The position numbers and the translations under genes were made by a program. Source: Allosphingosinicella sp. (GTDB taxonomy: Bacteria > Pseudomonadota > Alphaproteobacteria > Sphingomonadales > Sphingomonadaceae). From it: DNA of 64,000 bases. The notes below the pieces were generated by a model, which saw nothing but the letters and a program-made list of their open reading frames with translations, was not told the origin of the DNA and ran no database searches. How positions within the stretch are numbered: position 1 is the stretch's first letter; every line of letters begins with the position of its first letter. Shown here one piece after another: positions 1 to 64,000 of this stretch. The stretch spans positions 9,241 through 73,240 of the forward strand of contig DASQND010000028.1 of assembly GCA_035645215.1 (NCBI GenBank), written 5' to 3'.

Positions 1-766
1 TGCCGTTCTCCTTGAGTGCGTCGTCAAGCGAGGCGCAAAAGGCCTTGAATAGCTTCGCGTCACGAGCGCTCGTCCGAGGGGCGAGGGGCGCGAGTTCGAG
101 CGGACGTCCCAGACGGGCGGCCAGCTTTCCGTTTGCACGGAAGAACTCGACCGAATCCTCGTCACCGACAAGGACGAGAGGCACGATCCCACGATCCAGG
201 AAGACTTTGAACCGGTCGGAAACCTCGTTTGCGTCGTTGGCCTTCCGCTTGAGGTGCTGCACCTCGTCTGCAATGAGCAGCTCGACCCCTAGCCTGCGGA
301 CGAAGTCCGCGATTCGGTTTTCGAGGACCTTCGCGCTGACGTCTGCGTCCCAGAATTCGTCGTCCAACTTGCGCAGAACCTCCTGGTAGAACCCCTTGAG
401 GTTTAGCCGGCGATCGAGTTCGACGATGACAACCTGATAGGGGTTGGGCGGGAGGCCTGCCGCCTCGCGTTCCTCAGAGAGCTCGGCCTTGAGCCGGGCC
501 ATGGTCTTGCTCTTGCCAGCCTGGGAGAACTGGCTCAAGCGCCTGCCCGACAGAGGGCGTCCCAAACGCCCGACTGTTTCGTCACGATAGTCGAGCAGCT
601 CGTCAATGATGGCGCGCTGGGGTGCGTGCTCGATCCAGCCGTCCTCGAGCAACTGCCTTGCCGCCGACGAGCGCTGCCTGATTTCCCTGGTCCGGGGCAC
701 GGGCAGGCGGGATCCGGTGACCGGCGCCGGCTGGACACCGAGCGGATCCTTCTTCTTGCTGGCCAT
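1..766 (-). CDS. tnsC: TniB/TnsC-family transposition ATPase, 3' end truncated by the window edge (not in the ORF track)
   Basis: Manual translation from ATG at 766 (MASKKKDPLG...). Walker A-like QFSQAGKSKT, Walker B LLIADEVQH; starts 3 bp after the tnsB stop. Confidence 0.85.
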   Translation of the reverse strand, partial: MASKKKDPLGVQPAPVTGSRLPVPRTREIRQRSSAARQLLEDGWIEHAPQRAIIDELLDYRDETVGRLGRPLSGRRLSQFSQAGKSKTMARLKAELSEEREAAGLPPNPYQVVIVELDRRLNLKGFYQEVLRKLDDEFWDADVSAKVLENRIADFVRRLGVELLIADEVQHLKRKANDANEVSDRFKVFLDRGIVPLVLVGDEDSVEFFRANGKLAARLGRPLELAPLAPRTSARDAKLFKAFCASLDDALKENG

Positions 767-768
767 CT

Positions 769-2937
769 TCAATCGTCCTCCTCTTCGCGGTCGTCATCCC
801 AGATGCTTTCGGGGCGGCCCTCGGCATCACCTTCTTCGATCCCTGCGCCGCGGTCGGCGACGGGATAGTCGACGTCCTCAGTCGCGTGTTCGTCGTCGAT
901 CTGGCCCCGATGCTTGAGGCGCGTCTGGGGCGGTGCCTTCGGAACGTCCTTGCGGTCTGCGCCGCTGGGCTCCATCGGCAGGACCGGCGACAGCAGCCTG
1001 TCGTAGGCCGCTGAGCGGCCCAGTGCGCCGGCCGCTCGTCTCATCTCGTCGTGCTCCAGAAGGGCGACGCCCGCGGCTCTCGCGCGGAACGCGCGGTCGG
1101 GCAGGGTATCCTCGATCTCCTGCAGTAGCTGGTTGCGCTTTCTAAGCCGGTCCACCGGCTTCGTACCGCCGCCCTTCCCGGCGCGCAGCATGTGGTGGTA
1201 TTCATGGTGCTCGTACCGGGTGAGGCCAGCACTGTAGTCGGGATGGGTCGAATGAAGCCGGTGATATTCGCGGCTTTCTGGATCGTAGAGGTCGATGTAA
1301 TCGATATCGGAATCCCAGACACGGGCCGTCAGTTCGCATCGGCCGGTGTCTCGCAGCCGGTCGGCGAAGGGCGCTCGCCGGAGGTTCGCGTCGAGCATCT
1401 TCTCGACGCCGCGCTCGTTGAAGCGGTAACGGAGGTTGTCGAACTCGACGCCGTTGGTGGTGAGGACCACGGAGACGGTTCTCGAGAGATGCCGTTCAAT
1501 CTCGCCGGGCGGCATCCCACGGGGTTTGCGCACCGCCAGCCCCTCCAGCAGCACCTCCATTGGCGAACGCCAGCCCAGCCACTTCTTTGGACGTTCGTTC
1601 CACGCGATCCTCGCCGCTTGGATCATGAAGGCGAACTGCGCACGTGTGACATCCGGACTGGTCAGCGGATCGTAGCGGGGATCCCGCGGCGCTCCCGGGC
1701 CCAGGATCCGCCCCGACAGCCTCTTCACCACACCGTGTAGGAAGCGGTGGAAGCGTTCGTGCTTAGCCTTTGCATCACTGTGGTACGCCCTCGGAAGCTC
1801 GACGTACGAAACGATGTTTACCAAGCCGGGTACCATCGCCGGCGGCAGCAGCGCTTTTTCGTTGTCGGGGTGCAGCTGGCTGGGGACGCTGTAGCATTCC
1901 GCCCGCCGCGGATCTTCCGCAAGCTGCTCGTCTGTGAGCCGTGGAGGCGTCATCAGTCCGAGGAGCGCGCGCTCGGTCGCCTCCGGGCGGAACGGTCCTG
2001 TGAAGACGGGGCCCTCGAACACGAACGAGCTCTTCCAGTCCATGGCGAACACGCCCTTCATCCTTGCCGCCGGGATCTTCCAGTCGTCGGAGAAGGTGCA
2101 CACGTGCTTGAAGACGACTCCGTCGAGCGTCACGCGCTCCATCACGTGCTCAGCGCCGACCGGCTCGCCATTGGCGCCGTAGTAGCGATCGGCCTCGAAA
2201 TCCCCGTGCCGATCGGCGTAGCTTACCCGGTTCTCCAGTGAGTTAATGCGACGGCGCACGCACTCGAGGCTGGGGGCACTCTTGCCGATGTCGGTCGACC
2301 CAGCGGCGGCGAGTTCGTCCCACGCGCCGACCACCCGGGCCGCGGCGTCGGTCTTGAAGGGGTCCCCGTCCTTGCTCCAGTAGAGCGCGGCCATACGGTG
2401 GACGATCAGGTCCATGCGTTCGGTGAGCTGTGACTCCCCCTTCTGCCGCCCGGCTGTCGTCACTAGATTTCCGATGCGGCGGTGGGGATCCTCGATGAGC
2501 GTGGCGATCCAGCGCAGCAGTGCCCGCCACTTCGGGCGAGTGCCGGCCGCCGGTGCCGGCTCGCGCGCAAGGAATTCCTTCGCACCCCGTTCGCTGTGTG
2601 CGATGCCCGCGTTGATCGCTGCCGTTGCCCACTCGTGTTTCCAAAGCGACTTTGGGTCGCGGGCCTTGCATGCTGCGCGGTCAAGCCCGAGGAACTGACC
2701 TCTAGCCCCGCCAAGCATTGCATATGGGTCGTCCGCGTCGATCAGCCGACCTGCGCGGTGCTCCGCAAGCAACCAGTCAATGTCCGGGGGAACGGATATT
2801 CCTGCCGGCCCCAGCGTCAGCAGGACCGGTTCGCCCGCCTGGTCAACTAGGTCCACCGTCCAGCCCCGCGTGCCCAGCAGCTTGAGCGGCCGGCCCTCGT
2901 GCAGAAGCCTCATGCCGGCTGGCAGGCCGAAGCTCAC
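769..2937 (-). CDS. tnsB: TnsB/MuA-like DDE transposase
   Basis: 722 aa. DDE candidates VTLDG, HPDNE, KAKHERFHRFL; Mu-type C-terminus VLTTNGVEFDNLRYR; overlaps the tnsA stop. Confidence 0.85.
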   Translation of the reverse strand: MSFGLPAGMRLLHEGRPLKLLGTRGWTVDLVDQAGEPVLLTLGPAGISVPPDIDWLLAEHRAGRLIDADDPYAMLGGARGQFLGLDRAACKARDPKSLWKHEWATAAINAGIAHSERGAKEFLAREPAPAAGTRPKWRALLRWIATLIEDPHRRIGNLVTTAGRQKGESQLTERMDLIVHRMAALYWSKDGDPFKTDAAARVVGAWDELAAAGSTDIGKSAPSLECVRRRINSLENRVSYADRHGDFEADRYYGANGEPVGAEHVMERVTLDGVVFKHVCTFSDDWKIPAARMKGVFAMDWKSSFVFEGPVFTGPFRPEATERALLGLMTPPRLTDEQLAEDPRRAECYSVPSQLHPDNEKALLPPAMVPGLVNIVSYVELPRAYHSDAKAKHERFHRFLHGVVKRLSGRILGPGAPRDPRYDPLTSPDVTRAQFAFMIQAARIAWNERPKKWLGWRSPMEVLLEGLAVRKPRGMPPGEIERHLSRTVSVVLTTNGVEFDNLRYRFNERGVEKMLDANLRRAPFADRLRDTGRCELTARVWDSDIDYIDLYDPESREYHRLHSTHPDYSAGLTRYEHHEYHHMLRAGKGGGTKPVDRLRKRNQLLQEIEDTLPDRAFRARAAGVALLEHDEMRRAAGALGRSAAYDRLLSPVLPMEPSGADRKDVPKAPPQTRLKHRGQIDDEHATEDVDYPVADRGAGIEEGDAEGRPESIWDDDREEEDD

Positions 2938-3836
2938 TTCTCGGACTCCGGCACTGCGTGATGGGTGAGGAATGCACGCAGGCGCCCCGGGACCCGCTCC
3001 GGCGGCAGGTCGACGGGGGTGTCGGGCATTTGCGGACGCGTGGGGTCGATCCGAACGAGCCGGCGCACGCTCATAGCGTTGAGCTTGGCGGAGGCGTCGC
3101 GGACGGGGCCGCCGATGGCTTCAAGGACCACTCCGAGGGGCGCCGCGCCGCCCTCGCTCATCACCGACTCGCGAACGGCCGCCACGTCGACGATGCGGTC
3201 GAACGTCGTGTTCCGATCGTCGAAAACGTCCTTCAAAGTCCGGTGAAGCATCGTTCCGACCAGAGCCGGCGCGTCCTCGCGGCGCAGCCTCGCGCCGTGG
3301 AGCGCGAGCACCTCCTCCGCCTCGTCCAGCAGATCCGCTGTGTCGGCCTCCTCGAAGTACGCTTGGTCACCCTTGTACTCCGTGAACACGAGCGAGTGAT
3401 CCTCGAGCTCAAAACCGCCGTCGAGGGTGATGTGCCGAGTCCGGCCATGATCCCGGCGCCAGACCACCCGTAGGGGCTGGAACTCGAGATCCAGCCGAGA
3501 GGTGAGTGTCTCTGCCTCGATCCAGGCGGCGCACTCTGCGGCGCCCTCGTGGTAGACCGCGCGCCCGGACTTGACGCTGAACCCTGCGGTCGTCGTAAAC
3601 CACGCGCCGTACTTGAAGTTGATGCGCAGCTGCCCGGTGTCAGGCGCCGCCTCCAGCTTCGGATCGCGCCAACGCTCGGCGACTGATCGTCGCGTCCGCG
3701 TGGTCTGGCGGGGGGCCAACCTCGGACGCGAGCGCGGTTCGCGCCGTGGACGGACACGCCGAACCTCGAGCGGGTGCGGGATTCTGATGTTTGGCGGGGC
3801 GTCATCTTCTTCCCTGGAGGCGGCTGCGTCGGTCAT
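2934..3836 (-). CDS. tnsA: TnsA-like endonuclease
   Basis: GFSVKSGRAVYHE...E...FQP...TLDG...TEYK matches the TnsA N-terminal PD-(D/E)XK pattern; first gene of a tnsABC order. Confidence 0.75.
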   Translation of the reverse strand: MTDAAASREEDDAPPNIRIPHPLEVRRVRPRREPRSRPRLAPRQTTRTRRSVAERWRDPKLEAAPDTGQLRINFKYGAWFTTTAGFSVKSGRAVYHEGAAECAAWIEAETLTSRLDLEFQPLRVVWRRDHGRTRHITLDGGFELEDHSLVFTEYKGDQAYFEEADTADLLDEAEEVLALHGARLRREDAPALVGTMLHRTLKDVFDDRNTTFDRIVDVAAVRESVMSEGGAAPLGVVLEAIGGPVRDASAKLNAMSVRRLVRIDPTRPQMPDTPVDLPPERVPGRLRAFLTHHAVPESEK

Positions 3837-4328
3837 TTCTGGCGTCCTGTGGGACGCCGTCTGGCGCCATTGTTCGGGATGCTCGACCGCCCGCGGCTTG
3901 GGCGGCCAAAGGCGGACTACTTTTGTACGGAGGCTGTCATCACGCTGTTTTGAGCCTCAATTTGACAGCGACGGTCCGAGCCTCTGGCAGCCGGAGCAGC
4001 GCTTTGAACATCGCGCCTTTTGGCGCAGCTCAGGCGGTTGCCGCGGCGGAACAGCCGGCCGGTGAGGGTCACGTCGAGAGCGAACAGGTCGACGCGCGAG
4101 GTGCTGACGTGGTCCCGAACGGCGGCGGTGGGACCCTCTAAAAGAAGGGACCTACGGACCGTCTTCAATTTGAGCTTCATCTTAGCACCTTCGGAAGATC
4201 CACGGTCGGCGGCACCCGCAGCCGCGATGGTGACGTACGGAAGGGGCGACGTCGCTTCCACGTGTCTCGAAGTCGCTGCGGCTGTATGCTAGCCTTGCTT
4301 AATCCGGTGTTTTCATCATCCATCAGAC

Positions 4329-4418
4329 ATCTCCAGATAACTCTCGACGCACCAGATGGGGGTAAAATCCCATCGCGTCAATCGAAAGTTATCTGGAGAT
4401 CGAAAATAGTTTGGAGAT
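4329..4418. repeat. Three ~20 bp related sites (ATCTCCAGATAACTYTCGA-like): one forward, two tandem reverse
   Basis: 4329-4348 atctccagataactctcgac; 4381-4400 reverse complement atctccagataactttcgat; 4399-4418 reverse complement atctccaaactattttcgat. Includes a perfect 13 bp inverted repeat at 4329-4341/4388-4400. Confidence 0.7.
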
Positions 4419-4445
4419 AGATGTTCGGGAGCGTATGCGGGCAAC

Positions 4446-5519
4446 ATGCCGGCGCAGCGCAAAACCAAGCCCGAAGGCCTAGCAGGATATCTCGGGGACC
4501 CGCTTCCTGAGCAGGAAGGAGTCATGTGGGCGGCGCTAACCACCGAGCAGCGCGCGAAGGCGTTGCAGCGCATGACGGCGTTGCAGCGCTGGATAGACTC
4601 GGACGGCGCTATCGACGTGAAGCAGGCCGCTGCCGACGCAGGGGTCAGCGTTACGCGCATGTACGAGATGGGGAAGGCGTGGCGCGAAAAACGTTCGCTG
4701 ACCTCCCTCGGGGCTTTCGCTGGTGCTCCTAAGACGCGAGTAGGAAAGCACGATGCGCTTTTGAGAAAAGCGTTGCCGTCGGTGGTGGCAGCCGATCCGG
4801 AAGGCAGCGTACGTAAGCTTGCTCTCGCCCTTGAGACTGCGTGCGGGATCCCATCGGGCGATATGCCGAGTCACAACACGCTTCGCCGCTACGTCGAGGA
4901 CGAGTTGCGCCGGCTTGAGCAGAAGGCAATGGCCGGCGACGAAGTGATGCTGGATTGTGCGGCATGCACCTTGACGCCGACTGATACGGATCTTCTGACG
5001 CTGTTCGCCATCCTCGACAGGTGGACCCAAGTGGTGCTTGGCGCCAGCTTTGGGGATCCAGATGATAGCCGCGGCGGATATGCGCTCGCCGCCCGTGATG
5101 CGATCAGGCGTTTAGAGGCTGGCCAATTCGCTGACCTACCCTGGGTCGAGCGGATGGCGCGATCCGAGGTTGTAGTCGGTTTCGATCAGGACCGGTGGTC
5201 CGATGTCCGCGCGCGGTTCGCTAAAGAAGGGATAGCGGCGCCCGTCGAGCCTTCAACAAGAGAGAAGCGGTTCGGACGGTATCTACGATCTGTCACGGGC
5301 CTGCGGATAGGCTCTATCGTCGTTTTGCCCAGACACACCGGTAACATCGCGGCGGGCGACCTGACCCGGACGCTGTCGCCGACGGCCGATCAGATGGAGC
5401 GGTTGAGAGTGGAAGTCGACGACTACAATTTGAGCAGGACCGCGGCGGTGTCGAACCTGTCGAGGAGTACACCGCCGGCAGATTTCCACCGCATGCTTGC
5501 GCTGCTCGTCAGGGCCTAG
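4446..5519 (+). CDS. Degenerate transposase-like protein (HTH plus rve-like remnant)
   Basis: HTH (AAADAGVSVTRMYEMGKAW), PSHNTLRRY, VMLDC...ILDRWTQVVLG, terminal VDDYN; catalytic Glu region reads RFGRYL. Confidence 0.6.
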   Translation: MPAQRKTKPEGLAGYLGDPLPEQEGVMWAALTTEQRAKALQRMTALQRWIDSDGAIDVKQAAADAGVSVTRMYEMGKAWREKRSLTSLGAFAGAPKTRVGKHDALLRKALPSVVAADPEGSVRKLALALETACGIPSGDMPSHNTLRRYVEDELRRLEQKAMAGDEVMLDCAACTLTPTDTDLLTLFAILDRWTQVVLGASFGDPDDSRGGYALAARDAIRRLEAGQFADLPWVERMARSEVVVGFDQDRWSDVRARFAKEGIAAPVEPSTREKRFGRYLRSVTGLRIGSIVVLPRHTGNIAAGDLTRTLSPTADQMERLRVEVDDYNLSRTAAVSNLSRSTPPADFHRMLALLVRA

Positions 5520-6577
5520 ATGTCCCAGTTTACGATCGGCGGTGGTGCACCACGTGCGGCATTGTGAGCAGTGAGTTGCTCTGAGATTACTCGACGCGCG
5601 TCCGCGGGCCTGAGAGCGGCGTCCATGCGCGCTCGCAACATTCGCTTCGGAGCGATTGCACGGCTGAGCTGGTAGATGAGTTCGATCGTTCCAAAACCGC
5701 GACCGAGGATTCGGGCGGTAGCGGTGCGGGCTGCGCTTGGGAGAACCGGGACGTGCGCCGGGAGATTGTCACGACCGAGCTTCTTTGCAATGTCCCCGTC
5801 CACAACGATCCGGCGCCCCCCTGGTGACCGCGCCGTGGCTGTGGCGATGGAGTTGGAGCTTTCGCGCTCCTGTTCCATCTCGGCTCCGATCACCGCGCCA
5901 TTCTCCCCATCCACCAGGAGTTCGATCAACGGAAAAACGATATCGCCATCGTGCTCCACTGGAAGTTTCGCGTGGCAGCGCGAAATCACGAGATCGTTGC
6001 TCCCCTGCTTCTGGGCGGCGTCACGGCGGGAATCCATGACCATATTCCAGATCGTGCTCTTCGACGGCGCCTTCACGTTCAAAGAGGCGCATCTCGCCTC
6101 GACGGCTCGCACTGCCTCGACGTGAGGAACGTCAGGTCCGAGCGCTGCCACCACCTCTCGCGCTGCATCCCTAGAGACGGTGGGCAGAGTGCGCGCACCA
6201 CCGGTTCGCGGCCTTCCACGGGCAGCGCCTGCGCCGGCAATAGCTGCGGCGTTACCATGTTCCTTCCATGCCCGAACAAGCGCCAAGAATTGGTTGACGC
6301 TCAGATCGAGCGAGCGCGCGTGGCGCCGTCGATCGCGATCAGTTGGCTCAGAAATCAGGACGTAAGTTTTTACGGCAGCGACACGTCGCCGGACCTCGCC
6401 AATCCGTAGCGGATCGACCCCCGTTATATCGACGTCATCAAGGCTGCGATCGACTGAGCTGGATGCGACGCTTGGCAATGTTGAGCAGGGCAGCGCAAGG
6501 TGCTCTCCGATTTCGGCGGCGAGGGTCCGCGCCTCCGCGGCGCGCGGGTCCATGCCCCAGCAGTCGGGTTCATGCAT
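5516..6577 (-). CDS. Degenerate transposase-like protein, paralogue of 6777-7826
   Basis: GVDPLRIGEVRRRV, LSVNQFLALVRAWKEH, PSKSTIW; RBS gggagag before the ATG. Confidence 0.6.
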   Translation of the reverse strand: MHEPDCWGMDPRAAEARTLAAEIGEHLALPCSTLPSVASSSVDRSLDDVDITGVDPLRIGEVRRRVAAVKTYVLISEPTDRDRRRHARSLDLSVNQFLALVRAWKEHGNAAAIAGAGAARGRPRTGGARTLPTVSRDAAREVVAALGPDVPHVEAVRAVEARCASLNVKAPSKSTIWNMVMDSRRDAAQKQGSNDLVISRCHAKLPVEHDGDIVFPLIELLVDGENGAVIGAEMEQERESSNSIATATARSPGGRRIVVDGDIAKKLGRDNLPAHVPVLPSAARTATARILGRGFGTIELIYQLSRAIAPKRMLRARMDAALRPADARRVISEQLTAHNAARGAPPPIVNWDI

Positions 6578-6776
6578 ATTTCTCTCCCAAAAAAAAGGAT
6601 TATCGCGTCACTCACAAGGAGTGCCGATGAGCCTGGCACTCTCATAGGCCCGTCCACGGACGCGGGCGTTTGCGTGAGGATGCGCATCTCGACCGCGTCG
6701 GACCGCCGCGACTTCGGTTCGCGGGTTCAACTTCTTCGCGACCTAATCCAGCAGCCGATTTCTAACGATTGAGGCG

Positions 6777-7826
6777 TCAGGTATTGATCGCCCAGTCGTC
6801 CTTCGTCGGGTGAGGCTTATAGTCGGTCACGCTGCTCGTCTCAGAGGATAGCTCATCCCCCTCGGCGTCAGCGTCCAATACGTCGAAAGCCGGCATCACC
6901 AAGCCGCTGGCGGCATTGTTGAAGGCGATGGCCTCCCGGATAGCGGCCTTCGCCTCTTCGGGCGTGATCCGTTTGTCTTGGCGCAGCATGACAAGCTTCG
7001 TATGTGGCCGTGCGAGAGCTCGTTGGTACAGGGCTGGGAGCTGGCCTAATCGCCCGCCGAAGGCTCGCGAAAGCTCGCGCTGCACCGATCGCTTATGCCA
7101 CCGGAGTCCACCTAGGCCTCCCGCTGCCAGCACATCACGCGACGCTCGGCGGTCATCTGCCTCGAGACGAAGGGGCCGCGCTTCGGCGCCGAGTGAGCGA
7201 AGTGTGAGCGTCTCCGAGACGAGGTCTGCGACCGCGGGCGGACGGCTGTCATCCACCGAGATTCTATGCGCCAGGATGATGCGTTCGGGTAGCGCCACGA
7301 CGGCAAGCAAGGTTGGCATGGCCGTGCCCTCGCCCAAGTTTGGATCAGTGGTGACGGGAAGATGGAACCACATTCGCCCGACAACGATCCGCTTCGGACC
7401 GCTCTCCCAGGGGCGAGCGGCACGCTCTTTGCGTATTTGTGTCCAGATTGTTGGGCGCGACGGTGGGGTAACGCCTTCCGCCTGACAACGTTGCTCTATC
7501 GTGGGGGCAACAGAGCAGAGTTCGGCGCTGGCTCCCGCGTTTGCGATCTCCTCTCTCATTATTTCCAATGCACGCTGCGCTATTCCAGAGTGGCGGACGG
7601 AACGACCGCGCGGACCGTCGATCAAGAGGGCAGGATCACGATGTTCTCGCCACGCCCGAGCCAGGCGGTGAAATTGCCACCGGCTGATCCCAAGGCCGGC
7701 TGCGATGCGCGTAGCGTCAGCTGTGGTGGGGCTGGGCAGATTAAAATATTTGTCGATGGCCTCAATGCGCCGGCGCGCCTCCGGTACGCGCAGCGGGTTG
7801 ATGCCCGAGAAGTCGGGTTTGAGCAT
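6777..7826 (-). CDS. Degenerate transposase-like protein
   Basis: Start moved to ATG 7826 (RBS aaggag). GINPLRVPEARRRI, ISRWQFHRLARAWREH, PSRPTIW align with 5516-6577. Confidence 0.65.
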   Translation of the reverse strand: MLKPDFSGINPLRVPEARRRIEAIDKYFNLPSPTTADATRIAAGLGISRWQFHRLARAWREHRDPALLIDGPRGRSVRHSGIAQRALEIMREEIANAGASAELCSVAPTIEQRCQAEGVTPPSRPTIWTQIRKERAARPWESGPKRIVVGRMWFHLPVTTDPNLGEGTAMPTLLAVVALPERIILAHRISVDDSRPPAVADLVSETLTLRSLGAEARPLRLEADDRRASRDVLAAGGLGGLRWHKRSVQRELSRAFGGRLGQLPALYQRALARPHTKLVMLRQDKRITPEEAKAAIREAIAFNNAASGLVMPAFDVLDADAEGDELSSETSSVTDYKPHPTKDDWAINT

Positions 7827-8241
7827 TTTCCACTCCTTCGTGAATCTCGTGCTGGCGCCGCTGGACTGGCTAGGTCGCCTAGGGGGAGGACGTAGGCCCG
7901 GAGGATTTCTGGGGCCGCAAATGGGCAAGCTCGATCTCTGCAAGAGGATCGAGCTGGCGCGTGCCATTCTCGCGCACCAGGATGTCGCGCAGCTTGTGTG
8001 TGTGGCCGGCATCAGGAGGGTGCGGCTGGCCCGTGGCCTTCAAGGCGCTTGTGCGGCGCATGCGGCTCAGATCAGGCTCTCTAACCGGCGGAGCTCCGAG
8101 CAGAGTTCCTCAACCGGCTGCAGCGAAGCTTCACTGCTCGTGATGTTTATGGCCATGAACTGCTTCCCGCCTGTCCCGCCGGCTGCGGACAGCCGGCGGC
8201 ATCTCCTCATGTTCGAAGCGATGCCGGCCCTGGAACCGGAT

Positions 8242-8355
8242 GTTAGGAACCTGCGGTTAGACAGGCGCGAACGCCTTTAGCCTGGTGGCCTGGACATGCG
8301 CGTCCGCCACCCGGTCGACCAAAGTCTGACCGGCTCTAACCGACAAGGTTCCTAC
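8242..8355. repeat. Imperfect ~20 bp inverted repeat (TCTAACCG..GGTTCCTA)
   Basis: 8242-8261 reverse complement tctaaccgcaggttcctaac versus 8335-8355 tctaaccgacaaggttcctac. Confidence 0.4.
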
Positions 8356-8620
8356 GCCTCGACCCACCTCTCGCTGGGTACACGCAGGCTAAGCGGCTCC
8401 CTCTGAAAAGGAAAGGCACATTTTCAGTTTGATCCCTCGAAGGATCACAACTCCTTCTCGTCAGAGCGCCACTCTGGCCCTTGAGCGCAAGAAGGAACGT
8501 GAGCTGCTCAACCGTCTGGGAAGCAGTGAGGACGCGCTTCCACCGGTGCCGAGCCCCGCCCACCTCGCGGCGGAGTCCTTGTGCTTGCGCTTTCCGTGCT
8601 GATCGTGATGTTTTGCCGGC

Positions 8621-8812
8621 ATGGACGATGACGATCAAACTTCCCGCGTCGCCGAGTTAGGCGCTCTGCTGGCGGAGGCGCAGGACCGCGGCCTACCCTT
8701 CATGATCCGAACCGGCGAGCGCGTGATAATCATGCGGCCTCCGGAATACCGGCGAGAGACCCATTGGGGAGTGACGGATGAGCGTGCCGCGGATCTCCTC
8801 AAGGCGCTGTGA
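8621..8812 (+). CDS. Small hypothetical protein
   Basis: 63 aa, protein-like composition, no recognised motif. Confidence 0.35.
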   Translation: MDDDDQTSRVAELGALLAEAQDRGLPFMIRTGERVIIMRPPEYRRETHWGVTDERAADLLKAL

Positions 8813-9187
8813 CCGGCGCCCGCGTGATGCTCACCCGCCTTTTTGCAAGCCACACACCTCTGTAGGGCAGGTGGTGGTTGGCGCAATTAAAGCGAGCCGC
8901 GTCGCGGTCTATATCGCCGCCGATAGGCCAGTTCCAGCGATCGGTTCTGCGTCCAGTGACCCGTCAAAGTCGCGCGACTACCAGTTTGGACCAGTCGGTA
9001 TAGAAAGCGCGTTTACTCGCGTCTCCTAGTATCTCAGCACGAGTTGGCTCCTAAGCTCTATTCGCATGCCTTTCGCGGTAAGTCACTGGTCGTGCGCTCT
9101 AGCGACTACGGGAGTCCGATACATCGAGAGATCCGCGATCAGGGGCCAAGGTGCTCGATTCGACAAACGTCTGTGTGTCTGTTCTTG

Positions 9188-9544
9188 CTACGCTGCCTGG
9201 TTGACAGATCCACTGTCCGGCGGCGTCTCGATCAACCTGAACTCACTTCCGTCCGCTGTTCCACGTTCACGTAGGAGCTCGAGCTTAGCAAGCTCTATGT
9301 GCGTGTCTGCGATCTTATCCAGGCGCGCTTGCTCTCTCAGCAGTACGAGCCGTAGCGTCTCTGCTTCGTAAGTGGCCGTTTGAGCCTGCGCTCTCTCATT
9401 CAAGGCGCGCCGATTGTCAGCTCTGCACTTGAGCCAAGTGCGAATAACGAGCGCGATGGGTACGGTAGCGATTGCAAGCACCGCCACGATGAGCGCCGCA
9501 AAGCTCGCGGGAAGCTGCCATACTTGAATGACTGCAGACCACAT
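9188..9544 (-). CDS. Hypothetical single-pass membrane protein
   Basis: Hydrophobic stretch FAALIVAVLAIATVPIALVI followed by a coiled-coil-like region. Confidence 0.45.
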   Translation of the reverse strand: MWSAVIQVWQLPASFAALIVAVLAIATVPIALVIRTWLKCRADNRRALNERAQAQTATYEAETLRLVLLREQARLDKIADTHIELAKLELLRERGTADGSEFRLIETPPDSGSVNQAA

Positions 9545-10288
9545 AGCACCTCACCCCACAAAATGCAGAGCAACCAGCCTTCGGCTGTGACTCGTGTAGA
9601 TTCAAACGCCACTCGGGTGATATAGACAGCTCACCTGAACAACAGGCCTCATACGCAGGCTTAACTCCTGCTTACGTGCAAACTGTTAGCGTGGGTCCTA
9701 CCGGAGTTCGATTGATCGAACAAAAACACAGGCATATCGCAGCTTAGCTGTGGCACGCCTTGTGTGAGGATCTCCTTTGGAACCTACCCCCCCGTGGCTG
9801 CGCTCTGCATGACTCCGATGCGCCGTTGAGTCAATGTGCAGCGCTGGCAACGGTGTCCGATGCTCCTGCACCGCGGGTGGTGACTGCAACGATCAAGGGC
9901 GATCCGAGTATCGGATTATGAGTCGGTAGACCGCGCCGACCCAAAGTTCAGCAATCTTCGGCCTGTGCGCAGATGGTCGCCCGAAGGTAGGTCGTGTGCC
10001 GCCTGCAGCGCACCGCCGGTTGGTAGGCATCCGCTATGCGGTAGTATCAGTCTTTGGATCGCCTTTTGCAGCAGCCCTGAAATCGACCGTAACCGCGCCC
10101 ACGTAACATCGCCACCGCTGCCGTCTTTGATGGGGCAGCCGGCAAGTGCGATCTCGCGCACCGCTCGCGAGGATGTTGGGAAGAGCGGCCGCGGAACTCT
10201 CTTCGCTGGGTAAGCTGCCTTTCCACATACAAGCCCCGATGATCATCGAGGAGACTTCGATCCACCGGTTTGCCAGAATTGGCCTACG

Positions 10289-10579
10289 CTACGGCGCAGA
10301 AACGCCGGATGCCCTCGTGAGAAAAGCGCACAGCTCAAGGACTGCTTCGGGACGAGCCGTATAGGTAACGACGCGGCCTGCCTTCGAGGAAGTGACAAGG
10401 CCAGCTCTCGAGAGGATCGCCAGGTGCGCAGACATGGTGTTTGGGGGAGTGTTTGACTTGGCGGCGATCTCGCCGGCGGAGAGCCCCGTCGGCTGCTGCT
10501 CGGCAAGAATGGTGAAGACGTTCAGGCGGGTCGGTTGGGCGAGTGCACTCATCATCTGCATAGCTGTCATTTTTTCCAT
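10289..10579 (-). CDS. ArsR/SmtB-family transcriptional regulator
   Basis: ALAQPTRLNVF...LSAGEIA...MSAHLAILSRAGLVTS; start at 10579 after an agagg RBS. Confidence 0.9.
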   Translation of the reverse strand: MEKMTAMQMMSALAQPTRLNVFTILAEQQPTGLSAGEIAAKSNTPPNTMSAHLAILSRAGLVTSSKAGRVVTYTARPEAVLELCAFLTRASGVSAP

Positions 10580-10678
10580 ACCTCTAGAATAATCGAACAA
10601 GGGGCTCCGTTCAATGGGCCGATCCCGGATTATCCACGACCACCTTGCATTAAATAAGGTTCGACGTTTCCAGAACCA

Positions 10679-11491
10679 TTGAAATATGGATCGCGACAGA
10701 CTATCTTGGTTTCAGCCGCCCTGCTCTCGTTGCCAAGCGCGCGGCTTGGACCACAGGCGACAATGGAGTTCGCTATGGATGCGATGACCATATCTCGGAC
10801 GACTGCTCCCTGCGCATCGCCGCACGCTAAGAATGCTAGCCCCGCCGATCCGCTGGACGCTGACTCTCCGTTCGATGACGTCGTAATCACCACCAGCCGA
10901 GCCTTGTGCCGGCTGGCGCTAGTGGCGACTGAGACGGGAGCTCGCTTTCAGCGTGAGGCCGAACCACACGATCCAATGGCTTGGCTCTTGGCGCCGCGCC
11001 GGATGTTCGGCGGCTCGACAGCGTTTGAGGCATGCCTTGAACGCGAGCACTTCATGCGAGCCCTGCTACTGCACGGGCTGTCGCTAGGACTGGACGCCGA
11101 TCCAGACGAGATCGACAGCCTTTTAGACGATCCCATAGAAACCCGTGGGACCGGCCGGCGCAGCCGCGGCGGCCCTACCGCTGGCTCGGTAGCCCTGCCG
11201 AGGCTCTACACGGCGAGCGTCCTTCGCTCGACTTCCGGAACCATGCTGCAGGCGTTTCATGCCTCGGTGGCGTCCTCCGTGGATGAGTTCCGGGACAGGC
11301 TTGAAGCAAAGTTCGGTCCGGCCGCTGCTCAAGGTGCGGAAATCGGCACTGGCTTTGACCCTGCAGCGCCGATCGTCCTCGCACTCGTGCCAGCGGCCGT
11401 CGCCAAGGTGCTTCGGAAGGTTGAGCGGGAGAGTGCCACGCCAAAGTACGGCAACTTCGCCGTGACGATCGAGCACCGCCTCCAAGCCTGA
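10679..11491 (+). CDS. Hypothetical protein with a possible Xre/MbcA/ParS-like antitoxin C-terminal motif
   Basis: AWLLAPRRMFGGSTAFEAC segment; true start probably later. Confidence 0.45.
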   Translation: MKYGSRQTILVSAALLSLPSARLGPQATMEFAMDAMTISRTTAPCASPHAKNASPADPLDADSPFDDVVITTSRALCRLALVATETGARFQREAEPHDPMAWLLAPRRMFGGSTAFEACLEREHFMRALLLHGLSLGLDADPDEIDSLLDDPIETRGTGRRSRGGPTAGSVALPRLYTASVLRSTSGTMLQAFHASVASSVDEFRDRLEAKFGPAAAQGAEIGTGFDPAAPIVLALVPAAVAKVLRKVERESATPKYGNFAVTIEHRLQA

Positions 11492-11573
11492 GTTCGTCAC
11501 CTCACTAGAAGAGATGCCCCGCGCTCCGGCTCCCGGAAGGGAACTGCGAGCGCGGGGTCAGGGAGCTTGCGAC

Positions 11574-12458
11574 ATGAGCGATGGAAAACCCAATGGGCAT
11601 CCGCCGCCAGCGGTCATGGAAGACTGCCGGATCCTACGCCGCGTCGATGTCCGCGAGGGGCAGACAGGCGAGGGCAGTCAAGCCGACGCTCCGTTCGTCG
11701 GGATTGCCGTCGACGTTGAGACGACGGGGCTCCTCCATTCTGAAGACCGCATCATCGAACTCGCGCTGAGGCGATTTCGGTATGACCGCAACGGGGTCAT
11801 CACGAACATTGATATTCCGTATGCCTGGCTTGAAGATCCAGGGAGAGCCATCCCCCCGGAAATATCACTGCTAACGGGACTCACCGAAGCTGACGTGAAA
11901 GGGCAATCGATAGATGATGATGAGGCGGTGCGCCTTCTGGGCACCGGAACGCTGATCATTGCCCATCATTCCCGGTTTGACCGCCCCTGGATTGAAGCGC
12001 GCCTGCCCGATGCTGCAGGTCTCGCCTGGGCGTGCACGATGGAGGAGATCGACTGGCGCGCCAGAGGCCTCGAAGGCGGCAAGCTAGGATTTCTCCTGAT
12101 GCAGGCAGGATGGTTCCACGAGGGCCATCGTGCCGGCGCCGACGTGGATGCCGTTATTCAGCTGCTGCAACATCGGTTCGATGATGGCCGCACTGCGCTA
12201 TCTGTTTTGACGGAGAAGGCGGCGCAGCCAAGCTGGATTGTCCGCGCGGTCGGCGCAGACTTCAGCGTCAAGGATCTACTGCGCGGTCGCGGCTACCGCT
12301 GGGATGCAGACCGCAAGGTCTGGTGGCGCGAGGTGGCCGACGAGGATCGCACGCGCGAGGAGTTCTGGTTGGCGGCGAACGTCTACGCAGTGCACGCGAA
12401 TCCGAAGGCGCTGGGCCCCAGTATCGAAGAAGTATCTGCCTTCACGAGGTTCCAATGA
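11574..12458 (+). CDS. DEDDh 3'-5' exonuclease (DnaQ/epsilon-like)
   Basis: VDVETTGL, AHHSRFD, HRAGADVD motifs. Confidence 0.9.
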   Translation: MSDGKPNGHPPPAVMEDCRILRRVDVREGQTGEGSQADAPFVGIAVDVETTGLLHSEDRIIELALRRFRYDRNGVITNIDIPYAWLEDPGRAIPPEISLLTGLTEADVKGQSIDDDEAVRLLGTGTLIIAHHSRFDRPWIEARLPDAAGLAWACTMEEIDWRARGLEGGKLGFLLMQAGWFHEGHRAGADVDAVIQLLQHRFDDGRTALSVLTEKAAQPSWIVRAVGADFSVKDLLRGRGYRWDADRKVWWREVADEDRTREEFWLAANVYAVHANPKALGPSIEEVSAFTRFQ

Positions 12459-12570
12459 CCTTCGTTTTCCTCACCGGACGGCGCTTGGCGCCGAGGACTT
12501 ACCGAGTGCCAAACCCGGGTGTCCGTGCGGAGCATGTGGACGTGGTTGGCTTTGCTGAGAGGAGCTGGCC

Positions 12571-13188
12571 GTGAAGCATCCTTTGCGTTTGCTCATCCAT
12601 GTGCCGCTCCGCGAGAAGCGGGACTTCAGGCAGATGCTGGTGGGGTTCAAACACGCCCTGTGCGTGAGTGAAGTCGGCGAGGTGATGTCGTATGACCTTC
12701 TGCCATCCTTCAAGCCTCGGAAGGGGCAGGAGCACCGCCTCATCAGCCATCTAGCTGAGCAACTGGAGCAAGGCTGGACGTTAGCGGTGTGGGATGTTGA
12801 GAGGCTCTTGCGAGAGCTCGAGCGCATTGTCGCTGACGTCGGTATCGATCGCCCGGTAGTGAAGGCTGCTGTTGATGAGGCTTGGCGCGCGATTTCAGCT
12901 GCTGACGAAGAGCAGATCGTCGACCTGAAGGCCTTCGAAAAGCTTCCGAATGGTCATTTTATAGCTATGGTAGCCTTCCGTGAGGACTTCGATTACGATT
13001 CATTGCCGCCTCGCCGCCGTCGGCGGTTGATAGCCTATAGTAGGCCCAGCCGACCTGTTTGCGAGGACTTCTGGGGAGTCCTACATTATTTTCTAATGAA
13101 ACGGTCCGACGCTGCGCGCGCCCGGAGCGCGTATGAGCGGTGGGTAAAATGCAATCGTCCGCGGCCTCCTCGCGGGGATGTAATTTGA
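12571..13188 (+). CDS. Hypothetical protein
   Basis: 205 aa ORF co-oriented between the exonuclease and the AddB-like gene. Confidence 0.55.
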   Translation: MKHPLRLLIHVPLREKRDFRQMLVGFKHALCVSEVGEVMSYDLLPSFKPRKGQEHRLISHLAEQLEQGWTLAVWDVERLLRELERIVADVGIDRPVVKAAVDEAWRAISAADEEQIVDLKAFEKLPNGHFIAMVAFREDFDYDSLPPRRRRRLIAYSRPSRPVCEDFWGVLHYFLMKRSDAARARSAYERWVKCNRPRPPRGDVI

Positions 13189-13396
13189 TGAGCGTAGCCC
13201 TAGAAATCGTCAGCCTAAGCGAAGCGTGCTGTCATGCAGGATCCTCTGCACCTTTGCTTTGCACTCAGCGTCGGTAGTGCAGCATGCCGTACGCCCGTGT
13301 GTCGGTCGGATCGAATGATCATGCCCGTTGTCGCAGCAATATGCTGCCAGTACCACGTATCGGCCGTGCAAGAGGCTTTTGGTTGACGAGGGAAGC

Positions 13397-16045
13397 ATGC
13401 AGCGAAAAACATACGTAACGCACGGTCGGCTGGCGGCGCGAGAGGTCCGACTCCGAGCGGCGGCAGAGCGAGCGCATGGCACGCAGGTCATGTCCTTCGA
13501 GCAGCTCGTCGCCCGCCTCGCTGGCGGCTTCTGCGACCCGATCGACACCGAGACTCTGCGCCAGACGATCAGGGCAGTCCTTCCTGAAACGGCCTTGGGG
13601 GAACTGGACGGCATTAAGGAACTTCCGGGGTTCGCAGGAGCCGCGGCCGAGACCTTGCGCAAGGCATGGCGGAGCGGCCTTTGTCTTTCGGAGATCAAGG
13701 TTTACCATCCGCGCCTCGCCGCCCTGGAAGCGCTCGAGCGCGCGGTCTTTGAGCGGCTTCCTCCGGCGGCAAAGGTGCCGGCGCAGCTCGTTCAGCTCGC
13801 GCGCGAGCGCCTTGCGCATGCGCCAGCCATCCTCGGCAGCGTGGACATCGTAGGGATCAGCGAGTTGTCGCCTTGCTGGCGCGATCTTCTCGGAGAGCTT
13901 GCCCAAGTTGTGCCCGTCAACTGGCATGCCGGCCCTCGGCCGGTTCCGGAATGGCTCGCCGGCACTGCCGTGAACGTCACGACGGCAGAAAGTACGAGCC
14001 CTGCGGTATCGGCGGTCAGCGCGGCCACCGAGGTGCATGAAGCGGTGGAGGCCCTCCGCTGGGCGAGGGAGCTCGTCGCTTCCGGCCGCGCGCGTCCGGA
14101 AGAGATTGGAATCGCCGCGACATCGCCGGCCGCATACGACGACACGCTGCTCGCGCTCCGCTCCGACGCCAATCTCGACCTCGCCTTTGTGCACGGTATT
14201 CCGATTACCGCCACGCGCGACGGCCAGTGCGCCGCCGCGCTCGCGGAAGCGGTGTTGCGGGGGCCGTCGCAGGCTCGTCTGCGGCGACTGGCGCAGCTGG
14301 CCACTTCGCCCGGCACGCTGCTGGGGCGTCTTCCCGAGGGCTGGCTGCGAGTGCTGCCTCCGGATGCGCCCCTTGCGACCCGAGCAGCGTGGGAGCGGCT
14401 GCTGCGCCGCCTTCGCCCTGCCGACTGGCCGGATGGGAAGGACCACGGCTCGTTGCTGCGGGAGGCGGTGGAGCGCCTGCTTGCCGGGCCTGATGCCGCG
14501 GCTGATGCGGGCGAGGCTCTGCTTCGCGGGGGCGCACTTCGAATCTGGAGGAAGGCCTTGCTGATCGGCCATCCGGCGGCCTTGGATTCGACCATCGCGA
14601 CGCTGAGGCAGGACGATGGCCTTGAGGCTTGCAGGAGCGTTGCCTGGATGCCTGCCGCTGCGCTTGCCGCGTCTCCGCGCCCGTTCGTGCGGCTGCTGGG
14701 CCTTACTTCATCCGGGTGGCCCCGGCGGATTTCCGAAGATCGGCTGCTGCCGGACCATATTGTGCCGTCGGCTCAGCTTGAGCCGCTGACGGTCGCAATG
14801 GCGGACCGTCGCGACTACGAAACGATCCTTGCAACGACCGTCGGTGAGATCGTGCTTTCGCGTGCCCGCCGCGATGCGGACGGACGGCTCCTGGGGCGCA
14901 GCCCGATGACCAGGGGGCAGGGGGAGACGTATCTTCGGCGCAACCGCACGCCAGCACATGTGATGAGCGAGACGGATCGGCTCGTCGCGCGTCCCGAGGA
15001 GTTTGCGGGCAGTGAGATCGCCCGCTCGGTTGCCGGTTGCTGGAGCGACTGGCAATCCCGCGCGCTGACGGGGCATGACGGACTCGTCCGTGCGGAACAC
15101 CCGGCACTGCTCGCGGCGCTGGCGCGGGTGCAGTCCGCCAATTCGCTGGCGCTACTTCTGCGCAATCCGCTGGGCTTCGCTTGGCGGTACGCCTTGCGCA
15201 TTGAGACCAGCGAAGCGCCCGTGGAACCTATCGTGCTTGGTCCGCTCCAGACGGGCACACTGGTGCACGAGCTTCTGGATGAGACGGTGCGTGCGTTGGA
15301 GGCGGCTGAAGGACTTGCGACCGCCTCGCCGGAGCGCGTGGCGCACGAGCTCCGGGAGGCCTGCGGCCGAGTAGCCCGTCGCTGGGAGGAAGAGCGGCCA
15401 ACGCCCCCAGCGCTCGTTTGGCGTCAGACGCTGGCGGACCTTTCCGGCGTGGCCGCTGCCGCTTTGGCGGCAGCGCAGGCGCCGCTTGAGGGGCAGCGCT
15501 CCTTTACCGAAGTGCCTTTCGGGGGCCAGGAGCCTCAACACGATGCTGCTGCTCCATGGGACCCGTCGTTGCCCGTCGAGGTACCGAACACGCCCTTTCG
15601 AGTGCGAGGGTCAATCGACCGCCTGGACCTTTCCGCATCCGGCAGGGAAGCCAGGGTCATCGACTACAAGACTGGCCGATTGCCCCGCGATGAGGTCGTG
15701 CTCGGCGGCGGCAAGGAGCTCCAGCGGTGCCTTTACGCCTATGCCGTCGGCGTTCTGATTGGCGAAGACGTGCAGGTGGAGGCCGCTCTCGATTATGTCC
15801 GCGCGGGAGAACGACGGCCACTGCCCGACCCTCCGGCTACACTTGCCGTCCTCGCAGAGCATTTACGCGCCGCCTATGAGAGCTTGTCTGCCGGGCGGGC
15901 GCTGCCGGGGCCGGACGCCGCTGGTGACTATGACGATCTCGCCTTCGCGCTGCCGGCGAATGCGGCCAACGGTTATTGCAGCCGTAAGGCCACCGCGGTG
16001 GAGGCTGCTCTCGGACCGGCCGCTCTGATCTGGGAGGAACAATGA
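13397..16045 (+). CDS. AddB-like protein: inactive helicase fold plus PD-(D/E)XK nuclease
   Basis: RGSIDRLD...VIDYKTG...ELQRCLY nuclease motifs; no Walker A; start 13397 after a gaggg RBS. Confidence 0.8.
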   Translation: MQRKTYVTHGRLAAREVRLRAAAERAHGTQVMSFEQLVARLAGGFCDPIDTETLRQTIRAVLPETALGELDGIKELPGFAGAAAETLRKAWRSGLCLSEIKVYHPRLAALEALERAVFERLPPAAKVPAQLVQLARERLAHAPAILGSVDIVGISELSPCWRDLLGELAQVVPVNWHAGPRPVPEWLAGTAVNVTTAESTSPAVSAVSAATEVHEAVEALRWARELVASGRARPEEIGIAATSPAAYDDTLLALRSDANLDLAFVHGIPITATRDGQCAAALAEAVLRGPSQARLRRLAQLATSPGTLLGRLPEGWLRVLPPDAPLATRAAWERLLRRLRPADWPDGKDHGSLLREAVERLLAGPDAAADAGEALLRGGALRIWRKALLIGHPAALDSTIATLRQDDGLEACRSVAWMPAAALAASPRPFVRLLGLTSSGWPRRISEDRLLPDHIVPSAQLEPLTVAMADRRDYETILATTVGEIVLSRARRDADGRLLGRSPMTRGQGETYLRRNRTPAHVMSETDRLVARPEEFAGSEIARSVAGCWSDWQSRALTGHDGLVRAEHPALLAALARVQSANSLALLLRNPLGFAWRYALRIETSEAPVEPIVLGPLQTGTLVHELLDETVRALEAAEGLATASPERVAHELREACGRVARRWEEERPTPPALVWRQTLADLSGVAAAALAAAQAPLEGQRSFTEVPFGGQEPQHDAAAPWDPSLPVEVPNTPFRVRGSIDRLDLSASGREARVIDYKTGRLPRDEVVLGGGKELQRCLYAYAVGVLIGEDVQVEAALDYVRAGERRPLPDPPATLAVLAEHLRAAYESLSAGRALPGPDAAGDYDDLAFALPANAANGYCSRKATAVEAALGPAALIWEEQ

Positions 16046-19000
16046 TGACTACCCCGGCCGCTCCGCTTGCGGATGAGGCTGCCCGTGTCGCAGCGATGAC
16101 CTCCCATGACCGCTCGCTCTTAGTCGAGGCCGGAGCGGGTTCAGGCAAAACGGCGGTAATGGCAGGACGGGTCGCGCTGCTGCTGGCTGGCGGGGTGGAG
16201 CCTCGATCGATTGCCGCGATCACTTTCACGGAACTCGCCGCGAGCGAGCTGTTGGCGCGCGTCCGCGATTTCGTGGACGCCCTGGTCGACGGAGACGTTC
16301 CGGTGGAACTCCGGCCTGCTCTCCCCGAAGGACTTTCGGCGGCGCAGCGCGATGCACTCGAAATCGCGTGCCGGAATATCGACGAGATCACCTGCTCTAC
16401 CATCCACGGCTTCTGCCAGCGCTTGGTCAAGCCTTACCCTGTCGAAGCCGACATTGACCCTGGCGCCGGCCTACTCGACTCGATCGAAGCCGACCTTCTG
16501 TTTGAGGACGTAGTTGACGATTGGCTTCGGGAAAATCTCGGCGGTGCGGAAGGGACCTTGCTCGCCGAGCTTGTCTATCGCAGCCCGAACCGGGCCGTGA
16601 CGCTGGTGAAGCGGTCCGCTGCGGTGCTTCGTGACCATCGTGATGCCTGCGCTCCGCCAGCGGAGGCGATCCCGCCGCTGGTCGAGGCGTTCAGGACTGC
16701 CGCCGCGGACTTCGAGTCATTCGTAGAATCCGCCGCTGCCCAGGAGGAAGAGAGTGTCCGGGTTGCCGAATGCTTCGCCGAGATGGCAGGAGCCATTGCC
16801 GAAGCCGCGGCGGCGGGAGAGCCAGCGGCCTTGGTTCGCATTCTGACCAGCCAGGCCGCGCCGGAGCTTTGCACGACCAGCGGAAGCTTCCGCAAATATC
16901 AGAAAAAGGGGAAGTGGCAGGCGGCAGCCAAGGCGGCGGGTCTGTCCAAAACGGATGCCGAAACACTAAACGCCCAAGCCGATGCCCTCAATACGGCTTG
17001 CTGTCAAAGCTGGTCGCACCTGCTCGAAGCCGCCGCCGGGCAGGTGCTGCACGAGTTGCTGAATCTCGCACGCCCGATCGCGGATCGCTACCGTGAACGC
17101 AAGCGTATCGCGGCGTATCTCGACTTCGACGACCTGATCATCTCTGCCCGCAATCTTCTGCGAGGGCATTCCGAAGTCCGTCTCGCGCTGTCGCAGCGGT
17201 TCCGTCATCTGCTGGTCGACGAGTTCCAGGACACAGATCCCGACCAGACGGAGATCTTCTGGAGGCTATGCGGCGACCCGACTTTGGGCGAGGACGCGGA
17301 CTGGCGGACCTTCGCCATCAGACCTGGCGCGCTGTTCCTGGTGGGAGACCCGAAGCAGGCCATCTATCGGTTCCGCGGTGCCGATGTCGCCGCCTACCTC
17401 GAGGCGAGGGATGCTTTTCTCAAACGCAGTCCCGACGACGTCCTCTCTATCTCCACGAATTTCCGGTCCTGCGGGTCGATCCTCACCTTCGTCAACGAGT
17501 GCTTTGAGCCTCATCTCTCCGCCGACGGTCAGCCCGGCTTCACGAGCTTGGACCCGTTCCACCCCGACCGGGAGCCGGGGCCCTGCGTTGCCGCTTTGGA
17601 CGTCGCGTGCGGGAACGAAGAAGGTAAGGCGAGTTCGGAAACGCAGCGTGACTGCGAGGCCGAGGCTGTGGCGGAGCTCTGCGCACGGCTGATTGGCAGC
17701 CACAGTATCACGGACCGCCGGGCCGGCGGCACTCGCCCTTGCCGCCCGGGTGACATCGCGCTGCTGGCACCCACCGGCGCCGAGCTCTGGCGCTATGAGG
17801 AGGCGCTGGAACGGCACGGAGTGCCCGTCTCCACCCAGGCCGGGAAGGGACTCTACCGGCGGCAGGAGATACAGGACCTTATCGCGATTACTCGCGTGCT
17901 GGCGGACGGCCGCGACCGCCTGGCATTGGCTGCGCTGCTGCGCGGCCCGCTGGTCGGGCTGACGGAGGAACAGCTGCTCGACATCGTATGGACGCAGCCG
18001 CGCGAGCCGGGACAGCCGGATGTCCCAGCTAGGCTTGGCGTCCATGTGGATCTTGAGCATGTCCAGGATTCGCATGCGCGGGATGTTCTCGGCAAGCTCC
18101 AGATGCTTCGAATGCGCATCAATTCGACGACGCCGCACGAGCTCCTGTCGGAGGCCGTCGACGTGCTTCGAGTGCGACCGATCCTGGTGCAGAGGCACGG
18201 CCGGCAGGCCGAGCGACCTCTTGCCAATGTCGACCTGTTCCTTTCCCTGGCACGACCCTATGCGGTGCGGGGGCTGCGCGCCTTTTCGGATGCGATGCGC
18301 GCGGCGTGGGAGGATGGCAGTCGTGCGCCCGAAGGGCGGCCCGATGCCCAGGAGGAGGCGGTAGCGCTCTACACTATCCACGCGTCGAAGGGCCTGGAGT
18401 GGGCAGTGGTCGTCCCTATCAACACCATGACGAAGGTGACCAATTTCGACGACCCAATCGTGGAGCGTGGAACCGGAAGGGTGTTCATGCCGGTCATGGG
18501 CGTAGCGCCCCCTGGGTATGACGTAGTTCGGGATGCTGAGCTGCGGGAGCTGGAGCGAGAGCGGGAACGGCTTTGGTACGTCGCCGCCACTCGTGCGCGC
18601 GAGCTTCTCGTCCTACCGCGGCTCGACGTGGCGCCGGCCAAGGGGAGCTGGGGCCAACTGGTCGATCTTCGGCTTGGCGAGATCGCTGCGATCGACGCCT
18701 CCGCGTTGCCTGCTGGGTTTGATCCTGCCGCGACCGACCTGCCCAATTCTCAGACGCGCGAGCAGTTTGCGGCTGAGGCGGCAGCGGTAATGGCGGCGAC
18801 GCGCCCCTTGACCTGGCGTGCGCCCAGCCGCGACGAGAGTCCGGCGTCCCCGCTCTCCGTAACGCCTGAGCCTTGGATAACGAGTGGCGAGGATGCTTCA
18901 GCGGAGTCTCCGGCCCCCGTTCAGGGAGGCCGACTCCGCGGCCTGATCATCCACAAGCTCATCGAGGAAATGCTGACAGGCGAGCTCGGGGAGGAGCCGC

Positions 19001-19404
19001 AATCGGTGGTCGAACGCGCCGCGGCTCTGATCAAGGAAACTGGCGCTGTAGCGGAGGACGATCCTGCTTCGGGACTAAATCCGATTGAGCTTGCAGGCTG
19101 CGTGGCGCGCGCGATGGCCCTTCCGGACATCTCGGCCGTGCGGTCTCGGCTTGTGCCGGAGCTTTCGATTTATGCATCAGAGGGCGGAGATACTGTCGCC
19201 GTCCACGGCATCGCCGACGCGGTCGCCGTCGGCGACGATGGCGCCGCGGTCCTCGTGATAGACTGGAAAAGCGACGTGGCACCGGCCGACGAGGCGATCG
19301 ACCACTACCGCCGACAGGTGGACAGCTATCGTAGGCTCGTTGGGGCGCCACGCGGCTTGGTGGTATTCGTTACAACGGGCCGGGTGGAAGCCGTCGGCGG
19401 CTAG
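16042..19404 (+). CDS. AddA-like UvrD helicase with a C-terminal nuclease
   Basis: EAGAGSGKT, ITFTELAA, VDEFQDT, VGDPKQAIYRFRGAD, STNFRS, TIHASKGLEW, YVAATRAR; HGIAD...IDWKS. Confidence 0.9.
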   Translation: MMTTPAAPLADEAARVAAMTSHDRSLLVEAGAGSGKTAVMAGRVALLLAGGVEPRSIAAITFTELAASELLARVRDFVDALVDGDVPVELRPALPEGLSAAQRDALEIACRNIDEITCSTIHGFCQRLVKPYPVEADIDPGAGLLDSIEADLLFEDVVDDWLRENLGGAEGTLLAELVYRSPNRAVTLVKRSAAVLRDHRDACAPPAEAIPPLVEAFRTAAADFESFVESAAAQEEESVRVAECFAEMAGAIAEAAAAGEPAALVRILTSQAAPELCTTSGSFRKYQKKGKWQAAAKAAGLSKTDAETLNAQADALNTACCQSWSHLLEAAAGQVLHELLNLARPIADRYRERKRIAAYLDFDDLIISARNLLRGHSEVRLALSQRFRHLLVDEFQDTDPDQTEIFWRLCGDPTLGEDADWRTFAIRPGALFLVGDPKQAIYRFRGADVAAYLEARDAFLKRSPDDVLSISTNFRSCGSILTFVNECFEPHLSADGQPGFTSLDPFHPDREPGPCVAALDVACGNEEGKASSETQRDCEAEAVAELCARLIGSHSITDRRAGGTRPCRPGDIALLAPTGAELWRYEEALERHGVPVSTQAGKGLYRRQEIQDLIAITRVLADGRDRLALAALLRGPLVGLTEEQLLDIVWTQPREPGQPDVPARLGVHVDLEHVQDSHARDVLGKLQMLRMRINSTTPHELLSEAVDVLRVRPILVQRHGRQAERPLANVDLFLSLARPYAVRGLRAFSDAMRAAWEDGSRAPEGRPDAQEEAVALYTIHASKGLEWAVVVPINTMTKVTNFDDPIVERGTGRVFMPVMGVAPPGYDVVRDAELRELERERERLWYVAATRARELLVLPRLDVAPAKGSWGQLVDLRLGEIAAIDASALPAGFDPAATDLPNSQTREQFAAEAAAVMAATRPLTWRAPSRDESPASPLSVTPEPWITSGEDASAESPAPVQGGRLRGLIIHKLIEEMLTGELGEEPQSVVERAAALIKETGAVAEDDPASGLNPIELAGCVARAMALPDISAVRSRLVPELSIYASEGGDTVAVHGIADAVAVGDDGAAVLVIDWKSDVAPADEAIDHYRRQVDSYRRLVGAPRGLVVFVTTGRVEAVGG

Positions 19405-19414
19405 CCGCTCAGCC

Positions 19415-19443
19415 CCGGATCTGGTTCAGCTCATCAGATCCGG
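19415..19443. terminator. Possible hairpin between convergent genes
   Basis: ccggatctg-N11-cagatccgg; no clear U-tract. Confidence 0.3.
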
Positions 19444-19596
19444 ATCACCTATCCGAATTACTCCCATCCTTCACTGGAGGAGAACGTGGTTTATGACAAC
19501 GACAGCCCGGGAATGCAGCTTCTCAAAAGCGTGTTACACAGATTTCAGTTTACATTTTCACCTTAATAGCTTGATGACGTTGCCGGCGACGTGCGT

Positions 19597-21693
19597 TCAG
19601 TCGTTGGCGTCACCATCGTCTGGCTCCTCGGCGTGGCCGGGATGAGCCTGTAGGGGCGTCAGGCGTTTACGGCTTAGGCCTGCGGCGTGCAGCGTCGCGC
19701 GGTTCCGCATCCAAGCGTCGTTGACGAGGTCCTGCCACTGCACCACTTCAATCTGTCCCCGATAATCGCCCTTCAGCTGGCGGATACGTCCCTGTCCGTT
19801 GGACGTGGTGTCCCAGCCCGAGAGCTGTAGGACCAGGTCTCCGACGATGTCGGCAACGACGTAACAGTGGAACACGCAGTCGTTGGCTATCCGCACACGC
19901 GACCGACCATACGACTCGATCTCCTCGCCTTGGAGTTGAGCAAGGTAGCGGGTGATCTGCTGCTCGATCTGATCCTTCGACCCATTGTAGGATCGACGCC
20001 CAGGCTTCTTGAATTCGACGACCATCACGCTTCGCAGCGGCTCCGAGACATCGACCGCCTCGGCTTGGTCTGGATCGGTCGCTCCCAGCCCGTGGGCGAG
20101 ATCCCATAGGAAGAGATCGGGCCGGTCCGCGGATCCCGCCTGGACAAGCAGGTCGTCGAGCCTCTTGTCGGACGAGAAGGCCCGCGTGAACGCCAGTCGC
20201 TCGTCGACGATCCAAAGCTCGTGAGCGCGGCCCTCGAGTTTTGTCGGGTCGTCCCCCCGCACGTTCATGGGACAGATGAAGGAGTGAAGCGTGCGCTCCA
20301 GATGGAAGTCGGCGGACGTGCCAACCCGCGCGCGGATCCGGGAGATGAGCTTCTCCAACAGCTCCAGCGCCAGCTTCCGGCGCACCACGTGCTGGGCGAG
20401 CGCGAGCTGCTCGGAGGCTTGGATGCCGCGAGCGGCTTCGACGATGGAATCCTGGAAGCTGAACCGCCCGTTGGCGTCGAGCGCGTCTATCAGCCTTTGC
20501 AGCGTATCCTGCCGCTCCTCGTCGCGCCGGATCTGGAACTTCACCAGATAGGAGGCGAATTCCTCCGGCGTCACTGCATGGAGAGGGACTCTTCCCAACT
20601 GCGTGTCGTCGTCGTCGAAGCCGTAGGTCGGGTAGCGCTCAACGAAGGATTCGTAGCGCTTGCGCCTCTTCTCAACGAACTTGCGGACCTGGTCGGGCAG
20701 CATCCGCTCCCTGACGGCGTCCATGCAGAGCCGGCTGATCTGCTTGAGAGCGCGTTCGGTGAGGTTGAACGCCGTCCGTCCCTCGTTGACTCGCAGATCC
20801 AGGTATTCCCCTGACACGCACCCGTGGAAGGCGAGGTCGGTCTCCCCGTCGCGCTCGAGCGACTCGATCCCGAGCAGGTTGTCGACCTTGCGCGCCTCCA
20901 CCGTGCGACCGTTCGCTAGGAGATGGAGCTGGTGGAGCCCTTCCAGTCCGGTGCTCGTCTCGGGGCGGCAGATGAACCCGACGATTCGGAACTCGCCGAA
21001 CTCGTCGCTGACCGCAGTGGCCTCCATCTTCGTACCGACGACGAGGTCCGAGATCGCTTTCGGGTATTCCGCCGCTTCACCATCCACGTCGAGGAGGATC
21101 GTCGGACCGCCGCCCATCAGGAAGTCGGCGATGAAGTGGGCGCTGAAGTACCGCAGGAAGGTGTCGGCCCGTTTCGGGAATGGGTCAGAGTATTCCTTCG
21201 TCCTCAATCCTCTAAAGCGCACACGCGTGCCGCGATCGTCCTGGGGAAACGCGGCCTGATCCTCGACAGTGGCGACGACCTGCTCCGTATTGTTGAGGAC
21301 GAAGCCGAACTCCCGCCGGACGTTCTCTTCGCCGAGGAGGTAGGTGCTGGCGACGTGAATATCGTCGAATGCGTCGAGCCAGAACAGGCGGCCGACGCCC
21401 TTGCCGCCCTTGGTCTTCTTGAAGTCGGTGTCGATCTCGCAGAATGCGGCATAGCGATCAGCATCGAGGCCGATGCCATCGTCCGCGATCAGGATGTCGA
21501 TGGCGCCGGGATCCGACAGCTTCGACACGGTGATGTCGATCCGGCCTCTGGCGATGTCCTCGCCATAGCGGTCCTCGATGCCGAACATCGCGTTGCTGAC
21601 GGCCTCAAACAGCGGCTGCAGGCTCTGCGTCGCGTTCGACGGCTTGGGCAGCTTACGCACGCGGTTCTCAATGTTGGGAGTGAGCGCTGGCAA
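19597..21693 (-). CDS. GHKL (HATPase_c) ATPase with a C-terminal PD-(D/E)XK-like domain
   Basis: EAVSNA, ADDGIG, GGKGVGR; C-terminal RPDLFL...VVEFKKPG. TTG start at 21693 with a gggag RBS, shorter than the ORF-track call. Confidence 0.75.
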   Translation of the reverse strand: MPALTPNIENRVRKLPKPSNATQSLQPLFEAVSNAMFGIEDRYGEDIARGRIDITVSKLSDPGAIDILIADDGIGLDADRYAAFCEIDTDFKKTKGGKGVGRLFWLDAFDDIHVASTYLLGEENVRREFGFVLNNTEQVVATVEDQAAFPQDDRGTRVRFRGLRTKEYSDPFPKRADTFLRYFSAHFIADFLMGGGPTILLDVDGEAAEYPKAISDLVVGTKMEATAVSDEFGEFRIVGFICRPETSTGLEGLHQLHLLANGRTVEARKVDNLLGIESLERDGETDLAFHGCVSGEYLDLRVNEGRTAFNLTERALKQISRLCMDAVRERMLPDQVRKFVEKRRKRYESFVERYPTYGFDDDDTQLGRVPLHAVTPEEFASYLVKFQIRRDEERQDTLQRLIDALDANGRFSFQDSIVEAARGIQASEQLALAQHVVRRKLALELLEKLISRIRARVGTSADFHLERTLHSFICPMNVRGDDPTKLEGRAHELWIVDERLAFTRAFSSDKRLDDLLVQAGSADRPDLFLWDLAHGLGATDPDQAEAVDVSEPLRSVMVVEFKKPGRRSYNGSKDQIEQQITRYLAQLQGEEIESYGRSRVRIANDCVFHCYVVADIVGDLVLQLSGWDTTSNGQGRIRQLKGDYRGQIEVVQWQDLVNDAWMRNRATLHAAGLSRKRLTPLQAHPGHAEEPDDGDAND

Positions 21694-22232
21694 TTTTGTA
21701 CTCCCAATGCATCGGCAGTCTTTGTCTAGCCAAGCGACGGGTGATGTCCAAGGTCGCTGAGAGGCGGTAGGCTTCGCGGCGATCGCGCCGCGTGTCAAAG
21801 CCGCCATGGGCATCTTCCTCGTCCAACGCCCGCAGCACCTGCGGCCAGACCGTCCGCGACGTCCCGGCCCCCCGGTATATATGATCCGGTCGACCGGTGT
21901 CCGCGCGATAGCCGCGCCGCGCCTAGCCGGCCAGCCCTCCAAAATAGTCACGAGTTCGCCAATGTGATCCGCGTCCGAGTGACTCAAGACGACGAGGTCG
22001 AGTCGGTCGCTTCCGACAATCTCGCGCAACGCGGCCGATCGTTCATTCCCCCGGAAATTGCCGGCGTCATAGAGCATATGGTGCCCGCCGGGGATCGCGA
22101 TGAGGACGCACATGCCATTGCCGACACCGACAACGCGAACCACGGCTTCGGCGGCTTGCGCAGGTACGGAAATGCCCGCTCCCGCAATGATCGCAAAAAA
22201 TCTGTTAGTAGATCGATGGTCTTGAGCAGCAT
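21694..22232 (-). pseudogene. Frameshifted, truncated ComEC/Rec2-type metallo-beta-lactamase-fold hydrolase
   Basis: VGNGMC, YDAG, LSHSDADHIG motifs. Signal-peptide-like FAIIAGAGISVPAQA is out of frame with the ATG at 22232 around a T6 run; the C-terminal half is missing. Confidence 0.55.
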
Positions 22233-22357
22233 GATCTCGCCTTTTGAACTAGCCGAGTCACAACGAAAACTAAACAACCACATGTCGATAGAGAAGAGAC
22301 TGGCGGAGCTTATATGTCGTAGGACATCCAATTTTATTCCACACTAGAGTCCCGGAC

Positions 22358-22798
22358 TCAACTAGAGCTCTTTACCGTCTCTAGGCTGAGCTGCTGGGCT
22401 TTGCAGATAGGCGGAACGACCCACAACGCCGCCGCCGTCGAAACCAACGCAATGAAGCCGAACACAACCACAATCAAAGCCCGAAGCCGCGTCTCAGCCG
22501 CTTTGCGCCGGCTCTCCGCGTCTTGCTCCTTCATTGAGCGAATGTACGTCGTCATGGAACTAACGTCTTCTGCGCACATATCACCGCTGGACGGCTGCCG
22601 TACCGCGATAAAGCGCAAGAGCGTCCCAATCGTTACGATGATCGCTGTACAGATGTGAAGTACATAGCCTGGACATGACGAGACCGTTTCGAGGTAAACG
22701 CCAGCTAAAACCAAAAGAAAGCAAAATCCAGCACAGGCCCCCACGAACGACCTAGGGGCCACTGCGGCGCGACTTCGGCGGACAGGCTTCCGCGGCAT
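22358..22798 (-). CDS. Hypothetical membrane protein (about 3 transmembrane helices)
   Basis: Three hydrophobic segments. Confidence 0.5.
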   Translation of the reverse strand: MPRKPVRRSRAAVAPRSFVGACAGFCFLLVLAGVYLETVSSCPGYVLHICTAIIVTIGTLLRFIAVRQPSSGDMCAEDVSSMTTYIRSMKEQDAESRRKAAETRLRALIVVVFGFIALVSTAAALWVVPPICKAQQLSLETVKSSS

Positions 22799-22803
22799 CC
22801 CTA

Positions 22804-23412
22804 CTAGGCCTCAGCGTGCCGTGACTCAAAACCTGTAGAGTAAATCGCGCCCATCATGATCGCTAAGCCGCGCGCGGAATAGTTGTGCTCGCGAAATGAG
22901 CCGACGAGATCACCAAAAACCCTCGAAACTTTTTCGTCATTGTACTTCATCCGTTCGTTTAGAACGTCTATCTCGGCCTTCTCCTGGCCCGGGCGCTTCA
23001 CTCGGTCAAGCTTCGAAGCAATATCCAGATAGCCCTTACTGATAAGATCGGTCGTTATGGTCAAAGCAACCATTTCGTTAATCGGCGACCGCAAAGCTGT
23101 CTTCAAACGCTCCTTGTAATCGGTGTCAAAGTGATCAATTATGCTGGAAATACGAATCTTGCCAGCAAAGTCGTCTTTAAGTCGCGGAGCCAACGAAAAC
23201 GGTTTGAGCTTCAGAATCCAGAAGCACAAGTGACTGACTTGCTTGATGTGATTGGGAGCGCCGCGACCGTGAAACGCGCATGTCACCTGGGCCGAAATGA
23301 AAGCCTCTTTAAAAATTGCCTCATCGAGGCTAACCCTCAAATTCAACTCTCGCGAGGCTTCGCTTCCAAACGTGCGCGCAATCGCAAGCACTTCGTCGTA
23401 TTTGTCGAACAA
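22804..23412 (-). CDS. Hypothetical helical protein
   Basis: 202 aa in an AT-richer segment; HIKQVSHLCFWILKLKP motif; gagg RBS. Confidence 0.65.
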   Translation of the reverse strand: MFDKYDEVLAIARTFGSEASRELNLRVSLDEAIFKEAFISAQVTCAFHGRGAPNHIKQVSHLCFWILKLKPFSLAPRLKDDFAGKIRISSIIDHFDTDYKERLKTALRSPINEMVALTITTDLISKGYLDIASKLDRVKRPGQEKAEIDVLNERMKYNDEKVSRVFGDLVGSFREHNYSARGLAIMMGAIYSTGFESRHAEA

Positions 23413-23498
23413 CCACCCCTCCTCTGCACGGTGCCCGACCAGCGCTTATAACGCGCTAGACGATGAGCGGCGCATCGAAGAGAATTAGCCCGGAATTG

Positions 23499-23774
23499 TC
23501 AAGCGGGACGCGCGTGGTTGCTGCGCAAGTAATTACGGATCATCACGAGAGACGACGGCTCAACAGTGGCCGAGCGTTCGATCTGCGCTGAGATGTCGCC
23601 AAACGCATTGTTTCCGACGCACTCCAGTCGATCTCTGATCATGTCCTGGTACTCGGGATCCTGAGCGACGTCAGAATTGATTACATCGCAGCCCGGCACG
23701 CTAAAGCTTTGGCGGACGGCCTCGGCCAGCTCGGCCTTCTTGATCTCAACAACGTCGTCGGTCGGGTCGGCCAC
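23499..23774 (-). CDS. Small acidic hypothetical protein
   Basis: 91 aa, gggag RBS, upstream of 22804-23412. Confidence 0.5.
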   Translation of the reverse strand: MADPTDDVVEIKKAELAEAVRQSFSVPGCDVINSDVAQDPEYQDMIRDRLECVGNNAFGDISAQIERSATVEPSSLVMIRNYLRSNHARPA

Positions 23775-24334
23775 TAATTACTTGCTCCCGTAGTCTATTT
23801 GTTCACACAGCTTTACCTTGTCCGTACCCGCTCGACAAGATAGCAAGAACACCAGTGTTGCGCTTTCGCCACAGGGACTTGCACCGCATTTGCATAGCCT
23901 TTGGCCCACACCAACAGAGAAGCGTTAACTTAAACGGCAACCACGCGCCAGACTGTGCAGAAAACACGGTGAACCGATGATTTGCGCCATGTCAAAAAGT
24001 CCCTAAACCAGTACTCTATGTGGTGGCAGCTCTCGTGCCTTCAAGGGCCGCCGCATAGGAGCCGCTGGCGCGACTCGGTTCGACTCGAGCCGCGCGCTGA
24101 TGGCTGAGGCGCTTGCCAAGTCAAAGCTGGGAAGCCTAGGCGCACTTTTGCCTAGTACTCGTCCTGTGTATGGCGCCCTAGGCAAACGGAGTTTATGACT
24201 GGCCGATGAAAAACTCGGCTGCTTCGACTCCTAGTCCCCGTGCGAGAGCAATGCGCTCGCCAGCTTGATCGATCAATTTTCATGCGCTCGCGCTCGCGAG
24301 CCACTTCAGGAATCGATCGGCTCGGAGGCTTTCA

Positions 24335-25702
24335 ATGCTCCACCGGGGCTGGACGAGCGGCATCGCGCCACAGGGCCCTTTGAACGCGCCCGGATTGCGG
24401 AACGGCATCAACAGCACGAGCGGCGACCGCATCGCCCGCGAGACAATTTCGAACCGTCGCGCTAGTTATCCGCGAAAAATCGCAGTCGCGCACCTTGCAA
24501 TCGCAGCGTGTTCTTCTATCGTTCTGAAAGGAGAAAGCACGCTGGTTGACCCGCAACCCCTTCGTTTGATCGGACGACGCCTCAGCGATGACGATCTGCT
24601 GCGCACGGAGTTTTGCTACCGCGATCCCGAGAATCTGCCTAGCCTGAACCGCGGGGTTCCAGATCAGGACGCTCATCCCGTCATTGTCGGTTACTATGAT
24701 GAGAGACCGGCCGGAGGTCGCAAGGCAAACCCAGGCGCGCCGATGATCCGTTGCTGCCACTGCGGCTACCCGCGACACTGGAAAGGCTACGTCGTTAGAG
24801 ACGACAAAGGCGAGACCTACATCATCGGCGCCGATAAGTGCGGCCGCGAACATTACGGTGCACGGTTTGAGGCGGCAGAGCGGAGCTTCAAGCAGGAGCA
24901 GGCGCGTCAGAAAGCATTGACCCGTTGGCGAAATATGACCGGTCTTGTTCCACCCATGAACGCGGAGGTCGAGCGAATCTTGACCTGCGAGGCCGTTCGA
25001 ATGATCGAGCGCAAACGCGACGAGATTAGGCGCGCGTCACCGGAAGGCTTCGATCGGCTCATCCGACATCATGGGTCTGGAGATCCGATGGTGGAGGTGA
25101 TCGTAGAGTGCGACTATGCTGCAGAAGCGGATCGCAAAGCGCGATACGAGCGCGCGATGGCTGCATATGCAGCGTTGCCGCCGGAGGAGCGGCGAGGGCG
25201 GCGCGATCAGGGCCTAAAGCCAGAACTCGACAACTCACCCATACTGATCCGTGAAACTGAGCCGCTTGGCCCGCTCATGGGAGCCGGATTCCTGACTGAT
25301 CGAGGTGACGTGCGGGCCGCTGCGCTAGCGCTGCGAGACACACTTCGTGCAATCGAAAAGTTGAACGCCGCCGGCACGGATGCGGCCAATCTGAATGATC
25401 TTAACCGGCTCCTGCGCGAAATGACGGATAGGCCGAAAGCGGTATGGAACGCGTTTCTCGAGCTGTCTTTTACAAGCATATTCTTCGAGGATGATAATCT
25501 GGAGCGGCTTGAGCGGTGGTCGCGGGCCTTCCCGCGTTTCTCATATTTCGCAGATGATGGTGCGCTGCTGGTCAATGACAGCTCCAAAGGGCGTACCCGC
25601 ATCAGCGCCATAGCGGACGCGGATTTGCCTGAAACACGCACGATCGACTCCTTGAATTACTACACAGAGGAATTCTTGCCGATGATCGCCGACGCTGCAT
25701 AG
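24335..25702 (+). CDS. Hypothetical protein with a putative Zn-binding N-terminus; true start probably near 24550
   Basis: CCHCG...H...KCG motif followed by a helical region. Confidence 0.6.
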   Translation: MLHRGWTSGIAPQGPLNAPGLRNGINSTSGDRIARETISNRRASYPRKIAVAHLAIAACSSIVLKGESTLVDPQPLRLIGRRLSDDDLLRTEFCYRDPENLPSLNRGVPDQDAHPVIVGYYDERPAGGRKANPGAPMIRCCHCGYPRHWKGYVVRDDKGETYIIGADKCGREHYGARFEAAERSFKQEQARQKALTRWRNMTGLVPPMNAEVERILTCEAVRMIERKRDEIRRASPEGFDRLIRHHGSGDPMVEVIVECDYAAEADRKARYERAMAAYAALPPEERRGRRDQGLKPELDNSPILIRETEPLGPLMGAGFLTDRGDVRAAALALRDTLRAIEKLNAAGTDAANLNDLNRLLREMTDRPKAVWNAFLELSFTSIFFEDDNLERLERWSRAFPRFSYFADDGALLVNDSSKGRTRISAIADADLPETRTIDSLNYYTEEFLPMIADAA

Positions 25703-25708
25703 CCCTGC

Positions 25709-26716
25709 TCAGGCGGCAGGAAGACTATCTGGTGGTTCAAGAAATTCCACAACAAAACGAGGAAACTCGGTTTCCACATGATCGAGAGCTGCTAGCAATG
25801 TCGGCACGGCTGCGTCGTGAGCACGATTTTGCAGCATCGATATCCAATGCGCCGGAAAGTACCTCACAAGCATGCCCAGCCCGTAAGAAGCTACAAAAGC
25901 GAGAGCGATCTTCGAAAGTTCTAATCCCGTTGGCCAGCGAGCCAGCGCAACAATCTCCCCAATTCCGAACGAGCCGGTGCTATCGGAGAGCGGAGGCAGG
26001 TCCATGTCAGATGGGACAAGCAGTGTAAGTGATCGTCCAGAATCGTCGGTGACTTCCGGTATGTCACCTAAGACCGCACGCACGTCATCTAGCGTATATG
26101 GCGAATCCACTCTAAACTCATGGCGCCCATCAGGACGTACACCTTGAGGCCAAAACGCTACCGCGTGTCGTTCATCTCGCCAGCGCCGGAACGTGGCGCG
26201 AATCTCCGGGAGGCGCGATAGCGCGTCGAGGAAGGTCAGTTCAGCAGAAGCGGGAGGCATGTCGCACCGTTGGATGTGATTAGGTGCTGAAGAATTGCTT
26301 CGGAGATATGACAGATGTTCCGTCGCCTCAAGGAGCTGGCGAAACGTTCCCCGCGGGTTGATCTTAATCTTGAGCGCAGCAACGCTTCCGCCGTTGCGGC
26401 TCAGTTCGTCGCCCCACGCTTCTGCTCCCAACCCGTGTGCCTGCGCCAAGCCAGCTTCGCGCAGCTGGGTAGACAGAAACAGCGCTAGGCCCCGGGACAG
26501 GCTGAGAACCCCATAATACGTTAGTAACGGTCGGACGACACGTTCGGCTTCCGATGCCGATTGCATGTATCCCCGCGCCTGAGTGAACGCAGCGCAAATC
26601 TCCTGAGCTTTCGCTGCGTTGAGGCTTCTACCATGTCTAGCTGTGAATTGGCGGCGGACCAACTCGGCTGATTCATAGTTGGCGATGATCTCCCAATGCT
26701 TATTCCGTTCAATCAT
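25709..26716 (-). CDS. YaaC-family protein
   Basis: AFTQARGY...VRPLLTYYG...HGL...YGLGMLVRYFPAHW. Confidence 0.75.
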   Translation of the reverse strand: MIERNKHWEIIANYESAELVRRQFTARHGRSLNAAKAQEICAAFTQARGYMQSASEAERVVRPLLTYYGVLSLSRGLALFLSTQLREAGLAQAHGLGAEAWGDELSRNGGSVAALKIKINPRGTFRQLLEATEHLSYLRSNSSAPNHIQRCDMPPASAELTFLDALSRLPEIRATFRRWRDERHAVAFWPQGVRPDGRHEFRVDSPYTLDDVRAVLGDIPEVTDDSGRSLTLLVPSDMDLPPLSDSTGSFGIGEIVALARWPTGLELSKIALAFVASYGLGMLVRYFPAHWISMLQNRAHDAAVPTLLAALDHVETEFPRFVVEFLEPPDSLPAA

Positions 26717-27500
26717 GAATAAAGCCTACAACAATGATCTGAGGGACGCCATGCGCCAGCTGGCGATAGTCAACGCACGAACGGCCACTAAAATTAGAGC
26801 TCGATCGCAAACGCCGGGGCGATGACTTCTCTCCAAAGTGTCCCGCCGGAACGGCCGACGGAGCCGCCGGAATTGACCTCTTCCAGGCCGCAATCGCTCT
26901 GCTTGATGCCCATTGGCACGTAGCGCGCGCGCAACCGAGCTTCAACAACTTCGAATGCCGGAAACCTGCTGCTGAACTCTCTTAGCTTCGGAACGAGCCG
27001 ATGATGGAGTTGGGGATCCGGGCGCCCCTCGGTCTGAGCGTGCCGGAGGCGCATTCGCGCACTTACGACGTCATCCACCGACGTTCGGATAAGCTTGGGC
27101 TCACCGTCACCGAGAAGCACATGGGGAATGTGCTCGCGGATGGGATCGTCCCCCCAGCGCTGCACCAAGATCGATGCATCGACGAGATGGTAAGGGGGAG
27201 CGGAAAGCCAAGAATAGCCGAGTTCCGCGCCTGCAAAATCGCGGAAGTCGCAGTGCTGCAACGACCGGTGCAAATCGGTACCGTCCACCGAGAAATTGGC
27301 TGAACCTAGAGCTCCGAAGCTCCATATGGTGATGGCCGTCCTGGGCTGGCGCCAGATCCGCCCCAATGTGCTGGAACTTCTGCGACAGCTCTTCCAGGCC
27401 GTCTTTCCCACATGGATCTTTACCAAAAGGCTCGCCGCCCATCGGGCCGGCTCGCTTCCGCGCCGCGCCTGTGCAGTTCCGCTCCGTCCCGGCGCGCTTA

Positions 27501-28895
27501 CTAGAACCCGCTCGAGCGCTCGACGAGTTCTTGCCGATCCGGCCTCGGCTGGGGGACGGCGTCCTGTGTCTTGCTTGGGCGGCGCCTGCATCCGCGCCAA
27601 ATCTCGTCAAGCTGGTCCGGCGTTGGCGGGGGCGGCAAATTGTTATTGTCACAAATCGGCGGCGCGAAGGGACAGATCACGTCACGCAGGAACGTGTCGA
27701 TCACGGCCTGCGCTGCAGCCCGTCCTATGCGCTGGCCGGCGACGTGATCAGAAACCCAATGCACACCTGCCCACAAACGGGCCTCGCCGATATTGTTGGC
27801 AAGGCGACGGAGCTCGGCCGCGATCCAGCCAGGGTTACTAAGGAACTCGAGCGTGATTCGACCCGCTGGGAACTTCTCGAATAGCGTTTGGTCGTCGTCG
27901 TCTAGCGTGTCCGGCGAGAAGAAATATTCCAGCATGTAAGTGGCTGCCGCGCTGTAAGTGCTATGCCCAGAGGGCCAGGCCGGGTGCCGCGGCGTCCCGG
28001 GGCTGTCGGGGTGAAAGCTTCCAGCGCCCGGCGGCACGAGCGGACAGTCGCGACGCGGACCTGGTTCTTCGTCATGCCCCTGCTCGTTCACCGCAAAATC
28101 GTACAGCACCGAAAACTCAGTCTGCTGTTGCTGGCCATCGTGCCGGACGGCGTACTCCGAAGGCCGTAGCAAACGGCTAAACTGGCTCCGCCACTTGTAG
28201 AACCAAGCCGCGCTGAGAGCGGTGTAGATTGCCATGTCGAGTCCCATCCATATCCGCGCATGGCGCGGGGGAGAGACGTCGCGGCGTAGGAAAAGCAGCC
28301 AGTTCAGCGCGTGGCGGTGATAGAGGCCAGGCGTCTCATCCTCGAACATGCGAGCAAGCTCGCGCCCTTCGTTCACAAGAGGCGACCGCGACAGGATCCT
28401 CAGATGCTGCTTCAGGACCTTGCCGATCGCGAACTGAGTTCGCTCACGCGTGTCGAATATGGCTCCGAAGGGCGGATCTTGAAGGTGGATAAAGCGGGAT
28501 AGCGGCGTCAGCCCCCTGAAGTCTCCCACCGACGCGTCGCCTGCGGGGATGACTTGGTACGGAAAGTCGGAGCGGCGATCGTTCAGCTCTTTTAGGAAGA
28601 CGAACTGACGCTGCAGGTCGATGTCGCTAGGAAAAAACGCTTCGTCTAAAAACAAACGGGGTCTACTGCCGGGTTGCTCCGTAAGCGCGACGACCTCTGC
28701 AAGCGCAGGGACCCGTATGGCAGGCTCGTCGAGCCAAAAGCCGGAGGTGGGTTCAACCTGCGGGCCATGGAGGCGGTACGCACGCGCTTGATCTCCCGGC
28801 TGGCTTGCCATCGCTCTCTCCCTCGGTTCTCCAAAAAACTCCTGTCCGTTCACGCAACCGGGCCCGACTCGGCCAAGATTTAAGAACAGCACCAT
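27501..28895 (-). CDS. Vanadium-dependent haloperoxidase / PAP2-superfamily enzyme
   Basis: KW...RP, HPAWPSGH, ARLWAGVHWVSDH motifs. Confidence 0.8.
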   Translation of the reverse strand: MVLFLNLGRVGPGCVNGQEFFGEPRERAMASQPGDQARAYRLHGPQVEPTSGFWLDEPAIRVPALAEVVALTEQPGSRPRLFLDEAFFPSDIDLQRQFVFLKELNDRRSDFPYQVIPAGDASVGDFRGLTPLSRFIHLQDPPFGAIFDTRERTQFAIGKVLKQHLRILSRSPLVNEGRELARMFEDETPGLYHRHALNWLLFLRRDVSPPRHARIWMGLDMAIYTALSAAWFYKWRSQFSRLLRPSEYAVRHDGQQQQTEFSVLYDFAVNEQGHDEEPGPRRDCPLVPPGAGSFHPDSPGTPRHPAWPSGHSTYSAAATYMLEYFFSPDTLDDDDQTLFEKFPAGRITLEFLSNPGWIAAELRRLANNIGEARLWAGVHWVSDHVAGQRIGRAAAQAVIDTFLRDVICPFAPPICDNNNLPPPPTPDQLDEIWRGCRRRPSKTQDAVPQPRPDRQELVERSSGF

Positions 28896-29219
28896 ATCAT
28901 TTTCTTTGTCTTTTGAGCACCCGTCCCATCGTCTCAACTGGTTACAGTCAGTCGGCGCTTCCGGCTGATCATGCCGGAGGCTCGCCGCCCGTCAACCCGG
29001 CTCGATTCCGCGCCTTCGCCTTGTGCAGCTCCGCCCCGTTCCGGCGCGCTTCGCGCGAGGTTTGACCGGCGCCTCTTCCTCCGCCTTTTTGCTCACTAGG
29101 ACGACGCGGGCAGGTCTGCCGCTTCCATCCCCAACTTCCACAGCCCCTGAGGCTGGGCTTCCTTGCCTCTTCCCGGCCCCTCCCCCAGATTGAGGCTTCA
29201 CCTTCCCCAAGGAGCCGAA

Positions 29220-30179
29220 GTGCCGACGCTGTTCTTCTCTTACTCCCATGCCGACGAAGCGCTGCGCGACCAGCTCGAAAAGCAGCTGTCGATCATGAAG
29301 CGCCAGGGCCTGATTGAGGCGTGGCACGACCGGCGCATCGGCGCGGGCGCCGACTTTGCGCTTGCGATCGATGAGCATGTCAACAGCGACGACATCATCC
29401 TCCTGCTCGTGAGCCCGGACTTCCTGGCCTCGGATTACTGCTATGAGCGTGAGATGCTGCGGGCGATGGAGCGGCACGAGGCGGGCGAGGCCGTGGTGAT
29501 TCCCGTCATCCTGCGGGCTTGCCCTTGGACCCGCGCTCCATTCGGCAAGCTCAACGCCGTGCCACGCGATGGGCGACCGGTCACGCTCTGGCCGGACCGG
29601 GATCAGGCGTTTCTCGAGGTGGCCAATGCCATCGGCGAAGCGGCCGAGCGCCTGGGCGGCCCCAAGAGCGCCGCGCCTTCCGCGCCGCCGCCGGTCGCTG
29701 CGCCCGCCGCCCCAGCCGTGCCAGCGGGTCCGCGCTCCAGCAACCTGCGGGTGGCGAAGCGCTTCACGCAGCGCGACAAGGATCAGTTCAAGCTCGAAAG
29801 CTTCGAGTATATGGCGCGGTTCTTCGAGAACTCCGCCGCCGAGCTCGCCGTCCGCAATCCCGGCATCGACGCCGATTTCCAGCGCATCGACGCCGGCCGC
29901 TTCATGGCGCGGGTCTACGTCGACGGCCGCAAGGTCGCGGCCTGCACCGTCTACCTCAGCAGCGGTTTCGGCGGCGAAGGCATCGGCTATGTCTCCGAGG
30001 AGACGATGGCGAGCAACACTCTCAACGAGAGCCTGAGCATCCAAGCCGACGATCAATCGCTCTATCTCCGCTCGATGGGAATGCAGGCTATGATCCGCGA
30101 GCGCGACGAGAAGCTCACACAGGAAGGCGCTGCCGAGCTCTATTGGGGGCTGCTCATCGAGCCGCTCCAGCGCAGCTAG
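29220..30179 (+). CDS. TIR-domain protein with an unknown C-terminal domain
   Basis: LFFSYSHAD, WHDRRI, LLVSPDFLASDYCYEREM (putative catalytic Glu); GTG start after aaggag. Confidence 0.85.
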   Translation: MPTLFFSYSHADEALRDQLEKQLSIMKRQGLIEAWHDRRIGAGADFALAIDEHVNSDDIILLLVSPDFLASDYCYEREMLRAMERHEAGEAVVIPVILRACPWTRAPFGKLNAVPRDGRPVTLWPDRDQAFLEVANAIGEAAERLGGPKSAAPSAPPPVAAPAAPAVPAGPRSSNLRVAKRFTQRDKDQFKLESFEYMARFFENSAAELAVRNPGIDADFQRIDAGRFMARVYVDGRKVAACTVYLSSGFGGEGIGYVSEETMASNTLNESLSIQADDQSLYLRSMGMQAMIRERDEKLTQEGAAELYWGLLIEPLQRS

Positions 30180-30558
30180 AAGATTCGAGTGCTCAAACGG
30201 CAGGAACTTACGGTCGGCTCGCTCGCCGACGCTCAGCCGCTGTTCCTCCTCCTGCCCCACACGAAATACTAACAGCTGCTGCCCCTGGACGATTGCGCAC
30301 AATGTCATGTCGTGAAAGAGGCGCTCAGGGGCGCGATATTGCGGCCCGCACCAGCTTCGCCACCTTTTCTGCGCTGGTCCGGTCGACGGCATGTGCCTCG
30401 ACCCGCTCACCCACAACAATCACAAGGTTCTTGCCGGCGCTTCGGGCGGCGGCGATCCAGTCTTCGGCTTGGCCGGACTTCAGGATGATCATGGCGCCGG
30501 AGCATAAGGAACGTTCCAACGATCTACGATAAGTCCAAACAAACGGACTTCCTTTCGC

Positions 30559-30921
30559 CTACTCGCAGCCCACCCCGTCGTTATCCCGATCGAGGTGTGG
30601 GCCAAAACCGGGATCGCCTTCGTAGACCGGGTCGGCACCTTCTGCCCGGGCATGAGAGCAGTTCTCATAGACGAACCCGGTGTCGAAGGTCTCAGCCGAG
30701 TCGGCCGCATACATGGGCCCGAGGTCCGTGCCGGCACCGGCTCCAAAGCTTCCCGGAAGCTCCGATGTGTCTTGGCCGACACGAGGCTGTAGAGGCGCAA
30801 CAGCTGACGCGATCTGTGGGGAGGGAGGAGGTTCAGTGGCAGGCGCGGTGTCTCCGCTGTTCCAAAATGCCAGCCCGATAGCAATCAGACATATGAGCCC
30901 AAGGCCGTTGCCGTCTTTCAT
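30559..30921 (-). CDS. Excalibur calcium-binding domain protein
   Basis: YENCSHARAEG...LDRDNDGVGCE. Confidence 0.85.
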   Translation of the reverse strand: MKDGNGLGLICLIAIGLAFWNSGDTAPATEPPPSPQIASAVAPLQPRVGQDTSELPGSFGAGAGTDLGPMYAADSAETFDTGFVYENCSHARAEGADPVYEGDPGFGPHLDRDNDGVGCE

Positions 30922-31287
30922 CTCGCCCCCATCTGAGTCTCAATGAATGCTACTCCATCGGAGGCGAAAGGTCAGCAGCATCTTCGCCCCGCGGTGCCGG
31001 TTCACCGATCATTCGGTCAGACGCCAGGATTGGCTCGGGGAGAGCGAGTACAAGAAGGGCACCGAGGAGGGACTGATGGGGGCAAACGGGGGTAGGGCGG
31101 CAGTCATCCACCCTAGTCGTGACACTCCCAGCGGACGACGTTATCCTCGCATCATTGTGGATGAGAGGCTGCGGAGCATCTGTCCTGGGGCGCAAAGCGA
31201 GTGCAGAAGCTGCAGATGATCGACGATGTGCTTGTACGGGCGCGGGCCCGCGCCGCCTGGTCTTTAGCCAAGCGGCGCTTCCCATAC

Positions 31288-31794
31288 CTACGCTTGCTTG
31301 GCGCGGCCTCTGCCACGCTTCGCCGCAGCCTCAGCGCTGCCGGCGCCCGCGGCCTTTGCAGCGCGACCCTTGGAGCCGAGGCCAATTTTCTTCGCCATAT
31401 CTCGGCGTACCTCGGAATAACTCGGGGCGACCATCGGATAGTCCGTCTTGAGGCCGTAGCGCTGTCGATACTGGTCGGGCGTGAGCCCGTGCCTTGAAAG
31501 ATGGCGCTTCAACGACTTGTACGGCTTGCCATCAATCATCGAGATAATGTGGTCGCGCGATGCAAGCGACTTACGCGCAGTCACGGCCGGGGTGAAGCTC
31601 TCTTCCTGAGTCCTCTCATCGGAGGATGTTTCTGTGGTCGATGTGCCCGATGCGAGCTCGGTTACGGTCTGATGCATTGTGCGCAGGAACTGTGGCACCT
31701 CCTCGGCGGAAATGCGGTTGTTCTGATTGCCAAGCCAAGCGATCGTCAGCTCGGTTGCAAGCTCCACAGGGTTAAGCGCAATTTCGTCGGGCAT
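31288..31794 (-). CDS. mucR: MucR/Ros-family transcriptional regulator
   Basis: PAVTARKS...HIISMIDGKPYKSLKRHL...LTPDQYRQRYGL..DYPMVAPSYS. Confidence 0.92.
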   Translation of the reverse strand: MPDEIALNPVELATELTIAWLGNQNNRISAEEVPQFLRTMHQTVTELASGTSTTETSSDERTQEESFTPAVTARKSLASRDHIISMIDGKPYKSLKRHLSRHGLTPDQYRQRYGLKTDYPMVAPSYSEVRRDMAKKIGLGSKGRAAKAAGAGSAEAAAKRGRGRAKQA

Positions 31795-33160
31795 TTCCGG
31801 TCTACTCCATGTACAAGCAACGAGATGGCGCCTACCTGCGTCCTACCTGGATGGCTAGCCCGCGTAAGGGTGGCGCGCGATAAGATAGGGGTGATCTGGC
31901 ACCTTCCAGAGCGCTCGCTAGAGGTACATTGGTTGTCTGTAGAAGCGGTCTCTACTTTTCAAGGCGCACGGTCTTGTGTGTTCTCGCAGGATTGGCAAAA
32001 AACACCCATGCGTGCAATATGTCGACAGCCAGTGCCACGCAGAAGGATTCAGATCCTTAGGCATCTGATTAAGCAGTTCAGGCAACCAGCGGTGATTGCG
32101 CGTCTCTCCAGAACGACGTTTCTGGCCAGCGGGTTTCGGTCAGATAAACCGGCGCGGTGCCCCGCAGCGACTTATCCCTGTGCGCGCGATTGTCCGCGGG
32201 TAGTCGAGGATCGCCAGCGCGTTGCCGCCGAGTGCCGCTCGCACGGGGTGCGCGGCCACGAGCCCCGACGAGAGCGCCTGGGGCATGCTCTGGGACGTCA
32301 GGGGATGAATGCCGGCGCCGCGTCGCCCATGGACATCCACCGGTCGCAGCATGCCCTGCCGAGGAGGGAGAAGCTGGCTTCCCATCCACGCCGGGGCGCA
32401 CCCCCGCGGAAGCAGGGGCCGGTCGCCGAATAGGATGTCGTGCCGCACGCCCATGGGACCTTCGGCACCGTAGGACCACCCATCTGCCGGGGACGCATTG
32501 CGCGTATGTTTTGGTTTTTAGCTGCGTCCTGCGTGCTCGTAGGGTGCATACGCAGGATAAGGCGGCTTCGAATTCGGCGGACGCTGGGCTGAAGCGGGCT
32601 CGCGATGAGCCTTCGGGTAGGCTAGGCGGGGCTCGGAGACGGTTCGGAGACACGGGTGGGGACTAGCGGCGGCTCGGTGCCGGCGTCGGCGCTTGCTTCC
32701 TTCGGCGTGAGCGGAGCCGTGCCGCCGGGGGTGCCCGGAGCAGGTCTACTCAATCGCGGTCTGATCTAGACAGGGCTAAGTCGAGCTTGAAATCCGGATA
32801 TGTTCGGCTGCTGGCGACCGCGGAGGAGAGGACTTCGATCATCTTGTGCTTGTCCCGCGGTCCATCTTCCACGTGCTGCACGGACAATGATCGGGTTTAT
32901 CGCGCTTCGTGGAGTAAATCTCGCGTACGAGCTGGAGAGCGTCGATCGACGTTGGCGCCGGAGATGCTGGGATCGGCATTCGCACGTCACGAGATTACGC
33001 TGGCGGCGTGATCACCAGCCACACCCGCGGCAATGGTGACGCGTTGCTCCGCGAGCGGAGGCAAACAACTGCTTCGTTTTCTTGTTGACTCTTTCGATCG
33101 CTCTCGCCACGTTTACCGCAGCGCACGAATTGATCGTCGCATCAGCGATAGGATTGAGCC

Positions 33161-33346
33161 ATGATCTCGCTCAGCTCCATGTTGGCACGTGAACTTAGCC
33201 CCTCGGAAATCGAAGCGATAGGTGGGGGTAGTTGCCGTTGTAGCTGCTCTAGCGGGCAGGTCTCGATGTCATGCAACAGCAGTGGGTGCAGCCCTCCTTA
33301 TTGTGAGGACGCAGCTGCGATGCTCCAATGCGAAGGCTCTTGTTGA
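33161..33346 (+). CDS. RiPP precursor: double-glycine leader plus Cys/Ser-rich core
   Basis: ELSPSEIEAIGGG followed by SCRCSCSSGQVSMSCNSSGCSPPYCEDAAAMLQCEGSC; heads a cluster containing a C39 exporter. Confidence 0.8.
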   Translation: MISLSSMLARELSPSEIEAIGGGSCRCSCSSGQVSMSCNSSGCSPPYCEDAAAMLQCEGSC

Positions 33347-33421
33347 GCGGAATTGCTCAGCCTGTCGCGCCTGGGGTATGCGTAGGCGGAAGACCTGCGA
33401 AATCTGGATTGGATCTGCGTC

Positions 33422-33640
33422 ATGTCGAACGCCGAAGCGGTAGACACCAACGCGGTGGTGCCGCACGAGGTCGACCTGCCCATCTATCAGCGACGTATGG
33501 CGCGTTGCCGCGCTTGCCACAACTCGCGGAGACTCTTGGGGCAGAACAGCGAGCGCATCATTCAATGCACCCTTTGCCACTGCATAATGAACATTAAGAA
33601 TCGGCTGCCGAACGCCCGCTGCCCAATAAATCTGTTTTAG
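33422..33640 (+). CDS. Small Cys-rich protein (DUF6171-like)
   Basis: YQRRMARCRAC...CTLCHC...K...RCP. Confidence 0.7.
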   Translation: MSNAEAVDTNAVVPHEVDLPIYQRRMARCRACHNSRRLLGQNSERIIQCTLCHCIMNIKNRLPNARCPINLF

Positions 33641-33654
33641 ATCCTTACACCAGG

Positions 33655-34755
33655 ATGGCAGACTCGGTCGTTGTATTCGCCGGCGACATAGACGCGGACG
33701 TCGCGTATGTCATAAAGGCACTCTCTATATTAAACTTCGATGTAGCTCTCGTCGATGGGTCTACTATTCTCGGCAGCGGCGCTCTCTCCGTCTATTCCGG
33801 CTCCCACTCGCGCGTCGCCATGGTGGAGGCGAATGGACGATCATACTCACTGGATGATCAACAGGTAAGTGTCTGGAACAGGAGAAACTTTTACTCCCCT
33901 CAGGACCCGGGATTCAACTCACCAGCGGAATTCGAGGAGGCCCGTACGAACCTCTTTCACGCGACGGCGTGCCTGAAGAGCTTGCTCAATGGCCGAAACG
34001 CTACCAACACTTGGCTCGCTAACGAGAGGTACTCAGTCAAAACCGAGCAGTACCAACTCGCAGCGCAATCAGGCTTTTGCGTTCCGGCGACATTGATCTC
34101 CAATAATCCGGCACGAATTAGGGAGTTTGCGCGGTCGCTGTCGCGCGTCTGTGTGAAACCCTTCGCCTCGACAAACTTCAACCAGGGCAAGCCAGGCGCA
34201 AACGCGAGGGTCTTCACCGCAACAATCCTTGAGCGTCTGGATGAGATCGACGATTCCCCCCTGGCCGCCGCGCCGCTGATCTACCAGCAGATGATAGAGA
34301 AGACCTGCGATGTTAGAATAGCCGCGTTCGGCGATCACGCGTCAGGCGTGATGATACCTTTCGACAAGAACGACGATCCTCTAGACTACAAATCGAGCTT
34401 TAATTATCTGTCGAAGCTTAGACCCGTCGCACTCCCGGACAACATACGTTCTATGGTGAAGAGCTACCTCAGGCAAGCGGGGCTTGGCTTCGCAGTGTTT
34501 GATTTCGCCGTTTCGGAAACAGGAGATTGGTGGTTCCTTGAAGCCAACACCGCCGGTCGCTTTACCTGGATGGAGCTGTTTTGCGAAGACGTAAACCTCT
34601 TGTGGCCGTTCTGCTTTCATCTCGTGGGCTCCGACGGGAACGGACACGTGGCGGTGGCGGACCTACCCGACATGAGTTTCGTAGTGAATGAGGCCGAGGA
34701 AGATCCGGCCATAGCTAAGTTCGTTGGCGAGCCGGTCGTTGTCGCGTCGGGCTGA
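33655..34755 (+). CDS. ATP-grasp ligase, RimK/graspetide-synthetase-like
   Basis: KTEQYQLA..GF.VPATLISN, VKP, IYQQMIEK..DVRI, DF...WFLEAN. Confidence 0.85.
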   Translation: MADSVVVFAGDIDADVAYVIKALSILNFDVALVDGSTILGSGALSVYSGSHSRVAMVEANGRSYSLDDQQVSVWNRRNFYSPQDPGFNSPAEFEEARTNLFHATACLKSLLNGRNATNTWLANERYSVKTEQYQLAAQSGFCVPATLISNNPARIREFARSLSRVCVKPFASTNFNQGKPGANARVFTATILERLDEIDDSPLAAAPLIYQQMIEKTCDVRIAAFGDHASGVMIPFDKNDDPLDYKSSFNYLSKLRPVALPDNIRSMVKSYLRQAGLGFAVFDFAVSETGDWWFLEANTAGRFTWMELFCEDVNLLWPFCFHLVGSDGNGHVAVADLPDMSFVVNEAEEDPAIAKFVGEPVVVASG

Positions 34756-34762
34756 GCACAAA

Positions 34763-35932
34763 ATGAAGGTTGCCGCGCTCTCAGCGCTGATCTTCGCCAG
34801 TTTGCCCATTGCCGCGGCGTTGGCTGATGTACGACCCACGTCCGCAGTCTTACTCACGCCGCGTGTGCGGCCCGCGGCTTTCCCAAAGTCAGCGCTGATC
34901 CCCGCTGAGGTCGCTAAGCTGGGCGAGTCGCCGGTTGTGGCATACCAGCATGAAGGCAAGCTGTTCATCGTTGCGCGGCACGAAGGAGCTGAGCCGGCGC
35001 TGAGCGGTACATTTCGCGGCCGGCTTCAGCGCATCGATGACGGATTGGCGAACCTCTGGGGCGCCGCGTTCGAAGTCGACAGTCTTGATCGTGCGATTTT
35101 GGACATCATTGTAACAGCGGATGCTGGTTTCGTCGGCTACTTCCAATTCCGTGGGAGCGCTGCCGGCCCGATGCCCGTAGATGCGCTTCGCGCCGGCGTC
35201 ATGGTGCGACAGACGGTTACGGGTGCCCAATCCGGACTGACACGCCGCATCGCCATCTACCGTCCTAGAAACTCATCTCGATCCTCGCGAATGATGTACG
35301 TCCTCGACTTGGCAGAGAGTCCAGACAGCTTCTTCCGGCGTGTAGATGCACTGATCTACGAACAGGTGATCAGCCCTGTCATCATCATTGCGCTCCCCGC
35401 AGGCGATGGAATCAGCACAGTCCGCATCAGCGACATGCAGCGTCGGAGTGAGCTGCGGCTCCAAGAACGAGTGAGTGGTCTAAACCCGGCCGTTTACCGC
35501 CGCTACGAGCAATTCATCTTTGATGACCTGGCGCCAGCTCTTACACGAGAATATCAGGTCGGCCAAAACCGGGAGCAGGTGGCTTTCGTAGGTACTTCGG
35601 CCAGTGCGACCTGGGTGCTTCATCAGGCGCGACACCGCCCAGGTGAAGCCGGCGTGTGGGGTGCCTTTTCCCTTCCGAACAATCCCGTGGACCGACTCCC
35701 CGACAATGCTAGCGAAAGAATCTTCATGGGCGGAGGGGCTTTCGACCTCGAGTACACAGTAAATGGTCTAGCGAAATGCACTGAGATCTTGAGACTTGGC
35801 GGTGATTGTCGCTTCACGGTCGTGAATGCCGGACACAGCCAGAGTGCATGGGATGAGCTCATCGCAGATCTTCTGATCAATTGGGAGGATCTGTCGACAC
35901 GTGAGGGAGGCGGGGGTGCCGTCAGACCCTGA
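34763..35932 (+). CDS. Secreted alpha/beta-hydrolase (putative esterase)
   Basis: Signal peptide; GTSAS nucleophile elbow; GGGAFD; AGH. Confidence 0.7.
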   Translation: MKVAALSALIFASLPIAAALADVRPTSAVLLTPRVRPAAFPKSALIPAEVAKLGESPVVAYQHEGKLFIVARHEGAEPALSGTFRGRLQRIDDGLANLWGAAFEVDSLDRAILDIIVTADAGFVGYFQFRGSAAGPMPVDALRAGVMVRQTVTGAQSGLTRRIAIYRPRNSSRSSRMMYVLDLAESPDSFFRRVDALIYEQVISPVIIIALPAGDGISTVRISDMQRRSELRLQERVSGLNPAVYRRYEQFIFDDLAPALTREYQVGQNREQVAFVGTSASATWVLHQARHRPGEAGVWGAFSLPNNPVDRLPDNASERIFMGGGAFDLEYTVNGLAKCTEILRLGGDCRFTVVNAGHSQSAWDELIADLLINWEDLSTREGGGGAVRP

Positions 35933-37181
35933 TTACGTTGAGATCAGAAGCTTCTCTCAAAGTGAGATGTTCAGACCGGAAGCGGTTCGATTCGCTACGA
36001 ATCGGCTCCAAGGCTCCCTTGTTATACATCATCGTCCCTCCCATCTGCTGCTGGCACTGTTCGCTACCGTGATCGTACTGGCAGGATTTGCTGCAGCGGC
36101 CGTGATCCCAATCCCACAGAAAGTGGAAGCCCCCGGGTGGATCGTTCCCGCGGGCGGGCTCGTGCGAATGGCGGCTCCGCAAACCGGTATCTTGTCCCAG
36201 CTGAACATAGCTGAAAATCGCCCCGTCCGAAAAGGCGAGCTTCTAGCCATTCTTAGATACCCTACGAGCTCGGCGGCAGGTGAGACTGAGGATGTGCTGG
36301 AAGAAACTGCGCGTCGCCAGTTGGAGGCTTTGGCCGACCAGACCGCCGTGAATATCGAGAAAGCTTCTGCTGAAGTGGGGGACGCCGAGAGGCGGCTCCG
36401 CTTGCTTCAGCGCGAACTCCTGGAGGCGAACGGTCGCGCTCGGATCGAATACGACAAGCTGGTGCTCGCCAGAAGCCGTCTGGAGGGGTATTCCACGCTG
36501 GCCGCTCGCGGGCTTATATCCAGAGCCGCTCTGGTCCAGCACCACACAAATGTTCTCGAGGCGGAGGCCGCAGTGTCTCAGGCGCGGTCGAGCGTCCTGG
36601 GCATTGAGCGCGAGATCGCGAACGCCGAAGCTGAGGCTCGAGCATCGCGGCTGAACGGCCGTCTGGCGGCATCGGAGGGCCAGGCCGGAAGAGCAGCTCT
36701 TGTCGAGAGGCTTACAACGGCCAGCAGACAGCAGGGCTCTAGAATCTATGCCTCCTCGGACGGCACAGTGGGGGCAGTGCCGGTCTCCCTAGGGCAAACG
36801 GTCGCCGGTGGTGAGACCATCGCGTGGCTGATGCCCAATCAAGGGCGTTTGGAGGTCGAAATTTACGTTGCAGCTGCAAACGCTGCTCAAGTGCGGGTGG
36901 GGCAGGAGGTGCGCGTCCACTTCCAGGATGAGCGGAATTCCAGCCTCTCACTCACCGGCCGTGTTCGGGCCGTTACCATGAACGCTCTTCCTCCGAACGA
37001 GATCGCACTACCCTCGGCTAATCTGGAAGAACCGGTATTCGTCACCCGCGTCGCTCTGCCAACGGATTTCGGCGGCCACAACTTGCGCGCCGGAACACCT
37101 GTGCGCGCTACTATTTTGGTGAGGCGCCAGACGCTCCTGGCTCGTATTCTGCAGCCTCCATCCGCTGCCGGTAGGCAGTAG
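35901..37181 (+). CDS. HlyD-family membrane fusion protein
   Basis: FRPEAV, one transmembrane helix, coiled coil, lipoyl-like VRKGELL and GQTVAGGE; start may be 35916 or 35967. Confidence 0.88.
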   Translation: MREAGVPSDPDYVEIRSFSQSEMFRPEAVRFATNRLQGSLVIHHRPSHLLLALFATVIVLAGFAAAAVIPIPQKVEAPGWIVPAGGLVRMAAPQTGILSQLNIAENRPVRKGELLAILRYPTSSAAGETEDVLEETARRQLEALADQTAVNIEKASAEVGDAERRLRLLQRELLEANGRARIEYDKLVLARSRLEGYSTLAARGLISRAALVQHHTNVLEAEAAVSQARSSVLGIEREIANAEAEARASRLNGRLAASEGQAGRAALVERLTTASRQQGSRIYASSDGTVGAVPVSLGQTVAGGETIAWLMPNQGRLEVEIYVAAANAAQVRVGQEVRVHFQDERNSSLSLTGRVRAVTMNALPPNEIALPSANLEEPVFVTRVALPTDFGGHNLRAGTPVRATILVRRQTLLARILQPPSAAGRQ

Positions 37182-37182
37182 C

Positions 37183-39282
37183 ATGCGGCGAGCGATCCGC
37201 ACCATCCTAGCTACGGAGCAGGCTGATTGCGGCCTCGCCTGCCTCGCGATGGTCAGCGACTACTTCGGCGATCGCTTCGAGCTTGTGCAGCTCAGGCAAG
37301 CCTTCCCTGTTTCCGCCAACGGGACGAACTTAGCGGCACTCATAAGCGCCGCCGCCGCGATGGGATTAGGGGCGCGCGCTCTCAGGGTCGAACTTGAAGC
37401 GCTGCGCTGCATTTCCGACCCAGTGATCATACACTGGAACTTGAACCACTTCGTCGTTCTCGAATCAGTTCGGGGCCAATGGGCGATCATTCACGATCCG
37501 GGCATTGGAAGACGCCGCGTTCGATTCGCCGAACTCTCGCACCACTTCAGCGGCGTTGTTCTGGAGCTCTTCCCGCGCGCGGAGTTCGTCAAACGAGATC
37601 GCCGCGAGCGGCTGAAATTCTGGCATCTGTGGTCGAAGAGCACAGGCTTGTGGGCAGCCGCTTTGCAAATCATTGCCGTGTCCGCTCTCGTCCAGGTGCT
37701 GGCGATCATTCCAGCCCTGCAGCTCCAAGTCGTTGTCGATCAGATGTCCTTCAATGGAGGCAGCGAATTTATCCTGCTCATCGGGCTCGGTTTTGCGGCG
37801 GCCGTGTGCTTCCAAGCAATCGCTACCGGCATAAGAGACTGGACAGTCCAAGTGGTCGGCTCGAAAATTCTTCTGCAGCTAACAGGCAATGTGCAATCCC
37901 ACCTCGTCCGCCTCCCGATCGCGTGGTTCGAGAAACGGCAGGTCGGCGATGTTATATCCCGATTGAATGCGCTTGGCTCCCTGAAGGATCTGCTTGGGCA
38001 GGGTGTGATATCGGTGGCAATCGACTCCGTGAGCTTGATCTTAGTAGCGACTTTCATGGTTGGGTATTCGGCTTGGCTCGCTTTGGTGGTGTTCGCCTTC
38101 GCTTCTCTCGGCGTCGTCTTTTCGCTGGTCACCTCCAAGCTGACCATCGGTCGATCATCGGAGTCATTGCTGGCCGCAGGGGTCGAGCAAACCCACGTGA
38201 TCGAATCTTTGCGGGCAATGAGTACGATCAAGATCATGGGTCAGGAACAGATTCGGGTAGCCCGCTGGCGAGACCTGGCAACGGAGACGATAAATAAGAC
38301 GTTGACTGTGTCGAAAATCGCCTCTGTTGCTTCTTCTGTAAATATCGCAATTGCCGGGCTGCAGACCGTTTCTGTTCTTTGCATTGGCGCCCTTCTCGTG
38401 CAAGCAGGCACTGGTTTCTCGCTCGGCATGCTGATGACATTCTACGCCTTGTCACTGGTGTTCTCTGACCGGCTACGCTCGGCTGCCGCACAGGTCATGC
38501 AATTTCGCATGGTTGGACTGCATCTTGATCGGTTGGGCGACATCGTTCTCGAGCCGGCCGAGTCCGATCAGCTGATGCCCTCCAGGAGCTGGGAGGGCGG
38601 CATTGAGTGCTGCAAGCTTTGGTTTCGCTACGGTGTGTCTGACCCTTGGGTATTGCGCGACGTTAGCCTGAACGTCGCGCCTGGGGATTTTCTGGCGATC
38701 GTGGGTCCATCGGGAATGGGAAAATCCACCCTGATACGATTGCTCCTAGGCGTGCTTGAACCTTCTAAGGGTGAGATTCTGCTTGATGGAGAGCCGGCAA
38801 ACGCGTCTTTGTGGCGATCTTGGCGATCCCAGGTCGGCGTGGTTGGGCAGTCGGACACCCTCTTCTCCGGGACGTTCTACGATAATATTTGCCTCTTTGA
38901 CCCTTCGGCGCGCTTTGCCGATGTGGAAGCTGCCGCCAAGGCCGCGCAAATCAACGACGAGATCACGCGATTGCCTCTGCGATACCAGACACGAATCGGT
39001 GACATGGGATCCTCGCTGTCCGCCGGCCAGAAGCAGAGGCTGATGCTCGCGCGCGCGCTTTACCGGAGGCCTCGGATCTTGTTGCTCGATGAAGGCACAG
39101 CTAATTTGGACGAAACCAACGAACGTCGCATTCTCGAGATCGTCAGGGAGCTGCCCATCACGAGAATCATAGTGACTCACAAAGCATCCGTTGCTGCTCT
39201 CGCGGACAGGGTTGTGTCGTTGCAGGCCGGGCACCTCTTAGAGCTCGATCGAGGCAGAACGACTCGGAAGCGCGATAACTGA
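37183..39282 (+). CDS. Peptidase-domain (C39) ABC transporter
   Basis: QADCGLACLAM, HWNLNHFVVL, GPSGMGKST, LSAGQKQR, LLLDEGT. Confidence 0.93.
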   Translation: MRRAIRTILATEQADCGLACLAMVSDYFGDRFELVQLRQAFPVSANGTNLAALISAAAAMGLGARALRVELEALRCISDPVIIHWNLNHFVVLESVRGQWAIIHDPGIGRRRVRFAELSHHFSGVVLELFPRAEFVKRDRRERLKFWHLWSKSTGLWAAALQIIAVSALVQVLAIIPALQLQVVVDQMSFNGGSEFILLIGLGFAAAVCFQAIATGIRDWTVQVVGSKILLQLTGNVQSHLVRLPIAWFEKRQVGDVISRLNALGSLKDLLGQGVISVAIDSVSLILVATFMVGYSAWLALVVFAFASLGVVFSLVTSKLTIGRSSESLLAAGVEQTHVIESLRAMSTIKIMGQEQIRVARWRDLATETINKTLTVSKIASVASSVNIAIAGLQTVSVLCIGALLVQAGTGFSLGMLMTFYALSLVFSDRLRSAAAQVMQFRMVGLHLDRLGDIVLEPAESDQLMPSRSWEGGIECCKLWFRYGVSDPWVLRDVSLNVAPGDFLAIVGPSGMGKSTLIRLLLGVLEPSKGEILLDGEPANASLWRSWRSQVGVVGQSDTLFSGTFYDNICLFDPSARFADVEAAAKAAQINDEITRLPLRYQTRIGDMGSSLSAGQKQRLMLARALYRRPRILLLDEGTANLDETNERRILEIVRELPITRIIVTHKASVAALADRVVSLQAGHLLELDRGRTTRKRDN

Positions 39283-40054
39283 GCAGCTAGCCGCAGGTTT
39301 GGCGCCGTGTGCCCGGGCGAGTGGCGATGAATGGCAGCGAGGGCAGGGCGACATCAAAGTGCGGAGCTTCATTCGCCTCCGAGATGGTCAGCACAGTCTG
39401 CTCCGCCGCCATTGCCGTCGCCCCTCTGGGGTCGCCGTCGCGTACAGGCGTTGGCCGATGTGCGCCCACGTCGGCAGCTCGCTGCTAAGTGGCGACGACC
39501 GAACCAACCAAGATCGCATCCTCGGCCGCTACTGTCCCAACTCAGACTCCACTGAGCGAGAGCTGGCGGGTGAGCGTTTGCATGACTTGGCGCGCGTCCT
39601 GCTCAGAGTCGCACGCAGGCAGGGCCTAGACATGCACAGGAGCGACTCGAGTCAAATGGCGCGGAAGGCAGTATTCTGAGTCTCCAATCGAGGCATGCAA
39701 TCCAATTCCGCTTACATTCGCGTTCTGCGATACATTGCTGATTCCACTAGATAAAACTCGCTTGACTTGCACACGGCCCCCTGTACCTTCGAGTCTGATG
39801 TGCGTCGGTTGCGTAGGGGGTATCCACCTATGATGTGAGGATGCATGACAAATTATATTGTCATCTGTCGCAATGGTCTCAGCAATGCTGCCGAGGCGAT
39901 TCTCTCTGATGTTCAAGAGCCTTTTACCGTCCGAGTTGAGTCTGACGAAGGCATCACATACTGCGACTCTAAAATCGGAACGATCAGCCGTAGCGCTTGG
40001 TCGAAGGTGAAGCAGGATGTGCGTGGGACATTCCAAGCGAAATCGGTGGCGGGA

Positions 40055-41206
40055 ATGCCGAAAACACGGCTTGCCCGTCGACCCAGTCGATTACTTCGAA
40101 TAGCGATCTCCGGCTGGGCGGTTTTCTTCGCAGCGCAGCCGCTGGCAGCACAGGGCAGCATCCTGCCTGCGTCCCAAGGGATTCAGCCACCGGAACGGCG
40201 CGCCTTTGTCGTCGGTATCCCGGTCTACGACCGCTACCCGGCAGTCAACGGCGCGCGCAATGACGTCCCAGCCATCCGCCGGGCGCTCGCGCGGCTTGAT
40301 TTCAAGGTAACAGTCGCGGTCACGCGCCGGGGCGAGCCGGAGGGCCGGATCGATCTCGAAAGCTTCATTGAGCAACTCACTGCCTTCGTCGCGACGATCG
40401 AACCCGGCGACACCGTCATGGTTTATTTCAGCGGCCACGGTATCGAGCGCAACGGCATCAATTACCTGGTGCCCTCGAGCTTCCAGTACGACCCCGGCGA
40501 TCTTGGCGGACATGCCATTCCGCTCAACCACTTAATGCGGACGATCGAGGACACCGGCGCGCGGCTGATGATCCTCGTCCTCGACGCGTGCCGCACCGAC
40601 ACGCTTCCAAAGATTCCCAATGTGGATCAGCTTTCGGGAGAGGCGCTGCGCGCGGCGATCGTCGCCGCGACTCCGCCCACGGAACTCGTCGGCACGCGCA
40701 GCGATGACAGTCTCCAGGGAGGCGCCGGGCCGGCGGACGGTGGCGACACCTTAGTCGCTGGCTTGTCCCCGGTGCCGGGATCGAGCCGGTTGCTGATCGC
40801 CTATGCGGCCGAGGCGCGCAGGCCGTCCTTCGGCGGCCACGGCGGCGATCCGCCCGGGACGCCGAGCTTTTACACCCGTCACCTGGCTCAAGCGATCGTC
40901 CAGCCGGGCCTGACGCTTGAACGCATTCTCAACGAGGTGTCTCGCCAGGTGAGCTACGACACCGGCAAGGCCCAGATCCCTTGGGCCAGCGACCCGGGCT
41001 TTCCGGATGGCGACCTCGTCTTCAACCCGACAGCGGAGCAGCGCCAGGGGATGGAGAAGCGCTGGCGCCTGACCCGGCAACGCACCGGGTCTGGGGCGCC
41101 CGACGCGCTGTGCATATTCCTCAAGGACTATCCCGAAAACCCGTATCGCAACGAGGCCGTCCGCCGACTTCACGCGCTGTCGCCCGCTATGACCGAGCTC
41201 TGCTGA
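40055..41206 (+). CDS. Secreted caspase-family (C14) protein
   Basis: Signal peptide; YFSGHG and LDACR His/Cys dyad. Confidence 0.85.
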   Translation: MPKTRLARRPSRLLRIAISGWAVFFAAQPLAAQGSILPASQGIQPPERRAFVVGIPVYDRYPAVNGARNDVPAIRRALARLDFKVTVAVTRRGEPEGRIDLESFIEQLTAFVATIEPGDTVMVYFSGHGIERNGINYLVPSSFQYDPGDLGGHAIPLNHLMRTIEDTGARLMILVLDACRTDTLPKIPNVDQLSGEALRAAIVAATPPTELVGTRSDDSLQGGAGPADGGDTLVAGLSPVPGSSRLLIAYAAEARRPSFGGHGGDPPGTPSFYTRHLAQAIVQPGLTLERILNEVSRQVSYDTGKAQIPWASDPGFPDGDLVFNPTAEQRQGMEKRWRLTRQRTGSGAPDALCIFLKDYPENPYRNEAVRRLHALSPAMTELC

Positions 41207-41237
41207 CCCGCTGTCATCCTCAACCGAAGGATCTCCC

Positions 41238-42161
41238 ATGCGCATCTGCTCGCTTCTCGCCGCTGCCGTAGCGGTCACCGCCTGTGCACAGACCGACGGT
41301 TCGGCCGCCGTCGAACCGTCGCGAGACGCCCGCGAGGAACGCGCCGCGCTGGCCGCGACGGGCTCGCTGCCCCTACTTGACCTGATCAGCCGCGTCCGGA
41401 CCGGCCGGCAGCTCGTCGAGCGGCGGGTCATCGGTGGCATCGACGCAGTTCAGGGCGAAGACCCTTGGCAGGTGGCGCTGCTCGCCCGCGAGCTGAACGT
41501 CAACGACGCCTTCTGCGGCGGCTCGCTCATCGCGCCGAACGTGGTGCTCACTGCCGCCCACTGCCTCGATCGCGGCACCCGCGCCGAGCAGGTCGACGTG
41601 CTCGCTGGCACGGTCAACCTCAACCAAGGGGGCGAGCGCGTCCACGCCACTCGCATCGTCCTCCACCCGCGCTACAACCGGCCGGTCCGGAGCAACAACG
41701 ACATCGCCTTGCTGTTCCTTGAGCGGTCGTTGACCACCGGCACCATCGCCGCCGCCGACGCGCAGGCCGATGCGCTGGTCGAGGCCGCGGTCGCCAATCC
41801 GCCGACCATGTCCAGGGTCACGGGCTGGGGCCAAACCGCTTCGCAATCGGATCCGCCGCTGCTGCAGACCGTGGACGTCCCGATCGTCCCGCGCAGCCGC
41901 TGCCGCCATCCCTTGTCCTACGGCGCCAGCCGAATCACCGACAACATGATCTGCGCCGGCTTCAATGAAGGGGAACGGGATTCCTGCCAGGGCGACAGCG
42001 GCGGCCCGCTCACTATCGCCAGCGGCAGCCGCCGCGCGCTCGTCGGCGTCGTCAGCTTCGGCGCGGGCTGCGCCGAGCCGAACAAGTTCGGCGTTTACAC
42101 CCGCGTCGCTAACTACACGCGGTGGATCAATTCCTGCATCGCCGGAACCTGCCGGCCGTGA
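41238..42161 (+). CDS. Trypsin-like (S1) serine protease, lipoprotein
   Basis: Lipobox VTAC; VIGG, LTAAHC, NDIALL, GDSGGP. Confidence 0.93.
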   Translation: MRICSLLAAAVAVTACAQTDGSAAVEPSRDAREERAALAATGSLPLLDLISRVRTGRQLVERRVIGGIDAVQGEDPWQVALLARELNVNDAFCGGSLIAPNVVLTAAHCLDRGTRAEQVDVLAGTVNLNQGGERVHATRIVLHPRYNRPVRSNNDIALLFLERSLTTGTIAAADAQADALVEAAVANPPTMSRVTGWGQTASQSDPPLLQTVDVPIVPRSRCRHPLSYGASRITDNMICAGFNEGERDSCQGDSGGPLTIASGSRRALVGVVSFGAGCAEPNKFGVYTRVANYTRWINSCIAGTCRP

Positions 42162-42919
42162 CGGCGCGCCGGCTGACGCTCGCCGCCCTGTTCCTCGGCT
42201 CGGCCGCGGCCGCCCAGGCGCCCTTGCTGTCGATGCGGGGAACGCTGCCCGCCGCTGGCGCCGCAGCGTCTGCTCCGCCATCGTCCGGGCACACGGTCCA
42301 GCTGGCCGCCGGCCAGCGTGTGCGGATCTCCGCCGCGTCCGACGATTTCGACACCGTGTTGCGGCTGTTTCAGCTAGGCAAGGCTGAGCCGATCGCCGAG
42401 AATGACGATTTCGATGGCAGCCTCAATTCGCGCTTGCTGTTCACCGCGCCCGAGCCCGGCGAGTACCGGATCGAGGTTTCGGCTTTCTCGTCCGGGGCGA
42501 GCGGCGCCTACTCCCTGGTCGTAAGCCGCGCGCCGTCCCTGCCGCAGCCGGTGACCGAGGCCACGACCACGACCGCTTCCATCGAATGGCGCCGGTTCGA
42601 GGGCGCCTTGACCGCCGAGGATCCCGAAGGCGAGGGCGGCCGCTTCGACGATTTTCAGCTGGCGCTCGCCGAGGGCCAATCCATCGTGATCCTGCTCGAC
42701 GCGGTGGAGGGCGCATTCGATCCGGTCGTCCACGTTCATGACCTTGCCGGCCGCGAGAGCGCGCCGATCGCGACCAACGACGACGCCGGCGCCGGGCTCT
42801 CCTCGCGCCTGCTTTTCACCGCGCCTGCCGCCGGTGACTACATTATTCGCGTCGCCGCCTTTAGCGGGGGCCGCGGCCGCTACAGCCTCCGCGTCAGCGA
42901 CGTTGCCTCACCCGACTGA
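42158..42919 (+). CDS. Secreted protein with two PPC (pre-peptidase C-terminal) domains
   Basis: Two repeats of FD.VL.L...IA.NDD...LNSRL.FTAP..G.Y.I; GTG start overlaps the trypsin stop. Confidence 0.8.
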   Translation: MTARRLTLAALFLGSAAAAQAPLLSMRGTLPAAGAAASAPPSSGHTVQLAAGQRVRISAASDDFDTVLRLFQLGKAEPIAENDDFDGSLNSRLLFTAPEPGEYRIEVSAFSSGASGAYSLVVSRAPSLPQPVTEATTTTASIEWRRFEGALTAEDPEGEGGRFDDFQLALAEGQSIVILLDAVEGAFDPVVHVHDLAGRESAPIATNDDAGAGLSSRLLFTAPAAGDYIIRVAAFSGGRGRYSLRVSDVASPD

Positions 42920-42951
42920 GGGCCTTCAAAATTTCAACAAGGGGATCGGCC

Positions 42952-43839
42952 ATGAGAAAATATTTGCTACGCATTACAGCCGTCCTGACTACCGCCGCGC
43001 TCGCCGTGCCGGCCGCCGGCCAGGCGACGACGAGCCGACCCGACGGCACCCATGTCTACATGCTTTCGGATCTTGACCTGCCTTCGAGCATCGTCGCGCC
43101 GCCGACTTGCCAAACGGGCGCAGACGTGGACCGCGCTGTTTTTCTGCCGATTCTGCTGTTCGCGGCGAACATGGTCCTCCAGGAAGGCCTTGAGGCGCTC
43201 AGCCGGCGCGAGGCAGCACGCCTCGAGTCCTACAGCAACAGCTACGGCGGCCGCGCCAACCTGACGGGGCTACCCGACCTGCCCGAACAGACGGCCGTGG
43301 CCGGCGGGACTCCGGTCAAGACCCCCTGCATGGCGGTCGAGCGGCGCGCGAACAACGCGCTCGCCAGCCTGTTCATCTTCGAGCTACGCGCGATCGACGA
43401 GAGCGCCTTCATGGCACGCCCGGTATATGCCAGCATCGTAACCTCGCCGGTCGTACAGGCCTCACGCGTGAACACCATCAACACCACGGTGCTGCTCGGC
43501 TTTGATGCGATCGTGTCCGAGCCGTGCCAGGGACCCGGGTGCGTGCTGCGCCGGTCGCAGGCGATCGGGTCGCCGAGCTTCACCTTCCGGGGCCTCACGG
43601 CCGGGACGCCGATCACCGCGTGCACAAGTCCGGGACAGACCGGCGACTGCCGCAAGCTAGGCAGCGCCTCCGCGCTTATGCCACGGCCGATGGCGGGATT
43701 CCCGGTTACGGTCGCGGCGACCGTCAGCGAGGTCAGCACCAGACTCCAGAACGCCAAGATCCAGAACGCGATCTGGGAGCGGCAGCGGGCGAACCTGCTG
43801 ACCGCCCTCAACAAGGTCATCTCCGGCGCACTCGAGTAG
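42952..43839 (+). CDS. Secreted hypothetical protein
   Basis: Signal peptide; last gene of the cluster. Confidence 0.7.
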   Translation: MRKYLLRITAVLTTAALAVPAAGQATTSRPDGTHVYMLSDLDLPSSIVAPPTCQTGADVDRAVFLPILLFAANMVLQEGLEALSRREAARLESYSNSYGGRANLTGLPDLPEQTAVAGGTPVKTPCMAVERRANNALASLFIFELRAIDESAFMARPVYASIVTSPVVQASRVNTINTTVLLGFDAIVSEPCQGPGCVLRRSQAIGSPSFTFRGLTAGTPITACTSPGQTGDCRKLGSASALMPRPMAGFPVTVAATVSEVSTRLQNAKIQNAIWERQRANLLTALNKVISGALE

Positions 43840-44290
43840 AGCGTGGCTGGCGAGCGGGGGCCGCGCGACCGCCCGCTTTGGACCGAAAGCGAGCGTAGCA
43901 TCTATCATGGCTCAAACGTGCGCTTTCCTGTCCTCGTCAGGAAAAGCAGATATTCATCCGCCCGGCCAAAGGCAGATGTAGCCGCCTCTACGCAATCGCT
44001 GATCGGTAACTTGTGAACGGGCGGCACCTCCCCTTCTGGAGGCGAATGGTGATTGAGGTCAGGTGAGGAATTCGCTCAACCTCGTAGCCCCGCCGTTCGA
44101 ACCAACGCACTACCCTGCGGGTGCTATCGCCAACCGGACTCCTCAACGCAAGCTCGGTTCCCAGGCACGCTGTTCTTGTCTCAAGGTAGTCACCTCGGCG
44201 TCCCAGCGACGGCAAAACGAGGCTGTTTGGCCACCCAGCGCCTCTGCGGTACGCCCGCTAGGAATGAGTCAAAGCAGCTCCGTTGGGCGC

Positions 44291-45097
44291 TTATACCCTC
44301 CGTCCAAGACCGACCAACGCTGCCATACGTGCCCAAGCAGACCGGCGGCTCCGGAGCTGCTCGCGCATGTTGTTGAGCGTATTTGCTCGGTATCGTTCGT
44401 CTATCCTTGGATCTTTGGCAAAATGGTCAAGGATGCCGGCCGGATCGTTGGCCATGACCCGGTGAGCACGCCGGCCGTTCACATGCGAACGGAGGTATTC
44501 GAACAATTGCTCCAGCGTCGCGGTGGCCTCGCGGTGTTTGCCGAGGTTCAGCATATTGCTCACATATTCGCGAAGCACGATAGGAGACGCGTTAAGCTGA
44601 CGAATCGCGAGATCCGTTGTTCGCTTGAGTTCTACGACGTTGGCCACCCGGCTTTGAAGGACGTGTAGCGGGTGCATGATCGGGACCGTCAGAGTGCCCT
44701 CACCCGCGGGCGTTCTAATAGCGAGGATCAATTCCACAGCCGAACGTTGCAGCACGTTGGCATTCACACCCAACACATGGCTCAGGAAGTCGATTTCGAT
44801 AACCTCGCCATCGATCTCCGCCTCCACTATGGCAGAGTGGGGGGTAGCGTCGCCAACCTCAGGCGTGCGAACATGGCCGCCAAGCGCTGCGGCAAGCTTG
44901 TCGGCTGCTTCGCGACGGCCGAAATAATCCATGTCCTTCGAGGTGTAGGGGCCGTAGCTGGCGAGCTCTTCTGCTGCCGAATATTGCTCCGCCCACAGGT
45001 TGAGCGCCTGGCCACCGATTACGAAAGCGCCATCCGCCAGCTGAAGGATGGACGCGAGATGCAGTACGATTTCAGGCTTTAGAGGCCCCTCGTTCAG
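44291..45097 (-). CDS. Nucleotidyltransferase-fold protein (AbiEii/DUF6036-like)
   Basis: Frame stays open upstream of the ORF-track start: FVIGGQALNLW...TSKDMDY. Probable CTG start overlaps the upstream TGA. Confidence 0.7.
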   Translation of the reverse strand: MNEGPLKPEIVLHLASILQLADGAFVIGGQALNLWAEQYSAAEELASYGPYTSKDMDYFGRREAADKLAAALGGHVRTPEVGDATPHSAIVEAEIDGEVIEIDFLSHVLGVNANVLQRSAVELILAIRTPAGEGTLTVPIMHPLHVLQSRVANVVELKRTTDLAIRQLNASPIVLREYVSNMLNLGKHREATATLEQLFEYLRSHVNGRRAHRVMANDPAGILDHFAKDPRIDERYRANTLNNMREQLRSRRSAWARMAALVGLGRRV

Positions 45098-45273
45098 CCG
45101 ACGATACCCTGATGCCGGATCGAGGAACCTACAATTTGGAGGGAGGAGAAAAACCCGTTACGGGCGCTCAGGTCCTGGCGGGAGACCGCGCCAGCGCGCA
45201 GGTCCTGCTCGTCCCGCTCACGCGCGAATTCCTTATCGCGCTGGCGCTGCCAAGGGTCGAAATAATCAGACAT
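45094..45273 (-). CDS. 59-aa protein, putative antitoxin
   Basis: MSDYFDPWQRQRD..., ggag RBS, 4-bp overlap with the nucleotidyltransferase gene. Confidence 0.55.
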   Translation of the reverse strand: MSDYFDPWQRQRDKEFARERDEQDLRAGAVSRQDLSARNGFFSSLQIVGSSIRHQGIVG

Positions 45274-45550
45274 TTCTCTGCTCCGGTGTGGATATCTACG
45301 CTTCCGACCGTTTCCAGTCAATGAACGGCCTTCGTAGCGGTTAGGTCCCTGCCTTTGGCCCACGGCTTTTCCGCCCTTCAGCCATAAATCCCTCAGAAAG
45401 CCTGTCTCGGCTCTGCTCGCGGCAAAGCCGCTGCACCCATGCCCGGAAGTGCCACGCCGCCGATCCTCTTCATCCCCGTTTTTGAACGAGGGATGTCACT
45501 TGCCAGCAAACGAGGAGCCACATAATCCTGCCGAAACGCAGGGGAAAGCA

Positions 45551-47482
45551 TCAACGCCTGCGCTCTACAGGTCCCACGGCTACGGCAACCTCTACGCGTG
45601 GCAGCTCGAGAAGCCGGCGCGCAAACCGCCCGCGTCCGCCTTCGGCTCGCTCGACCAGTTCTTCATAAGGGTCTCCTACACGAAGCCCAAGCAAGCTGTA
45701 GGTTAGCCAGTCCGCAAGCGGTCGCGCGGCAGTGCCGACCCTCGCGGCGGCTAGCTGCGCGCCGCTTGCACTCTGGTGCAGGGCGAGGTCTGACACCAGC
45801 CGAGCAGGAATGATGGGGAGGCCACGCCCGTTCAGCCCAGGACCCTGGAACATGAAGAACGAGGACTCGGTCTGCTGGATGAGCTCAGCCGTCTGCTTCG
45901 GCTTCAATCGATAGGACGCTTCCCAAGCGCTCGACGAGCGACGGCGACCGTCCCGGTAAAGCCGCTTCGCCTGGAGGAGGCTCGCTCGCCGCCCGAGGGA
46001 GCGGCCGTCCAGCATAGGGTCGACGATCAGGCAAACGTCGGTAGAGAAGCGCTTGGCACCCTTTACGCCTTTGCTGCCTTCCTCGGGCTTGTCCACTGAC
46101 CTGTAGCGCAACTGAACGTTCGCCGCTCGCGGAGATCCGGCGAGTCGCGCCGCGGTCTCCCACCCCCGACTGAGGATTGCAAATTCCTTGGAGAGAGCTT
46201 CGAAAAGGATCGCGCAGAGACGCTCCTCCCCTTCGCTATGATGGCGCGGATACTCCGTAGCGAAACGCCGCTCCTCGCGATCAACAACGGCCTCTATGGC
46301 TCGTTCGATCGCTCGATCACCGAGCCACGTGCGTGGCTCCTCATCAGCGATTCTGGTTGGCGCCAGCGGCTGCGCCGCGGAGGCGATGCCATGCCTCGCG
46401 GTGGGTTCGATCCGCATCCCGCTGAGCCCATCTCCGAAGACGATCTGCTCCACGGCATCCGCCCCATAGCCCGTCAGGGCATTCGGATGCAGAGACAGCT
46501 CCTTCAGCAGCTTCCGGTCCGCGGGCTGCACGAGCCTGGTGGCCGCAAACAGGGCGAGTTCAGCGGCCTGGCCATCAGCCAACCAGAGCAAGGCTTCCAC
46601 AGCTGCTTGTCGAAGCTGTGCGTCTCGTCCGATCAGCTGCTGAAGGCGGGCGACAAATGCGCTCCTAGTCTCCGCGGGACGATCGATGAGCTTTGCAGCC
46701 TGCTCGCCCTTGAAAAGATGCTGGAGGTGTCCGGCTAGGCCTCGTACCTTCTCGGCGCGCGACAGGTGCTGCGCCAGCTGCACCTTGGAAGAAGTCAGAT
46801 GGGTTGACTGCCCTTCTGCAGTTGCAGGTGGTGGAACGATGACGTCGAGCCCCGCATACTCGGGCATGGCGATGAGAATCCCGAACAATTGTGTCCAAGT
46901 GTCCCAGCCGGCACCCCTTCCTAATGCTGGCCAAAGCAGGACCGGCCACGCTTCGGCACTATCAAGACCTGCCCGCCGCCGCTCGCGCAAGGCCTCGACG
47001 AGCAATCGAACCGCATCTCGCGAGCGAATGTCCACCAGCTTGAGAAAGGACTCGGTGTGGCTCGCATAGAGGTGCTCCGACCTGCCAAGACTTTGGGCCA
47101 GAAGGCCGAACAAGGTGGGCTCGGCCCGAAGCCTCGGAAAGCTCCGGAGGAGCGTGGTGTCGAGCAGATGATCTACCTGCTCAACGGAGAGTGAAAGAGC
47201 GAAGCTGTTCCAATGCTGATCAATGTGTGTGCGAAGCGCCACCATTAGGGCTGACTCCTCCCAGCCCGATCCCTGGTTCACCACCTCCTCGAGAACGGCT
47301 TTCACCCACGGCCAGCGGAGGGCGCTCATCAACTGTGGCAGCTCCGCTGCCGCTGCGGCAAGGTTCAACGGAGTAGACGCGGGCGCTTCGTCTAAGCGGG
47401 TCGGGAGACCGCCAATCTCCCGATGTGGCAGCCTCCTCTGCAAGATCCTACGCAAAGAGGGCGCAGAAGGCAGATCAAACAC
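45551..47482 (-). CDS. 643-aa protein with a C-terminal restriction-endonuclease-like domain
   Basis: EE...STDVCLIV...ASLLQAKRL (D...QxK); starts 30 bp after the E1 stop. Confidence 0.65.
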   Translation of the reverse strand: MFDLPSAPSLRRILQRRLPHREIGGLPTRLDEAPASTPLNLAAAAAELPQLMSALRWPWVKAVLEEVVNQGSGWEESALMVALRTHIDQHWNSFALSLSVEQVDHLLDTTLLRSFPRLRAEPTLFGLLAQSLGRSEHLYASHTESFLKLVDIRSRDAVRLLVEALRERRRAGLDSAEAWPVLLWPALGRGAGWDTWTQLFGILIAMPEYAGLDVIVPPPATAEGQSTHLTSSKVQLAQHLSRAEKVRGLAGHLQHLFKGEQAAKLIDRPAETRSAFVARLQQLIGRDAQLRQAAVEALLWLADGQAAELALFAATRLVQPADRKLLKELSLHPNALTGYGADAVEQIVFGDGLSGMRIEPTARHGIASAAQPLAPTRIADEEPRTWLGDRAIERAIEAVVDREERRFATEYPRHHSEGEERLCAILFEALSKEFAILSRGWETAARLAGSPRAANVQLRYRSVDKPEEGSKGVKGAKRFSTDVCLIVDPMLDGRSLGRRASLLQAKRLYRDGRRRSSSAWEASYRLKPKQTAELIQQTESSFFMFQGPGLNGRGLPIIPARLVSDLALHQSASGAQLAAARVGTAARPLADWLTYSLLGLRVGDPYEELVERAEGGRGRFARRLLELPRVEVAVAVGPVERRR

Positions 47483-47512
47483 GCCAGGAGCTCTATCTTC
47501 TGTTGGCGATTG

Positions 47513-49087
47513 TCAGGAGTGATCGGCCGGGCGGGGTTCTGCGGTCAAGTGCTTTGCCACATACGCGCTGACGAAATCGGGATCCTGGCAAATGCACTTG
47601 CTCTGTGTGGTGGCGTCGCGCTTGGCGATGCGGAAGTTGAGACGCTTCGGCAGAGCCCGCTTCAGATCGAGGATGGTCTTCGTCTTCATGGCATCGCGTC
47701 TCATTCCGCCGGCGTCGGCGATTAGCTCGGCCGCAAGCATGATGCCGGCCAGCGCAGATTGGAATGCTAGCGGCGCCTCGAGAGGGGGTTTGTCGAGCCT
47801 CCCGTCGAGGATGACCCCTCCGCAAACCGCCTTAACGTAGAATTGCATCAGGGGCTCGCCGGCAAAGGGCAGAAGCGCTTCTTCGGGAAGGCCAAGGCGG
47901 TGGGCCGCGTCACGGACGAACTGATCGCCTACCGGCTGCCCGTTGACGAGTAACTCGCGAAGCGGGTGCAGGAGGTTCTGCGGCTCGGTCGGCAGCTTCA
48001 ACGCCTCGGCGATGATTACATCCTGGTTTGGCTTCGTTCCGGTGGGGAGATACAAGCAGGTCAGACAGGCATCACTATCATTGAAGCCGTGCCGGGAGAC
48101 GCCAAGGTCGCCCGCCTGTGTCCAGGCGTTGAGCGTGCGTCGCGGCAGCGACGCCTGGACGGCGATGCGATCCTCGGCGCTGTCCAGAGCGGCGACCACC
48201 CGCCCCAGCACGGGGTGCCCTTGGCCCTGCAGGTATTCGTCCCATCTGCAGGCGAACGGCAAAACCTCAGCTTCAAAGCCGCCGGCCGCGAGCGCCTGCT
48301 GGGCAACCGCAACCTTTAGCTGCTGATCGTCTTCCTGTGTGGCGAGAACGTAGCGTTGAAGGTTGGAAAGCTCGACCGTCTCATGGTCGACCAGATGAAG
48401 GGCACCGGAGACTCCACGGGTGCGACTTAGGGCCCAAATCACTCCGTTGCCGATTGCGCCGAGGCCGACCAGCGGCGTTGCGCCGATGTCCACTTCTATT
48501 GCGCCCGGGCCCTGCGCAGCGCTGGCGCCTGTCGAGAAATCAAGGAGCGAAAGCACGGCGGCTTCGTCCAGCTGCGGCGCCTCCAGCCAGTCGCTGAAGA
48601 TGGCACGAAAGACGTTTGCCGCGCCGAGACACGCCGCCGCGCCGGCGCCGAAGGGGAGGTCGGTGGTCCCGCAACCCTGCGGGCCAACCTTCGATACCTT
48701 CGCCAGCCACCCGTCCGAGCCAGCGTAAATCACTTGGGTGCCCGCTTCAGCGGTCGTCGCCCCGAAGATGAGGCGAACGTCGGCTTCGCCTGTCAGGCTG
48801 ATCTCGATTTCAGGGTTGATGGCTTTGGCGAGCTCCTCGAGCTCCGCTGTGAGTGGCAGAGCCGGGTTGCTTGGACCGATTATCCGCAGTGTCGGATACA
48901 GCCGGGCAAGCAGCCGAACCGCCAGATCGAGCGCGATCCGTCCTTCCGCGGCAACTGCTGCATGGTCGTCGAAGGCGAGTTCGACCACAATCGTTTCCAG
49001 CCTCTGCTGGATGGCTGCGGGTGCGATACCTCGGAGCGCCTGCGAGGCACTCAACAAGGATCTGTCGAAGAAGTTCGCGACAGCCAT
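47513..49087 (-). CDS. E1/ThiF ubiquitin-like activating enzyme (BilD-like)
   Basis: GLGAIG, VDHE..ELSNLQRY, CLTC, AVCGG, CIC. Confidence 0.9.
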   Translation of the reverse strand: MAVANFFDRSLLSASQALRGIAPAAIQQRLETIVVELAFDDHAAVAAEGRIALDLAVRLLARLYPTLRIIGPSNPALPLTAELEELAKAINPEIEISLTGEADVRLIFGATTAEAGTQVIYAGSDGWLAKVSKVGPQGCGTTDLPFGAGAAACLGAANVFRAIFSDWLEAPQLDEAAVLSLLDFSTGASAAQGPGAIEVDIGATPLVGLGAIGNGVIWALSRTRGVSGALHLVDHETVELSNLQRYVLATQEDDQQLKVAVAQQALAAGGFEAEVLPFACRWDEYLQGQGHPVLGRVVAALDSAEDRIAVQASLPRRTLNAWTQAGDLGVSRHGFNDSDACLTCLYLPTGTKPNQDVIIAEALKLPTEPQNLLHPLRELLVNGQPVGDQFVRDAAHRLGLPEEALLPFAGEPLMQFYVKAVCGGVILDGRLDKPPLEAPLAFQSALAGIMLAAELIADAGGMRRDAMKTKTILDLKRALPKRLNFRIAKRDATTQSKCICQDPDFVSAYVAKHLTAEPRPADHS

Positions 49088-49606
49088 CTAACAGCTCTCC
49101 AGCTTTAGGGTACGGCGAAGCTCCGCAAGGGGCATTCGGCGCCAGTGCGCCTTAGACGAAAAGTGCCACCAGGGCCGGCTGGAAAGCCGATAGGCGGCGC
49201 AGTCCTGCAGCTGGAACGGCCGCACTGCAAAGTCGGGTATGACGATCGAGAGCGATCCAAGCGCGGTGGTGATCGCATACTCATCATCCGTGTCGCTGTG
49301 GTAGGCCTCGGTTGGATGGCTATGGACCTGTGCAATGAGCCGCAGGCGGCTGCGGTGGAGCCACATGTTGATGCGGTGAAGCTCGTCGCCGGGAACCGAG
49401 ACAGCGAGGCCGTGCTCGGTGCGATGACCCTGCTGTCGGGGGATAATCGCCTCGGTCACATCGAAGCGGGTTTCGCCGAGCCTGCCCGCCCAGAGGGCCA
49501 TGCCCTCGAGCCCCTTCCGTCCCGTCGATCGAAGGTGCTCGATGGTGCAGTCGATCACATTGGGAGGTACGATGACCTTGGTGACGGTGGTGAGGCTGTT
49601 CTTCAT
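49088..49606 (-). CDS. JAB/MPN deubiquitinase-like peptidase (BilC-like)
   Basis: LEGMALW, HSHP...SDTD; start at 49606 in an ATGA overlap with the E2 stop. Confidence 0.9.
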   Translation of the reverse strand: MKNSLTTVTKVIVPPNVIDCTIEHLRSTGRKGLEGMALWAGRLGETRFDVTEAIIPRQQGHRTEHGLAVSVPGDELHRINMWLHRSRLRLIAQVHSHPTEAYHSDTDDEYAITTALGSLSIVIPDFAVRPFQLQDCAAYRLSSRPWWHFSSKAHWRRMPLAELRRTLKLESC

Positions 49607-50142
49607 GCCGGAACTTGTTCTATCGCGGGCCGCATCTCCACGTGCCATCCGCGTATTGGCTCCGAGCCGTAGGTCGAAATTTTGTCGGCGACGAAGAGCA
49701 ATCCGCCTTCACCCTGGCCGCGGCGAAGAAGCCAGCTGTCGCCGCTGTGCGCCGGGTGGTCATGGTACTCTCGGGTTCCCGGGAGGCACAGGAATGCCGG
49801 TCTGCCCGGATGACCTTGCAGGATGCGCTGAGGCCCATCGGGGCCGAGGCGGAGGAACGGTGCCACGATCGCATCAAGCCCGAGAGCCTGCTTAGTGAAC
49901 GGATCGACGAACTGCACCGAGGGTGCCCAAAGGTCGTAATTCGTGAAGTCGATTCGGGCACAGAGGATCAAGGCAGGAGGTCGCATGCCGGGGGTGACGA
50001 ACCCGATCTCCACGACCGGGAACTCGGCGCTCATCAGCCACCATCCACGCTGCAGGTGCATCGCACCGAGCCGCCGGAACTGATCGACCTCGCGGTCGAA
50101 CTTCGCCTTCGAAACCTTGGGATCGACGACCTGACCGGTCAT
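49603..50142 (-). CDS. Prokaryotic E2-like conjugating protein (BilB-like)
   Basis: DFTNYD..APSV.FVDP...FLCLPGTREYH (putative catalytic Cys). Confidence 0.8.
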   Translation of the reverse strand: MTGQVVDPKVSKAKFDREVDQFRRLGAMHLQRGWWLMSAEFPVVEIGFVTPGMRPPALILCARIDFTNYDLWAPSVQFVDPFTKQALGLDAIVAPFLRLGPDGPQRILQGHPGRPAFLCLPGTREYHDHPAHSGDSWLLRRGQGEGGLLFVADKISTYGSEPIRGWHVEMRPAIEQVPA

Positions 50143-50507
50143 CCGGCGATACCTGCCTTCAGCGTGAGCGACAGCAGCGCGCCCTCGGCAAAGCCGAACG
50201 AGCCGACCGGCCGGCCAAGGTCGAGGACCTCGCCGTCCTCGTTGCGCATGTCCCAGTTCTCGAGCGGCTGGCCCACATTCTCGCTCTTCTTCAGCGCCTT
50301 CTCGGCGACCTCTCCGAGCGTGTCGTTCAGCTTCGCCTTGATCTCGACCTCGCTGCCGCTGACCAGGACGATCAGGTCAACCTTGTCGTTGCCGCCGCCG
50401 TTGCCGTTGCCGCCGCCGCCATTGCCGCCGCCGCTATTGCCGCCGGCGCCATTGCCACCGCTGTTATTGTCCTTGTCTTTTCCCGTCTTTTCCGCCGTCA
50501 TGTTCAC
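50139..50507 (-). CDS. Ubiquitin-like protein (DUF2604-like, BilA-like) with a Gly/Asn-rich N-tail
   Basis: Beta-grasp-sized domain ending LKAGIAG; first gene of the operon. Confidence 0.85.
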   Translation of the reverse strand: MNMTAEKTGKDKDNNSGGNGAGGNSGGGNGGGGNGNGGGNDKVDLIVLVSGSEVEIKAKLNDTLGEVAEKALKKSENVGQPLENWDMRNEDGEVLDLGRPVGSFGFAEGALLSLTLKAGIAG

Positions 50508-50536
50508 CTCCGCGACTCGGGCCCGCCCAGCGCGGG

Positions 50537-50574
50537 TATAGAAACTATATCCGTTGCCTTTCGCGGCGGGTCAA
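50537..50574 (-). promoter_or_regulatory. Putative promoter of the Ubl operon with a palindromic operator
   Basis: TTGACC (50574-50569) -35 box; palindrome TATAG-AAA-CTATA (50537-50549) overlaps the -10 region. Confidence 0.5.
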
Positions 50575-50606
50575 GCCACTATGCGGTGGAGTGAGCGGGA
50601 GCGTGT

Positions 50607-51545
50607 GTGGAAGATCAACATAGGAATTTCGTCGATGATGTCGCGCGGCTGCGGTGGAACGTTCGCCGCCGACTGAAATTCATCGAGCTTCGGCTGTACT
50701 GGGAAGGTAGGATGAACCGGGGCGACCTGGTCGACTTCTTCAGCATAAGCGTGCCGCAGGCGTCGCAGGATCTTGCTCTGTACCAGGAGCTGGCCCCAGG
50801 GAACCTGCTCTATGACAAGACCGCCCGAACCTATGTGGCCGGACCGGATTTCCGGCCGCTCTTGAGCGAACCGTCGGCCGATGGGTATCTCGCCCAGCTG
50901 CGCTCTCTCGCTACCGGCGCGCTAGAGAGAAGCGACACCTGGATCGGCCGCCCACCTGCCTTCGCGGGCGCTCCGCGGCTGCGACGCGTGTATGACCGAG
51001 AGGTGCTTCGGAAGTTGGTCGCCTGCATTCATCGAAAGCGAGACGTGCGCGTACGCTACCTCTCCTTCTCAGATGACGTGCCGTCGGCCCGGACGATCGC
51101 TCCACACGCATTGGGTTTCGACGGCCAGAGATGGCACGTTCGGGCGTTCTGCCATCGCTCAGCCAGCTTCCGCGACTTCGTAATCGGACGGCTCAGCCAC
51201 TTGAACGTTTTGGAGCGGACAAAGGCAGAGGAGGATTGGGATCTTGAGTGGACAAGGCAGGTGGTCCTGTGTCTGCAGCCAAATCCGCGTCTGTCCGCCC
51301 AGATGAAAGCGGCGCTCGAGAGAGATCACGGCATGCGGGATGGCGCGCTCCATGTGACTACAACCGTCTGCTCATCATATTACCTGCAGAGCCAGCTTGA
51401 CCTCGACATTGACCCCGCGCTCCTTCCGCCGCAGCGGTTGCAACTCGTGCTGACGAACAGGAGCGAGGTTGCTCGTGCTCGGGAGGAGGCGAAAGTCGAG
51501 GCCGCGGAATTGATCAGGGCCGCGGGAATGCAGGCGACTGGCTGA
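50607..51545 (+). CDS. WYL-domain regulator (CapW/BrxR-like)
   Basis: RLKFIELRLYWEG.MNR.DL..FFSISVPQAS wHTH; IAPHALGFDGQRWHVRAFC...FRDFVIGR. Confidence 0.88.
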   Translation: MEDQHRNFVDDVARLRWNVRRRLKFIELRLYWEGRMNRGDLVDFFSISVPQASQDLALYQELAPGNLLYDKTARTYVAGPDFRPLLSEPSADGYLAQLRSLATGALERSDTWIGRPPAFAGAPRLRRVYDREVLRKLVACIHRKRDVRVRYLSFSDDVPSARTIAPHALGFDGQRWHVRAFCHRSASFRDFVIGRLSHLNVLERTKAEEDWDLEWTRQVVLCLQPNPRLSAQMKAALERDHGMRDGALHVTTTVCSSYYLQSQLDLDIDPALLPPQRLQLVLTNRSEVARAREEAKVEAAELIRAAGMQATG

Positions 51546-52114
51546 GCGCAAGGGCTCAGCCGGCGCTCATGATCGCCACTGCCTGAGGTCGGTGAAGCTT
51601 CGCCGTGCATAGCTCGACGTCTCTCAGTGCTTCTTGTCCTTCGGCGGGTTCGGATCGTTGCCTGAAGGCACCGTGTCGGAATCCTATAGCCGCCCGCATA
51701 ACGGAGGATGAGCGGCTTCGAATCGAGCAGGATCAAATTCACCGAGCAAGCCCGTCTCGCGGGCCGGATCGGTTATTATCTCGAGAACGCTCGCGCGGTC
51801 GCGGACCATGAAGGGCTGAGGCTACAATGTGCACGCGTCCGCGCTGAGGTCGAGGAGCTAGAGCCGGCGCTCGAATAGGAGGCCATAGAGGAGCGGCTCA
51901 CGACCGCTCTCAGTCTGGTTGGTCGTGACCTCAGCGCTTACGCGGGGCGCCTCGAGCTAGAGCATGGCGAGAACAGCCTTCGCCGAGATCGCAAGAACCT
52001 CATCGTCGTCGCGGACACCGTGGACGGGCCGCTCGCACTCCCCAGATCATCAGCGGCGACGGCATCAAGCTCGTGCCGATGGCGTGGCCGCGGTGATCCT
52101 GCCGAGCGACCGGG

Positions 52115-54022
52115 CTAGCCCGCAAAGATGATCTTCACGCCGCAGCCGAGCAGCAGCTGATAGAAGCTGTTGATCGTGTCCTTCGCCCCTCGCTGGGCGC
52201 AGTAGGTGAACAGGACGCGCTGCTTGGCGCGGGTGAAGGCGACGAAGAAGCCGGCGGTCGCCTCGGTTTGATCCTCCTTGAAGCTGCGGGCCCAAGCGCT
52301 GTCGTCCAAGCCGACAAAGATCACAGTGTGGTACTCGAGGCCCTTGCTCTTGTGGATCGTCATTAGCGGAACTGAGTGAAGCCCCTCATATGCGTCCAGG
52401 GCGGCTGCCCAGTTTGCCGCCCCGTCGGATGAGCCTTCGAGGTGTAGCGCCATCGCGTTCTCGAGCTTGGCGAACCAGCCGCCCTGCGCATAGGCCGGGT
52501 GCGCCGCCAAGAGCCGGTCCCTGCCGATGAAGTCGAGCACAACGCCGACGATTGAGCGAGCCTCCGTCGTGCTTGCCGGCGGCTTCGGGTTCTGCCGCTT
52601 CAGGTCTAGAACAAAGGCGTCGAGCTGGCGCGCGAACTGTGTGCGGCCCGCCTCGTCATCTGGGGCGACGCCATAGAGCGCGCCGAGCGCGTCCTGGCAT
52701 TCGGTCCAGAAACGGCCCGCGCGGGCCGTCATGGCGAGACGGAGTACGGCCACAAGCAGGTCTGACGCCCCATCCGCGAGGAGATCCTGCAATTGAACCG
52801 CGCCGATGCTGTCGGCTTCGTTGCGCAGCGGCACACCCGCGGCTCGGAACGCCGGTTCGAGCACCGCGGCGTACTTGTCGGCGCGCTGGCGCACGAGGAG
52901 GACGAAATCGCGAGGCGTCAGTCCGTGCTTTTCCATCTCGGACCGAACCAAGCCCGCCAGCTTTTCGGCCTCTTTATGGGGAGTCGAAAAGTCGAGGATG
53001 ATGCAGCTGTCTCCGCCCACGGTGGCTTTGGTTTTGGAGATCGGCTCAGCCGCGTGTGGATCAAGCGCCCGCGCGAGGACGTGCTGGATCTGAACCAGGC
53101 CGGGAGAGGACCGATAGTTGTTCAGGAGCTGCGTCCGGGTCACGTTGAAGTCGGCCGCCAGCGCGGCGAACGGGTCGGCCATCGCCATCGCCCAGCGCAT
53201 GATCTGCTGCTTGTTGTCGCCGACGGCGGTGACGATCGCTTCAGTTCCGGCGAAGATCGTTCGAACTAGATCGTATTGCACGTGCGTCGTGTCTTGGAAC
53301 TCGTCCATAAACAGATGCGAGTAGGTGAGCCTGAGCGCGTCGCGCACCATCGGGTTCAGCCGGAGCAGGAGCTCTGCCAGCCGACCGATCATCGGGAATG
53401 ACAGGCGGGATTTCGAGCCGGAGTGCAGTGACGTCTGCCAGAACCGGTCCGCCGCCCATAGACCGGGAGTCGGGCTCGTCCAACCGTCGATCGGAAGGGG
53501 CGCGCCGAGGAGGAGGTCGCGTTCGAACTTCTTCACGGAGATCGCCTGTAGGTCGGCGTACGTGCCGATCGTCTGTGGCGGCGCCCCTACCTGTTGGGTC
53601 AGAAACCCGCGGTAAAGGTCGTCGTTGGTCCACATGATTTCGTAATCGAACCTCGGCCGCCAGCGGTCGGGCAGCGCTTGGCCGAAACGGTCGACCAATC
53701 CTTTGGCGAACGCGTCGAAGGTCAAGGAGTCGAGCCGAGCGGCGTGGCTTGGGTGGCAGCGCTTGCGCACGCGCGCGGCAAGATTGGTCGCGGCATCGCG
53801 CTTGAAGCTGATCGCAAGGATTCGTTGCGGGGGCGGCGCGGCGCCCGTCTGGAGGAGGTAGGCCGCGCGCTGGGCGAGCAGTTCGGTCTTTCCAGCGCCC
53901 GGGCCGGCGATGACGGAGCGGTTGTCGGCGGAGCGCACCACCGCCATCGCGTTCGGCTCGAGCTCGTCGACTCCGATCGATCGCCAATCTTCCGGCCGCA
54001 CGCGCCGCGCCAGCACCGCCAT
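52115..54022 (-). CDS. gajB: Gabija UvrD-like helicase
   Basis: AGPGAGKT, DEFQDT, VGDNKQ, NNYRS, MTIHKSKGLEY, VAFTRAK; directly after an OLD nuclease gene. Confidence 0.85.
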   Translation of the reverse strand: MAVLARRVRPEDWRSIGVDELEPNAMAVVRSADNRSVIAGPGAGKTELLAQRAAYLLQTGAAPPPQRILAISFKRDAATNLAARVRKRCHPSHAARLDSLTFDAFAKGLVDRFGQALPDRWRPRFDYEIMWTNDDLYRGFLTQQVGAPPQTIGTYADLQAISVKKFERDLLLGAPLPIDGWTSPTPGLWAADRFWQTSLHSGSKSRLSFPMIGRLAELLLRLNPMVRDALRLTYSHLFMDEFQDTTHVQYDLVRTIFAGTEAIVTAVGDNKQQIMRWAMAMADPFAALAADFNVTRTQLLNNYRSSPGLVQIQHVLARALDPHAAEPISKTKATVGGDSCIILDFSTPHKEAEKLAGLVRSEMEKHGLTPRDFVLLVRQRADKYAAVLEPAFRAAGVPLRNEADSIGAVQLQDLLADGASDLLVAVLRLAMTARAGRFWTECQDALGALYGVAPDDEAGRTQFARQLDAFVLDLKRQNPKPPASTTEARSIVGVVLDFIGRDRLLAAHPAYAQGGWFAKLENAMALHLEGSSDGAANWAAALDAYEGLHSVPLMTIHKSKGLEYHTVIFVGLDDSAWARSFKEDQTEATAGFFVAFTRAKQRVLFTYCAQRGAKDTINSFYQLLLGCGVKIIFAG

Positions 54023-54024
54023 AG

Positions 54025-56010
54025 TCAGTCCCGCCTCAGCTTGTCAGCCACGTGCTGGAGCACCTCGGCCAGCACAGGCGGCATGTCGTTATTCAGTGCA
54101 GCCTTCTTCAAGTGCGCGAGCGCGGCCAGATGCGTGGCAGGCTTGCTGCGGGTGAGGAAGTGATACCGATAGGCCGGCATCAGGTTCAGGTATGGGGCGA
54201 AGACTCCCTTGTATACCGAGGTGCCTGGGCCGGCGGTGCCGAGCACGGCCTCAGTCGCCTTCTCGACCGTCATCTTCGGCCCGCCCCCTGCTGGGATCGT
54301 GGCCTCATAGGCAGCCGGGAACGCCTGCAGCATGGCAAGGTCCAGGTCGAGCGGGGCCGAGAAGAAGACGCCGTGTGCCTTGAGGCTGTCGACCCAAGCC
54401 TTGAGATTGGTCAATTCGTCGGTGTCCTGCCACTCGTGCATGGCTTCGAGCTGTTCGTCGGGAAGCTGGCTGCCGTCCCCGAGCTTCAGCAGCGTCTCCT
54501 TTGGCACATCGATCTCGATGAGTTGTTTGATTGCGGTTTTCACGCGCCCGAAGCCGCCGCCGTCGCGGCCGAGGTCCAGGTCCAATAAAGTCGCATACGG
54601 GATCCCGAGTTCGGCGAGCAGTCGCCAGAAATGCTGCACGTGCCTGCCGCCGAGCGGAACGATCGCAACGAAGGCTGGGTCGATGAGCAGGTTTAGAGCT
54701 TCGGCGAGCCGGGGGAGCACGACTCGTTCGGAGTCGCCCTCGACCAGCAGCACGAAGCGGGCAAAGTAGAGTTCGGGGTAGGCGAGCAGCGCGCCGCGAA
54801 CGAACTTCACGTCCTCTGCATCGCCGGTCGGCTTTTTGATCTTCTTGACCGAGGACGTCCGTTCGTCCGGGTCGCACCGGCAGTAGCGAACTTCGTCCGG
54901 TTCCACCCGGCTCAGCACAGCGGGTGAGTGGCTGGTGATGATCGCCTGCGCGCCACCGTCTTCGGTCAACGAGCGAACCTGCTTCACGATGCGGGCGAGG
55001 AAGAAGGGGGAGAGGTGGTTTTCGGGCTCTTCCAGAGCGAAGATCGTCAGCGCCGGGATCGTGAGTTCATCGTCCTGGAATCCTTCGACCTCGCCCGCAA
55101 CGACCTGACGTTCGAGGTCGAACACGGCGGCGGCGAGCGCGAAGTAGAACAAGGATTGCTGCCCGTCGCTCAGCGCCTCAAGGCCGCGTTCCTGACCGTG
55201 CGGACCCCGTTCGAAGACCACAGCAACCCTGTTGATCACTTCTTCGAAGCGGCGGCTGACCAGGCTCAGCCGCGGTTTGGTGTCAACGACCTCGTCGTGC
55301 AGGTCGGACCACCTTGCTTGGAGCGCCTCGCCGATCGCGGCGATGGCCTCCTCTTCGTCGAACGCGTCCGAGAGCGTGGTGCTGGCTTCCTCGACGGCTT
55401 GCTTGGTGTCCTCCGTCCATTCAATCGCGCGTAGAAGGCGGGCGGCAAGAGCGCCGGTGGTCGCGCGAACCTGGGCGGCGGCGTCGCGGCTGGCGGGCGT
55501 GTAGTAGAGCTGGATCAGGCCGCGATCGGCCGCTGCGACCGGGTGCTTCTTGTCGTCCGGCGGATCCGCATCCAGGCAGTCGATCCAATATAGGTTCTGC
55601 GACACCTCGCCTTCGGCGGTCTTGTCGTCCTCCCACCGCGCTTCGAGGCGCAGCCGGCACACCGGCGCCTTGCCGGTCCGCGTGAGCAGCATGTGGCGGA
55701 ACGAGGGTGCGATGGTCTCAGGCGTCGCACTCCCGTCGGCCAGTTCCGGCAGGCCGATCAGGACGTCGATGTAGAGCTCCATGGGCTCACGGTCGTCGGG
55801 ATCGTCTTCGGGGCCGAGGTGGAAATCCGATCGATGGATGGTCCTCTGCGCCCGGCTCACGCCGAAGAGCTTGGCGAGCGCGTGGAGCAGGGCGGTCTTA
55901 CCGGCCCCGTTCGGGCCGACGACGGCTGTGATCTCGGGCGCGAGTGGAACCACAACGGGATCGGCACCAAAGGATCGGAAGCCGGAGAGAGTCACGTTTT
56001 CGATGAGCAC
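54025..56010 (-). CDS. gajA: Gabija OLD-family nuclease (ABC ATPase plus TOPRIM)
   Basis: GFRSF, GPNGAGKT, LSDGQQ, LEEPENHL, LLVEGDSE, DLD. Confidence 0.88.
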   Translation of the reverse strand: MLIENVTLSGFRSFGADPVVVPLAPEITAVVGPNGAGKTALLHALAKLFGVSRAQRTIHRSDFHLGPEDDPDDREPMELYIDVLIGLPELADGSATPETIAPSFRHMLLTRTGKAPVCRLRLEARWEDDKTAEGEVSQNLYWIDCLDADPPDDKKHPVAAADRGLIQLYYTPASRDAAAQVRATTGALAARLLRAIEWTEDTKQAVEEASTTLSDAFDEEEAIAAIGEALQARWSDLHDEVVDTKPRLSLVSRRFEEVINRVAVVFERGPHGQERGLEALSDGQQSLFYFALAAAVFDLERQVVAGEVEGFQDDELTIPALTIFALEEPENHLSPFFLARIVKQVRSLTEDGGAQAIITSHSPAVLSRVEPDEVRYCRCDPDERTSSVKKIKKPTGDAEDVKFVRGALLAYPELYFARFVLLVEGDSERVVLPRLAEALNLLIDPAFVAIVPLGGRHVQHFWRLLAELGIPYATLLDLDLGRDGGGFGRVKTAIKQLIEIDVPKETLLKLGDGSQLPDEQLEAMHEWQDTDELTNLKAWVDSLKAHGVFFSAPLDLDLAMLQAFPAAYEATIPAGGGPKMTVEKATEAVLGTAGPGTSVYKGVFAPYLNLMPAYRYHFLTRSKPATHLAALAHLKKAALNNDMPPVLAEVLQHVADKLRRD

Positions 56011-56313
56011 GATAGATTACTCGACGTTGGAGCCGGGATCAGTGTCCTAGCTCAGGACCGCTTGGTAACGGCAGCAAATCCATTCCCCAATGACAAGGGG
56101 AAACGGCAGCTAGGCTGAACTGAGGGGTATTAGGGGTCTTAAGCTCTTAACCCGCCGTTCCGCTGGTCCGCAATCGGCCAGAAGCAGTCGATAGCTGCCA
56201 TCCGGCTTCGTCGCAATCATCGCCATGTCTCTTCGCAGCGAGCGTTAATCTGGTGCTGCCACCAATTCCCTAATCCACGTGAACGTAATCATAGGCTGTC
56301 TCAATATCAGTGT

Positions 56314-56434
56314 CAGGTTGTGCCAGTCTCATGGAGACCAGCGAAATGCGTCGCTAGATATCCGCGCAGCCGTTCACTCAGCACTGCCAATGTCACCATA
56401 GGTCGGCTTAATGCCAATTGCAGGTTGTGCCAGT
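56314..56434. repeat. 14-bp direct repeat CAGGTTGTGCCAGT
   Basis: Exact copies at 56314-56327 and 56421-56434, with further TGCCA partial copies between them. Confidence 0.6.
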
Positions 56435-56514
56435 GCCAGGGACAGCGCGGCCGCTCGGCTGCTTTTTAATCAAGTGCAAAAAATTTGAAGCCTTTATCGC
56501 AAGCGGCAAATACC

Positions 56515-56545
56515 TGGTGGCGGTGACGGGTTCGAGCCGCGGACC
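56515..56545 (-). other. Degenerate tRNA 3'-end fragment (att-like)
   Basis: Minus strand reads ggtccgcggctcgaacccgtcaccgccACCA (T-arm-like region, acceptor, CCA), 45 bp from the recombinase stop. Confidence 0.55.
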
Positions 56546-56590
56546 GTCCGTCAATCACCTTGTGTCAAAGTCGAGTTAGTTCGGTTATAA

Positions 56591-57499
56591 TCAACATTGC
56601 TGCGGCTCAAGGCGCGCTAAAAGCGATGCGTTTTCCAGCGCCATTCGCAAGCCGACATCCCCTACGTGCGCATAGATCGCAGTGGTGGCGATATTTTCGT
56701 GGCCCAAGAGTCTTTGTAAGAACCGCAAATCTACGCCATCTTCCAGAAGCAAAGTCGCGCACGTGTGCCGCAACATGTGTGGAGTAACGTGGACGTCTAC
56801 ACCGGCTGAAACAGCGAAGCGTCGGAGGGACCGACGTACCGATTGGGTCGACCACGGTTCACCTTCGACGCTGAAAAGCGACTGGGCTCGCTGCCTATTG
56901 GCTAATTGGCCGAGGAGCATTCGAAGGGGTTCGTCCACTACGAACACGCGTCGCTCCCGGCGGCCCTTCCCTTGTACATGCAAACCCCCGCCATCAAGGT
57001 GGAAGTCAGCTGGTCGAAGACGAACGAGCTCATCGACCCGCAGTCCAGTTGAGATGAGAAGCAGGACTGCGGCCGGGAACGCTTTGCGGATCAATGCGAT
57101 GTGGCGATCTGCGCAGATGCGGCGGGCGGCCGACGCGAGCAGAATTGCATCACTTCGCGCTAAGCAGCGTGGCAATGACTTCGCGCGAGGTAGCTGCATG
57201 TCGAGGTTGGAAAAGGGCGATCGATCTAGATCACCCGATCGGACTAGATCCTTATAGAATCCTCGAAGGCACGCCATTCGCCGACGTACGGTGCGGGGCG
57301 CCGCTGATCTCGCAGTAGCAAGGTACCTAGCATAAGCAAGGACAGTGTCCTCGTGTCGGCCGCATAATTTTGCTTGCGCGACGAAGGCTACATAGTTTCG
57401 CAGATCGCTCGTATATGCACGGATCGTGTGCTCCGAGGGGTCACGTGTCGACTTCAAGCGGCTCACGTAGACAGCCGCCATCTCCTCTGTGAGCAGCAC
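56591..57499 (-). CDS. XerC/D-like tyrosine recombinase
   Basis: TGLRVDEL, GKG, HMLRH, LGH, TAIY: complete R-K-H-R-H-Y set; no arm-binding domain at 302 aa. Confidence 0.93.
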   Translation of the reverse strand: MLLTEEMAAVYVSRLKSTRDPSEHTIRAYTSDLRNYVAFVAQAKLCGRHEDTVLAYARYLATARSAAPRTVRRRMACLRGFYKDLVRSGDLDRSPFSNLDMQLPRAKSLPRCLARSDAILLASAARRICADRHIALIRKAFPAAVLLLISTGLRVDELVRLRPADFHLDGGGLHVQGKGRRERRVFVVDEPLRMLLGQLANRQRAQSLFSVEGEPWSTQSVRRSLRRFAVSAGVDVHVTPHMLRHTCATLLLEDGVDLRFLQRLLGHENIATTAIYAHVGDVGLRMALENASLLARLEPQQC

Positions 57500-57637
57500 G
57501 CGTATATCCCCATACGCGGAGGGAGCCGCGGCTCATCAGATTACCGGATGGAACTCCATAATGGACATTGTTTTCGAAGTGCTTGCCGGCTTCCGACGCC
57601 TCTCGAGATAGGCTAGCGTGTCGGTAAGAGGCAGATG

Positions 57638-57659
57638 GATAACTCGGAATTATGAGCGA
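57638..57659 (+). repeat. Site A1, GATAACTCGGAATTATGAGCGA (contains the start codon at 57652)
   Basis: Perfect 22-bp inverted repeat with 60339-60360. Confidence 0.85.
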
Positions 57660-59304
57660 TCGGGCACCGCAATTCGCTCTGATTGATGCGTTCGTTTCCC
57701 GGGAATCTCAGGGCGAGGAGGTGGATGTACTCGTCGTGCCGAAGGTCGACCGCCGGATGGAGGTCAAACTGGCGGAGCGGACACCCAACCGTCGTGTGCC
57801 GATCGTGGACAATGAGCACGAATTGCTCAATCGCTGCGAGCAGCTCGAGAAGAAGCTGAAGTATTTGAAGCCGCGAAAAATGTTTGCCGACTTCCTCTCC
57901 TCGAGCGTCAGCCTGGTCTACGGGCCCGATGGGGTGCCCGGCTCATTTCGTCTCGGCGTCTTCGATTGGATGGCCTCGTCTGAGGAGCCGCTTCCGACGC
58001 TCATGGTGGTACGCCGCAATCAGGCCCGCGGGGAAACCCTATGCCGATTCCTGGCCGCCTTTCGGAAGGTGCCTCCGTCGCTTCGCCCGAAAATTGTCTT
58101 GGACGCGGAGGACAGCTTCACCGCCGCACGCCACCTGCTTCGGCACGCGCGCGACAATATCGCGATGTTCGTACCAGGCGCCGGCAGGCTCGAGCGTGGG
58201 CTTATCGAGCCGGCTGAAATCACGCTGGAGCGCTTCCCGGAAGCGCTCCTTTCCGGAGCCTTCTCGGCCTGCGCCGAAATGCCGATCGATGAGCCGAGCG
58301 CCTCGGCTCCGATCGAAGAGAAGCGGCGCTTTGCCGTCCTTCTTTATCAAAGAATACAGTCGAACAAAGGATGCGATCGCCGTTTCGAAGCGGCGGACGA
58401 CGTCGTGAGGCTGGAGGCGTTCCTGCGCTTGGCGCTGGACGAGGCGGGCGACCGCGACCGCGCCTGGCTTTCTGAAGCGCTCGCATTTGCGCTGCTTGAT
58501 CGAAGCTATGTTCTGGAGGAGGGGCGCGCGCCGATCGAGCACGCGCTTCACATCGCACAGGCGCTCGGCGACGAGGAGCTCGTGGCATGGGTCCAGCGGC
58601 ATGCGAATATAGCGGCCGGAGTGACGCCTTTCGCATCTGAACTCCTTCAACGCTCAACGGAGGTGCTTCAGAGGGCCGGCCGCTTCGCTCAGGCAGCCTA
58701 CGCCGCGACGAACCTCACGATAACAGACTTGCACCGGGTCGACCGGCCGATCGATCTTCCGAGAGCCGAGGCCGTCGTGGACTACGTGCTCGACTGGGCC
58801 CCCTACTGCGATCGCCTCGGCTCGATCATCAATGCCGCGGGTGCCGCTGCGTTGCTCGCCGGGAACTACGGTCGTGCCGCAGAGCTGTTCGAACATGCCG
58901 CCAAGTCGAACGGCGGGCGGCTCCATCGCGTCTCGGCTCAAGTCAATCTGTTGATCGCCCAACATGTCGACGGGACGCGTCACAGCGCGGACGCGGTGGA
59001 ACGGTTGTTCCGATCAATCGTGATCTCGGGGATGTCGAAGAAGCTCAATTATCATCACGTCTACCTGCTGGCGAACCTCGTCCCGCTCACCCGGTCGAAG
59101 GCTTTGAAGGCAAGGATACGCGCGCATCTGACGGATGCCCGCTACATGGATTATGAAGACGATGTGGTTCGCGACGATCGGCTTTTGGCGTTCCTGGCTT
59201 CACGATTCACGATGATCGCCGACGGCCGCAGCTTCCGCGGCCATCGAGGACGGTTCGTGGAGACTTACAACCTGCTCCCGCTCGCGCAGTTCATTTGGAA
59301 CTGA
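57652..59304 (+). CDS. Hypothetical 550-aa protein with a helical, TPR-like C-terminal half
   Basis: Long ORF; AAYAATNL and AAELFEHAA repeat-like helices. Confidence 0.7.
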   Translation: MSDRAPQFALIDAFVSRESQGEEVDVLVVPKVDRRMEVKLAERTPNRRVPIVDNEHELLNRCEQLEKKLKYLKPRKMFADFLSSSVSLVYGPDGVPGSFRLGVFDWMASSEEPLPTLMVVRRNQARGETLCRFLAAFRKVPPSLRPKIVLDAEDSFTAARHLLRHARDNIAMFVPGAGRLERGLIEPAEITLERFPEALLSGAFSACAEMPIDEPSASAPIEEKRRFAVLLYQRIQSNKGCDRRFEAADDVVRLEAFLRLALDEAGDRDRAWLSEALAFALLDRSYVLEEGRAPIEHALHIAQALGDEELVAWVQRHANIAAGVTPFASELLQRSTEVLQRAGRFAQAAYAATNLTITDLHRVDRPIDLPRAEAVVDYVLDWAPYCDRLGSIINAAGAAALLAGNYGRAAELFEHAAKSNGGRLHRVSAQVNLLIAQHVDGTRHSADAVERLFRSIVISGMSKKLNYHHVYLLANLVPLTRSKALKARIRAHLTDARYMDYEDDVVRDDRLLAFLASRFTMIADGRSFRGHRGRFVETYNLLPLAQFIWN

Positions 59305-60346
59305 CCACATGAAGACCGCAGGCGAGAAGGTATATCGCCGCGCGCTCGATGCGGTTCGCGGTAAGCGCGTCGATCCAGGCGAGTTCGGGAGCACTGCAAT
59401 GCTCTTCGACGTAGCGCGCTGCGAACTCGGTGACGGAATTGGCAGGCCCGATGGTCGGCATCGGGTTGATTTCCAGGAACACGCAGTCGGAGAAGGGGAT
59501 CGCGCGCCCGGCCGACGGGCGCGTCTTTAGCCGCACATCGATTCGTGACACGAACCGGCCTCCGAAACGGCGGGTCAGCGCTACCGCATGCGCTGCGAGT
59601 TCGGGTTCGGCTGGGCAGTTCAGAACGCCGACCTGGGTGCGGACTCCCGGATTGCGCTTCTCGAAAGAATCGTAGACCCAATCCTCGGGATCATCGAGCG
59701 ACGGCACCATTACCTGCACTCCCCGGCATTCGAGGTGCCGCGACGTGGCCGAATAGAGCGTCACGATGGTTGCGTCATATCCCCGCACGAATTCCTCGAC
59801 AACGTAATCGTCATCGGCTGCTTCACGCGCCTCGCTAAGCGTGAGCCGCGTCAGTCCGACGCTGCTCCCGAAGGTCCTGGGCTTGCGGATCACCTCGCAC
59901 GCGTCGGTGAGGCCGTCCGCCTGCGAGCGTGGAGTTCGCCACCCGCTGTCGCGGGCGATGATCGTAGCGATGTCCTTTGCCTCGCCGAGCGCTGCGGTGA
60001 AGGCGCTGCACGGAAAGCTCGGCACGCCTCGCCAGACGCTGAGGGCAGGAACCAGGGCCCACTGGTCGAGGGAGCGGTTTCCGGCATTGAGGTTGATCAT
60101 GAAGTCGATGTGGCCATGGGGCGAGCCGCAGAATGCGAGCCACTGATCGACGTCGAAGAAGACTGGTATCGCTCCGCAATGTTCGACGGCTTGCGAGAAC
60201 ATCGCAATCACGCGGGTCTGCCACCGGTGGTACCAATTCTCATCGAGCGGGACGCCGAACCTGTGACTGTAGACGATAGCCACGCGGCGCCCTTCGAGGG
60301 CTGCAGCGAATGCCGCCAGTGTCGCTCGGTCTCGCGCCTCGCTCAT
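59291..60346 (-). CDS. D-Ala-D-Ala-ligase-like ATP-grasp protein
   Basis: KPRTFGSSVG, VEEFVRG, SRIDVR, FLEINPMP. Confidence 0.8.
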   Translation of the reverse strand: MSEARDRATLAAFAAALEGRRVAIVYSHRFGVPLDENWYHRWQTRVIAMFSQAVEHCGAIPVFFDVDQWLAFCGSPHGHIDFMINLNAGNRSLDQWALVPALSVWRGVPSFPCSAFTAALGEAKDIATIIARDSGWRTPRSQADGLTDACEVIRKPRTFGSSVGLTRLTLSEAREAADDDYVVEEFVRGYDATIVTLYSATSRHLECRGVQVMVPSLDDPEDWVYDSFEKRNPGVRTQVGVLNCPAEPELAAHAVALTRRFGGRFVSRIDVRLKTRPSAGRAIPFSDCVFLEINPMPTIGPANSVTEFAARYVEEHCSAPELAWIDALTANRIERAAIYLLACGLHVVSSK

Positions 60347-60360
60347 AATTCCGAGTTATC
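60339..60360 (-). repeat. Site A2 (contains the start codon at 60346)
   Basis: Reverse complement is identical to site A1. Confidence 0.85.
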
Positions 60361-60449
60361 GGTCGCGTTGCCGCTGGCAGCCGGTGCCCGAGCAGCTGCG
60401 ACTTTCGCATTCCCTTAGCTTCGGTTACATATCAGCAATCAGCAGGACG

Positions 60450-60466
60450 GATAATTCGGGATTATG
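60450..60466 (+). repeat. Site B1, GATAATTCGGGATTATG (contains the start codon at 60464)
   Basis: Perfect 17-bp inverted repeat with 62200-62216; differs from the A sites at 2 spacer positions. Confidence 0.85.
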
Positions 60467-61414
60467 GATAACCCGCGGCAGCTTTTCTTCCTAATGAACA
60501 GCGCCTTTTTGGGCTTCGTACTGACCGCTCTTTATGGGATCTTGACGTCGCTTGCCGTCTGGATTCTGACGCCCGGCGATTTCCAGCGATATCACCAAGC
60601 GTTCTTCGTAACGATCAACTGTGCCGTGGCCGGTGGCCTGGTGTCGACCACCGCCATCCTGATCCTGAGGACGCAAGATTTCGTCCCGAAGATTGTTGAA
60701 AGCGCCTTTACGAGGAGGGAGCTCGAGGGCACCGATTATTACCCAAACAAAGCACGCTTTTGTTCGTTGACTCGGTCGCTCACTTTTTCGTCGTCGTTCG
60801 CCATCGGGGCGGTAGCCATTTTCTATCTAGCGCGATTTCCCTTCCGAGGCCCGGCGGAATATTTCATGATCGCGTTCGGCTGCGCCCAATATGCCATGGG
60901 CGTATACGTTGGAAGGAAGCTGTTTTACATTGCGCAGATGCTTCGGGCAATCGACGGGTTGAAGGTGAAAAGGGATTTATTCCAAAAGGATCGCCTTGCG
61001 GGCATAACCACCTACGTGAACGCGGCCTCGACCTGTACCGCAATCATGGTGTTTGTGGGTGTGCGAAGCTATTATTACGCGCCGTTTCAATATGATTCAT
61101 TGTTTGGAAATTCTGTAAAGATTTTCATGCTGCTTCCAGCGGTAATCGCCATTCCTGTCCTCGCTCTGTTCAATTATTTTCCCCGCAGCGTAGTCCGGCG
61201 ACTCTACGAGCGGTCAATCCGATTATCCCAAGAACGGATGAAGCGGCAGTTCAGGAATGTTAACCTTTCGGAATTCGAGAAGCTCACATATCTTGTCGAG
61301 TACGGAAAGATATCGCAGGACGAGCTGAGATACCGACTGAGGATGACACTCACCGATCTGCCGATGGCCGCGACGCTGGCGATAGCGGTGATAAGTGTAA
61401 TTGTGGCGAGCTAG
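60464..61414 (+). CDS. Hypothetical multi-pass membrane protein
   Basis: About 7 hydrophobic segments; AT-rich codon usage. Confidence 0.75.
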   Translation: MDNPRQLFFLMNSAFLGFVLTALYGILTSLAVWILTPGDFQRYHQAFFVTINCAVAGGLVSTTAILILRTQDFVPKIVESAFTRRELEGTDYYPNKARFCSLTRSLTFSSSFAIGAVAIFYLARFPFRGPAEYFMIAFGCAQYAMGVYVGRKLFYIAQMLRAIDGLKVKRDLFQKDRLAGITTYVNAASTCTAIMVFVGVRSYYYAPFQYDSLFGNSVKIFMLLPAVIAIPVLALFNYFPRSVVRRLYERSIRLSQERMKRQFRNVNLSEFEKLTYLVEYGKISQDELRYRLRMTLTDLPMAATLAIAVISVIVAS

Positions 61415-62202
61415 ATGAGGAAGATCAGAGCGGCCATCAGTTGCAGCTTCATTAGGTGTATCAGGAATAATCGCGCCTGAGGTCGCCTCCAATGCGCTGC
61501 GCTGTAAATGAACAGAAGTAGAATAAGGCCCAGCGAGATCGTTCTCAGCGAACTGGTCAAATGCATTCCGAGGACGCCCATGGCCATAGCTTGGAGGATA
61601 AATGCAATGACAGCAGCGCGCCCGGTGGTAAGCGATTTGGCGAGGGTTTGTCCGTCCCCCGGTGCGTCGTGAACGTCCATTAGCATCTCGCGTCCGAACA
61701 CGAACAGGAAGATTGCGATGGCCACGGAGGTGTGAATCGCCGGAGCCGCCAAGGCGGAATTTACGATGAATACGGGTACCGTAGCCGTGAGCGCCACATA
61801 CGGATTCTTCAGTTTGGGTAAGTTGTTGACGATTGTGTTGTAATTGATCGCGAGCAGGAAGCCCGCCAAGTAGATGAAATGCACACCACGTTCGATCAAG
61901 ATGCGAACGAGGATGAGCGACGTGCCGAACAGCAGCAGGTACACGACGGCGGCTTTCCCGACGGTGATCGAACCTGTCGGAAGCGGCCGTCGTGGATGGT
62001 TGATGCGGTCCCGCTCGATATCGTTGATATCGTTGAGGATGAACATGCACATTGCGATCGTGAAGATCGGGGTAGCCACTACGATGCTCGACCAGATATC
62101 CCGCGTGCGAACGTAATAGGGCAGGAACACCATTGCGAACGCTAGAGCGCTAGTTGCCGCCCGCGAGAGCCTCAACAGGCTTAACACCAGCCCGTGACTC
62201 AT
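61411..62202 (-). CDS. UbiA-family prenyltransferase
   Basis: NDINDIERDRINHPRRPLPTG and REMLMDVHDAPGD Asp-rich motifs. Confidence 0.88.
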   Translation of the reverse strand: MSHGLVLSLLRLSRAATSALAFAMVFLPYYVRTRDIWSSIVVATPIFTIAMCMFILNDINDIERDRINHPRRPLPTGSITVGKAAVVYLLLFGTSLILVRILIERGVHFIYLAGFLLAINYNTIVNNLPKLKNPYVALTATVPVFIVNSALAAPAIHTSVAIAIFLFVFGREMLMDVHDAPGDGQTLAKSLTTGRAAVIAFILQAMAMGVLGMHLTSSLRTISLGLILLLFIYSAAHWRRPQARLFLIHLMKLQLMAALIFLI

Positions 62203-62216
62203 AATCCCGAATTATC
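62200..62216 (-). repeat. Site B2 (contains the start codon at 62202)
   Basis: Reverse complement is identical to site B1. Confidence 0.85.
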
Positions 62217-62526
62217 GATCGGCTAACACGGCGGAGCGCACTAGGCTGGCCATTCGCCAGGCGCGCAGGCTTGGCAGATCTGATGGGCGGGCGAGGGCAA
62301 TTGCCTTCCCTCTTCGTCCGCCTTTCATCGGCACTCGCTTGAAGCGCGCCACGCCTCTGTTGCTCGCAACCGATGAGCGGAAACAGCGTATTGGAGCCTC
62401 ACCTGAACTCCCGCCGGAACTCCGCTTGCTTGTCCTGCTCGGCTGGCGGGTTCCGAAGTATCTATGGCTCATGCGGAGCATCGCTGTGCATCAGCGGCGC
62501 ACTACAATTGCGACCGGACATAAAAC

Positions 62527-62604
62527 TGGCGCGGGCCGCCAGAATTCGAACCCGCGGCCCCAAGCTTAGAAGGCTCGTGCTCTATCTAGATTAATTACCC
62601 TCAG
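62527..62604 (-). pseudogene. Degenerate tRNA-Arg(UCU)
   Basis: GATAGAGCA, anticodon arm cgagc-CTTCTAA-gcttg, GGTTCGAAT, 3' CCA; the 5' acceptor strand and D-stem do not pair. Confidence 0.6.
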
Positions 62605-63014
62605 TGGTAGCCCGCCGGCAGGTTTCTATCGCAAGACTCTCCGCCCCGTCGAATAAGCGCCGTCCCGTCGCGAACTAGGATCTCTCGGTGTTGCTAAGAT
62701 GCGGGCGCGAAAGGCCTGAATATTGTGCCACTGGCCATCGGCGGCTGTACACAATCGCAGAAAGCGGGAGGCCTTTACGGGAGACGGCAGCGTGGCAATC
62801 TCAAAGTCTGAGGCGGTCGGCTGGAGCGGAGGCGATTACTCTTCGAGAGCCACGTGACAGTATCCGCTCCCCTCCCGCTTTGAAGGCTCGACAGCTAAGT
62901 AGGAGGCGGTTTGACCCGTTAAGTTCGGTTGCTCCAACCGTCCTACTGCCGTGTCACAAGAGGGCGTTGTGGTAGTCACAGCGTGCCAAGGCGACTAAGC
63001 GTAGGCGCCCTAGG

Positions 63015-63980
63015 TCACCGCGCGGCTGGAGGGATCTGATAGCCGAAATCGAGGTGTCGAGCAGCGAGTCGCAGAACTAGATCCAGGCCGCAGATCACGA
63101 AGGTGGCTCCGCGGAGGTTGCCGTAGCTCCTGAGGGCATGCGTCTCGGCATGTCGATTGGGGACGTTGCCACGGGCGGCGGCATGGGTTTCGTTCCTGCA
63201 TGAAGCGAACAGCTGGTCTTCGATGAATTCGTACATCGACATTGTCTCGATCGGATCCTCACGGATCATCGGTGTTTCCAGAAGCAAGCGCAGCAGGCCG
63301 TCCACTGCGGCTTTCGAACTCCGCTTCGTCACCATCGTGCGCGCAACTGCCTCGAACTCCGGCATCAGGACCCGGACGACCGTCAGGTAGCTGCCGGTGA
63401 CGTACGCAGCACACGCCTCAGTCACTGCGGTCCGAACCGACGCCGAGACCCGGTCCACGTTATACCCAAGGATCCGCCGTTCGATTTCGGCGGCGACTGC
63501 CGGCCGGTTGCGTTCAAACCACGCCTCGGCCATCGCACCGACGTCGGCGCCTTCGTCGAGCAGCGACATCTGGAAGCCGTCTTCCATGATCGCGATACCG
63601 GGCCATTCTGCCTTTCGCAGTTCCCACGCCGCCTCCTGCGCGACCGAGACTGGATCGATGATGATGCCGAAGCCGGGTTCCGGCGTCAAATCCCAAGGTC
63701 GCGGATGGACGAACGGCCAGATTCCGGTGCCTTTGTGCGGAACTCTTCGTCGGAAGGGATCGAACATGTCTCTGCTCCTGACGTCCCGGTTGAACGTGTG
63801 AGGCTCAGCGTCTGCTGGCATGAGCTCGCAACGGGCCGCGTTGTCTCGTCGGCTAATCAAATGGCGGCGGGCGATGTCAATGTCAGGTTGCCCGAGTGTC
63901 AGTGTAAGGTTGTGCCAATGGCTACAGCTTCGGAAGCGTGACGCCGCGCTGGCCCATATATTTGCCGGCGCGGTCGGCAT
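63015..63980 (-). CDS. Hypothetical protein with a C-terminal HEPN-like RxxxxH motif; start uncertain
   Basis: PNRHAETH near the C-terminus in a helical region. Confidence 0.55.
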   Translation of the reverse strand: MPTAPANIWASAASRFRSCSHWHNLTLTLGQPDIDIARRHLISRRDNAARCELMPADAEPHTFNRDVRSRDMFDPFRRRVPHKGTGIWPFVHPRPWDLTPEPGFGIIIDPVSVAQEAAWELRKAEWPGIAIMEDGFQMSLLDEGADVGAMAEAWFERNRPAVAAEIERRILGYNVDRVSASVRTAVTEACAAYVTGSYLTVVRVLMPEFEAVARTMVTKRSSKAAVDGLLRLLLETPMIREDPIETMSMYEFIEDQLFASCRNETHAAARGNVPNRHAETHALRSYGNLRGATFVICGLDLVLRLAARHLDFGYQIPPAAR

Positions 63981-64000
63981 AGCTCGTTTCGCAGGGCTCG

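Follow-up and report, generated by a model that had tools for sequence, protein, structure and literature searches.

Background

TnsB, the transposase of Tn7-like elements, reads its end sites of about 20-30 bp with two DNA-binding domains, and in TnsB as in MuA of phage Mu the loss of the catalytic glutamate abolishes activity. Non-catalytic transposase derivatives that damp transposition are represented by the Tn5 inhibitor protein and by InsA of IS1, both of which are products of the transposase gene itself and act at the DNA sites of the transposase. Little is understood of how Tn7-like transposons, to which the CRISPR-guided CAST tools are related, are controlled. Xre regulators control the I-F3 CASTs and, to our knowledge, ordinary transcription factors (CvkR and Xre) are the only regulators described inside Tn7-like transposons. 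The accessory gene tnsF is located in the tns operon.

CvkR, which is of the MerR type, controls the Tn7-like transposition genes of type V-K CASTs (PMC9938897). TnsF of the Tn6022-like Tn7 elements is an inactivated tyrosine recombinase that serves as a target selector (PMC10293859). In phage Mu, the repressor c is related to the transposase; its gene diverges from the transposase operon, and multiple sites lie in the interval (PMC3820752 and its references 51-52). A control role for a dead, DNA-binding, TnsB-like protein was not described for Tn7-like elements in the literature searched.

The present analysis concerns a window of 64,000 nucleotides (the whole stretch of DNA that was analysed) from Allosphingosinicella sp., in which three paralogous genes, A, B and C, lie beside the core genes of a Tn7-like transposon. 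Their predicted products have the same domain order as MuA and the TnsB proteins of Tn7, ShCAST and type I-F3 CASTs, including the closing '...YN/HN' helix, but are approximately half as long: the N-terminal domain, the beta-barrel and the C-terminal part that interacts with TnsC or MuB are missing, as are the catalytic glutamate in all three proteins and the first aspartate in B and C. CvkR and Xre belong to ordinary transcription-factor families, whereas A, B and C appear to be transposase-derived. In contrast to the Tn5 inhibitor and InsA, they are separate, ancient genes, seemingly with sites of their own, and are exchangeable between transposase lineages. The likeness to TnsF is that of a recombinase-family protein devoid of catalysis and retained as a Tn7-like accessory; the enzyme family is a different one, however, and A, B and C lie outside the operon beside a putative operator of their own, with no targeting role indicated.

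Results and discussion

Three paralogous genes beside a Tn7-like core

The original prediction had described three intact, related open reading frames, and both points were borne out. Paralogue A (4446-5519, plus strand, 357 aa, 34 homologues) is divergent with respect to the tns operon and convergent with paralogue B (5516-6577, minus strand, 353 aa, 25 homologues), the stop codons of the two genes (both TAG) overlapping within the palindrome CTAG (5516-5519). Paralogue C (6777-7826, minus strand, 349 aa, 70 homologues) follows, its open frame extending as far as 8012. B and C are similar over their full length (BLASTP 3e-24, 27% identity), and their family profiles align with 100% probability in hhalign (E 1.5e-42). 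A is the more distant paralogue: its BLASTP match to C (2e-5) is restricted to the N-terminal part, and the two family profiles align over 287 columns with 93% probability (E 3.2e-7). The window thus contains an A1-B pair beside an orphan C, the A2-type partner that C has in other elements being absent; B homologues adjoin A1-type homologues in other loci.

Conventional searches reveal little about these proteins. None has a Pfam or NCBIfam match, with neither rve nor Mu-transpos_C appearing in Pfam even at E <=1, and none matches the PADLOC defence models at E <=0.01. Compared with the neighbouring TnsB, BLASTP gives no significant match, and the paralogue families reach hhalign probabilities of 12% and 2% against the element's own TnsB family profile. 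The sole sequence hint of kinship with transposases is a match of the N-terminal part of A to PHROG 310 'transposase' (0.0088). Homologues of the three proteins number about 130 at 90% clustering, all of them named 'hypothetical', and the window sequence is present in DNA metagenome runs only.

The intact tnsABC genes noted in the original prediction could be substantiated through profiles only; as single sequences, the TnsB and TnsA of the window have no Pfam rve or TnsA match. The tnsB gene (769..2937, minus strand, 722 aa) is divergent and encodes an intact DDE triad (D272, D358, E394). Its family profile matches TnsB of PseCAST/Tn6677 (~1e-79), ShCAST (3e-30) and Tn7 (5e-24), residues D272, D358, K390 and E394 are invariant in the 45 family sequences, and Pfam Mu-transpos_C and rve are matched by 16 and 13 of these 45, respectively. 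The endonuclease subunit gene tnsA (2934..3836, minus strand) retains the catalytic residues E97, D139 and E153-x-K155, of which E97, D139 and K155 are invariant in nine syntenic homologues and E153 of the ExK motif is read from the window copy; its profile matches, in the PDB, the PseCAST TnsA domain alone (E 0.001). The 5' part of tnsC lies in the window (2..772, minus strand; full gene C28:9011-10012, 333 aa) and encodes an AAA+ regulator of the TniB type (Pfam TniB 2e-15 to 3e-15, AAA_22 3e-12). After tnsC, outside the window, follows a TniQ-like gene (C28:7140-9050, 636 aa) with a weak Pfam TniQ match (0.015), whose syntenic homologue in locus L026 matches PF06527; it is the only tniQ of the operon. 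On these matches the genes next to A, B and C form a genuine, divergent tnsA-tnsB-tnsC-tniQ set whose catalytic residues are intact.

Sites of the TnsB type probably delimit the element. One, at C28:7038-7068, is the near end, on the tniQ side and 2.2 kb left of the window. When the entire genome was scanned with a position weight matrix, two more were located at 56301-56331 and 56408-56438 (plus strand); they are inverted with respect to the tniQ-side terminus and possibly represent an inner or older end. Two overlapping sites at 63871..63923 (plus strand, starts at 63871 and 63893; ...AAGGTTGTGCCAATGGCT) are the probable far end of the transposon, and the site at 63871 scores 22 bits even though it was left out of matrix building. 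A 31-bp terminal block is common to this element and locus L001, at the very point where flank homology stops. In all, there is a single end site on the tniQ side and, 58-66 kb away, a group of four in inverted orientation, with no comparable site elsewhere in the genome; no 5-bp target-site duplication was identified. Judged from these sites, the element is a Tn7-like transposon of probably 66 kb, and the remainder of the window is defence-rich cargo, a DEDDh exonuclease match being found among the cargo genes.

Predicted fold and lost catalytic residues

AlphaFold (AF2) models of A (pLDDT 88.4) and C (pLDDT 87.8) are of high confidence; in both, two successive helical DNA-binding domains precede an RNase H-like core, as in the domain order of TnsB and MuA. 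Foldseek searches of the PDB returned these same two transposases as best matches, with probability 1.0 in each case: TnsB (1.1e-8) and then MuA (9e-7) for A, and the MuA transpososome (1.6e-7) and then TnsB (6e-7) for C. The matched structures are DNA complexes, and the alignments span 340-400 columns. In both models the chain stops soon after the closing helix of the core, and neither the beta-barrel nor the C-terminal TnsC-binding tail is present. The fold of B is taken from its profile match to C (E 1.5e-42). The models of A and C thus bear out the rve-like (RNase H-like) strands and the two helical motifs that the original prediction had read from the letters.

Where the TnsB of this element reads HERFHRFL, with a glutamate (E394) that is invariant in the 45 TnsB-family sequences, the three paralogues read GRYLRS, ARILGR and QRELSR, and this contrast holds across the families. 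With residues mapped to the DDE triad by secondary-structure position and motif alignment rather than by superposition, the glutamate position is occupied in A by glycine (G277, invariant in a 35-sequence alignment of A-type proteins), in B by Ala288 and in C by Q249 (each with a conservation of 90% or more, in 22 B-type and 68 C-type sequences, respectively). A retains both aspartates, D170 being near-invariant and D247 invariant, and C keeps D225. The arginine that had been placed at the first aspartate position of two paralogues proved to be off by one: B has serine there and C has glycine (G150), and arginine is the next residue in each, conserved in C as R151. The most conserved residues of A surround the old active site (D170, D191, D247 and RFGRY), and RFGRY around position 277 is the best-conserved stretch of the family. 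A full RNase H-like core with a conserved former active site exceeds the needs of a plain repressor and counts against regulation as the function of these proteins. Taken together, the models and alignments indicate that the three proteins descend from a transposase of the TnsB/MuA type and are shortened and catalytically dead; no catalysis would be expected of them.

Loss of catalysis was not accompanied by decay. The dN/dS ratios are 0.11-0.14 for A, 0.25 for B and 0.16 for C (at dS 0.44); these values of about 0.1-0.25 resemble those of tnsB, tnsC and tniQ and reveal purifying selection. Internal stops were found in none of the 23 places with an A-type gene in 401 Sphingomonadales genomes. 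The predicted fold and the purifying selection together support the initial view that these genes encode retained DNA-binding derivatives of a transposase and are not decayed pseudogenes; neither of the outcomes named beforehand as refuting that view, a missing RNase H-like fold or neutral evolution with frequent frameshifts, was observed.

Distribution and exchange of the module

In the same 401 Sphingomonadales genomes, A-type genes occupy 23 places, and at 22 of these a TnsB-family gene is 1-4 kb away; the association with tnsABC-tniQ is almost obligate. In every examined locus that has retained tnsA and an intact A-type gene, the two diverge, and the B/C-type partner is usually convergent with the A-type gene. 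Away from a Tn7-like core the paralogues hardly ever occur, whereas the cargo varies among the elements; the elements themselves occupy different chromosomal places. A few elements carry no paralogue (element G277) or the A type only (elements G215 and G298), indicating that the module is not essential to the transposon. On this distribution, the three are fixed accessory genes in a group of Tn7-like transposons of the Sphingomonadaceae.

The history of the module appears to be distinct from that of the core beside which it lies. Identity matrices of A agree with those of B/C, as expected of co-evolution, and neither agrees with that of TnsB. Between loci L031 and L032, A is 70% and C 67% identical, while TnsB is only 16% identical; conversely, the TnsB proteins of L028 and L021 are 65% identical, yet the accompanying A proteins belong to the A1 and A2 types, at 33% identity. 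TnsC, compared for the window only, is 27-37% identical to that of L026 and L027. These discrepancies point to the A and B/C pair having been swapped between cores whose TnsB proteins are only ~16% identical.

A candidate operator between A and tnsA

Three putative 20-bp operator sites lie between A and tnsA. Site 1 (4329..4348, plus strand, ATCTCCAGATAACTCTCGAC) is inverted with respect to the other two, and site 2 (4381..4400, minus strand, ATCTCCAGATAACTTTCGAT) and site 3 (4399..4418, minus strand, ATCTCCAAACTATTTTCGAT) are in tandem, site 3 ending 27 bp ahead of the A start codon. Five loci, with A proteins at 57-81% identity, have kept all three; the spacer of 32-34 bp between sites 1 and 2 (32 bp in the window) is not conserved. 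A position weight matrix scan of the 3.47-Mb genome returned these three sites only, and no further operator-type sites occur in the DNA around L026-L029, tniQ-side ends included. Loci of the A2 type have different triple repeats at the same location. In several other lineages no clear repeats were detected upstream of the A-type gene, and the orphan C of the window has no recognisable operator, yet is under selection. Because the operator co-varies with both A and B/C, this pattern does not single out the binding protein. A simple sigma-70 scan gave no promoter in the A-tnsA spacer. The same spacer holds a possible leader ORF of uncertain coding status (4178..4324, minus strand, 48 codons, 'MDDEN...VDLPKV') that starts 5 bp from site 1 and points to tnsA. 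L028 and L029 have comparable ORFs, but reading the other strand gives nearly the same score; in L026, where the gene call puts the tnsA start downstream, the printed sequence read by eye suggests that tnsA may begin at this MDDE.

The nearest functional analogy for this layout is Mu repressor c (Rep) with the operator/enhancer between c and ner-A-B, a likeness of arrangement only. Mu c shares with MuA just a small N-terminal DNA-binding domain, whereas A, B and C keep the whole DNA-binding region together with a dead core. The present locus further differs in having two or three paralogous genes, in the putative nature of the binding and in not being a phage.

Possible functions of the dead transposases

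Of the functions listed in the original prediction, that of a regulator is favoured by the conserved triple operator beside A and by the free exchange of the module between TnsB lineages, and that of a defence module is disfavoured by the lack of a PADLOC match and by the nearly constant location at a Tn7-like core. The reading preferred here, which may be given roughly an even chance, is that A, B and C constitute a portable, transposase-derived, operator-binding regulator cassette, of which we infer both the binding and the regulation. An A-type protein, probably with a co-evolving B/C-type partner, would bind the three 20-bp sites and thereby regulate transcription both of its own gene and of tnsA-tnsB-tnsC-tniQ, repression being the assumed direction. 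Element-borne regulators of Tn7-like transposons have a precedent in CvkR, and phage Mu offers one for a repressor that is homologous to the transposase. The cassette would unite regulator, operator and promoters in one piece, which would explain its recombination between very different Tn7-like cores.

The exchange between cores disfavours models that require co-adaptation with TnsB or its end sites. As a second target-selection or adaptor pathway, the dead transposases might bring TnsC to a particular DNA that they recognise, for example at the ends or sites of plasmids or other mobile elements, in the manner of TnsE or TnsF. Two targeting pathways are frequent in Tn7-like elements, and the operon here has one TniQ; an inactivated recombinase as selector has a precedent (PMC10293859), the elements lie at differing chromosomal places, and the whole core with D170 and D247 is kept in A, suggesting binding of a DNA structure. 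Such a pathway is nevertheless rather unlikely: the genes lie outside the tns operon, upstream of tnsA beyond the promoter region and in divergent or convergent orientation, the models lack the beta-barrel and the C-terminal tail such as TnsB uses on TnsC, swapping between cores of very different TnsB is hard to square with a specific TnsC contact, and the sole conserved sites that look cognate are at the module's own promoter region. It is decidedly unlikely that the proteins occupy the TnsB end sites or mix with TnsB, damping or shaping transposition as a direct inhibitor or an architectural subunit of the transpososome in the way of the Tn5 inhibitor or the non-catalytic subunits of MuA and TnsB tetramers. 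In sequence, the operator motif bears no relation to that of the TnsB-type ends, sites of the operator type do not recur around L026-L029 even at the tniQ-side ends, and the incongruence of the A/B/C and TnsB phylogenies (16% for TnsB against 70% for A) speaks against a co-adapted interface or shared sites; these points outweigh the domain order common to TnsB, the binding of the Mu repressor to phage ends as well (PMC3820752) and a weak operator-like match (12.8 bits, against a background of ~1 per 150 kb) at C28:7094 in the terminal 100 bp.

A cargo or selfish passenger with no part in transposition, for example a defence or maintenance module persisting beside tnsA, would fit the abundance of defence-type genes in the rest of the element and the movement of the module among elements independently of the core, but is very improbable given that place and orientation relative to tnsA are constant in every locus, that all but one of the A-type genes adjoin a TnsB-family gene while the cargo varies, and that PADLOC gives no match. 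The least probable reading is that A, by itself or together with B, is still an enzyme and uses another third ligand to cut or join DNA: the canonical glutamate is replaced by an invariant glycine, B and C are without two of the three carboxylates, and the models contain neither beta-barrel nor C-terminal domains, even though D170, D247 and the RFGRY stretch around 277 are so well conserved. A further and more far-reaching reading, rather unlikely in our estimation, is that a non-cutting 'dead mini-transpososome' would be formed by A and its B/C partner at the inverted 20-bp sites, a synaptic complex resembling that of paired ends, acting as a portable switch or as a Mu-like, enhancer-type assembly site that times production or activation of the real transposase; or else that the pair represents a new class of DDE-derived target selector.

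Conclusions

If A, B and C are target selectors or parts of the transpososome, they would represent a new mechanism for Tn7 biology. If they are regulators, as preferred here, they would provide a control cassette complete in itself, open to testing and reuse in Tn7 and CAST systems, and a bacterial example of a transposase domesticated by the transposon itself.

Organization of the locus and identity of the tns core

The window (positions 9241-73240 of contig DASQND010000028.1, hereafter C28, in an assembly of 3.47 Mb) opens with a tns operon on the reverse strand, comprising tnsA (2934-3836), tnsB (769-2937, 722 aa) and the start of tnsC (2-772), with the remainder of tnsC and a TniQ-like gene of 636 aa lying further left on the contig. 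To the right of tnsA, after a gap of 609 bp, are the three paralogues A (4446-5519, forward strand), B (5516-6577, reverse strand) and C (6777-7826, reverse strand). A and B are convergent, and both of their TAG stop codons overlap within the palindrome CTAG (5516-5519). The stop overlap of A-type with B/C-type genes is also 4 bp in the homologous loci L027, L029 and L032 and is longer in L026 and L031, which points to coupling of the 3' ends or to antisense interference. Left of the TniQ-like gene a REP-type repeat is followed by chromosomal genes, which we take from the resemblance of their translations to encode FMN reductase and RNase R. This palindromic REP/MITE-like repeat of about 85 bp (CGTCATTGCGAGG...CCCGCTGGATTGCTTCG..., C28:6920-7005) abuts the transposon end, occurs more than 20 times elsewhere in the genome and is abundant both here and in related genomes. 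Metagenome runs from biocrust and soil contain DNA identical or nearly identical to this stretch, so a sample of that type may be the source of the assembly; a search for RNA evidence found the sequence in runs of DNA metagenomes only.

The tns proteins are highly divergent from known families. As single sequences, TnsB and TnsA matched nothing in Pfam or NCBIfam, TnsB barely grazed Tn6677 TnsB in the PDB (E 0.25), and when 1.84 billion representatives were searched exhaustively, the 722-aa TnsB had only 143 relatives. A profile built from 45 full-length relatives matched the TnsB of PseCAST and Tn6677 at about 1e-79, ShCAST TnsB at 3e-30 and Tn7 TnsB at 5e-24. Residues D272, D358, K390 and E394 are invariant among these 45 relatives, 16 of which match Pfam Mu-transpos_C and 13 rve. 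In TnsA, E97, D139 and K155 (E153-x-K155) are invariant in nine syntenic homologues, and the only match of the family profile was the TnsA domain of PseCAST. TnsC matches TniB, and the TniQ assignment is weak in the window element and firm in a syntenic relative. These profiles, residues and matches thus identify the core, at the level of sequence, as an intact but very divergent Tn7-like set whose TnsB is nearest the I-F3 CAST type, in agreement with the original prediction of an intact tnsABC. In four other loci (L026, 13220-15653, and G191, G236 and G307 from a set of 401 Sphingomonadales genomes), a frameshift or one stop codon disrupts tnsB next to an A-type gene that is intact; the accessory gene may persist longer than the transposase.

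Relationship of A, B and C to TnsB

The relationship between B and C is clear (BLASTP 3e-24; family profiles E 1.5e-42 across 294 columns), while A is more distant, with BLASTP values of 2e-5 against C, in the N-terminal part, and 0.028 against B. The A-family and C-family profiles aligned with E 3.2e-7 and 93% probability over 287 columns, and the proposed paralogy of the three ORFs is therefore strong for B and C and distant for A and C. Pfam, NCBIfam, PHROGs and PADLOC provided nothing usable for any of the three, the C-family profile returned only noise from PDB sequences, and neither BLASTP nor profile-profile comparison gave significant similarity to TnsB.

The relationship to TnsB is structural, residing in the modeled fold, the domain order and the positions of motifs. 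AlphaFold2 models of C (from 68 homologues, pLDDT 87.8) and A (from 35 homologues, pLDDT 88.4) both contain two helical domains followed by an RNase H-like core of strand-strand-strand-helix-strand-helix order and a long closing helix. Foldseek comparison of both models with the PDB ranked the MuA transpososome and TnsB-DNA complexes (ShCAST, Tn7) first, with E values of 1e-7 to 1e-8, probability 1.0 and 340-400 aligned columns, and the best viral match was a Mu-like phage transposase. The predicted RNase H-like fold, with TnsB and MuA as its best PDB matches, bears out the original expectation. TM-scores were low and the overall rmsd exceeded 20 Å, with core-only chains at 7-9 Å; the low TM-scores are attributed to a movable arrangement of the modeled domains. 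A, B and C lack both a beta-barrel and a C-terminal tail. At its N terminus (residues 1-49, 6430-6577) B, like its closest homologue, has an extra copy of the C-type opening segment 'PDxxG(I/M)(D/N)P...EAR', and proteins of loci L041 and L042 carry the first helical module in two tandem copies.

The catalytic positions were mapped by motif alignments and by strand and helix positions in the models, rather than by coordinate superposition. In A, the first Asp (D170, 'LDCAAC') is at least 90% conserved and the second (D247) is invariant, and the position of the Glu is occupied by an invariant Gly ('RFG277RY'). In C, strand 1 carries G150-R151 with R151 invariant, D225 is invariant and Q249 stands at the Glu position; in B, strand 1 reads Ser-Arg-Cys and the Glu position is Ala288. 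The claim that the TnsB Glu is replaced in all three proteins is thus correct by this mapping, but the Arg assigned to the first Asp position is a conserved residue located one position after it.

Selection, distribution and element limits

The families comprise 70 C-type, 34 A-type and 25 B-type proteins of 40-86% identity, and the few homologues with a name or organism are all 'hypothetical' proteins from Sphingomonadales. Nei-Gojobori dN/dS for the least saturated pairs was 0.16 for C (dS 0.44), 0.11-0.14 for A and 0.25 for B, close to the core genes (tnsB 0.14, tnsC 0.14, tniQ 0.18). Two copies look split, and none of the 23 genomic places in the 401 species genomes has an internal stop. 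These ratios and the lack of internal stops support the view that the genes are retained and are not decayed pseudogenes.

An A-type gene is present in 20 of the 401 Sphingomonadales genomes, and the expected co-occurrence with tns genes is evident, as 22 of 23 A-type places lie 1-4 kb from a TnsB-family match. Every intact element with enough flank (L001, L021, L022, L026, L027, L029, L031, L032 and several genome loci) has the same plan: cargo, a B/C-type gene converging on an A-type gene, then tnsA-tnsB-tnsC-tniQ reading away from the A-type gene toward the end. A third, weak paralogue occurs in L026 and L027, the loci of the cultured carriers Sphingomonas sp. Leaf33 and Polymorphobacter megasporae respectively, as in the window, two elements have the A-type gene alone, one has none of the paralogues, and L003, L024, L025 and L028 are decayed remnants. 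Because the cargo varies between loci (metal efflux, copper resistance, Dnd, defence genes) while this plan is constant, A, B and C behave as part of the transposon and not as cargo. The window's own cargo includes a DEDDh/RNase T-type exonuclease (11514-12458, forward strand; Pfam RNase_T; PADLOC DEDDh 1.4e-20, PDC-S48) and a 905-aa PD-(D/E)XK nuclease-domain protein (13328-16045, forward strand), which may form a defence pair.

A 31-bp block, CCAATGTCATTTTAAGGTGGTGCCAACGGTA (reverse strand, C28:7038-7068), is also present in L001, at the very point where flank similarity stops. Its matrix found four further sites on the contig, all in the opposite orientation (window 56301, 56408, 63871 and 63893, forward strand), and nothing comparable elsewhere in the genome. 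These sites thus point to an element of about 66 kb (C28:7038 to window 63923), of which the window is nearly all cargo; the far end is provisional because no target-site duplication was found at the proposed ends. The 56.3-kb pair may be an older, nested or inner end. A search for an empty site with relatives' flanks yielded none, as the neighbours were too diverged and the query was swamped by the REP-like repeat.

Exchange of the module between TnsB lineages

The identity matrices of A-type and B/C-type proteins agree with each other, pairing subtype A1 with B and subtype A2 with C in the same sub-groups, and both are strongly at odds with the TnsB matrix. L031 and L032 share 70% identity in A and 67% in C but only 16% in TnsB; conversely, L028 and L021 share 65% in TnsB while their A proteins, A1 and A2, are 33% identical. 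The window resembles L001 in TnsB (78%) and not in A (33%), and L028 in A (81%) and not in TnsB (17%). The nearest relatives of C are in L031 and L032, where they are paired with an A2 gene that is absent from the window. The window thus joins a core resembling that of L001 to an A1-B pair, with its candidate operator, and to an orphan C.

A candidate operator between A and the tns operon

Three copies of a 20-bp site, ATCTCCARAyAAyTTTCGAT, lie between A and the tns side, one at 4329-4348 and two in tandem, inverted relative to the first, at 4381-4400 and 4399-4418, the last of them 27 bp short of the start of A. L026, L027, L028 and L029, whose A proteins are 57-81% identical to that of the window, have all three sites, arranged as in the window, and the spacer between sites is not conserved. 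A whole-genome matrix scan found these three sites only, and a scan of the available L026-L029 DNA, tniQ-side ends included, found none elsewhere. A2 elements have different triple repeats in the same place; of further lineages, some have two-copy repeats and others none at the thresholds used. The 20-bp sites show no sequence relationship to the TnsB end sites.

Apart from the three sites, the 95-kb contig contains a single match that reaches 12 bits, a weak one of 12.8 bits (ATCACCAGTCGATTTACGAG at C28:7094, reverse strand) situated between the stop codon of tniQ and the terminal TnsB site. Against a background of about one per 150 kb, and with no counterpart in other loci, L026-L029 included, it is probably a chance match and not an operator site at the transposon end. 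No A2-type operator was found for the window's orphan C, no conserved repeats were found upstream of B/C-type genes, and other loci do not conserve the repeats originally flagged at 8242-8355. A sigma-70 promoter scan found none in the region between A and tnsA, and one promoter-like site lies upstream of B.

A possible 48-codon ORF, 'MDDEN...TWKRRR...VDLPKV' (4178-4324, reverse strand), begins 5 bp from the first site copy and reads toward tnsA. Similar ORFs occur in L028 and L029, but tblastx scores both strands alike, so that coding is unproven. In L026 the same MDDE start may, by eye from the DNA, be the 5' end of tnsA; the ORF may encode a leader peptide, may be what is left of an earlier 5' end of tnsA, or may simply be conserved DNA.

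A possible control cassette derived from a transposase

The best fit to these observations is that A, B and C form a self-contained control cassette, a reading in which our confidence is about evenly balanced. The A protein, probably with its partner, would bind the operator and thereby set expression of the tns operon and of A itself. The argument rests on a TnsB-derived, DNA-reading architecture under strong selection without the catalytic Glu, on a fixed place divergent from the tns operon with private conserved sites between the transcription units, and on free exchange between unrelated TnsB lineages. This exchange weighs against the alternative that A, B and C are co-adapted to TnsB or its end sites by direct contact, and it argues, less strongly, against a role as target selectors. 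A cargo or defence function is countered by the tight linkage to tns genes and by the absence of a PADLOC defence-model match for A, B and C. Confidence in the control cassette is nevertheless limited, because a plain repressor leaves unexplained why the whole core is kept, with the old active-site region the best conserved part of A, why there are two or three paralogues and why orphan C is still under selection.

In arrangement, the proposed cassette would work like the repressor and operator region of phage Mu (PMC3820752), and its role would be the one that CvkR plays in V-K CASTs (PMC9938897). A, B and C nonetheless lie outside the Mu repressor, CvkR and transposase families, and they are not transposases proper, since they lack a complete catalytic triad, the C-terminal domains and significant sequence similarity. 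The systems of type V CASTs described as 'dual TnsB' consist of split genes, and TnsF is an inactivated tyrosine recombinase (PMC10293859). A search of the full-text literature found no account of dead TnsB paralogues as Tn7-like accessory genes. Transposase-derived control proteins encoded by the element itself are a known kind, to which A, B and C may belong.

What the first reader, a model, noticed from the sequence alone, without database searches (positions are those of the whole stretch)
33161..39282. RiPP cluster combining an ATP-grasp ligase with a double-glycine, 8-Cys precursor
Seen: the precursor core after GGG is 38 aa with 8 Cys, 10 Ser, 3 Asp/Glu and no Thr or Lys. It is followed by a DUF6171-like protein, ATP-grasp ligase, esterase, HlyD and C39-ABC exporter, all co-oriented. 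Established knowledge: graspetide synthetases link Ser/Thr/Lys to Asp/Glu, and C39 exporters cleave after GG. Inference: this core fits none of the graspetide motifs I know (microviridin, plesiocin, thuringinin types). It could give a hybrid of up to four disulfides plus Ser-esters, or Cys thioester crosslinks.
Basis: partly seen in the sequence, partly recalled or inferred. Interest (0 to 1): 0.75.

Follow-up and report, generated by a model that had tools for sequence, protein, structure and literature searches.

The report
Cysteine-rich graspetide-type peptide gene cluster
A soil bacterium carries a rare six-gene operon that should make, cross-link and export a small peptide with eight cysteines; it is an unusual variant of the known "graspetide" peptides, and its chemistry can only be settled by experiment.

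Summary
The six co-oriented genes are at the stated coordinates, and the residue counts are exact: 38-aa core, 8 Cys, 10 Ser, 3 Asp/Glu, no Thr or Lys. The ligase is a genuine MvdD/MdnC-type graspetide synthetase with intact catalytic motifs, but it is isolated. An exhaustive search of 1.8 billion representatives gave one close relative (43% identity); all others are 31% or less.

That relative sits in the same gene order: precursor, 69-aa six-Cys protein, ligase, secreted esterase, HlyD. In its precursor all 8 Cys, Glu26, Glu35 and four Ser are invariant. Asp27 is not.

The leader (LARELxxxExxxxGG) matches leaders of neighbouring synthetase clades that have ordinary Asp/Glu- and Thr/Ser-rich cores plus a C39 exporter. 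So pairing an ATP-grasp with a GG leader and a C39 exporter is not new.

The new features are:
- the 8-Cys core;
- the orphan six-Cys helical protein, which is not DUF6171;
- a Fes-like secreted esterase, whose nearest relatives are stand-alone housekeeping genes.

Most likely product: one or two Ser-to-Glu esters plus disulfides. Native thioesters or a metal-bound core are not excluded. Verdict: new variant of a known kind, interest 0.6.

The parts
33161..33346 (+). Precursor peptide, 61 aa: leader 33161-33229 (MISLSSMLARELSPSEIEAIGGG), core 33230-33343 (38 aa, 8 Cys), stop 33344-33346
   Evidence: Homologous precursor in L005 with all 8 Cys, E26, E35, S5, S12, S14 and S18 invariant. Leader motif shared with precursors of neighbouring synthetase clades.
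33422..33640 (+). 72-aa cytoplasmic protein with six invariant Cys (C29, C32, C49, C52, C54, C67; CxxC-x16-CxxCxC-x12-CP). Orphan family, candidate metal-binding partner of the ligase.
   Evidence: The only homologues are in the sister cluster (L005, L009/P0155). No Pfam or PDB match. AF2 gives a helical hairpin, pLDDT 70.5, with no fold match.
33655..34755 (+). ATP-grasp graspetide synthetase, 366 aa (K168, D219-V220-R221, E296/N298 conserved)
   Evidence: TIGR04187 6.1e-45, MvdD 2.6e-27, MvdC 7e-25, all below curated cut-offs. PDB 9bou, 5ig9 (MdnC), 7mgv (CdnC), 7drm. Invariant residues. Isolation shown.
34763..35932 (+). Secreted serine esterase, 389 aa: signal peptide MKVAALSALIFASLPIAAALA, N-terminal beta domain plus alpha/beta-hydrolase; Ser279 (GTSAS), His358, Cys339/Cys349
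   Evidence: PF00756 2.1e-8, above cut-off. AF2 pLDDT 72.9; Foldseek top hits are Fes enterobactin esterase, CBM48-CE1 feruloyl esterases and BES. Conserved in the sister cluster L004. Stand-alone relatives exist.
35916..37181 (+). HlyD-family membrane-fusion/adaptor protein (421 aa from 35916; an alternative GTG start lies at 35901)
   Evidence: PF13437 2.3e-13, TIGR01843 1e-24. Gene call. An HlyD start is also present after the esterase in L004.
37183..39282 (+). Peptidase-containing ABC transporter (C39 domain with Q13/C16/H89/D105, six-helix TMD, NBD), 699 aa
   Evidence: PF03412 2.5e-31, PF00664, PF00005; best NCBIfam match TIGR03796 NHLM_micro_ABC1 1.3e-139. Motif positions.

Best explanation
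This is a rare, previously unclassified graspetide-type RiPP operon. Shown or directly read from sequence: a 61-aa precursor with a double-glycine leader, a bona fide graspetide synthetase, a catalytically intact C39-ABC exporter with its HlyD adaptor, a signal-peptide esterase, and a small six-Cys protein. All are tightly packed and co-oriented, and the first five are conserved in the same order in one independent lineage. Inferred mechanism: (1) The ligase binds the LARELxxxExxxxGG leader in the cytoplasm. (2) It phosphorylates the side chains of the two invariant glutamates, E26 (in PxCE) and E35 (in LQCEG). It closes one or two macrolactones with invariant serines. S12/S14 of the (R/Q)VSxSC motif are the best candidates, because this motif resembles the RVTSR...PD motif of two neighbouring clades. 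(3) The orphan six-Cys protein, translationally coupled to the ligase, acts as a clade-specific partner, for example a metal-binding chaperone that keeps or presents the eight thiols. (4) The C39 domain cuts after GG(G) during export. (5) The eight invariant cysteines then oxidise to up to four disulfides. The product would be a compact ester-plus-disulfide knotted peptide, by analogy probably a protease inhibitor or antagonistic peptide. (6) The secreted Fes-like esterase acts on the seryl O-ester outside the cytoplasm, as self-protection or turnover or as a processing step.
For: Ligase identity and intact motifs: (K168, DVR 219-221, E296/N298). The 'DFR'-type motif is stated to be critical in PMC13097080. 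Precursor-ligase coupling: the only close ligase homologue among 1.84e9 representatives (P0002, 1.3e-92) has a homologous 8-Cys precursor directly upstream. A third partial copy ends ...QCEGDCIE. Selection on the core: 8/8 Cys, E26, E35, S5, S12, S14 and S18 are invariant, with 11 synonymous changes, including a TCG/AGC serine codon-family switch at S12. Leader homology to five GG-leader precursors next to the next-nearest synthetases, all with PCAT+HlyD: L006, L008, L010, L023, L024. Ser-to-Glu esters are canonical graspetide chemistry. PCAT catalytic residues. Esterase: PF00756 above cut-off, Ser/His conserved in five family members, N-terminal hydrophobic signal followed by ALA|D, a Cys pair typical of exported proteins, and a Fes-like two-domain model. 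Partner-protein dependence of graspetide synthetases has a precedent in MirC.
Against: No chemistry is shown. Only two lineages exist, so 'invariant' rests on two sequences. The sister precursor carries a 1-nt frameshift in a C-run in the single contig that covers it. That could be an assembly error or a pseudogene. The core has only 2 conserved acceptors against 8 Cys, so the ligase contributes little of the cross-linking. Both glutamates directly follow a Cys, which is equally compatible with thiol nucleophiles. The esterase is closer (59%) to stand-alone genes beside panC, or between GSDH and trmB, than to the sister cluster's esterase (36%). Its role may therefore be general rather than dedicated. 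The small protein's function is pure inference: pLDDT is 70 and there is no homologue of known function. Whether export ends in the periplasm or in the medium is unknown, since no TolC gene is seen.
Confidence: 0.5

Rival explanations
1. Native thioester (thiolactone) graspetide: the ligase uses cysteine thiols, not serines, to attack the acyl-phosphates of E26/E35. This would give Cys-Glu thioester rings, possibly followed by acyl shifts. The esterase would then act as a thioesterase.
For: Graspetide synthetases form thioesters efficiently when the nucleophile is replaced by Cys (PMC13097080 and PMC12291112). All 8 Cys are invariant, and each conserved Glu is flanked by Cys (C25-E26, C34-E35). 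From my own knowledge, PF00756 also contains thioesterases such as S-formylglutathione hydrolase.
Against: Four serines are also invariant, one through a codon-family switch. The VSxS motif aligns with the Thr/Ser-containing motif of neighbouring clades. An even number of Cys fits full disulfide pairing. Side-chain thioesters are labile, and none is known natively in graspetides.
Confidence: 0.15
2. Metal-centred peptide: the eight cysteines form two tetracysteine (Zn or other metal) sites. These would pre-organise the core for the ligase, or make the exported product a metal-binding peptide. The six-Cys protein would be a metallochaperone, and the Fes-like esterase would open the ester ring to release metal or peptide, as siderophore esterases do.
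For: Cysimiditides show an obligate Zn-tetracysteine motif in a RiPP that its modifying enzyme requires (10.1101/2024.10.02.616296). CxCxC and CxxxxC spacings are present, plus a co-conserved six-Cys helical protein. The top structural matches of the esterase are enterobactin and bacillibactin esterases.
Against: No metal-uptake genes (TonB receptor, ABC importer) lie in or beside the operon. The Foldseek TM-score is only 0.47, and feruloyl esterases score equally well. The esterase family also occurs away from any such peptide.
Confidence: 0.15
3. Plain disulfide-rich GG-leader bacteriocin: the peptide is only cleaved, exported and oxidised. The ligase would be vestigial or would act on something else.
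For: The core is poor in acceptors. PCAT+HlyD alone are enough for class-II-type peptides.
Against: The ligase keeps all catalytic motifs over 57% sequence divergence, and it stays adjacent to the peptide in both lineages. The leader is the type specific to this synthetase neighbourhood. E26 and E35 are invariant while D27 is not.
Confidence: 0.08
4. The 61-aa ORF is a chance ORF and not a gene.
For: Cys-dense stretches arise by chance in GC-rich non-coding frames; four others occur in the window.
Against: It has an ATG with a Shine-Dalgarno sequence, a unique leader motif, positional and sequence conservation in a cluster whose DNA is otherwise unalignable, and a gene call in one public annotation.
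Confidence: 0.02

Closest known systems
PCAT/HlyD-associated proteobacterial graspetide groups (groups 18, 20, 23 of Ramesh 2021/Carter 2026; e.g. the SmaA/SmaB cluster)
   Same: GG-leader precursor, MvdD-type ATP-grasp, NHLM-type C39-ABC exporter (TIGR03796) and HlyD adaptor (TIGR01843). The nearest synthetase representatives (31-35% identity) have this architecture and the same LAREL..E..GG leader.
   Different: Their cores are Asp/Glu- and Thr/Ser/Lys-rich with 0-3 Cys. They often carry DUF6624 and/or oxygenases. None of the five inspected has the six-Cys protein or a PF00756 esterase. PF00756 appears nowhere in the co-occurrence tables for 43 groups. The ligase here is at most 31% identical to them.
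Microviridins (MdnA/MdnB/MdnC)
   Same: Homologous ligase (5ig9 2e-18, 5ig8 4e-17). Ser/Thr-to-Asp/Glu omega-esters.
   Different: No PFFARFL leader, no TxKxPSDx(E/D) core, no Lys and so no lactam, no second ligase, no GNAT. The GG leader and exporter replace them.
Partner-protein-dependent graspetides (rosaritide MirB/MirC)
   Same: A strictly co-occurring extra protein next to the synthetase. In that system the partner is required for activity.
   Different: MirC is a 315-aa SurA-like chaperone. Here the candidate partner is a 72-aa six-Cys helical hairpin with no detectable relatives, and dependence is untested.
Cysimiditides (Zn-tetracysteine RiPPs)
   Same: A Cys-rich RiPP core, in which the metal-bound cysteines organise the substrate for its modifying enzyme.
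   Different: Different class-defining enzyme (a PIMT methyltransferase), actinobacterial, four Cys rather than eight, no exporter.
Fes/IroE/BES-type siderophore esterases and CE1 feruloyl esterases (PF00756)
   Same: Pfam family, two-domain model, GxSxx nucleophile and C-terminal His. Fes-type enzymes cleave seryl O-esters, the same bond type as a Ser-Glu omega-ester (my own knowledge).
   Different: 12-17% identity only, TM 0.47. No NCBIfam match. Substrate unknown. The closest relatives are uncharacterised stand-alone secreted proteins.
Engineered thioester-linked ThfA (fuscimiditide system)
   Same: It shows that a graspetide synthetase can join Cys to an acidic side chain.
   Different: It is a non-native substitution. 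No natural Cys-nucleophile graspetide is described in the papers searched.

Membership tests
Graspetides (RiPP class) | Ribosomal precursor with leader and core encoded beside the modifying enzyme | tested here: met
   The 61-aa ORF lies 308 nt upstream of the ligase start codon, separated only by the 72-aa gene. It is conserved in the sister cluster.
Graspetides (RiPP class) | MvdC/MvdD-type ATP-grasp ligase (graspetide synthetase) with intact ATP/Mg and D-x-R motifs | tested here: met
   TIGR04187 6e-45, TIGR04184 3e-27, TIGR04185 7e-25, all below curated cut-offs, so it belongs to no curated subfamily. PDB 9bou, 5ig9, 7mgv, 7drm. K168, DVR219-221, E296/N298 invariant.
Graspetides (RiPP class) | Conserved donor (Ser/Thr/Lys) and acceptor (Asp/Glu) residues in the core | tested here: met
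   E26 and E35 plus S5, S12, S14, S18 and S/T21 are conserved between the two lineages. This is a minimal set.
Graspetides (RiPP class) | Side-chain omega-ester or omega-amide macrocycles in the product | not testable with these tools
   Needs mass spectrometry of the co-expressed peptide.
Graspetide groups 18/20/23 (PCAT-associated) | Synthetase clusters with the group in the published sequence-similarity network; group-specific core consensus | tested here: inconclusive
   The published network and Ramesh 2021 were not available. The ligase is at most 31% identical to all other representatives, and the core is unlike the five neighbouring cores.
Graspetide groups 18/20/23 (PCAT-associated) | Co-occurring TIGR03796 exporter and TIGR01843 HlyD | tested here: met
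Graspetide groups 18/20/23 (PCAT-associated) | Frequent DUF6624 / 2OG oxygenase partners | tested here: not met
   No such domain in the operon.
Microviridin / plesiocin / thuringinin-type cores | Core motifs TxKxPSDx(E/D)(E/D), TTxxxxEE and the like | tested here: not met
   The core has no Thr or Lys and no paired acidic motif. The motifs are as quoted.
DUF6171 (Pfam) | Match to the Pfam model | tested here: not met
   No DUF6171 hit at E<=10 for the window protein or for P0155.
c-type cytochrome (because of two CxxCH motifs in the 72-aa protein) | Conserved CxxCH motifs and a signal peptide | tested here: not met
   In the homologues the motifs read CRSCAH and CKLCNC. There is no signal peptide. 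Pfam hits are sub-threshold.
Peptidase-containing ABC transporter (PCAT, C39) | C39 domain with catalytic Cys/His (and Gln, Asp), and a GG site in the substrate | tested here: met
   PF03412 2.5e-31; Q13, C16, H89, D105; substrate has ...AIGGG|S.
PF00756 esterase (esterase D/Fes/CE1) | Pfam match above the gathering score; Ser nucleophile and His conserved | tested here: met
   34.7 bits against a cut-off of 22. S279 and H358 are invariant in five family members. Foldseek probability is 1.0 to Fes and CE1. The catalytic acid was not identified.

The most novel reading that the evidence does not exclude
The ligase natively joins cysteine thiols to Glu26/Glu35. This would be the first natural thioester-(thiolactone-)cross-linked graspetide. 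Alternatively, it makes transient ester or thioester staples that template the pairing of eight cysteines and are then removed by the dedicated secreted esterase. In both cases the orphan six-Cys protein would be an obligatory new type of synthetase partner.
Probability: 0.15. Interest if true: 0.85.

Novelty: new variant of a known kind. Interest (0 to 1): 0.6.

Why it matters
Graspetides are defined by Ser/Thr/Lys-to-Asp/Glu cross-links. None of the papers and co-occurrence tables I could search, which cover more than 20,000 predicted clusters in 43 groups, describes the three features seen here: a core dominated by invariant cysteines, a PF00756 esterase, or this six-Cys protein. If the peptide carries both ester and disulfide cross-links, it would be a new knotted scaffold. 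If the thiols are the nucleophiles, it would extend the natural chemistry of ATP-grasp macrocyclases to thioesters, which are also useful handles for peptide engineering. The esterase offers a testable case of an enzyme that reverses a graspetide cross-link, for immunity or for processing. The cluster is small (6.1 kb) and can be tested directly in E. coli.

Tried and rejected
1. The word-indexed protein search with the ligase found only the query itself.
2. Back-translated scans for ligase relatives in genome contigs and metagenome contigs found none.
3. A 48-nt degenerate DNA pattern for core residues V11-E26 gave 4 + 2 hits. On translation, all were chance matches in unrelated frames.
4. 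A profile search with the six-Cys protein found only the two lineages. Sequence and fold searches against PDB found nothing significant.
5. I considered a cytochrome c or heme-binding reading of its CxxCH motifs and rejected it, because the motifs are not conserved.
6. I considered a SPASM/ferredoxin-like reading. The only support is a sub-threshold NuoI match (1.5e-4 against a cut-off of 457 bits), so I dropped it.
7. The precursor has no Pfam hit and only a weak TIGR04149 leader match (0.024).
9. Laying contigs of three soil/biocrust runs on the window showed the same strain and no informative variants in the precursor.
10. I expected the esterase's relatives to mark more clusters. Instead they are stand-alone genes in housekeeping neighbourhoods.
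11. Ramesh 2021 (PMC8688276) is not held, so the core consensus sequences of groups 18/20/23 could not be compared.


Full report
OBSERVATION. The window holds six co-oriented, tightly packed ORFs on the + strand:
- precursor, 33161-33346;
- a 72-aa protein, 33422-33640;
- an ATP-grasp, 33655-34755;
- an esterase, whose most plausible start is ATG 34763, ending at 35932;
- HlyD, from 35901 or 35916 to 37181;
- a C39-ABC exporter, 37183-39282.

The gaps between them are 75, 14, 7, -17 and 1 nt. The precursor reads MISLSSMLARELSPSEIEAIGGG|SCRCSCSSGQVSMSCNSSGCSPPYCEDAAAMLQCEGSC. AGGA lies 7 nt before the ATG.

Cys-dense stretches as such are not rare in this GC-rich DNA. Five 40-aa windows with at least 7 Cys occur in the six frames, four of them in non-coding frames. 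But this is the only ORF with a GG-type leader motif.

The same DNA occurs, 99.9-100% identical, in three biocrust/soil metagenomes.

WHAT THE PROTEINS ARE.

Ligase. It matches the graspetide maturase models: TIGR04187 at 6e-45, MvdD at 3e-27 and MvdC at 7e-25. All are below their curated cut-offs. It also matches solved graspetide synthetases: 9bou at 1e-22, MdnC 5ig9 at 2e-18, CdnC, MdnB, AMdnB and the 7drm chain. The ATP-grasp Lys (K168), the D-x-R motif (DVR 219-221) and the Mg-binding E296/N298 are present and are invariant in its one homologue. The literature calls this D-x-R-type motif critical.

Exporter. It has a C39 domain with Q13/C16/H89/D105 and is closest to the NHLM-type exporter model TIGR03796. 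HlyD is ordinary.

Esterase. It passes the Pfam cut-off for PF00756. It starts with a hydrophobic signal sequence ending in ALA|D and has a conserved Cys pair (C339/C349). It keeps the GxSAx serine (S279) and a C-terminal His (H358). Its AF2 model (pLDDT 72.9) has two domains. The best PDB matches are the enterobactin esterase Fes (E 1.4e-14, TM 0.47), CBM48-CE1 feruloyl esterases and the bacillibactin esterase BES.

The 72-aa protein. It is not DUF6171: Pfam gives no such hit even at E<=10. Its two CxxCH motifs produce weak cytochrome hits, but they are not conserved in its homologues. Six cysteines are conserved (C29, C32, C49, C52, C54, C67). AF2 predicts a helical hairpin (pLDDT 70.5) with no structural match.

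RELATIVES. An exhaustive HMMER search of 1.84 billion cluster representatives found 6305 ATP-grasp relatives but only one close one, P0002 (43% identity, 1.3e-92). The next scores 2e-39. In a full-length alignment, the ligase and P0002 are at most 31% identical to the 132 other representatives.

P0002 lies on two short overlapping contigs, L004 and L005. Together they show the same gene order: precursor, a 69-aa six-Cys protein (58% identical), the ligase, a signal-peptide esterase (36%), and the start of an HlyD gene. A third contig, L009, carries the end of a precursor (...QCEGDCIE*), the small protein and the ligase start.

The sister precursor core is NCVCSCPGSRVSTSCSGSGCTAPVCENGGQLQCEGDCID. 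All eight Cys, E26, E35, S5, S12, S14, S18 and P23 are identical. S21 becomes T, and D27 becomes N. Eleven conserved residues use different codons, including TCG versus AGC at S12. The surrounding DNA is otherwise unalignable, so this is selection on the peptide.

One caveat applies. In L005 the leader (MKSLSSHLARP...) and the rest (...FSVGEIQMVSGG-core) are in different frames. Removing one C from a C5 run restores a 23-aa leader of the same length as in the window. I could not check the reads.

CONTEXT IN THE GRASPETIDE WORLD. Five of the next-nearest synthetases (P0003, P0004, P0006, P0007, P0008) sit next to PCAT + HlyD genes. Their precursors have leaders that match the window's:
- SRELTTAEIDQVAGG (L006);
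- PRELSAEELELVAGG (L008);
- LLARELNAEERAEVGGG (L010);
- VLARELEAHELDLVAGG (L023);
- a looser version in L024.

Their cores are ordinary for graspetides: rich in Asp/Glu and Thr/Ser/Lys, with 0-3 Cys. Two clusters carry DUF6624. That architecture matches published groups 18 and 20, which combine the synthetase with TIGR03796, TIGR01843 and DUF6624.

So the combination 'ATP-grasp + double-glycine leader + C39 exporter' stressed in the finding's title is already well known. None of these neighbours has the six-Cys protein or a PF00756 esterase. Neither PF00756 nor DUF6171 appears anywhere in the supplementary co-occurrence tables of the 2026 survey of 21,584 predicted graspetides.

Two neighbouring cores share RVTSR(V/L)(F/Y)PD. 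The window and its sister have (Q/R)VS(M/T)SC ... P(Y/V)CE. This is a suggestive but weak hint that S12/S14 and E26 are a donor-acceptor pair.

THE ESTERASE IS NOT RiPP-SPECIFIC. A profile search found three further family members at 44-59% identity to the window's esterase. All are stand-alone. One lies beside panC. Two lie in a conserved block of GSDH, a 156-aa gene, the esterase and trmB, near rimP-nusA. The window's esterase is closer to these than to the sister cluster's esterase.

Its presence at the same position in both clusters, overlapping the HlyD start, still argues that it belongs to the operon. But it was drawn from, or exchanges with, a general family of secreted esterases. I leave this unexplained.

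MECHANISM. Shown: gene content, motifs and conservation. The rest is inferred:
1. The ligase recognises the leader and activates E26 and E35.
2. It closes one or two rings with conserved serines.
3. The C39 domain cuts at GG(G) during export.
4. The eight cysteines oxidise to disulfides outside the cytoplasm.
5. The six-Cys protein is a clade-specific partner of the ligase. Partner dependence has a precedent in MirC.
6. The secreted esterase hydrolyses the seryl ester, for self-protection or processing.

I put about 0.85 on 'graspetide-type RiPP operon with a new Cys-rich core' and about 0.5 on the full ester-plus-disulfide scenario.

Three rivals remain. The first is native Cys-Glu thioesters; engineered precedents exist, and both conserved Glu follow a Cys. 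The second is a metal-organised core; Zn-tetracysteine is required in cysimiditides. The third is a merely disulfide-bonded bacteriocin with an idle ligase. Sequence alone cannot separate the first two from the main model.

NOVELTY AND SCORE. The cluster belongs to a known class and uses known export logic. Its core type and two accessory genes are undescribed in what I could search, and the lineage is very rare: two lineages among about 15 billion proteins. I rate it a new variant of a known kind, interest 0.6. The most novel reading is native thioesters, or transient staples removed by the esterase. I give that about 0.15 probability; it would deserve about 0.85 interest if true.

SURROUNDINGS. 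The operon has slightly lower GC than its flanks: 0.57-0.61 against 0.64-0.68 in the adjacent 28001-30000 and 40001-44000 bins. It lies in a defence island that contains:
- a ThsB-like TIR protein (4e-135);
- a YaaC-like protein;
- a Gabija GajA/GajB pair;
- BilC/BilD-like genes;
- a WYL regulator;
- directly downstream, a caspase-like protease, a secreted trypsin-like protease and a PPC-domain protein.

A Ros/MucR regulator upstream suggests an alphaproteobacterial host. That is my inference from the known distribution of the family.

Noticed in passing
L005:117-306: The sister-lineage precursor is split by a 1-nt frameshift in a C5 run (positions about 146-150). Deleting one C restores a 23-aa leader, MKSLSSHLARPFSVGEIQMVSGG, the same length as in the window. 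This is an assembly error or a real pseudogene. Only one contig covers it.
   Followed up: partly
window 39845-43839 (+): Directly downstream of the exporter lie a caspase-like C14 peptidase (39845-41206), a secreted trypsin-like serine protease (41238-42161), a PPC-domain protein (42122-42919) and an unknown 295-aa protein. Trypsin genes are listed in 15.7% of published group-18 graspetide neighbourhoods, and graspetides are often protease inhibitors. A functional link is possible but untested.
   Followed up: partly
window 52115-56010 (-): A complete Gabija pair: GajA (54025-56010, PADLOC 1.9e-246) and GajB (52115-54022, 5.7e-215).
   Followed up: yes
window 29163-30179 (+): A Thoeris ThsB-like TIR protein (PADLOC 4.2e-135). 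No recognisable ThsA was found among the neighbours I scanned. A YaaC-like protein lies at 25709-26716, and an unknown 455-aa protein at 24335-25702.
   Followed up: partly
window 47513-49648 (-): A prokaryotic E2 + ThiF(E1) fusion (47513-49087) and a JAB deubiquitinase-like protein (49088-49648). They match BilD and BilC weakly (1e-20 and 1e-14). An unannotated 643-aa ORF lies downstream (45551-47482), and a WYL-domain protein lies at 50607-51545.
   Followed up: partly
window 27428-27499 and 28978-29051: A 72-74-nt direct repeat (85% identical) flanks the PAP2/vanadium-haloperoxidase-like gene (27501-28937, - strand). It was seen as a self-hit in BLAST.
   Followed up: no
L017/L018 (esterase at 8001-9107 / 6930-8036), L021 678-1724: Stand-alone homologues of the cluster's esterase (44-59% identical) occupy conserved housekeeping neighbourhoods: GSDH, a 156-aa gene, the esterase and trmB near rimP-nusA, or a position beside panC. 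The window's esterase is nearer to these than to the sister cluster's esterase. This suggests recruitment of, or exchange with, a chromosomal paralogue.
   Followed up: partly
window 13328-19404 (+): An AddAB-like pair: a PD-(D/E)XK nuclease protein (905 aa) followed by a UvrD-type helicase (1120 aa). Several large ORFs in 769-8012 have no Pfam match.
   Followed up: no
L023 6337-10332: One neighbouring graspetide cluster (P0007) also lies beside a serine recombinase and a JAB/ThiF + prokaryotic E2 module. These PCAT-type graspetide clusters therefore recur in mobile or defence-island contexts.
   Followed up: no

Follow-up and report, generated by a model that had tools for sequence, protein, structure and literature searches.

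Layout of the locus

The window, by which we mean the whole 64-kb stretch of DNA that was analysed, contains a Xer-like tyrosine recombinase gene beside two convergent gene pairs, each enclosed by inverted sites that hold the start codons of both genes. We refer to these two units as modules A and B and to their genes as g1 to g4. The features of the locus are:

56591-57499, minus strand: Xer-like tyrosine recombinase, 302 aa, presumed invertase (Pfam)
57554-57587, no strand assigned: conserved block that separates the recombinase start from the inferred module promoter, with the palindrome CCATNATGG and an ATTATG-like half-site
57591-57619, plus strand: promoter-like element P_A, TTCCGA (57591-57596), 17 nt, TAGCGT (57614-57619), 18 nt to site A1
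57638-57659, plus strand: site A1, core GATAACTCGGAATTATG (57638-57654) with inverted-repeat identity up to 57659, holding the ATG of g1
57652-59304, plus strand: g1, soluble protein of 550 aa, C-terminal TPR-like helical repeats, N-terminal part without assignment
59291-60346, minus strand: g2, 351 aa, ATP-grasp ligase fold (D-Ala-D-Ala-ligase-like; NCBIfam and structure model)
60339-60360, minus strand: site A2, inverted copy of A1, holding the ATG of g2
60403-60431, plus strand: promoter-like element P_B, TTTCGC, 17 nt, TACATA, 18 nt to site B1, in the 89-bp central region
60450-60466, plus strand: site B1, GATAATTCGGGATTATG, holding the ATG of g3
60464-61414, plus strand: g3, multi-pass membrane protein of a rare family, 316 aa, about five hydrophobic segments
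61411-62202, minus strand: g4, UbiA-family membrane prenyltransferase, 263 aa (Pfam UbiA, E 1e-15), about seven hydrophobic segments
62200-62216, minus strand: site B2, inverted copy of B1, holding the ATG of g4

A first-pass annotation, made from the DNA letters alone, had described this arrangement. Sequence and repeat searches confirmed its coordinates, repeat lengths, ATG placement, 3' overlaps and spacer difference, as well as the divergent orientation of the recombinase ORF relative to g1. The repeat search returned a 22-nt inverted repeat around module A (57638-57659 and 60339-60360) and one of 17 nt around module B (60450-60466 and 62200-62216), both with 100% identity. The central 7 nt are CTCGGAA in module A and TTCGGGA in module B. 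The motif originally given for the sites, GATAA-N7-TTATG, had exactly four matches in the window by pattern search, at 57638 (+), 60344-60360 (-), 60450 (+) and 62200-62216 (-), where dinucleotide-preserving shuffles predict 0.01; four matches were reached in 0/100 shuffles. In all four cargo genes of the window, the last three motif bases are the ATG of the ORF. While the motif thus stood, comparison across the family refined it to GATAAY-N5-RTTAT(G), a near-palindrome that is AT-rich within a GC-rich genome. A search for the fuller consensus with three mismatches allowed found no extra site in the 64 kb, and bases tallied beyond the 17-bp core were biased only at the base 5' of the site.

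The two segments are filled end to end. Module A is 2723 nt long, 2709 nt of it in ORFs, and module B is 1767 nt long, with 1743 nt in ORFs. The convergent genes overlap at their 3' ends by 14 nt (g1/g2) and 4 nt (g3/g4), and the repeat search detected no repeat between the convergent genes of a module. The region 62520-62600 has a tRNA-like look. As no tRNA or tmRNA was found in the window and an Rfam search of 56000-63200 returned no family, this look is unsupported, and we dropped the reading of the locus as an island at a tRNA.

The recombinase matches Pfam Phage_integrase (PF00589, E 4.7e-34) and the SAM-like Phage_int_SAM_1 (PF02899, E 1.7e-10). It meets the criteria for a tyrosine site-specific recombinase, namely the R-K-H-R-H/W-Y residues and an N-terminal SAM-like core-binding domain; its catalytic R154, K178, H241, R244, H267 and Y276 are invariant across 48 relatives. 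Its closest solved structures are XerA and XerD. We rejected its identity as a chromosomal XerC or XerD because it stays below both NCBIfam equivalog cut-offs (179.2 versus 335.15 bits for XerC, 164.1 versus 329.6 bits for XerD). An IntI-type integrase was rejected because the score against TIGR02249 is far under the integron-integrase cut-off (108.3 versus 265 bits, with mainly the C-terminal box matched). Membership in the serine invertases (Hin/Gin/Cin) was rejected as well, as the sole recombinase of the locus is of the tyrosine type. Its role as the agent of inversion is inferred from its association with the sites.

Cargo genes

Within each module, the two genes bear no relation to each other, be it by sequence or by annotated family or fold. 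The pairs are fixed and set an enzyme against a large protein that is not an enzyme. For g1, searches of Pfam, NCBIfam and PADLOC gave no family. Its AlphaFold model (pLDDT 70.6) has TPR proteins as top Foldseek matches, all of them weak. A single-protein search of species-representative genomes with g1 yielded nothing and a profile search only two MAGs; its homologues form 15 clusters with 40-61% identity. For g2, a weak NCBIfam match to Ddl is accompanied by a Foldseek match of its AlphaFold model (pLDDT 84.3) to Ddl structures with E 5e-14. PDB sequence searches with g1 and g2 gave no match, and only fold comparison was informative for these two proteins. The g3 family has 71 representatives in 1.84 billion proteins, and TIR_2 is fused in three of nine longer relatives. 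An HMM of this family had no significant match among the unknown partner families of other modules. Neither the recombinase nor any of the four cargo genes had a PADLOC match; the only system that PADLOC detected was Gabija, upstream of the locus.

Both orientations of the modules occur in metagenomes

All orientation data come from public metagenome assemblies and runs. For the strain of the window itself, contig L003 is 100% identical to the window, yet modules A and B are both inverted in place, with unchanged flanks. L002 starts with an inverted-type junction, and L004 is a 2723-bp contig that spans exactly A1 to A2. In run X1, junction unitigs of both orientations were found for both modules. 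Here, module A had depths of 6.2 and 9.6 for the window type and 13.8 and 13.2 for the inverted type (~63% inverted), and the inverted type made up 7.1 of about 26 for module B (~27% inverted). Both modules were inverted in run X2, where the joints of module B connect 60449 with 62216 and 60450 with 62217 on opposite strands. The breakpoints fall inside the repeats, and site A1 is a breakpoint in L003, L002, X1 and X2. The assembly k was 31 or more and exceeds the repeat length of 17-22 bp, so the junction k-mers must come from reads. No hybrid junctions between A and B sites were found in the data examined, which include run X1. Modules A and B were inverted to unequal extents within the same sample, which, together with the lack of hybrids, indicates that the modules flip independently. 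Inversion at these sites occurs in nature, and modules A and B invert independently of each other, as had been proposed for each pair from the sequence. Two further species showed the same: L012 (run X6) and L015 (runs X7-X10) contributed four more modules with other cargo, so that both orientations were seen for six modules in three species.

These junctions bear on the possibility that the motif is merely an operator or translation-initiation signal of co-regulated genes and does not recombine. Its overlap with start codons, its near-palindromic form and its base composition all fit such a signal. Inverted-type junctions with breakpoints inside the motif are not accounted for by it, however, and the inverted assemblies contradict it as a sole explanation; moreover, the motif always comes in inverted pairs with identical centres beside a recombinase. 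We regard this possibility as barely tenable. It is still possible that the AT-rich site doubles as an unstructured translation start region.

The two orientations could also be fixed differences between coexisting strains that arose by rare RecA-mediated or replication-error rearrangement instead of programmed switching. As there are only metagenomes and no clonal culture, frequent switching within a clone has not been formally separated from the coexistence of strains fixed in different orientations. Nevertheless, the two orientations are 100% identical in flanks and modules, single samples contain both orientations for all six modules across the three species, and the breakpoints always lie within the repeats. 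At 17-22 bp, these are below the length that RecA recombines efficiently. They also co-occur with a specific recombinase family, and their centres covary. Fixed strain differences therefore seem a very improbable explanation.

A conserved recombinase and site unit with variable cargo

The recombinase family, delimited at 51% identity or more, occurs in about 30 MAGs from Sphingomonadales, Caulobacter and Methylobacteriaceae. A search for the motif near homologous recombinases, which the first-pass annotation had suggested, found the site in 28 of the 29 close relatives with upstream sequence, usually ~125-140 bp upstream and divergent from the recombinase, with differing cargo. The distance from the recombinase to the proximal site is within about 140 bp in the window and in most of these 28 relatives. 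The site was absent from the 49 generic Xer loci searched (about 0.74 Mb).

Across the family, the unit of recombinase and site is conserved and the centres of paired sites covary. The central 7 nt are identical at both ends of every module (24/24), with 17 distinct centres among them, and each of the five two-module loci carries two different centres. The idea that matching spacers define partner sites has comparative support from this pattern: the centres agree within modules and always differ between modules of one genome. Most modules have the start codon within the site, and homologues of g1 and g2 all keep M1. In L013, L022 and parts of L033 and L019, either the genes start a short way beyond the site or ATC stands at its end, so the site need not contain a start codon.

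Nucleotide homology between loci extends precisely from the proximal site to the stop codon of the recombinase gene, and the cargo beyond is unrelated. The conserved unit of recombinase, inferred outward promoter and primary site measures 1.05 kb. As homology stops exactly at the site, the cargo is cassette-like. L014 and L034 have the same flanks on both sides and the same centre, CTCAGAA, around different cargo, and one centre is common to five modules of different cargo. That the modules are mobile, as had also been suggested, has only indirect support, from the replacement of cargo exactly at the sites between relatives.

Promoter-like elements on the recombinase-proximal flanks

A family-specific promoter-like element, with the pattern TT[TCG][CG]NN-N17-TANNNN-N15-19-site, came to light only when flanks were compared. 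It is present on 20 of the 24 recombinase-proximal flanks and on one of the 24 distal flanks (shuffles: mean 0.5, maximum 4), leaving four proximal flanks without it. The geometry of P_B is also that of P_A, and it recurs in the central regions of L015 and L027. A scan of the three flanks of the locus for E. coli-type sigma-70 promoters found no sites, and a clear Shine-Dalgarno sequence is lacking. An alignment of proximal intergenic regions showed that the block at 57554-57587 is kept in about 20 related loci; we infer that it is a recombinase promoter, an operator or an accessory site.

The proposal that flipping changes which gene faces a promoter gains from this one-sided conservation, and it goes no further than that, as no transcript data are available. 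A fixed promoter and alternate expression are inferred from conservation alone because there are no RNA data for these loci.

The inversions might then be real but a side reaction of a platform that serves mainly for gene capture or cassette exchange, both genes being expressed in either orientation from context promoters. The sharp limits of homology between loci with unrelated cargo, the shared flanks and centre of L014 and L034, and the centre that recurs around five different cargoes would all be expected of such a platform, and in L008 the distal gene sits downstream of a co-directional gene. The near-absence of the promoter-like element from distal flanks speaks against it, as do orientation ratios near 30-60% in several samples, which point to frequent flipping. 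The conserved ATG in the site and the fixed gene pairs further suggest that the swap itself is selected. We therefore consider this account unlikely, with the reservation that cassette exchange and switching are not mutually exclusive.

A proposed gene-swap inversion switch

Our preferred reading, to which we give a probability of about 0.75, is that the locus is a recombinase-driven gene-swap inversion switch. The Xer-like recombinase would act on the 17-bp near-palindromic sites (GATAAY-N5-RTTATG) that stand inverted around a convergent pair, and recombination between the two sites would flip the compact two-unit module. Pairing would be restricted to sites with the same central bases, so the CTCGGAA and TTCGGGA modules would flip independently, and one recombinase could thereby set four genotypes. 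A fixed promoter is inferred outside each module, on the recombinase-proximal side and 15-19 bp from the site, which itself would contribute the ATG and the 14 leader nt that precede it. Whichever gene faces the promoter would be the only one expressed, with the transcript running antisense through its partner. In the state seen in the window, g1 and g3 would face the promoters; in the flipped states, these places would be taken by g2, the ATP-grasp ligase, and g4, the UbiA prenyltransferase. Recombinase dependence, promoter and alternate expression are all inferred. The role of such a switch can be inferred only weakly: it may be bet-hedging between an enzyme state, often one that modifies envelope lipids or glycans, and a sensor- or effector-like state.

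More tentatively, the 1.05-kb unit may be a natural integron-like cassette-exchange platform with two-faced cassettes, in which one recombinase would both flip resident cassettes, thus choosing the expressed face, and swap cassettes with the same centre between DNA molecules. One arm of each cassette would be an enzyme and the other would be sensor- or effector-like (STAND-like AAA_16, TPR, pentapeptide-TM, or multi-TM with TIR-fused relatives). If this were true, a clonal population would split into two functionally complementary cell types.

Under the inversion-switch reading, inversion chooses between unrelated complete genes at a fixed, inferred promoter, instead of flipping a promoter or shuffling protein variants, and each recombinase serves several orthogonal switches that are distinguished by a few central bases. 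A literature search found no prior description of this switch family; the search was not exhaustive and is not proof of absence. The two-faced cassette switch is a new form of programmed inversion switch. As the sites are only 17 bp long and contain the start codon, systematic inversion searches that depend on repeats of at least 22 bp within a CDS (PMC9881135) would pass over this family, and switches of this kind may thus be under-counted outside host-associated bacteria. A recombinase-promoter-site unit with cargo replaced at the site bridges phase variation and cassette-type gene acquisition. The cargo pairs are of unknown function, and their phenotypes could be read by locking each orientation.

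Comparison with known inversion and cassette systems

Close parallels are found in mycoplasmas. In the vpma locus of Mycoplasma agalactiae and the vsp locus of M. bovis, the tyrosine recombinases Xer1 and Mbr act on sites in the 5' UTR just upstream of start codons, and site-specific inversion brings a complete but silent gene under the only promoter of the locus (PMC2268961; PMC3047005). The loci described here share with these the adjacent Xer-like tyrosine recombinase, the inverted sites at the 5' ends of complete genes and the presence of both orientations in populations. However, vpma and vsp genes are paralogous surface lipoproteins that share one site sequence, so that any gene can reach the expression site, whereas here the modules of a locus carry different centres and so form two-state switches that are orthogonal and independent. 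The alternatives lack homology to each other here; most are enzymes or else large proteins of the cytoplasm or membrane. The ATG is part of the 17-bp site, cargo varies from genome to genome, and the hosts are free-living soil Alphaproteobacteria. In Ureaplasma parvum, two opposed ORFs at the mba locus and the UU172 element are expressed in alternation as the DNA inverts at short inverted repeats, and Xer-type recombinases are the suspected enzymes (PMC3047005). There too, different and oppositely oriented ORFs are swapped by inversion. In our loci the swap takes place at the start codon and involves complete ORFs, whereas the Ureaplasma crossover falls within coding sequence: an unchanging 5' part (signal peptide, anchor) is joined to alternative 3' parts, which gives rise to chimeras. 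The Ureaplasma loci also lack a cassette platform with varied cargo.

The invertible G segment of phage Mu and C segment of P1 (Gin, Cin) carry two alternative gene sets in convergent orientation, and the set that is read is the one facing a fixed promoter outside the segment. These phages use a serine invertase with a Fis-dependent enhancer, their sites lie in the S gene, whose N-terminal part stays constant, and they alternate between homologous variants of the tail fibre. Convergent alternatives and an outside promoter, inferred in our case, are common to both; the recombinase here is of the tyrosine type.

The first-pass annotation had set the locus apart from integrons, shufflons and promoter invertons, and the features of all three that we tested were indeed unmet. 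A promoter inverton of the fimS type was rejected because the segment is filled by two ORFs and the promoter-like element lies outside it. Shufflon (Rci) and hsdS-type systems were rejected because the crossover region ends at the ATG and the genes have no more than their first two codons in common (A sites). Integrons have an intI-Pc-attI platform, with co-oriented cassettes downstream of Pc and attC at cassette 3' ends. Our loci resemble them in the divergent tyrosine recombinase, the outward promoter (inferred here) and the primary site followed by variable cargo that seems to be promoterless, with homology stopping at the site. They differ in having neither attC hairpins at 3' ends nor unidirectional arrays, and their cassettes are two-faced, between inverted identical sites, so that inversion is the reaction observed. 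We rejected integron membership because the sites lie at 5' ends with start codons and the genes are convergent with overlapping 3' ends.

XerC/XerD-dif sites and the pdif sites of Acinetobacter are 28 bp long (11-6-11) and are used by host XerC plus XerD. The resemblance to pdif arrays that had been pointed out lies in the inner arms (ATAA ... TTATG), the Xer-like recombinase and modules of varied cargo between oppositely oriented sites. The 7-bp distance between ATAA and TTAT, said from the beginning to set the loci apart, was confirmed; only 17 bp are conserved here, the recombinase is dedicated and linked, and the sites contain start codons. As there are no 11-6-11 arms and conservation is limited to 17 bp, membership of the dif/pdif sites was rejected.

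Engineered heterospecific lox and FRT spacer variants recombine only when their centres are identical, inverted pairs flip reversibly, and one recombinase serves orthogonal pairs. Those are laboratory constructs with 34-bp sites, whereas the system described here is natural and uses 17-bp sites, offering very compact and naturally orthogonal inversion sites for engineering.

Sites and gene layout

The 64-kb window contains exactly four copies of the motif GATAA-N7-TTATG, at 57638(+), 60360(-), 60450(+) and 62216(-), where shuffled sequences lead to an expectation of 0.01 matches. A search with the fuller site consensus, allowing three mismatches, revealed no extra site in the window. All four copies end in the ATG of an ORF (g1 to g4), and the locus is laid out as follows:

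56591-57499, minus strand: tyrosine recombinase, a divergent two-domain ORF
57638-57659 and 60339-60360, inverted: sites A1 and A2, a perfect 22-nt inverted repeat around module A
57652-59304, plus strand: g1, TPR-like protein, from the ATG ending the motif
59291-60346, minus strand: g2, ATP-grasp ligase fold, from the ATG ending the motif
60450-60466 and 62200-62216, inverted: sites B1 and B2, a perfect 17-nt inverted repeat around module B
60464-61414, plus strand: g3, multi-pass membrane protein, from the ATG ending the motif
61411-62202, minus strand: g4, UbiA-family prenyltransferase, from the ATG ending the motif

The convergent genes overlap at their 3' ends by 14 nt (g1/g2) and 4 nt (g3/g4). 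Reading of the sequence and searches for motifs and repeats confirmed the first-pass annotation with respect to the motif, the inverted repeats, the start codons in the sites, the overlaps and the divergent recombinase. The recombinase is Xer-like and scores far under the cut-offs for XerC, XerD and integron integrases. A partial extra site arm, ATGGATAAC, immediately follows site B1 (60464-60472), and another, cGATAACTGGaacg, lies 13 nt before site A2 of a related locus (L005:12680-12709). Such partial copies beside full sites may be remnants of earlier sites or additional binding arms.

Inversion of modules in nature

Four public contigs encode a protein identical to g1, and we compared them with the window by blastn. 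L001 has the window arrangement. L003 is 100% identical to the window, yet carries both modules inverted in place; its 89-bp central region and its right flank are oriented as in the window, and the breakpoints fall inside the repeats. L002 opens on the central region in reverse complement, which leads through site A into g1 and forms an inverted-type junction. L004 is a 2723-bp contig that spans exactly A1 to A2. In k=31 unitigs of a biocrust metagenome (run X1), all sites are branch points. For module A, window-type unitigs had depths of 6.2 and 9.6 and inverted-type unitigs of 13.8 and 13.2 (total ~22), and for module B the inverted-type depth was 7.1 of ~26. The X1 junction unitigs contained no further junction type and no A x B hybrid. 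A second run (X2) has both modules in the inverted state, and its joints connect 60449 with 62216 and 60450 with 62217 on opposite strands. As the repeats are shorter than the assembly k, the junction k-mers must derive from reads. Within one sample, the inverted fraction was ~63% for module A and ~27% for module B; because these fractions are unequal, the sample must contain three or more of the four states, and each module flips independently of the other. The junctions in L003, L002, X1 and X2, together with the unequal fractions, bear out the earlier proposal that each pair is independently invertible: the modules invert at their sites, each on its own.

Inversion was also found in other species. 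For a Sphingomonas locus (L012), metagenome run X6 contained a module-only contig of 2723 nt, reference-type junction unitigs at a depth of ~6-6.7 of 11.8, and inverted-type loose ends for both modules. An Allosphingosinicella locus (L015) carries a methyltransferase/GNAT-like module and a multi-TM/CDP-alcohol-phosphatidyltransferase module. For this locus, run X7 contained two module-only contigs (1703 and 1589 nt), reference-type unitigs at up to ~42-50% of depth and inverted-type loose ends for both modules, and runs X8, X9 and X10 contained opposite-strand joints at 8281/9870. In total, both orientations were seen for six modules in three species.

Conservation of sites in a recombinase clade

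Homologues of g1 and g2 (40-69% identity) are rare and always co-occur, and several of the longest contigs that contain them are ~2.7 kb, the length of the module. In Sphingomonas sp. SMAG_U5820, a g1/g2 module lies between copies of GATAACTGGGGATTATG and a second module (pentapeptide protein and 396-aa protein) between copies of GATAACTCAGAATTATG, with the recombinase between both modules; Sphingomonadales BP_701 has one g1/g2 module, bounded by GATAACTCTGGATTATG. The recombinase family is far larger than this homologue set (1451 matches, the best 120 at >=62% identity), and its catalytic residues are invariant among relatives.

A profile scan of species-representative genomes yielded 31 close recombinase loci (51-92% identity; Allosphingosinicella, other Sphingomonadales, Caulobacter and Methylobacteriaceae) and 49 generic Xer loci (29-38%). 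Most close loci carry the strict motif, usually in divergent orientation to the recombinase and 125-140 bp upstream of it, as against 0/49 generic Xer loci (~0.74 Mb). Of the close loci, 29 include upstream sequence, and relaxed matching detected the site in 28 of them. Three contigs start inside the site, which would be the outcome if flipping junctions interrupt assembly. All 24 modules have an identical central 7 nt at both ends, with 17 distinct centres, and in each of the five two-module loci the centres of the two modules differ. The identical centres lend comparative support to the suggestion that matching spacers define partner sites. The sites are associated with this recombinase clade, and their centres covary.

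The site consensus, GATAAY-N5-RTTATG, is a near-palindrome whose last base completes the start codon. Since the search pattern fixed the ATAA and TTAT positions, their invariance in part reflects how the sites were found. Judged by predicted genes, a start codon within the site is common but not obligatory. In L013:7158-9862, L022:3866-9872, L033:3678-7483 and L019:103-2760, either the last bases of the site are ATC or its ATG opens an ORF of only a few codons, and the real genes begin 6-50 nt inside the module.

A promoter-like element on the recombinase side

Module flanks were aligned on the site, 24 proximal and 24 distal to the recombinase gene. Proximal flanks, including the short central regions between tandem modules, contain the pattern TT[TC]CNN-N17-TANNNN, ending 15-19 nt before the site. 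It occurs in 20/24 proximal versus 1/24 distal flanks (shuffled proximal flanks: mean 0.5, maximum 4), and the module with the single distal match has no such element on its proximal side. Immediately 5' of the site, 21/24 proximal flanks have G and 13/24 distal flanks have C. Both elements in the window lie exactly 18 nt from their site:

57591-57619: TTCCGA-17-TAGCGT, before A1
60403-60431: TTTCGC-17-TACATA, before B1

In the absence of RNA data, we infer that the proximal element fits an alphaproteobacterial sigma-70-type promoter. This reading would imply a leader of ~25 nt, with the last 14 nt and the ATG supplied by the site. No Shine-Dalgarno sequence is evident ahead of the module genes, and by inference the AT-rich site itself may be an unstructured initiation region. 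That inversion depends on the recombinase, that the promoter is fixed and that the two genes of a module are expressed in a mutually exclusive way are all inferred, with good reason. Between the recombinase start and the module promoter, a block (CTCCATAATGGACATTGTTTTCGAAGTGCTTGCC, 57554-57587) is conserved in ~20 related loci and contains a palindrome, CCATNATGG, that resembles a half-site (ATTATG). The block may be the recombinase's own promoter/operator or an accessory binding site.

A conserved platform with possibly exchangeable cargo

Nucleotide similarity between loci begins exactly at the proximal site, spans the promoter region and the recombinase gene, and ends near the recombinase stop codon (e.g., 86% identity between the window, 57656-56606, and L013), while the cargo has no nucleotide similarity between compared loci. 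L014 (1873-3063) and L034 (4318-5510), from related genomes, have in common the recombinase platform, both flanks and the centre CTCAGAA, and the gene past the distal site is 76% identical. Their cargo is unlike: a DegT/radical-SAM/GNAT arm with a 1182-aa AAA_16 protein versus GT2-PIG-L with a 954-aa protein, as if the whole module had been exchanged at the sites. The UbiA module is second in the window and first in L029. Similarity that ends at the sites is the pattern that whole-module exchange would leave, although the process itself was not observed.

Modules are coding end to end in two convergent units (e.g., 2709/2723 nt and 1743/1767 nt), and some arms contain two or three genes. Pair types recur as fixed pairs:

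TPR-like 550-aa protein with ATP-grasp ligase (by fold comparison)
multi-TM 281-317-aa protein with UbiA
multi-TM 343-386-aa protein with CDP-alcohol phosphatidyltransferase
multi-TM 351-aa protein with PAP2
pentapeptide-repeat protein (495-541 aa) with aminotransferase-like protein
1088-1197-aa AAA_16 or unannotated 954-aa protein with GT2, PIG-L, DegT, radical-SAM, GNAT or class-III aminotransferase arms
methyltransferase with GNAT-like protein
spermidine-synthase-like protein with 289-aa protein
FAD enzyme with g3-like membrane protein

The two members of a pair agree in location, a membrane enzyme having a membrane partner and a soluble enzyme a soluble one, and the partner families have no detectable relatedness to one another. 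With 71 representatives in 1.84 billion proteins, the g3 family is very rare, and three longer relatives (P0186, P0187 and P0194) are fused to a TIR domain, which is characteristic of immune or conflict systems. PADLOC matched none of the four window cargo proteins. For the regular combination of an enzyme arm with a large non-enzymatic arm, phase-variable envelope modification or a conflict-system role are reasonable guesses only.

Comparison with known systems

Membership of the dif/pdif, integron, shufflon, serine-invertase and promoter-inverton classes was rejected on the tested features. The proposed working principle has precedents: in M. agalactiae vpma and M. bovis vsp, a tyrosine recombinase inverts DNA at sites at gene 5' ends and a unique promoter reads a different complete gene (PMC2268961), and in Ureaplasma two different, oppositely oriented ORFs are expressed alternately (PMC3047005). 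Unlike these systems, the present family has orthogonal centres that give independent two-state modules with one recombinase, non-homologous alternatives, a 17-bp site that includes the start codon, cassette-like cargo, and free-living soil Alphaproteobacteria as hosts. Our literature searches found no description of this recombinase/module family. A systematic screen for gene-altering inversions accepted only repeats of >=22 bp of which at least one lay strictly inside a CDS (PMC9881135), and would therefore not report these sites.

Genomic neighbourhood

Upstream lies a complete Gabija pair, on the minus strand:

within 52115-56010: gajB, UvrD-like helicase, 635 aa (PADLOC E 5.7e-215)
within 52115-56010: gajA, ATPase with OLD-type TOPRIM, 661 aa (PADLOC E 1.9e-246)

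Farther left, gene calls on the identical contig L001 include a BrxR/WYL regulator and a Prok-E2/ThiF/JAB cluster, so that the switch borders a defence island. Beyond site B2 on the right, ~800 bp (62217-63014) are apparently non-coding, with one terminator-like hairpin at 62526-62542 (minus strand). Pfam, NCBIfam and PADLOC gave no match for the ORF that follows (63015-63767, minus strand, 250 aa; 63015-63980 and 321 aa if read from the first start codon). A direct repeat of 33-54 nt, ending in GTCAGGTTGTGCCA, is present in three copies (56282-56335, 56389-56442 and 63885-63917) that are 73-79% identical (3 matches versus 0.35 expected). The recombinase, the two modules and the ORF after them lie between the copies, which could mark the termini of a larger inserted element or belong to a dispersed intergenic repeat.
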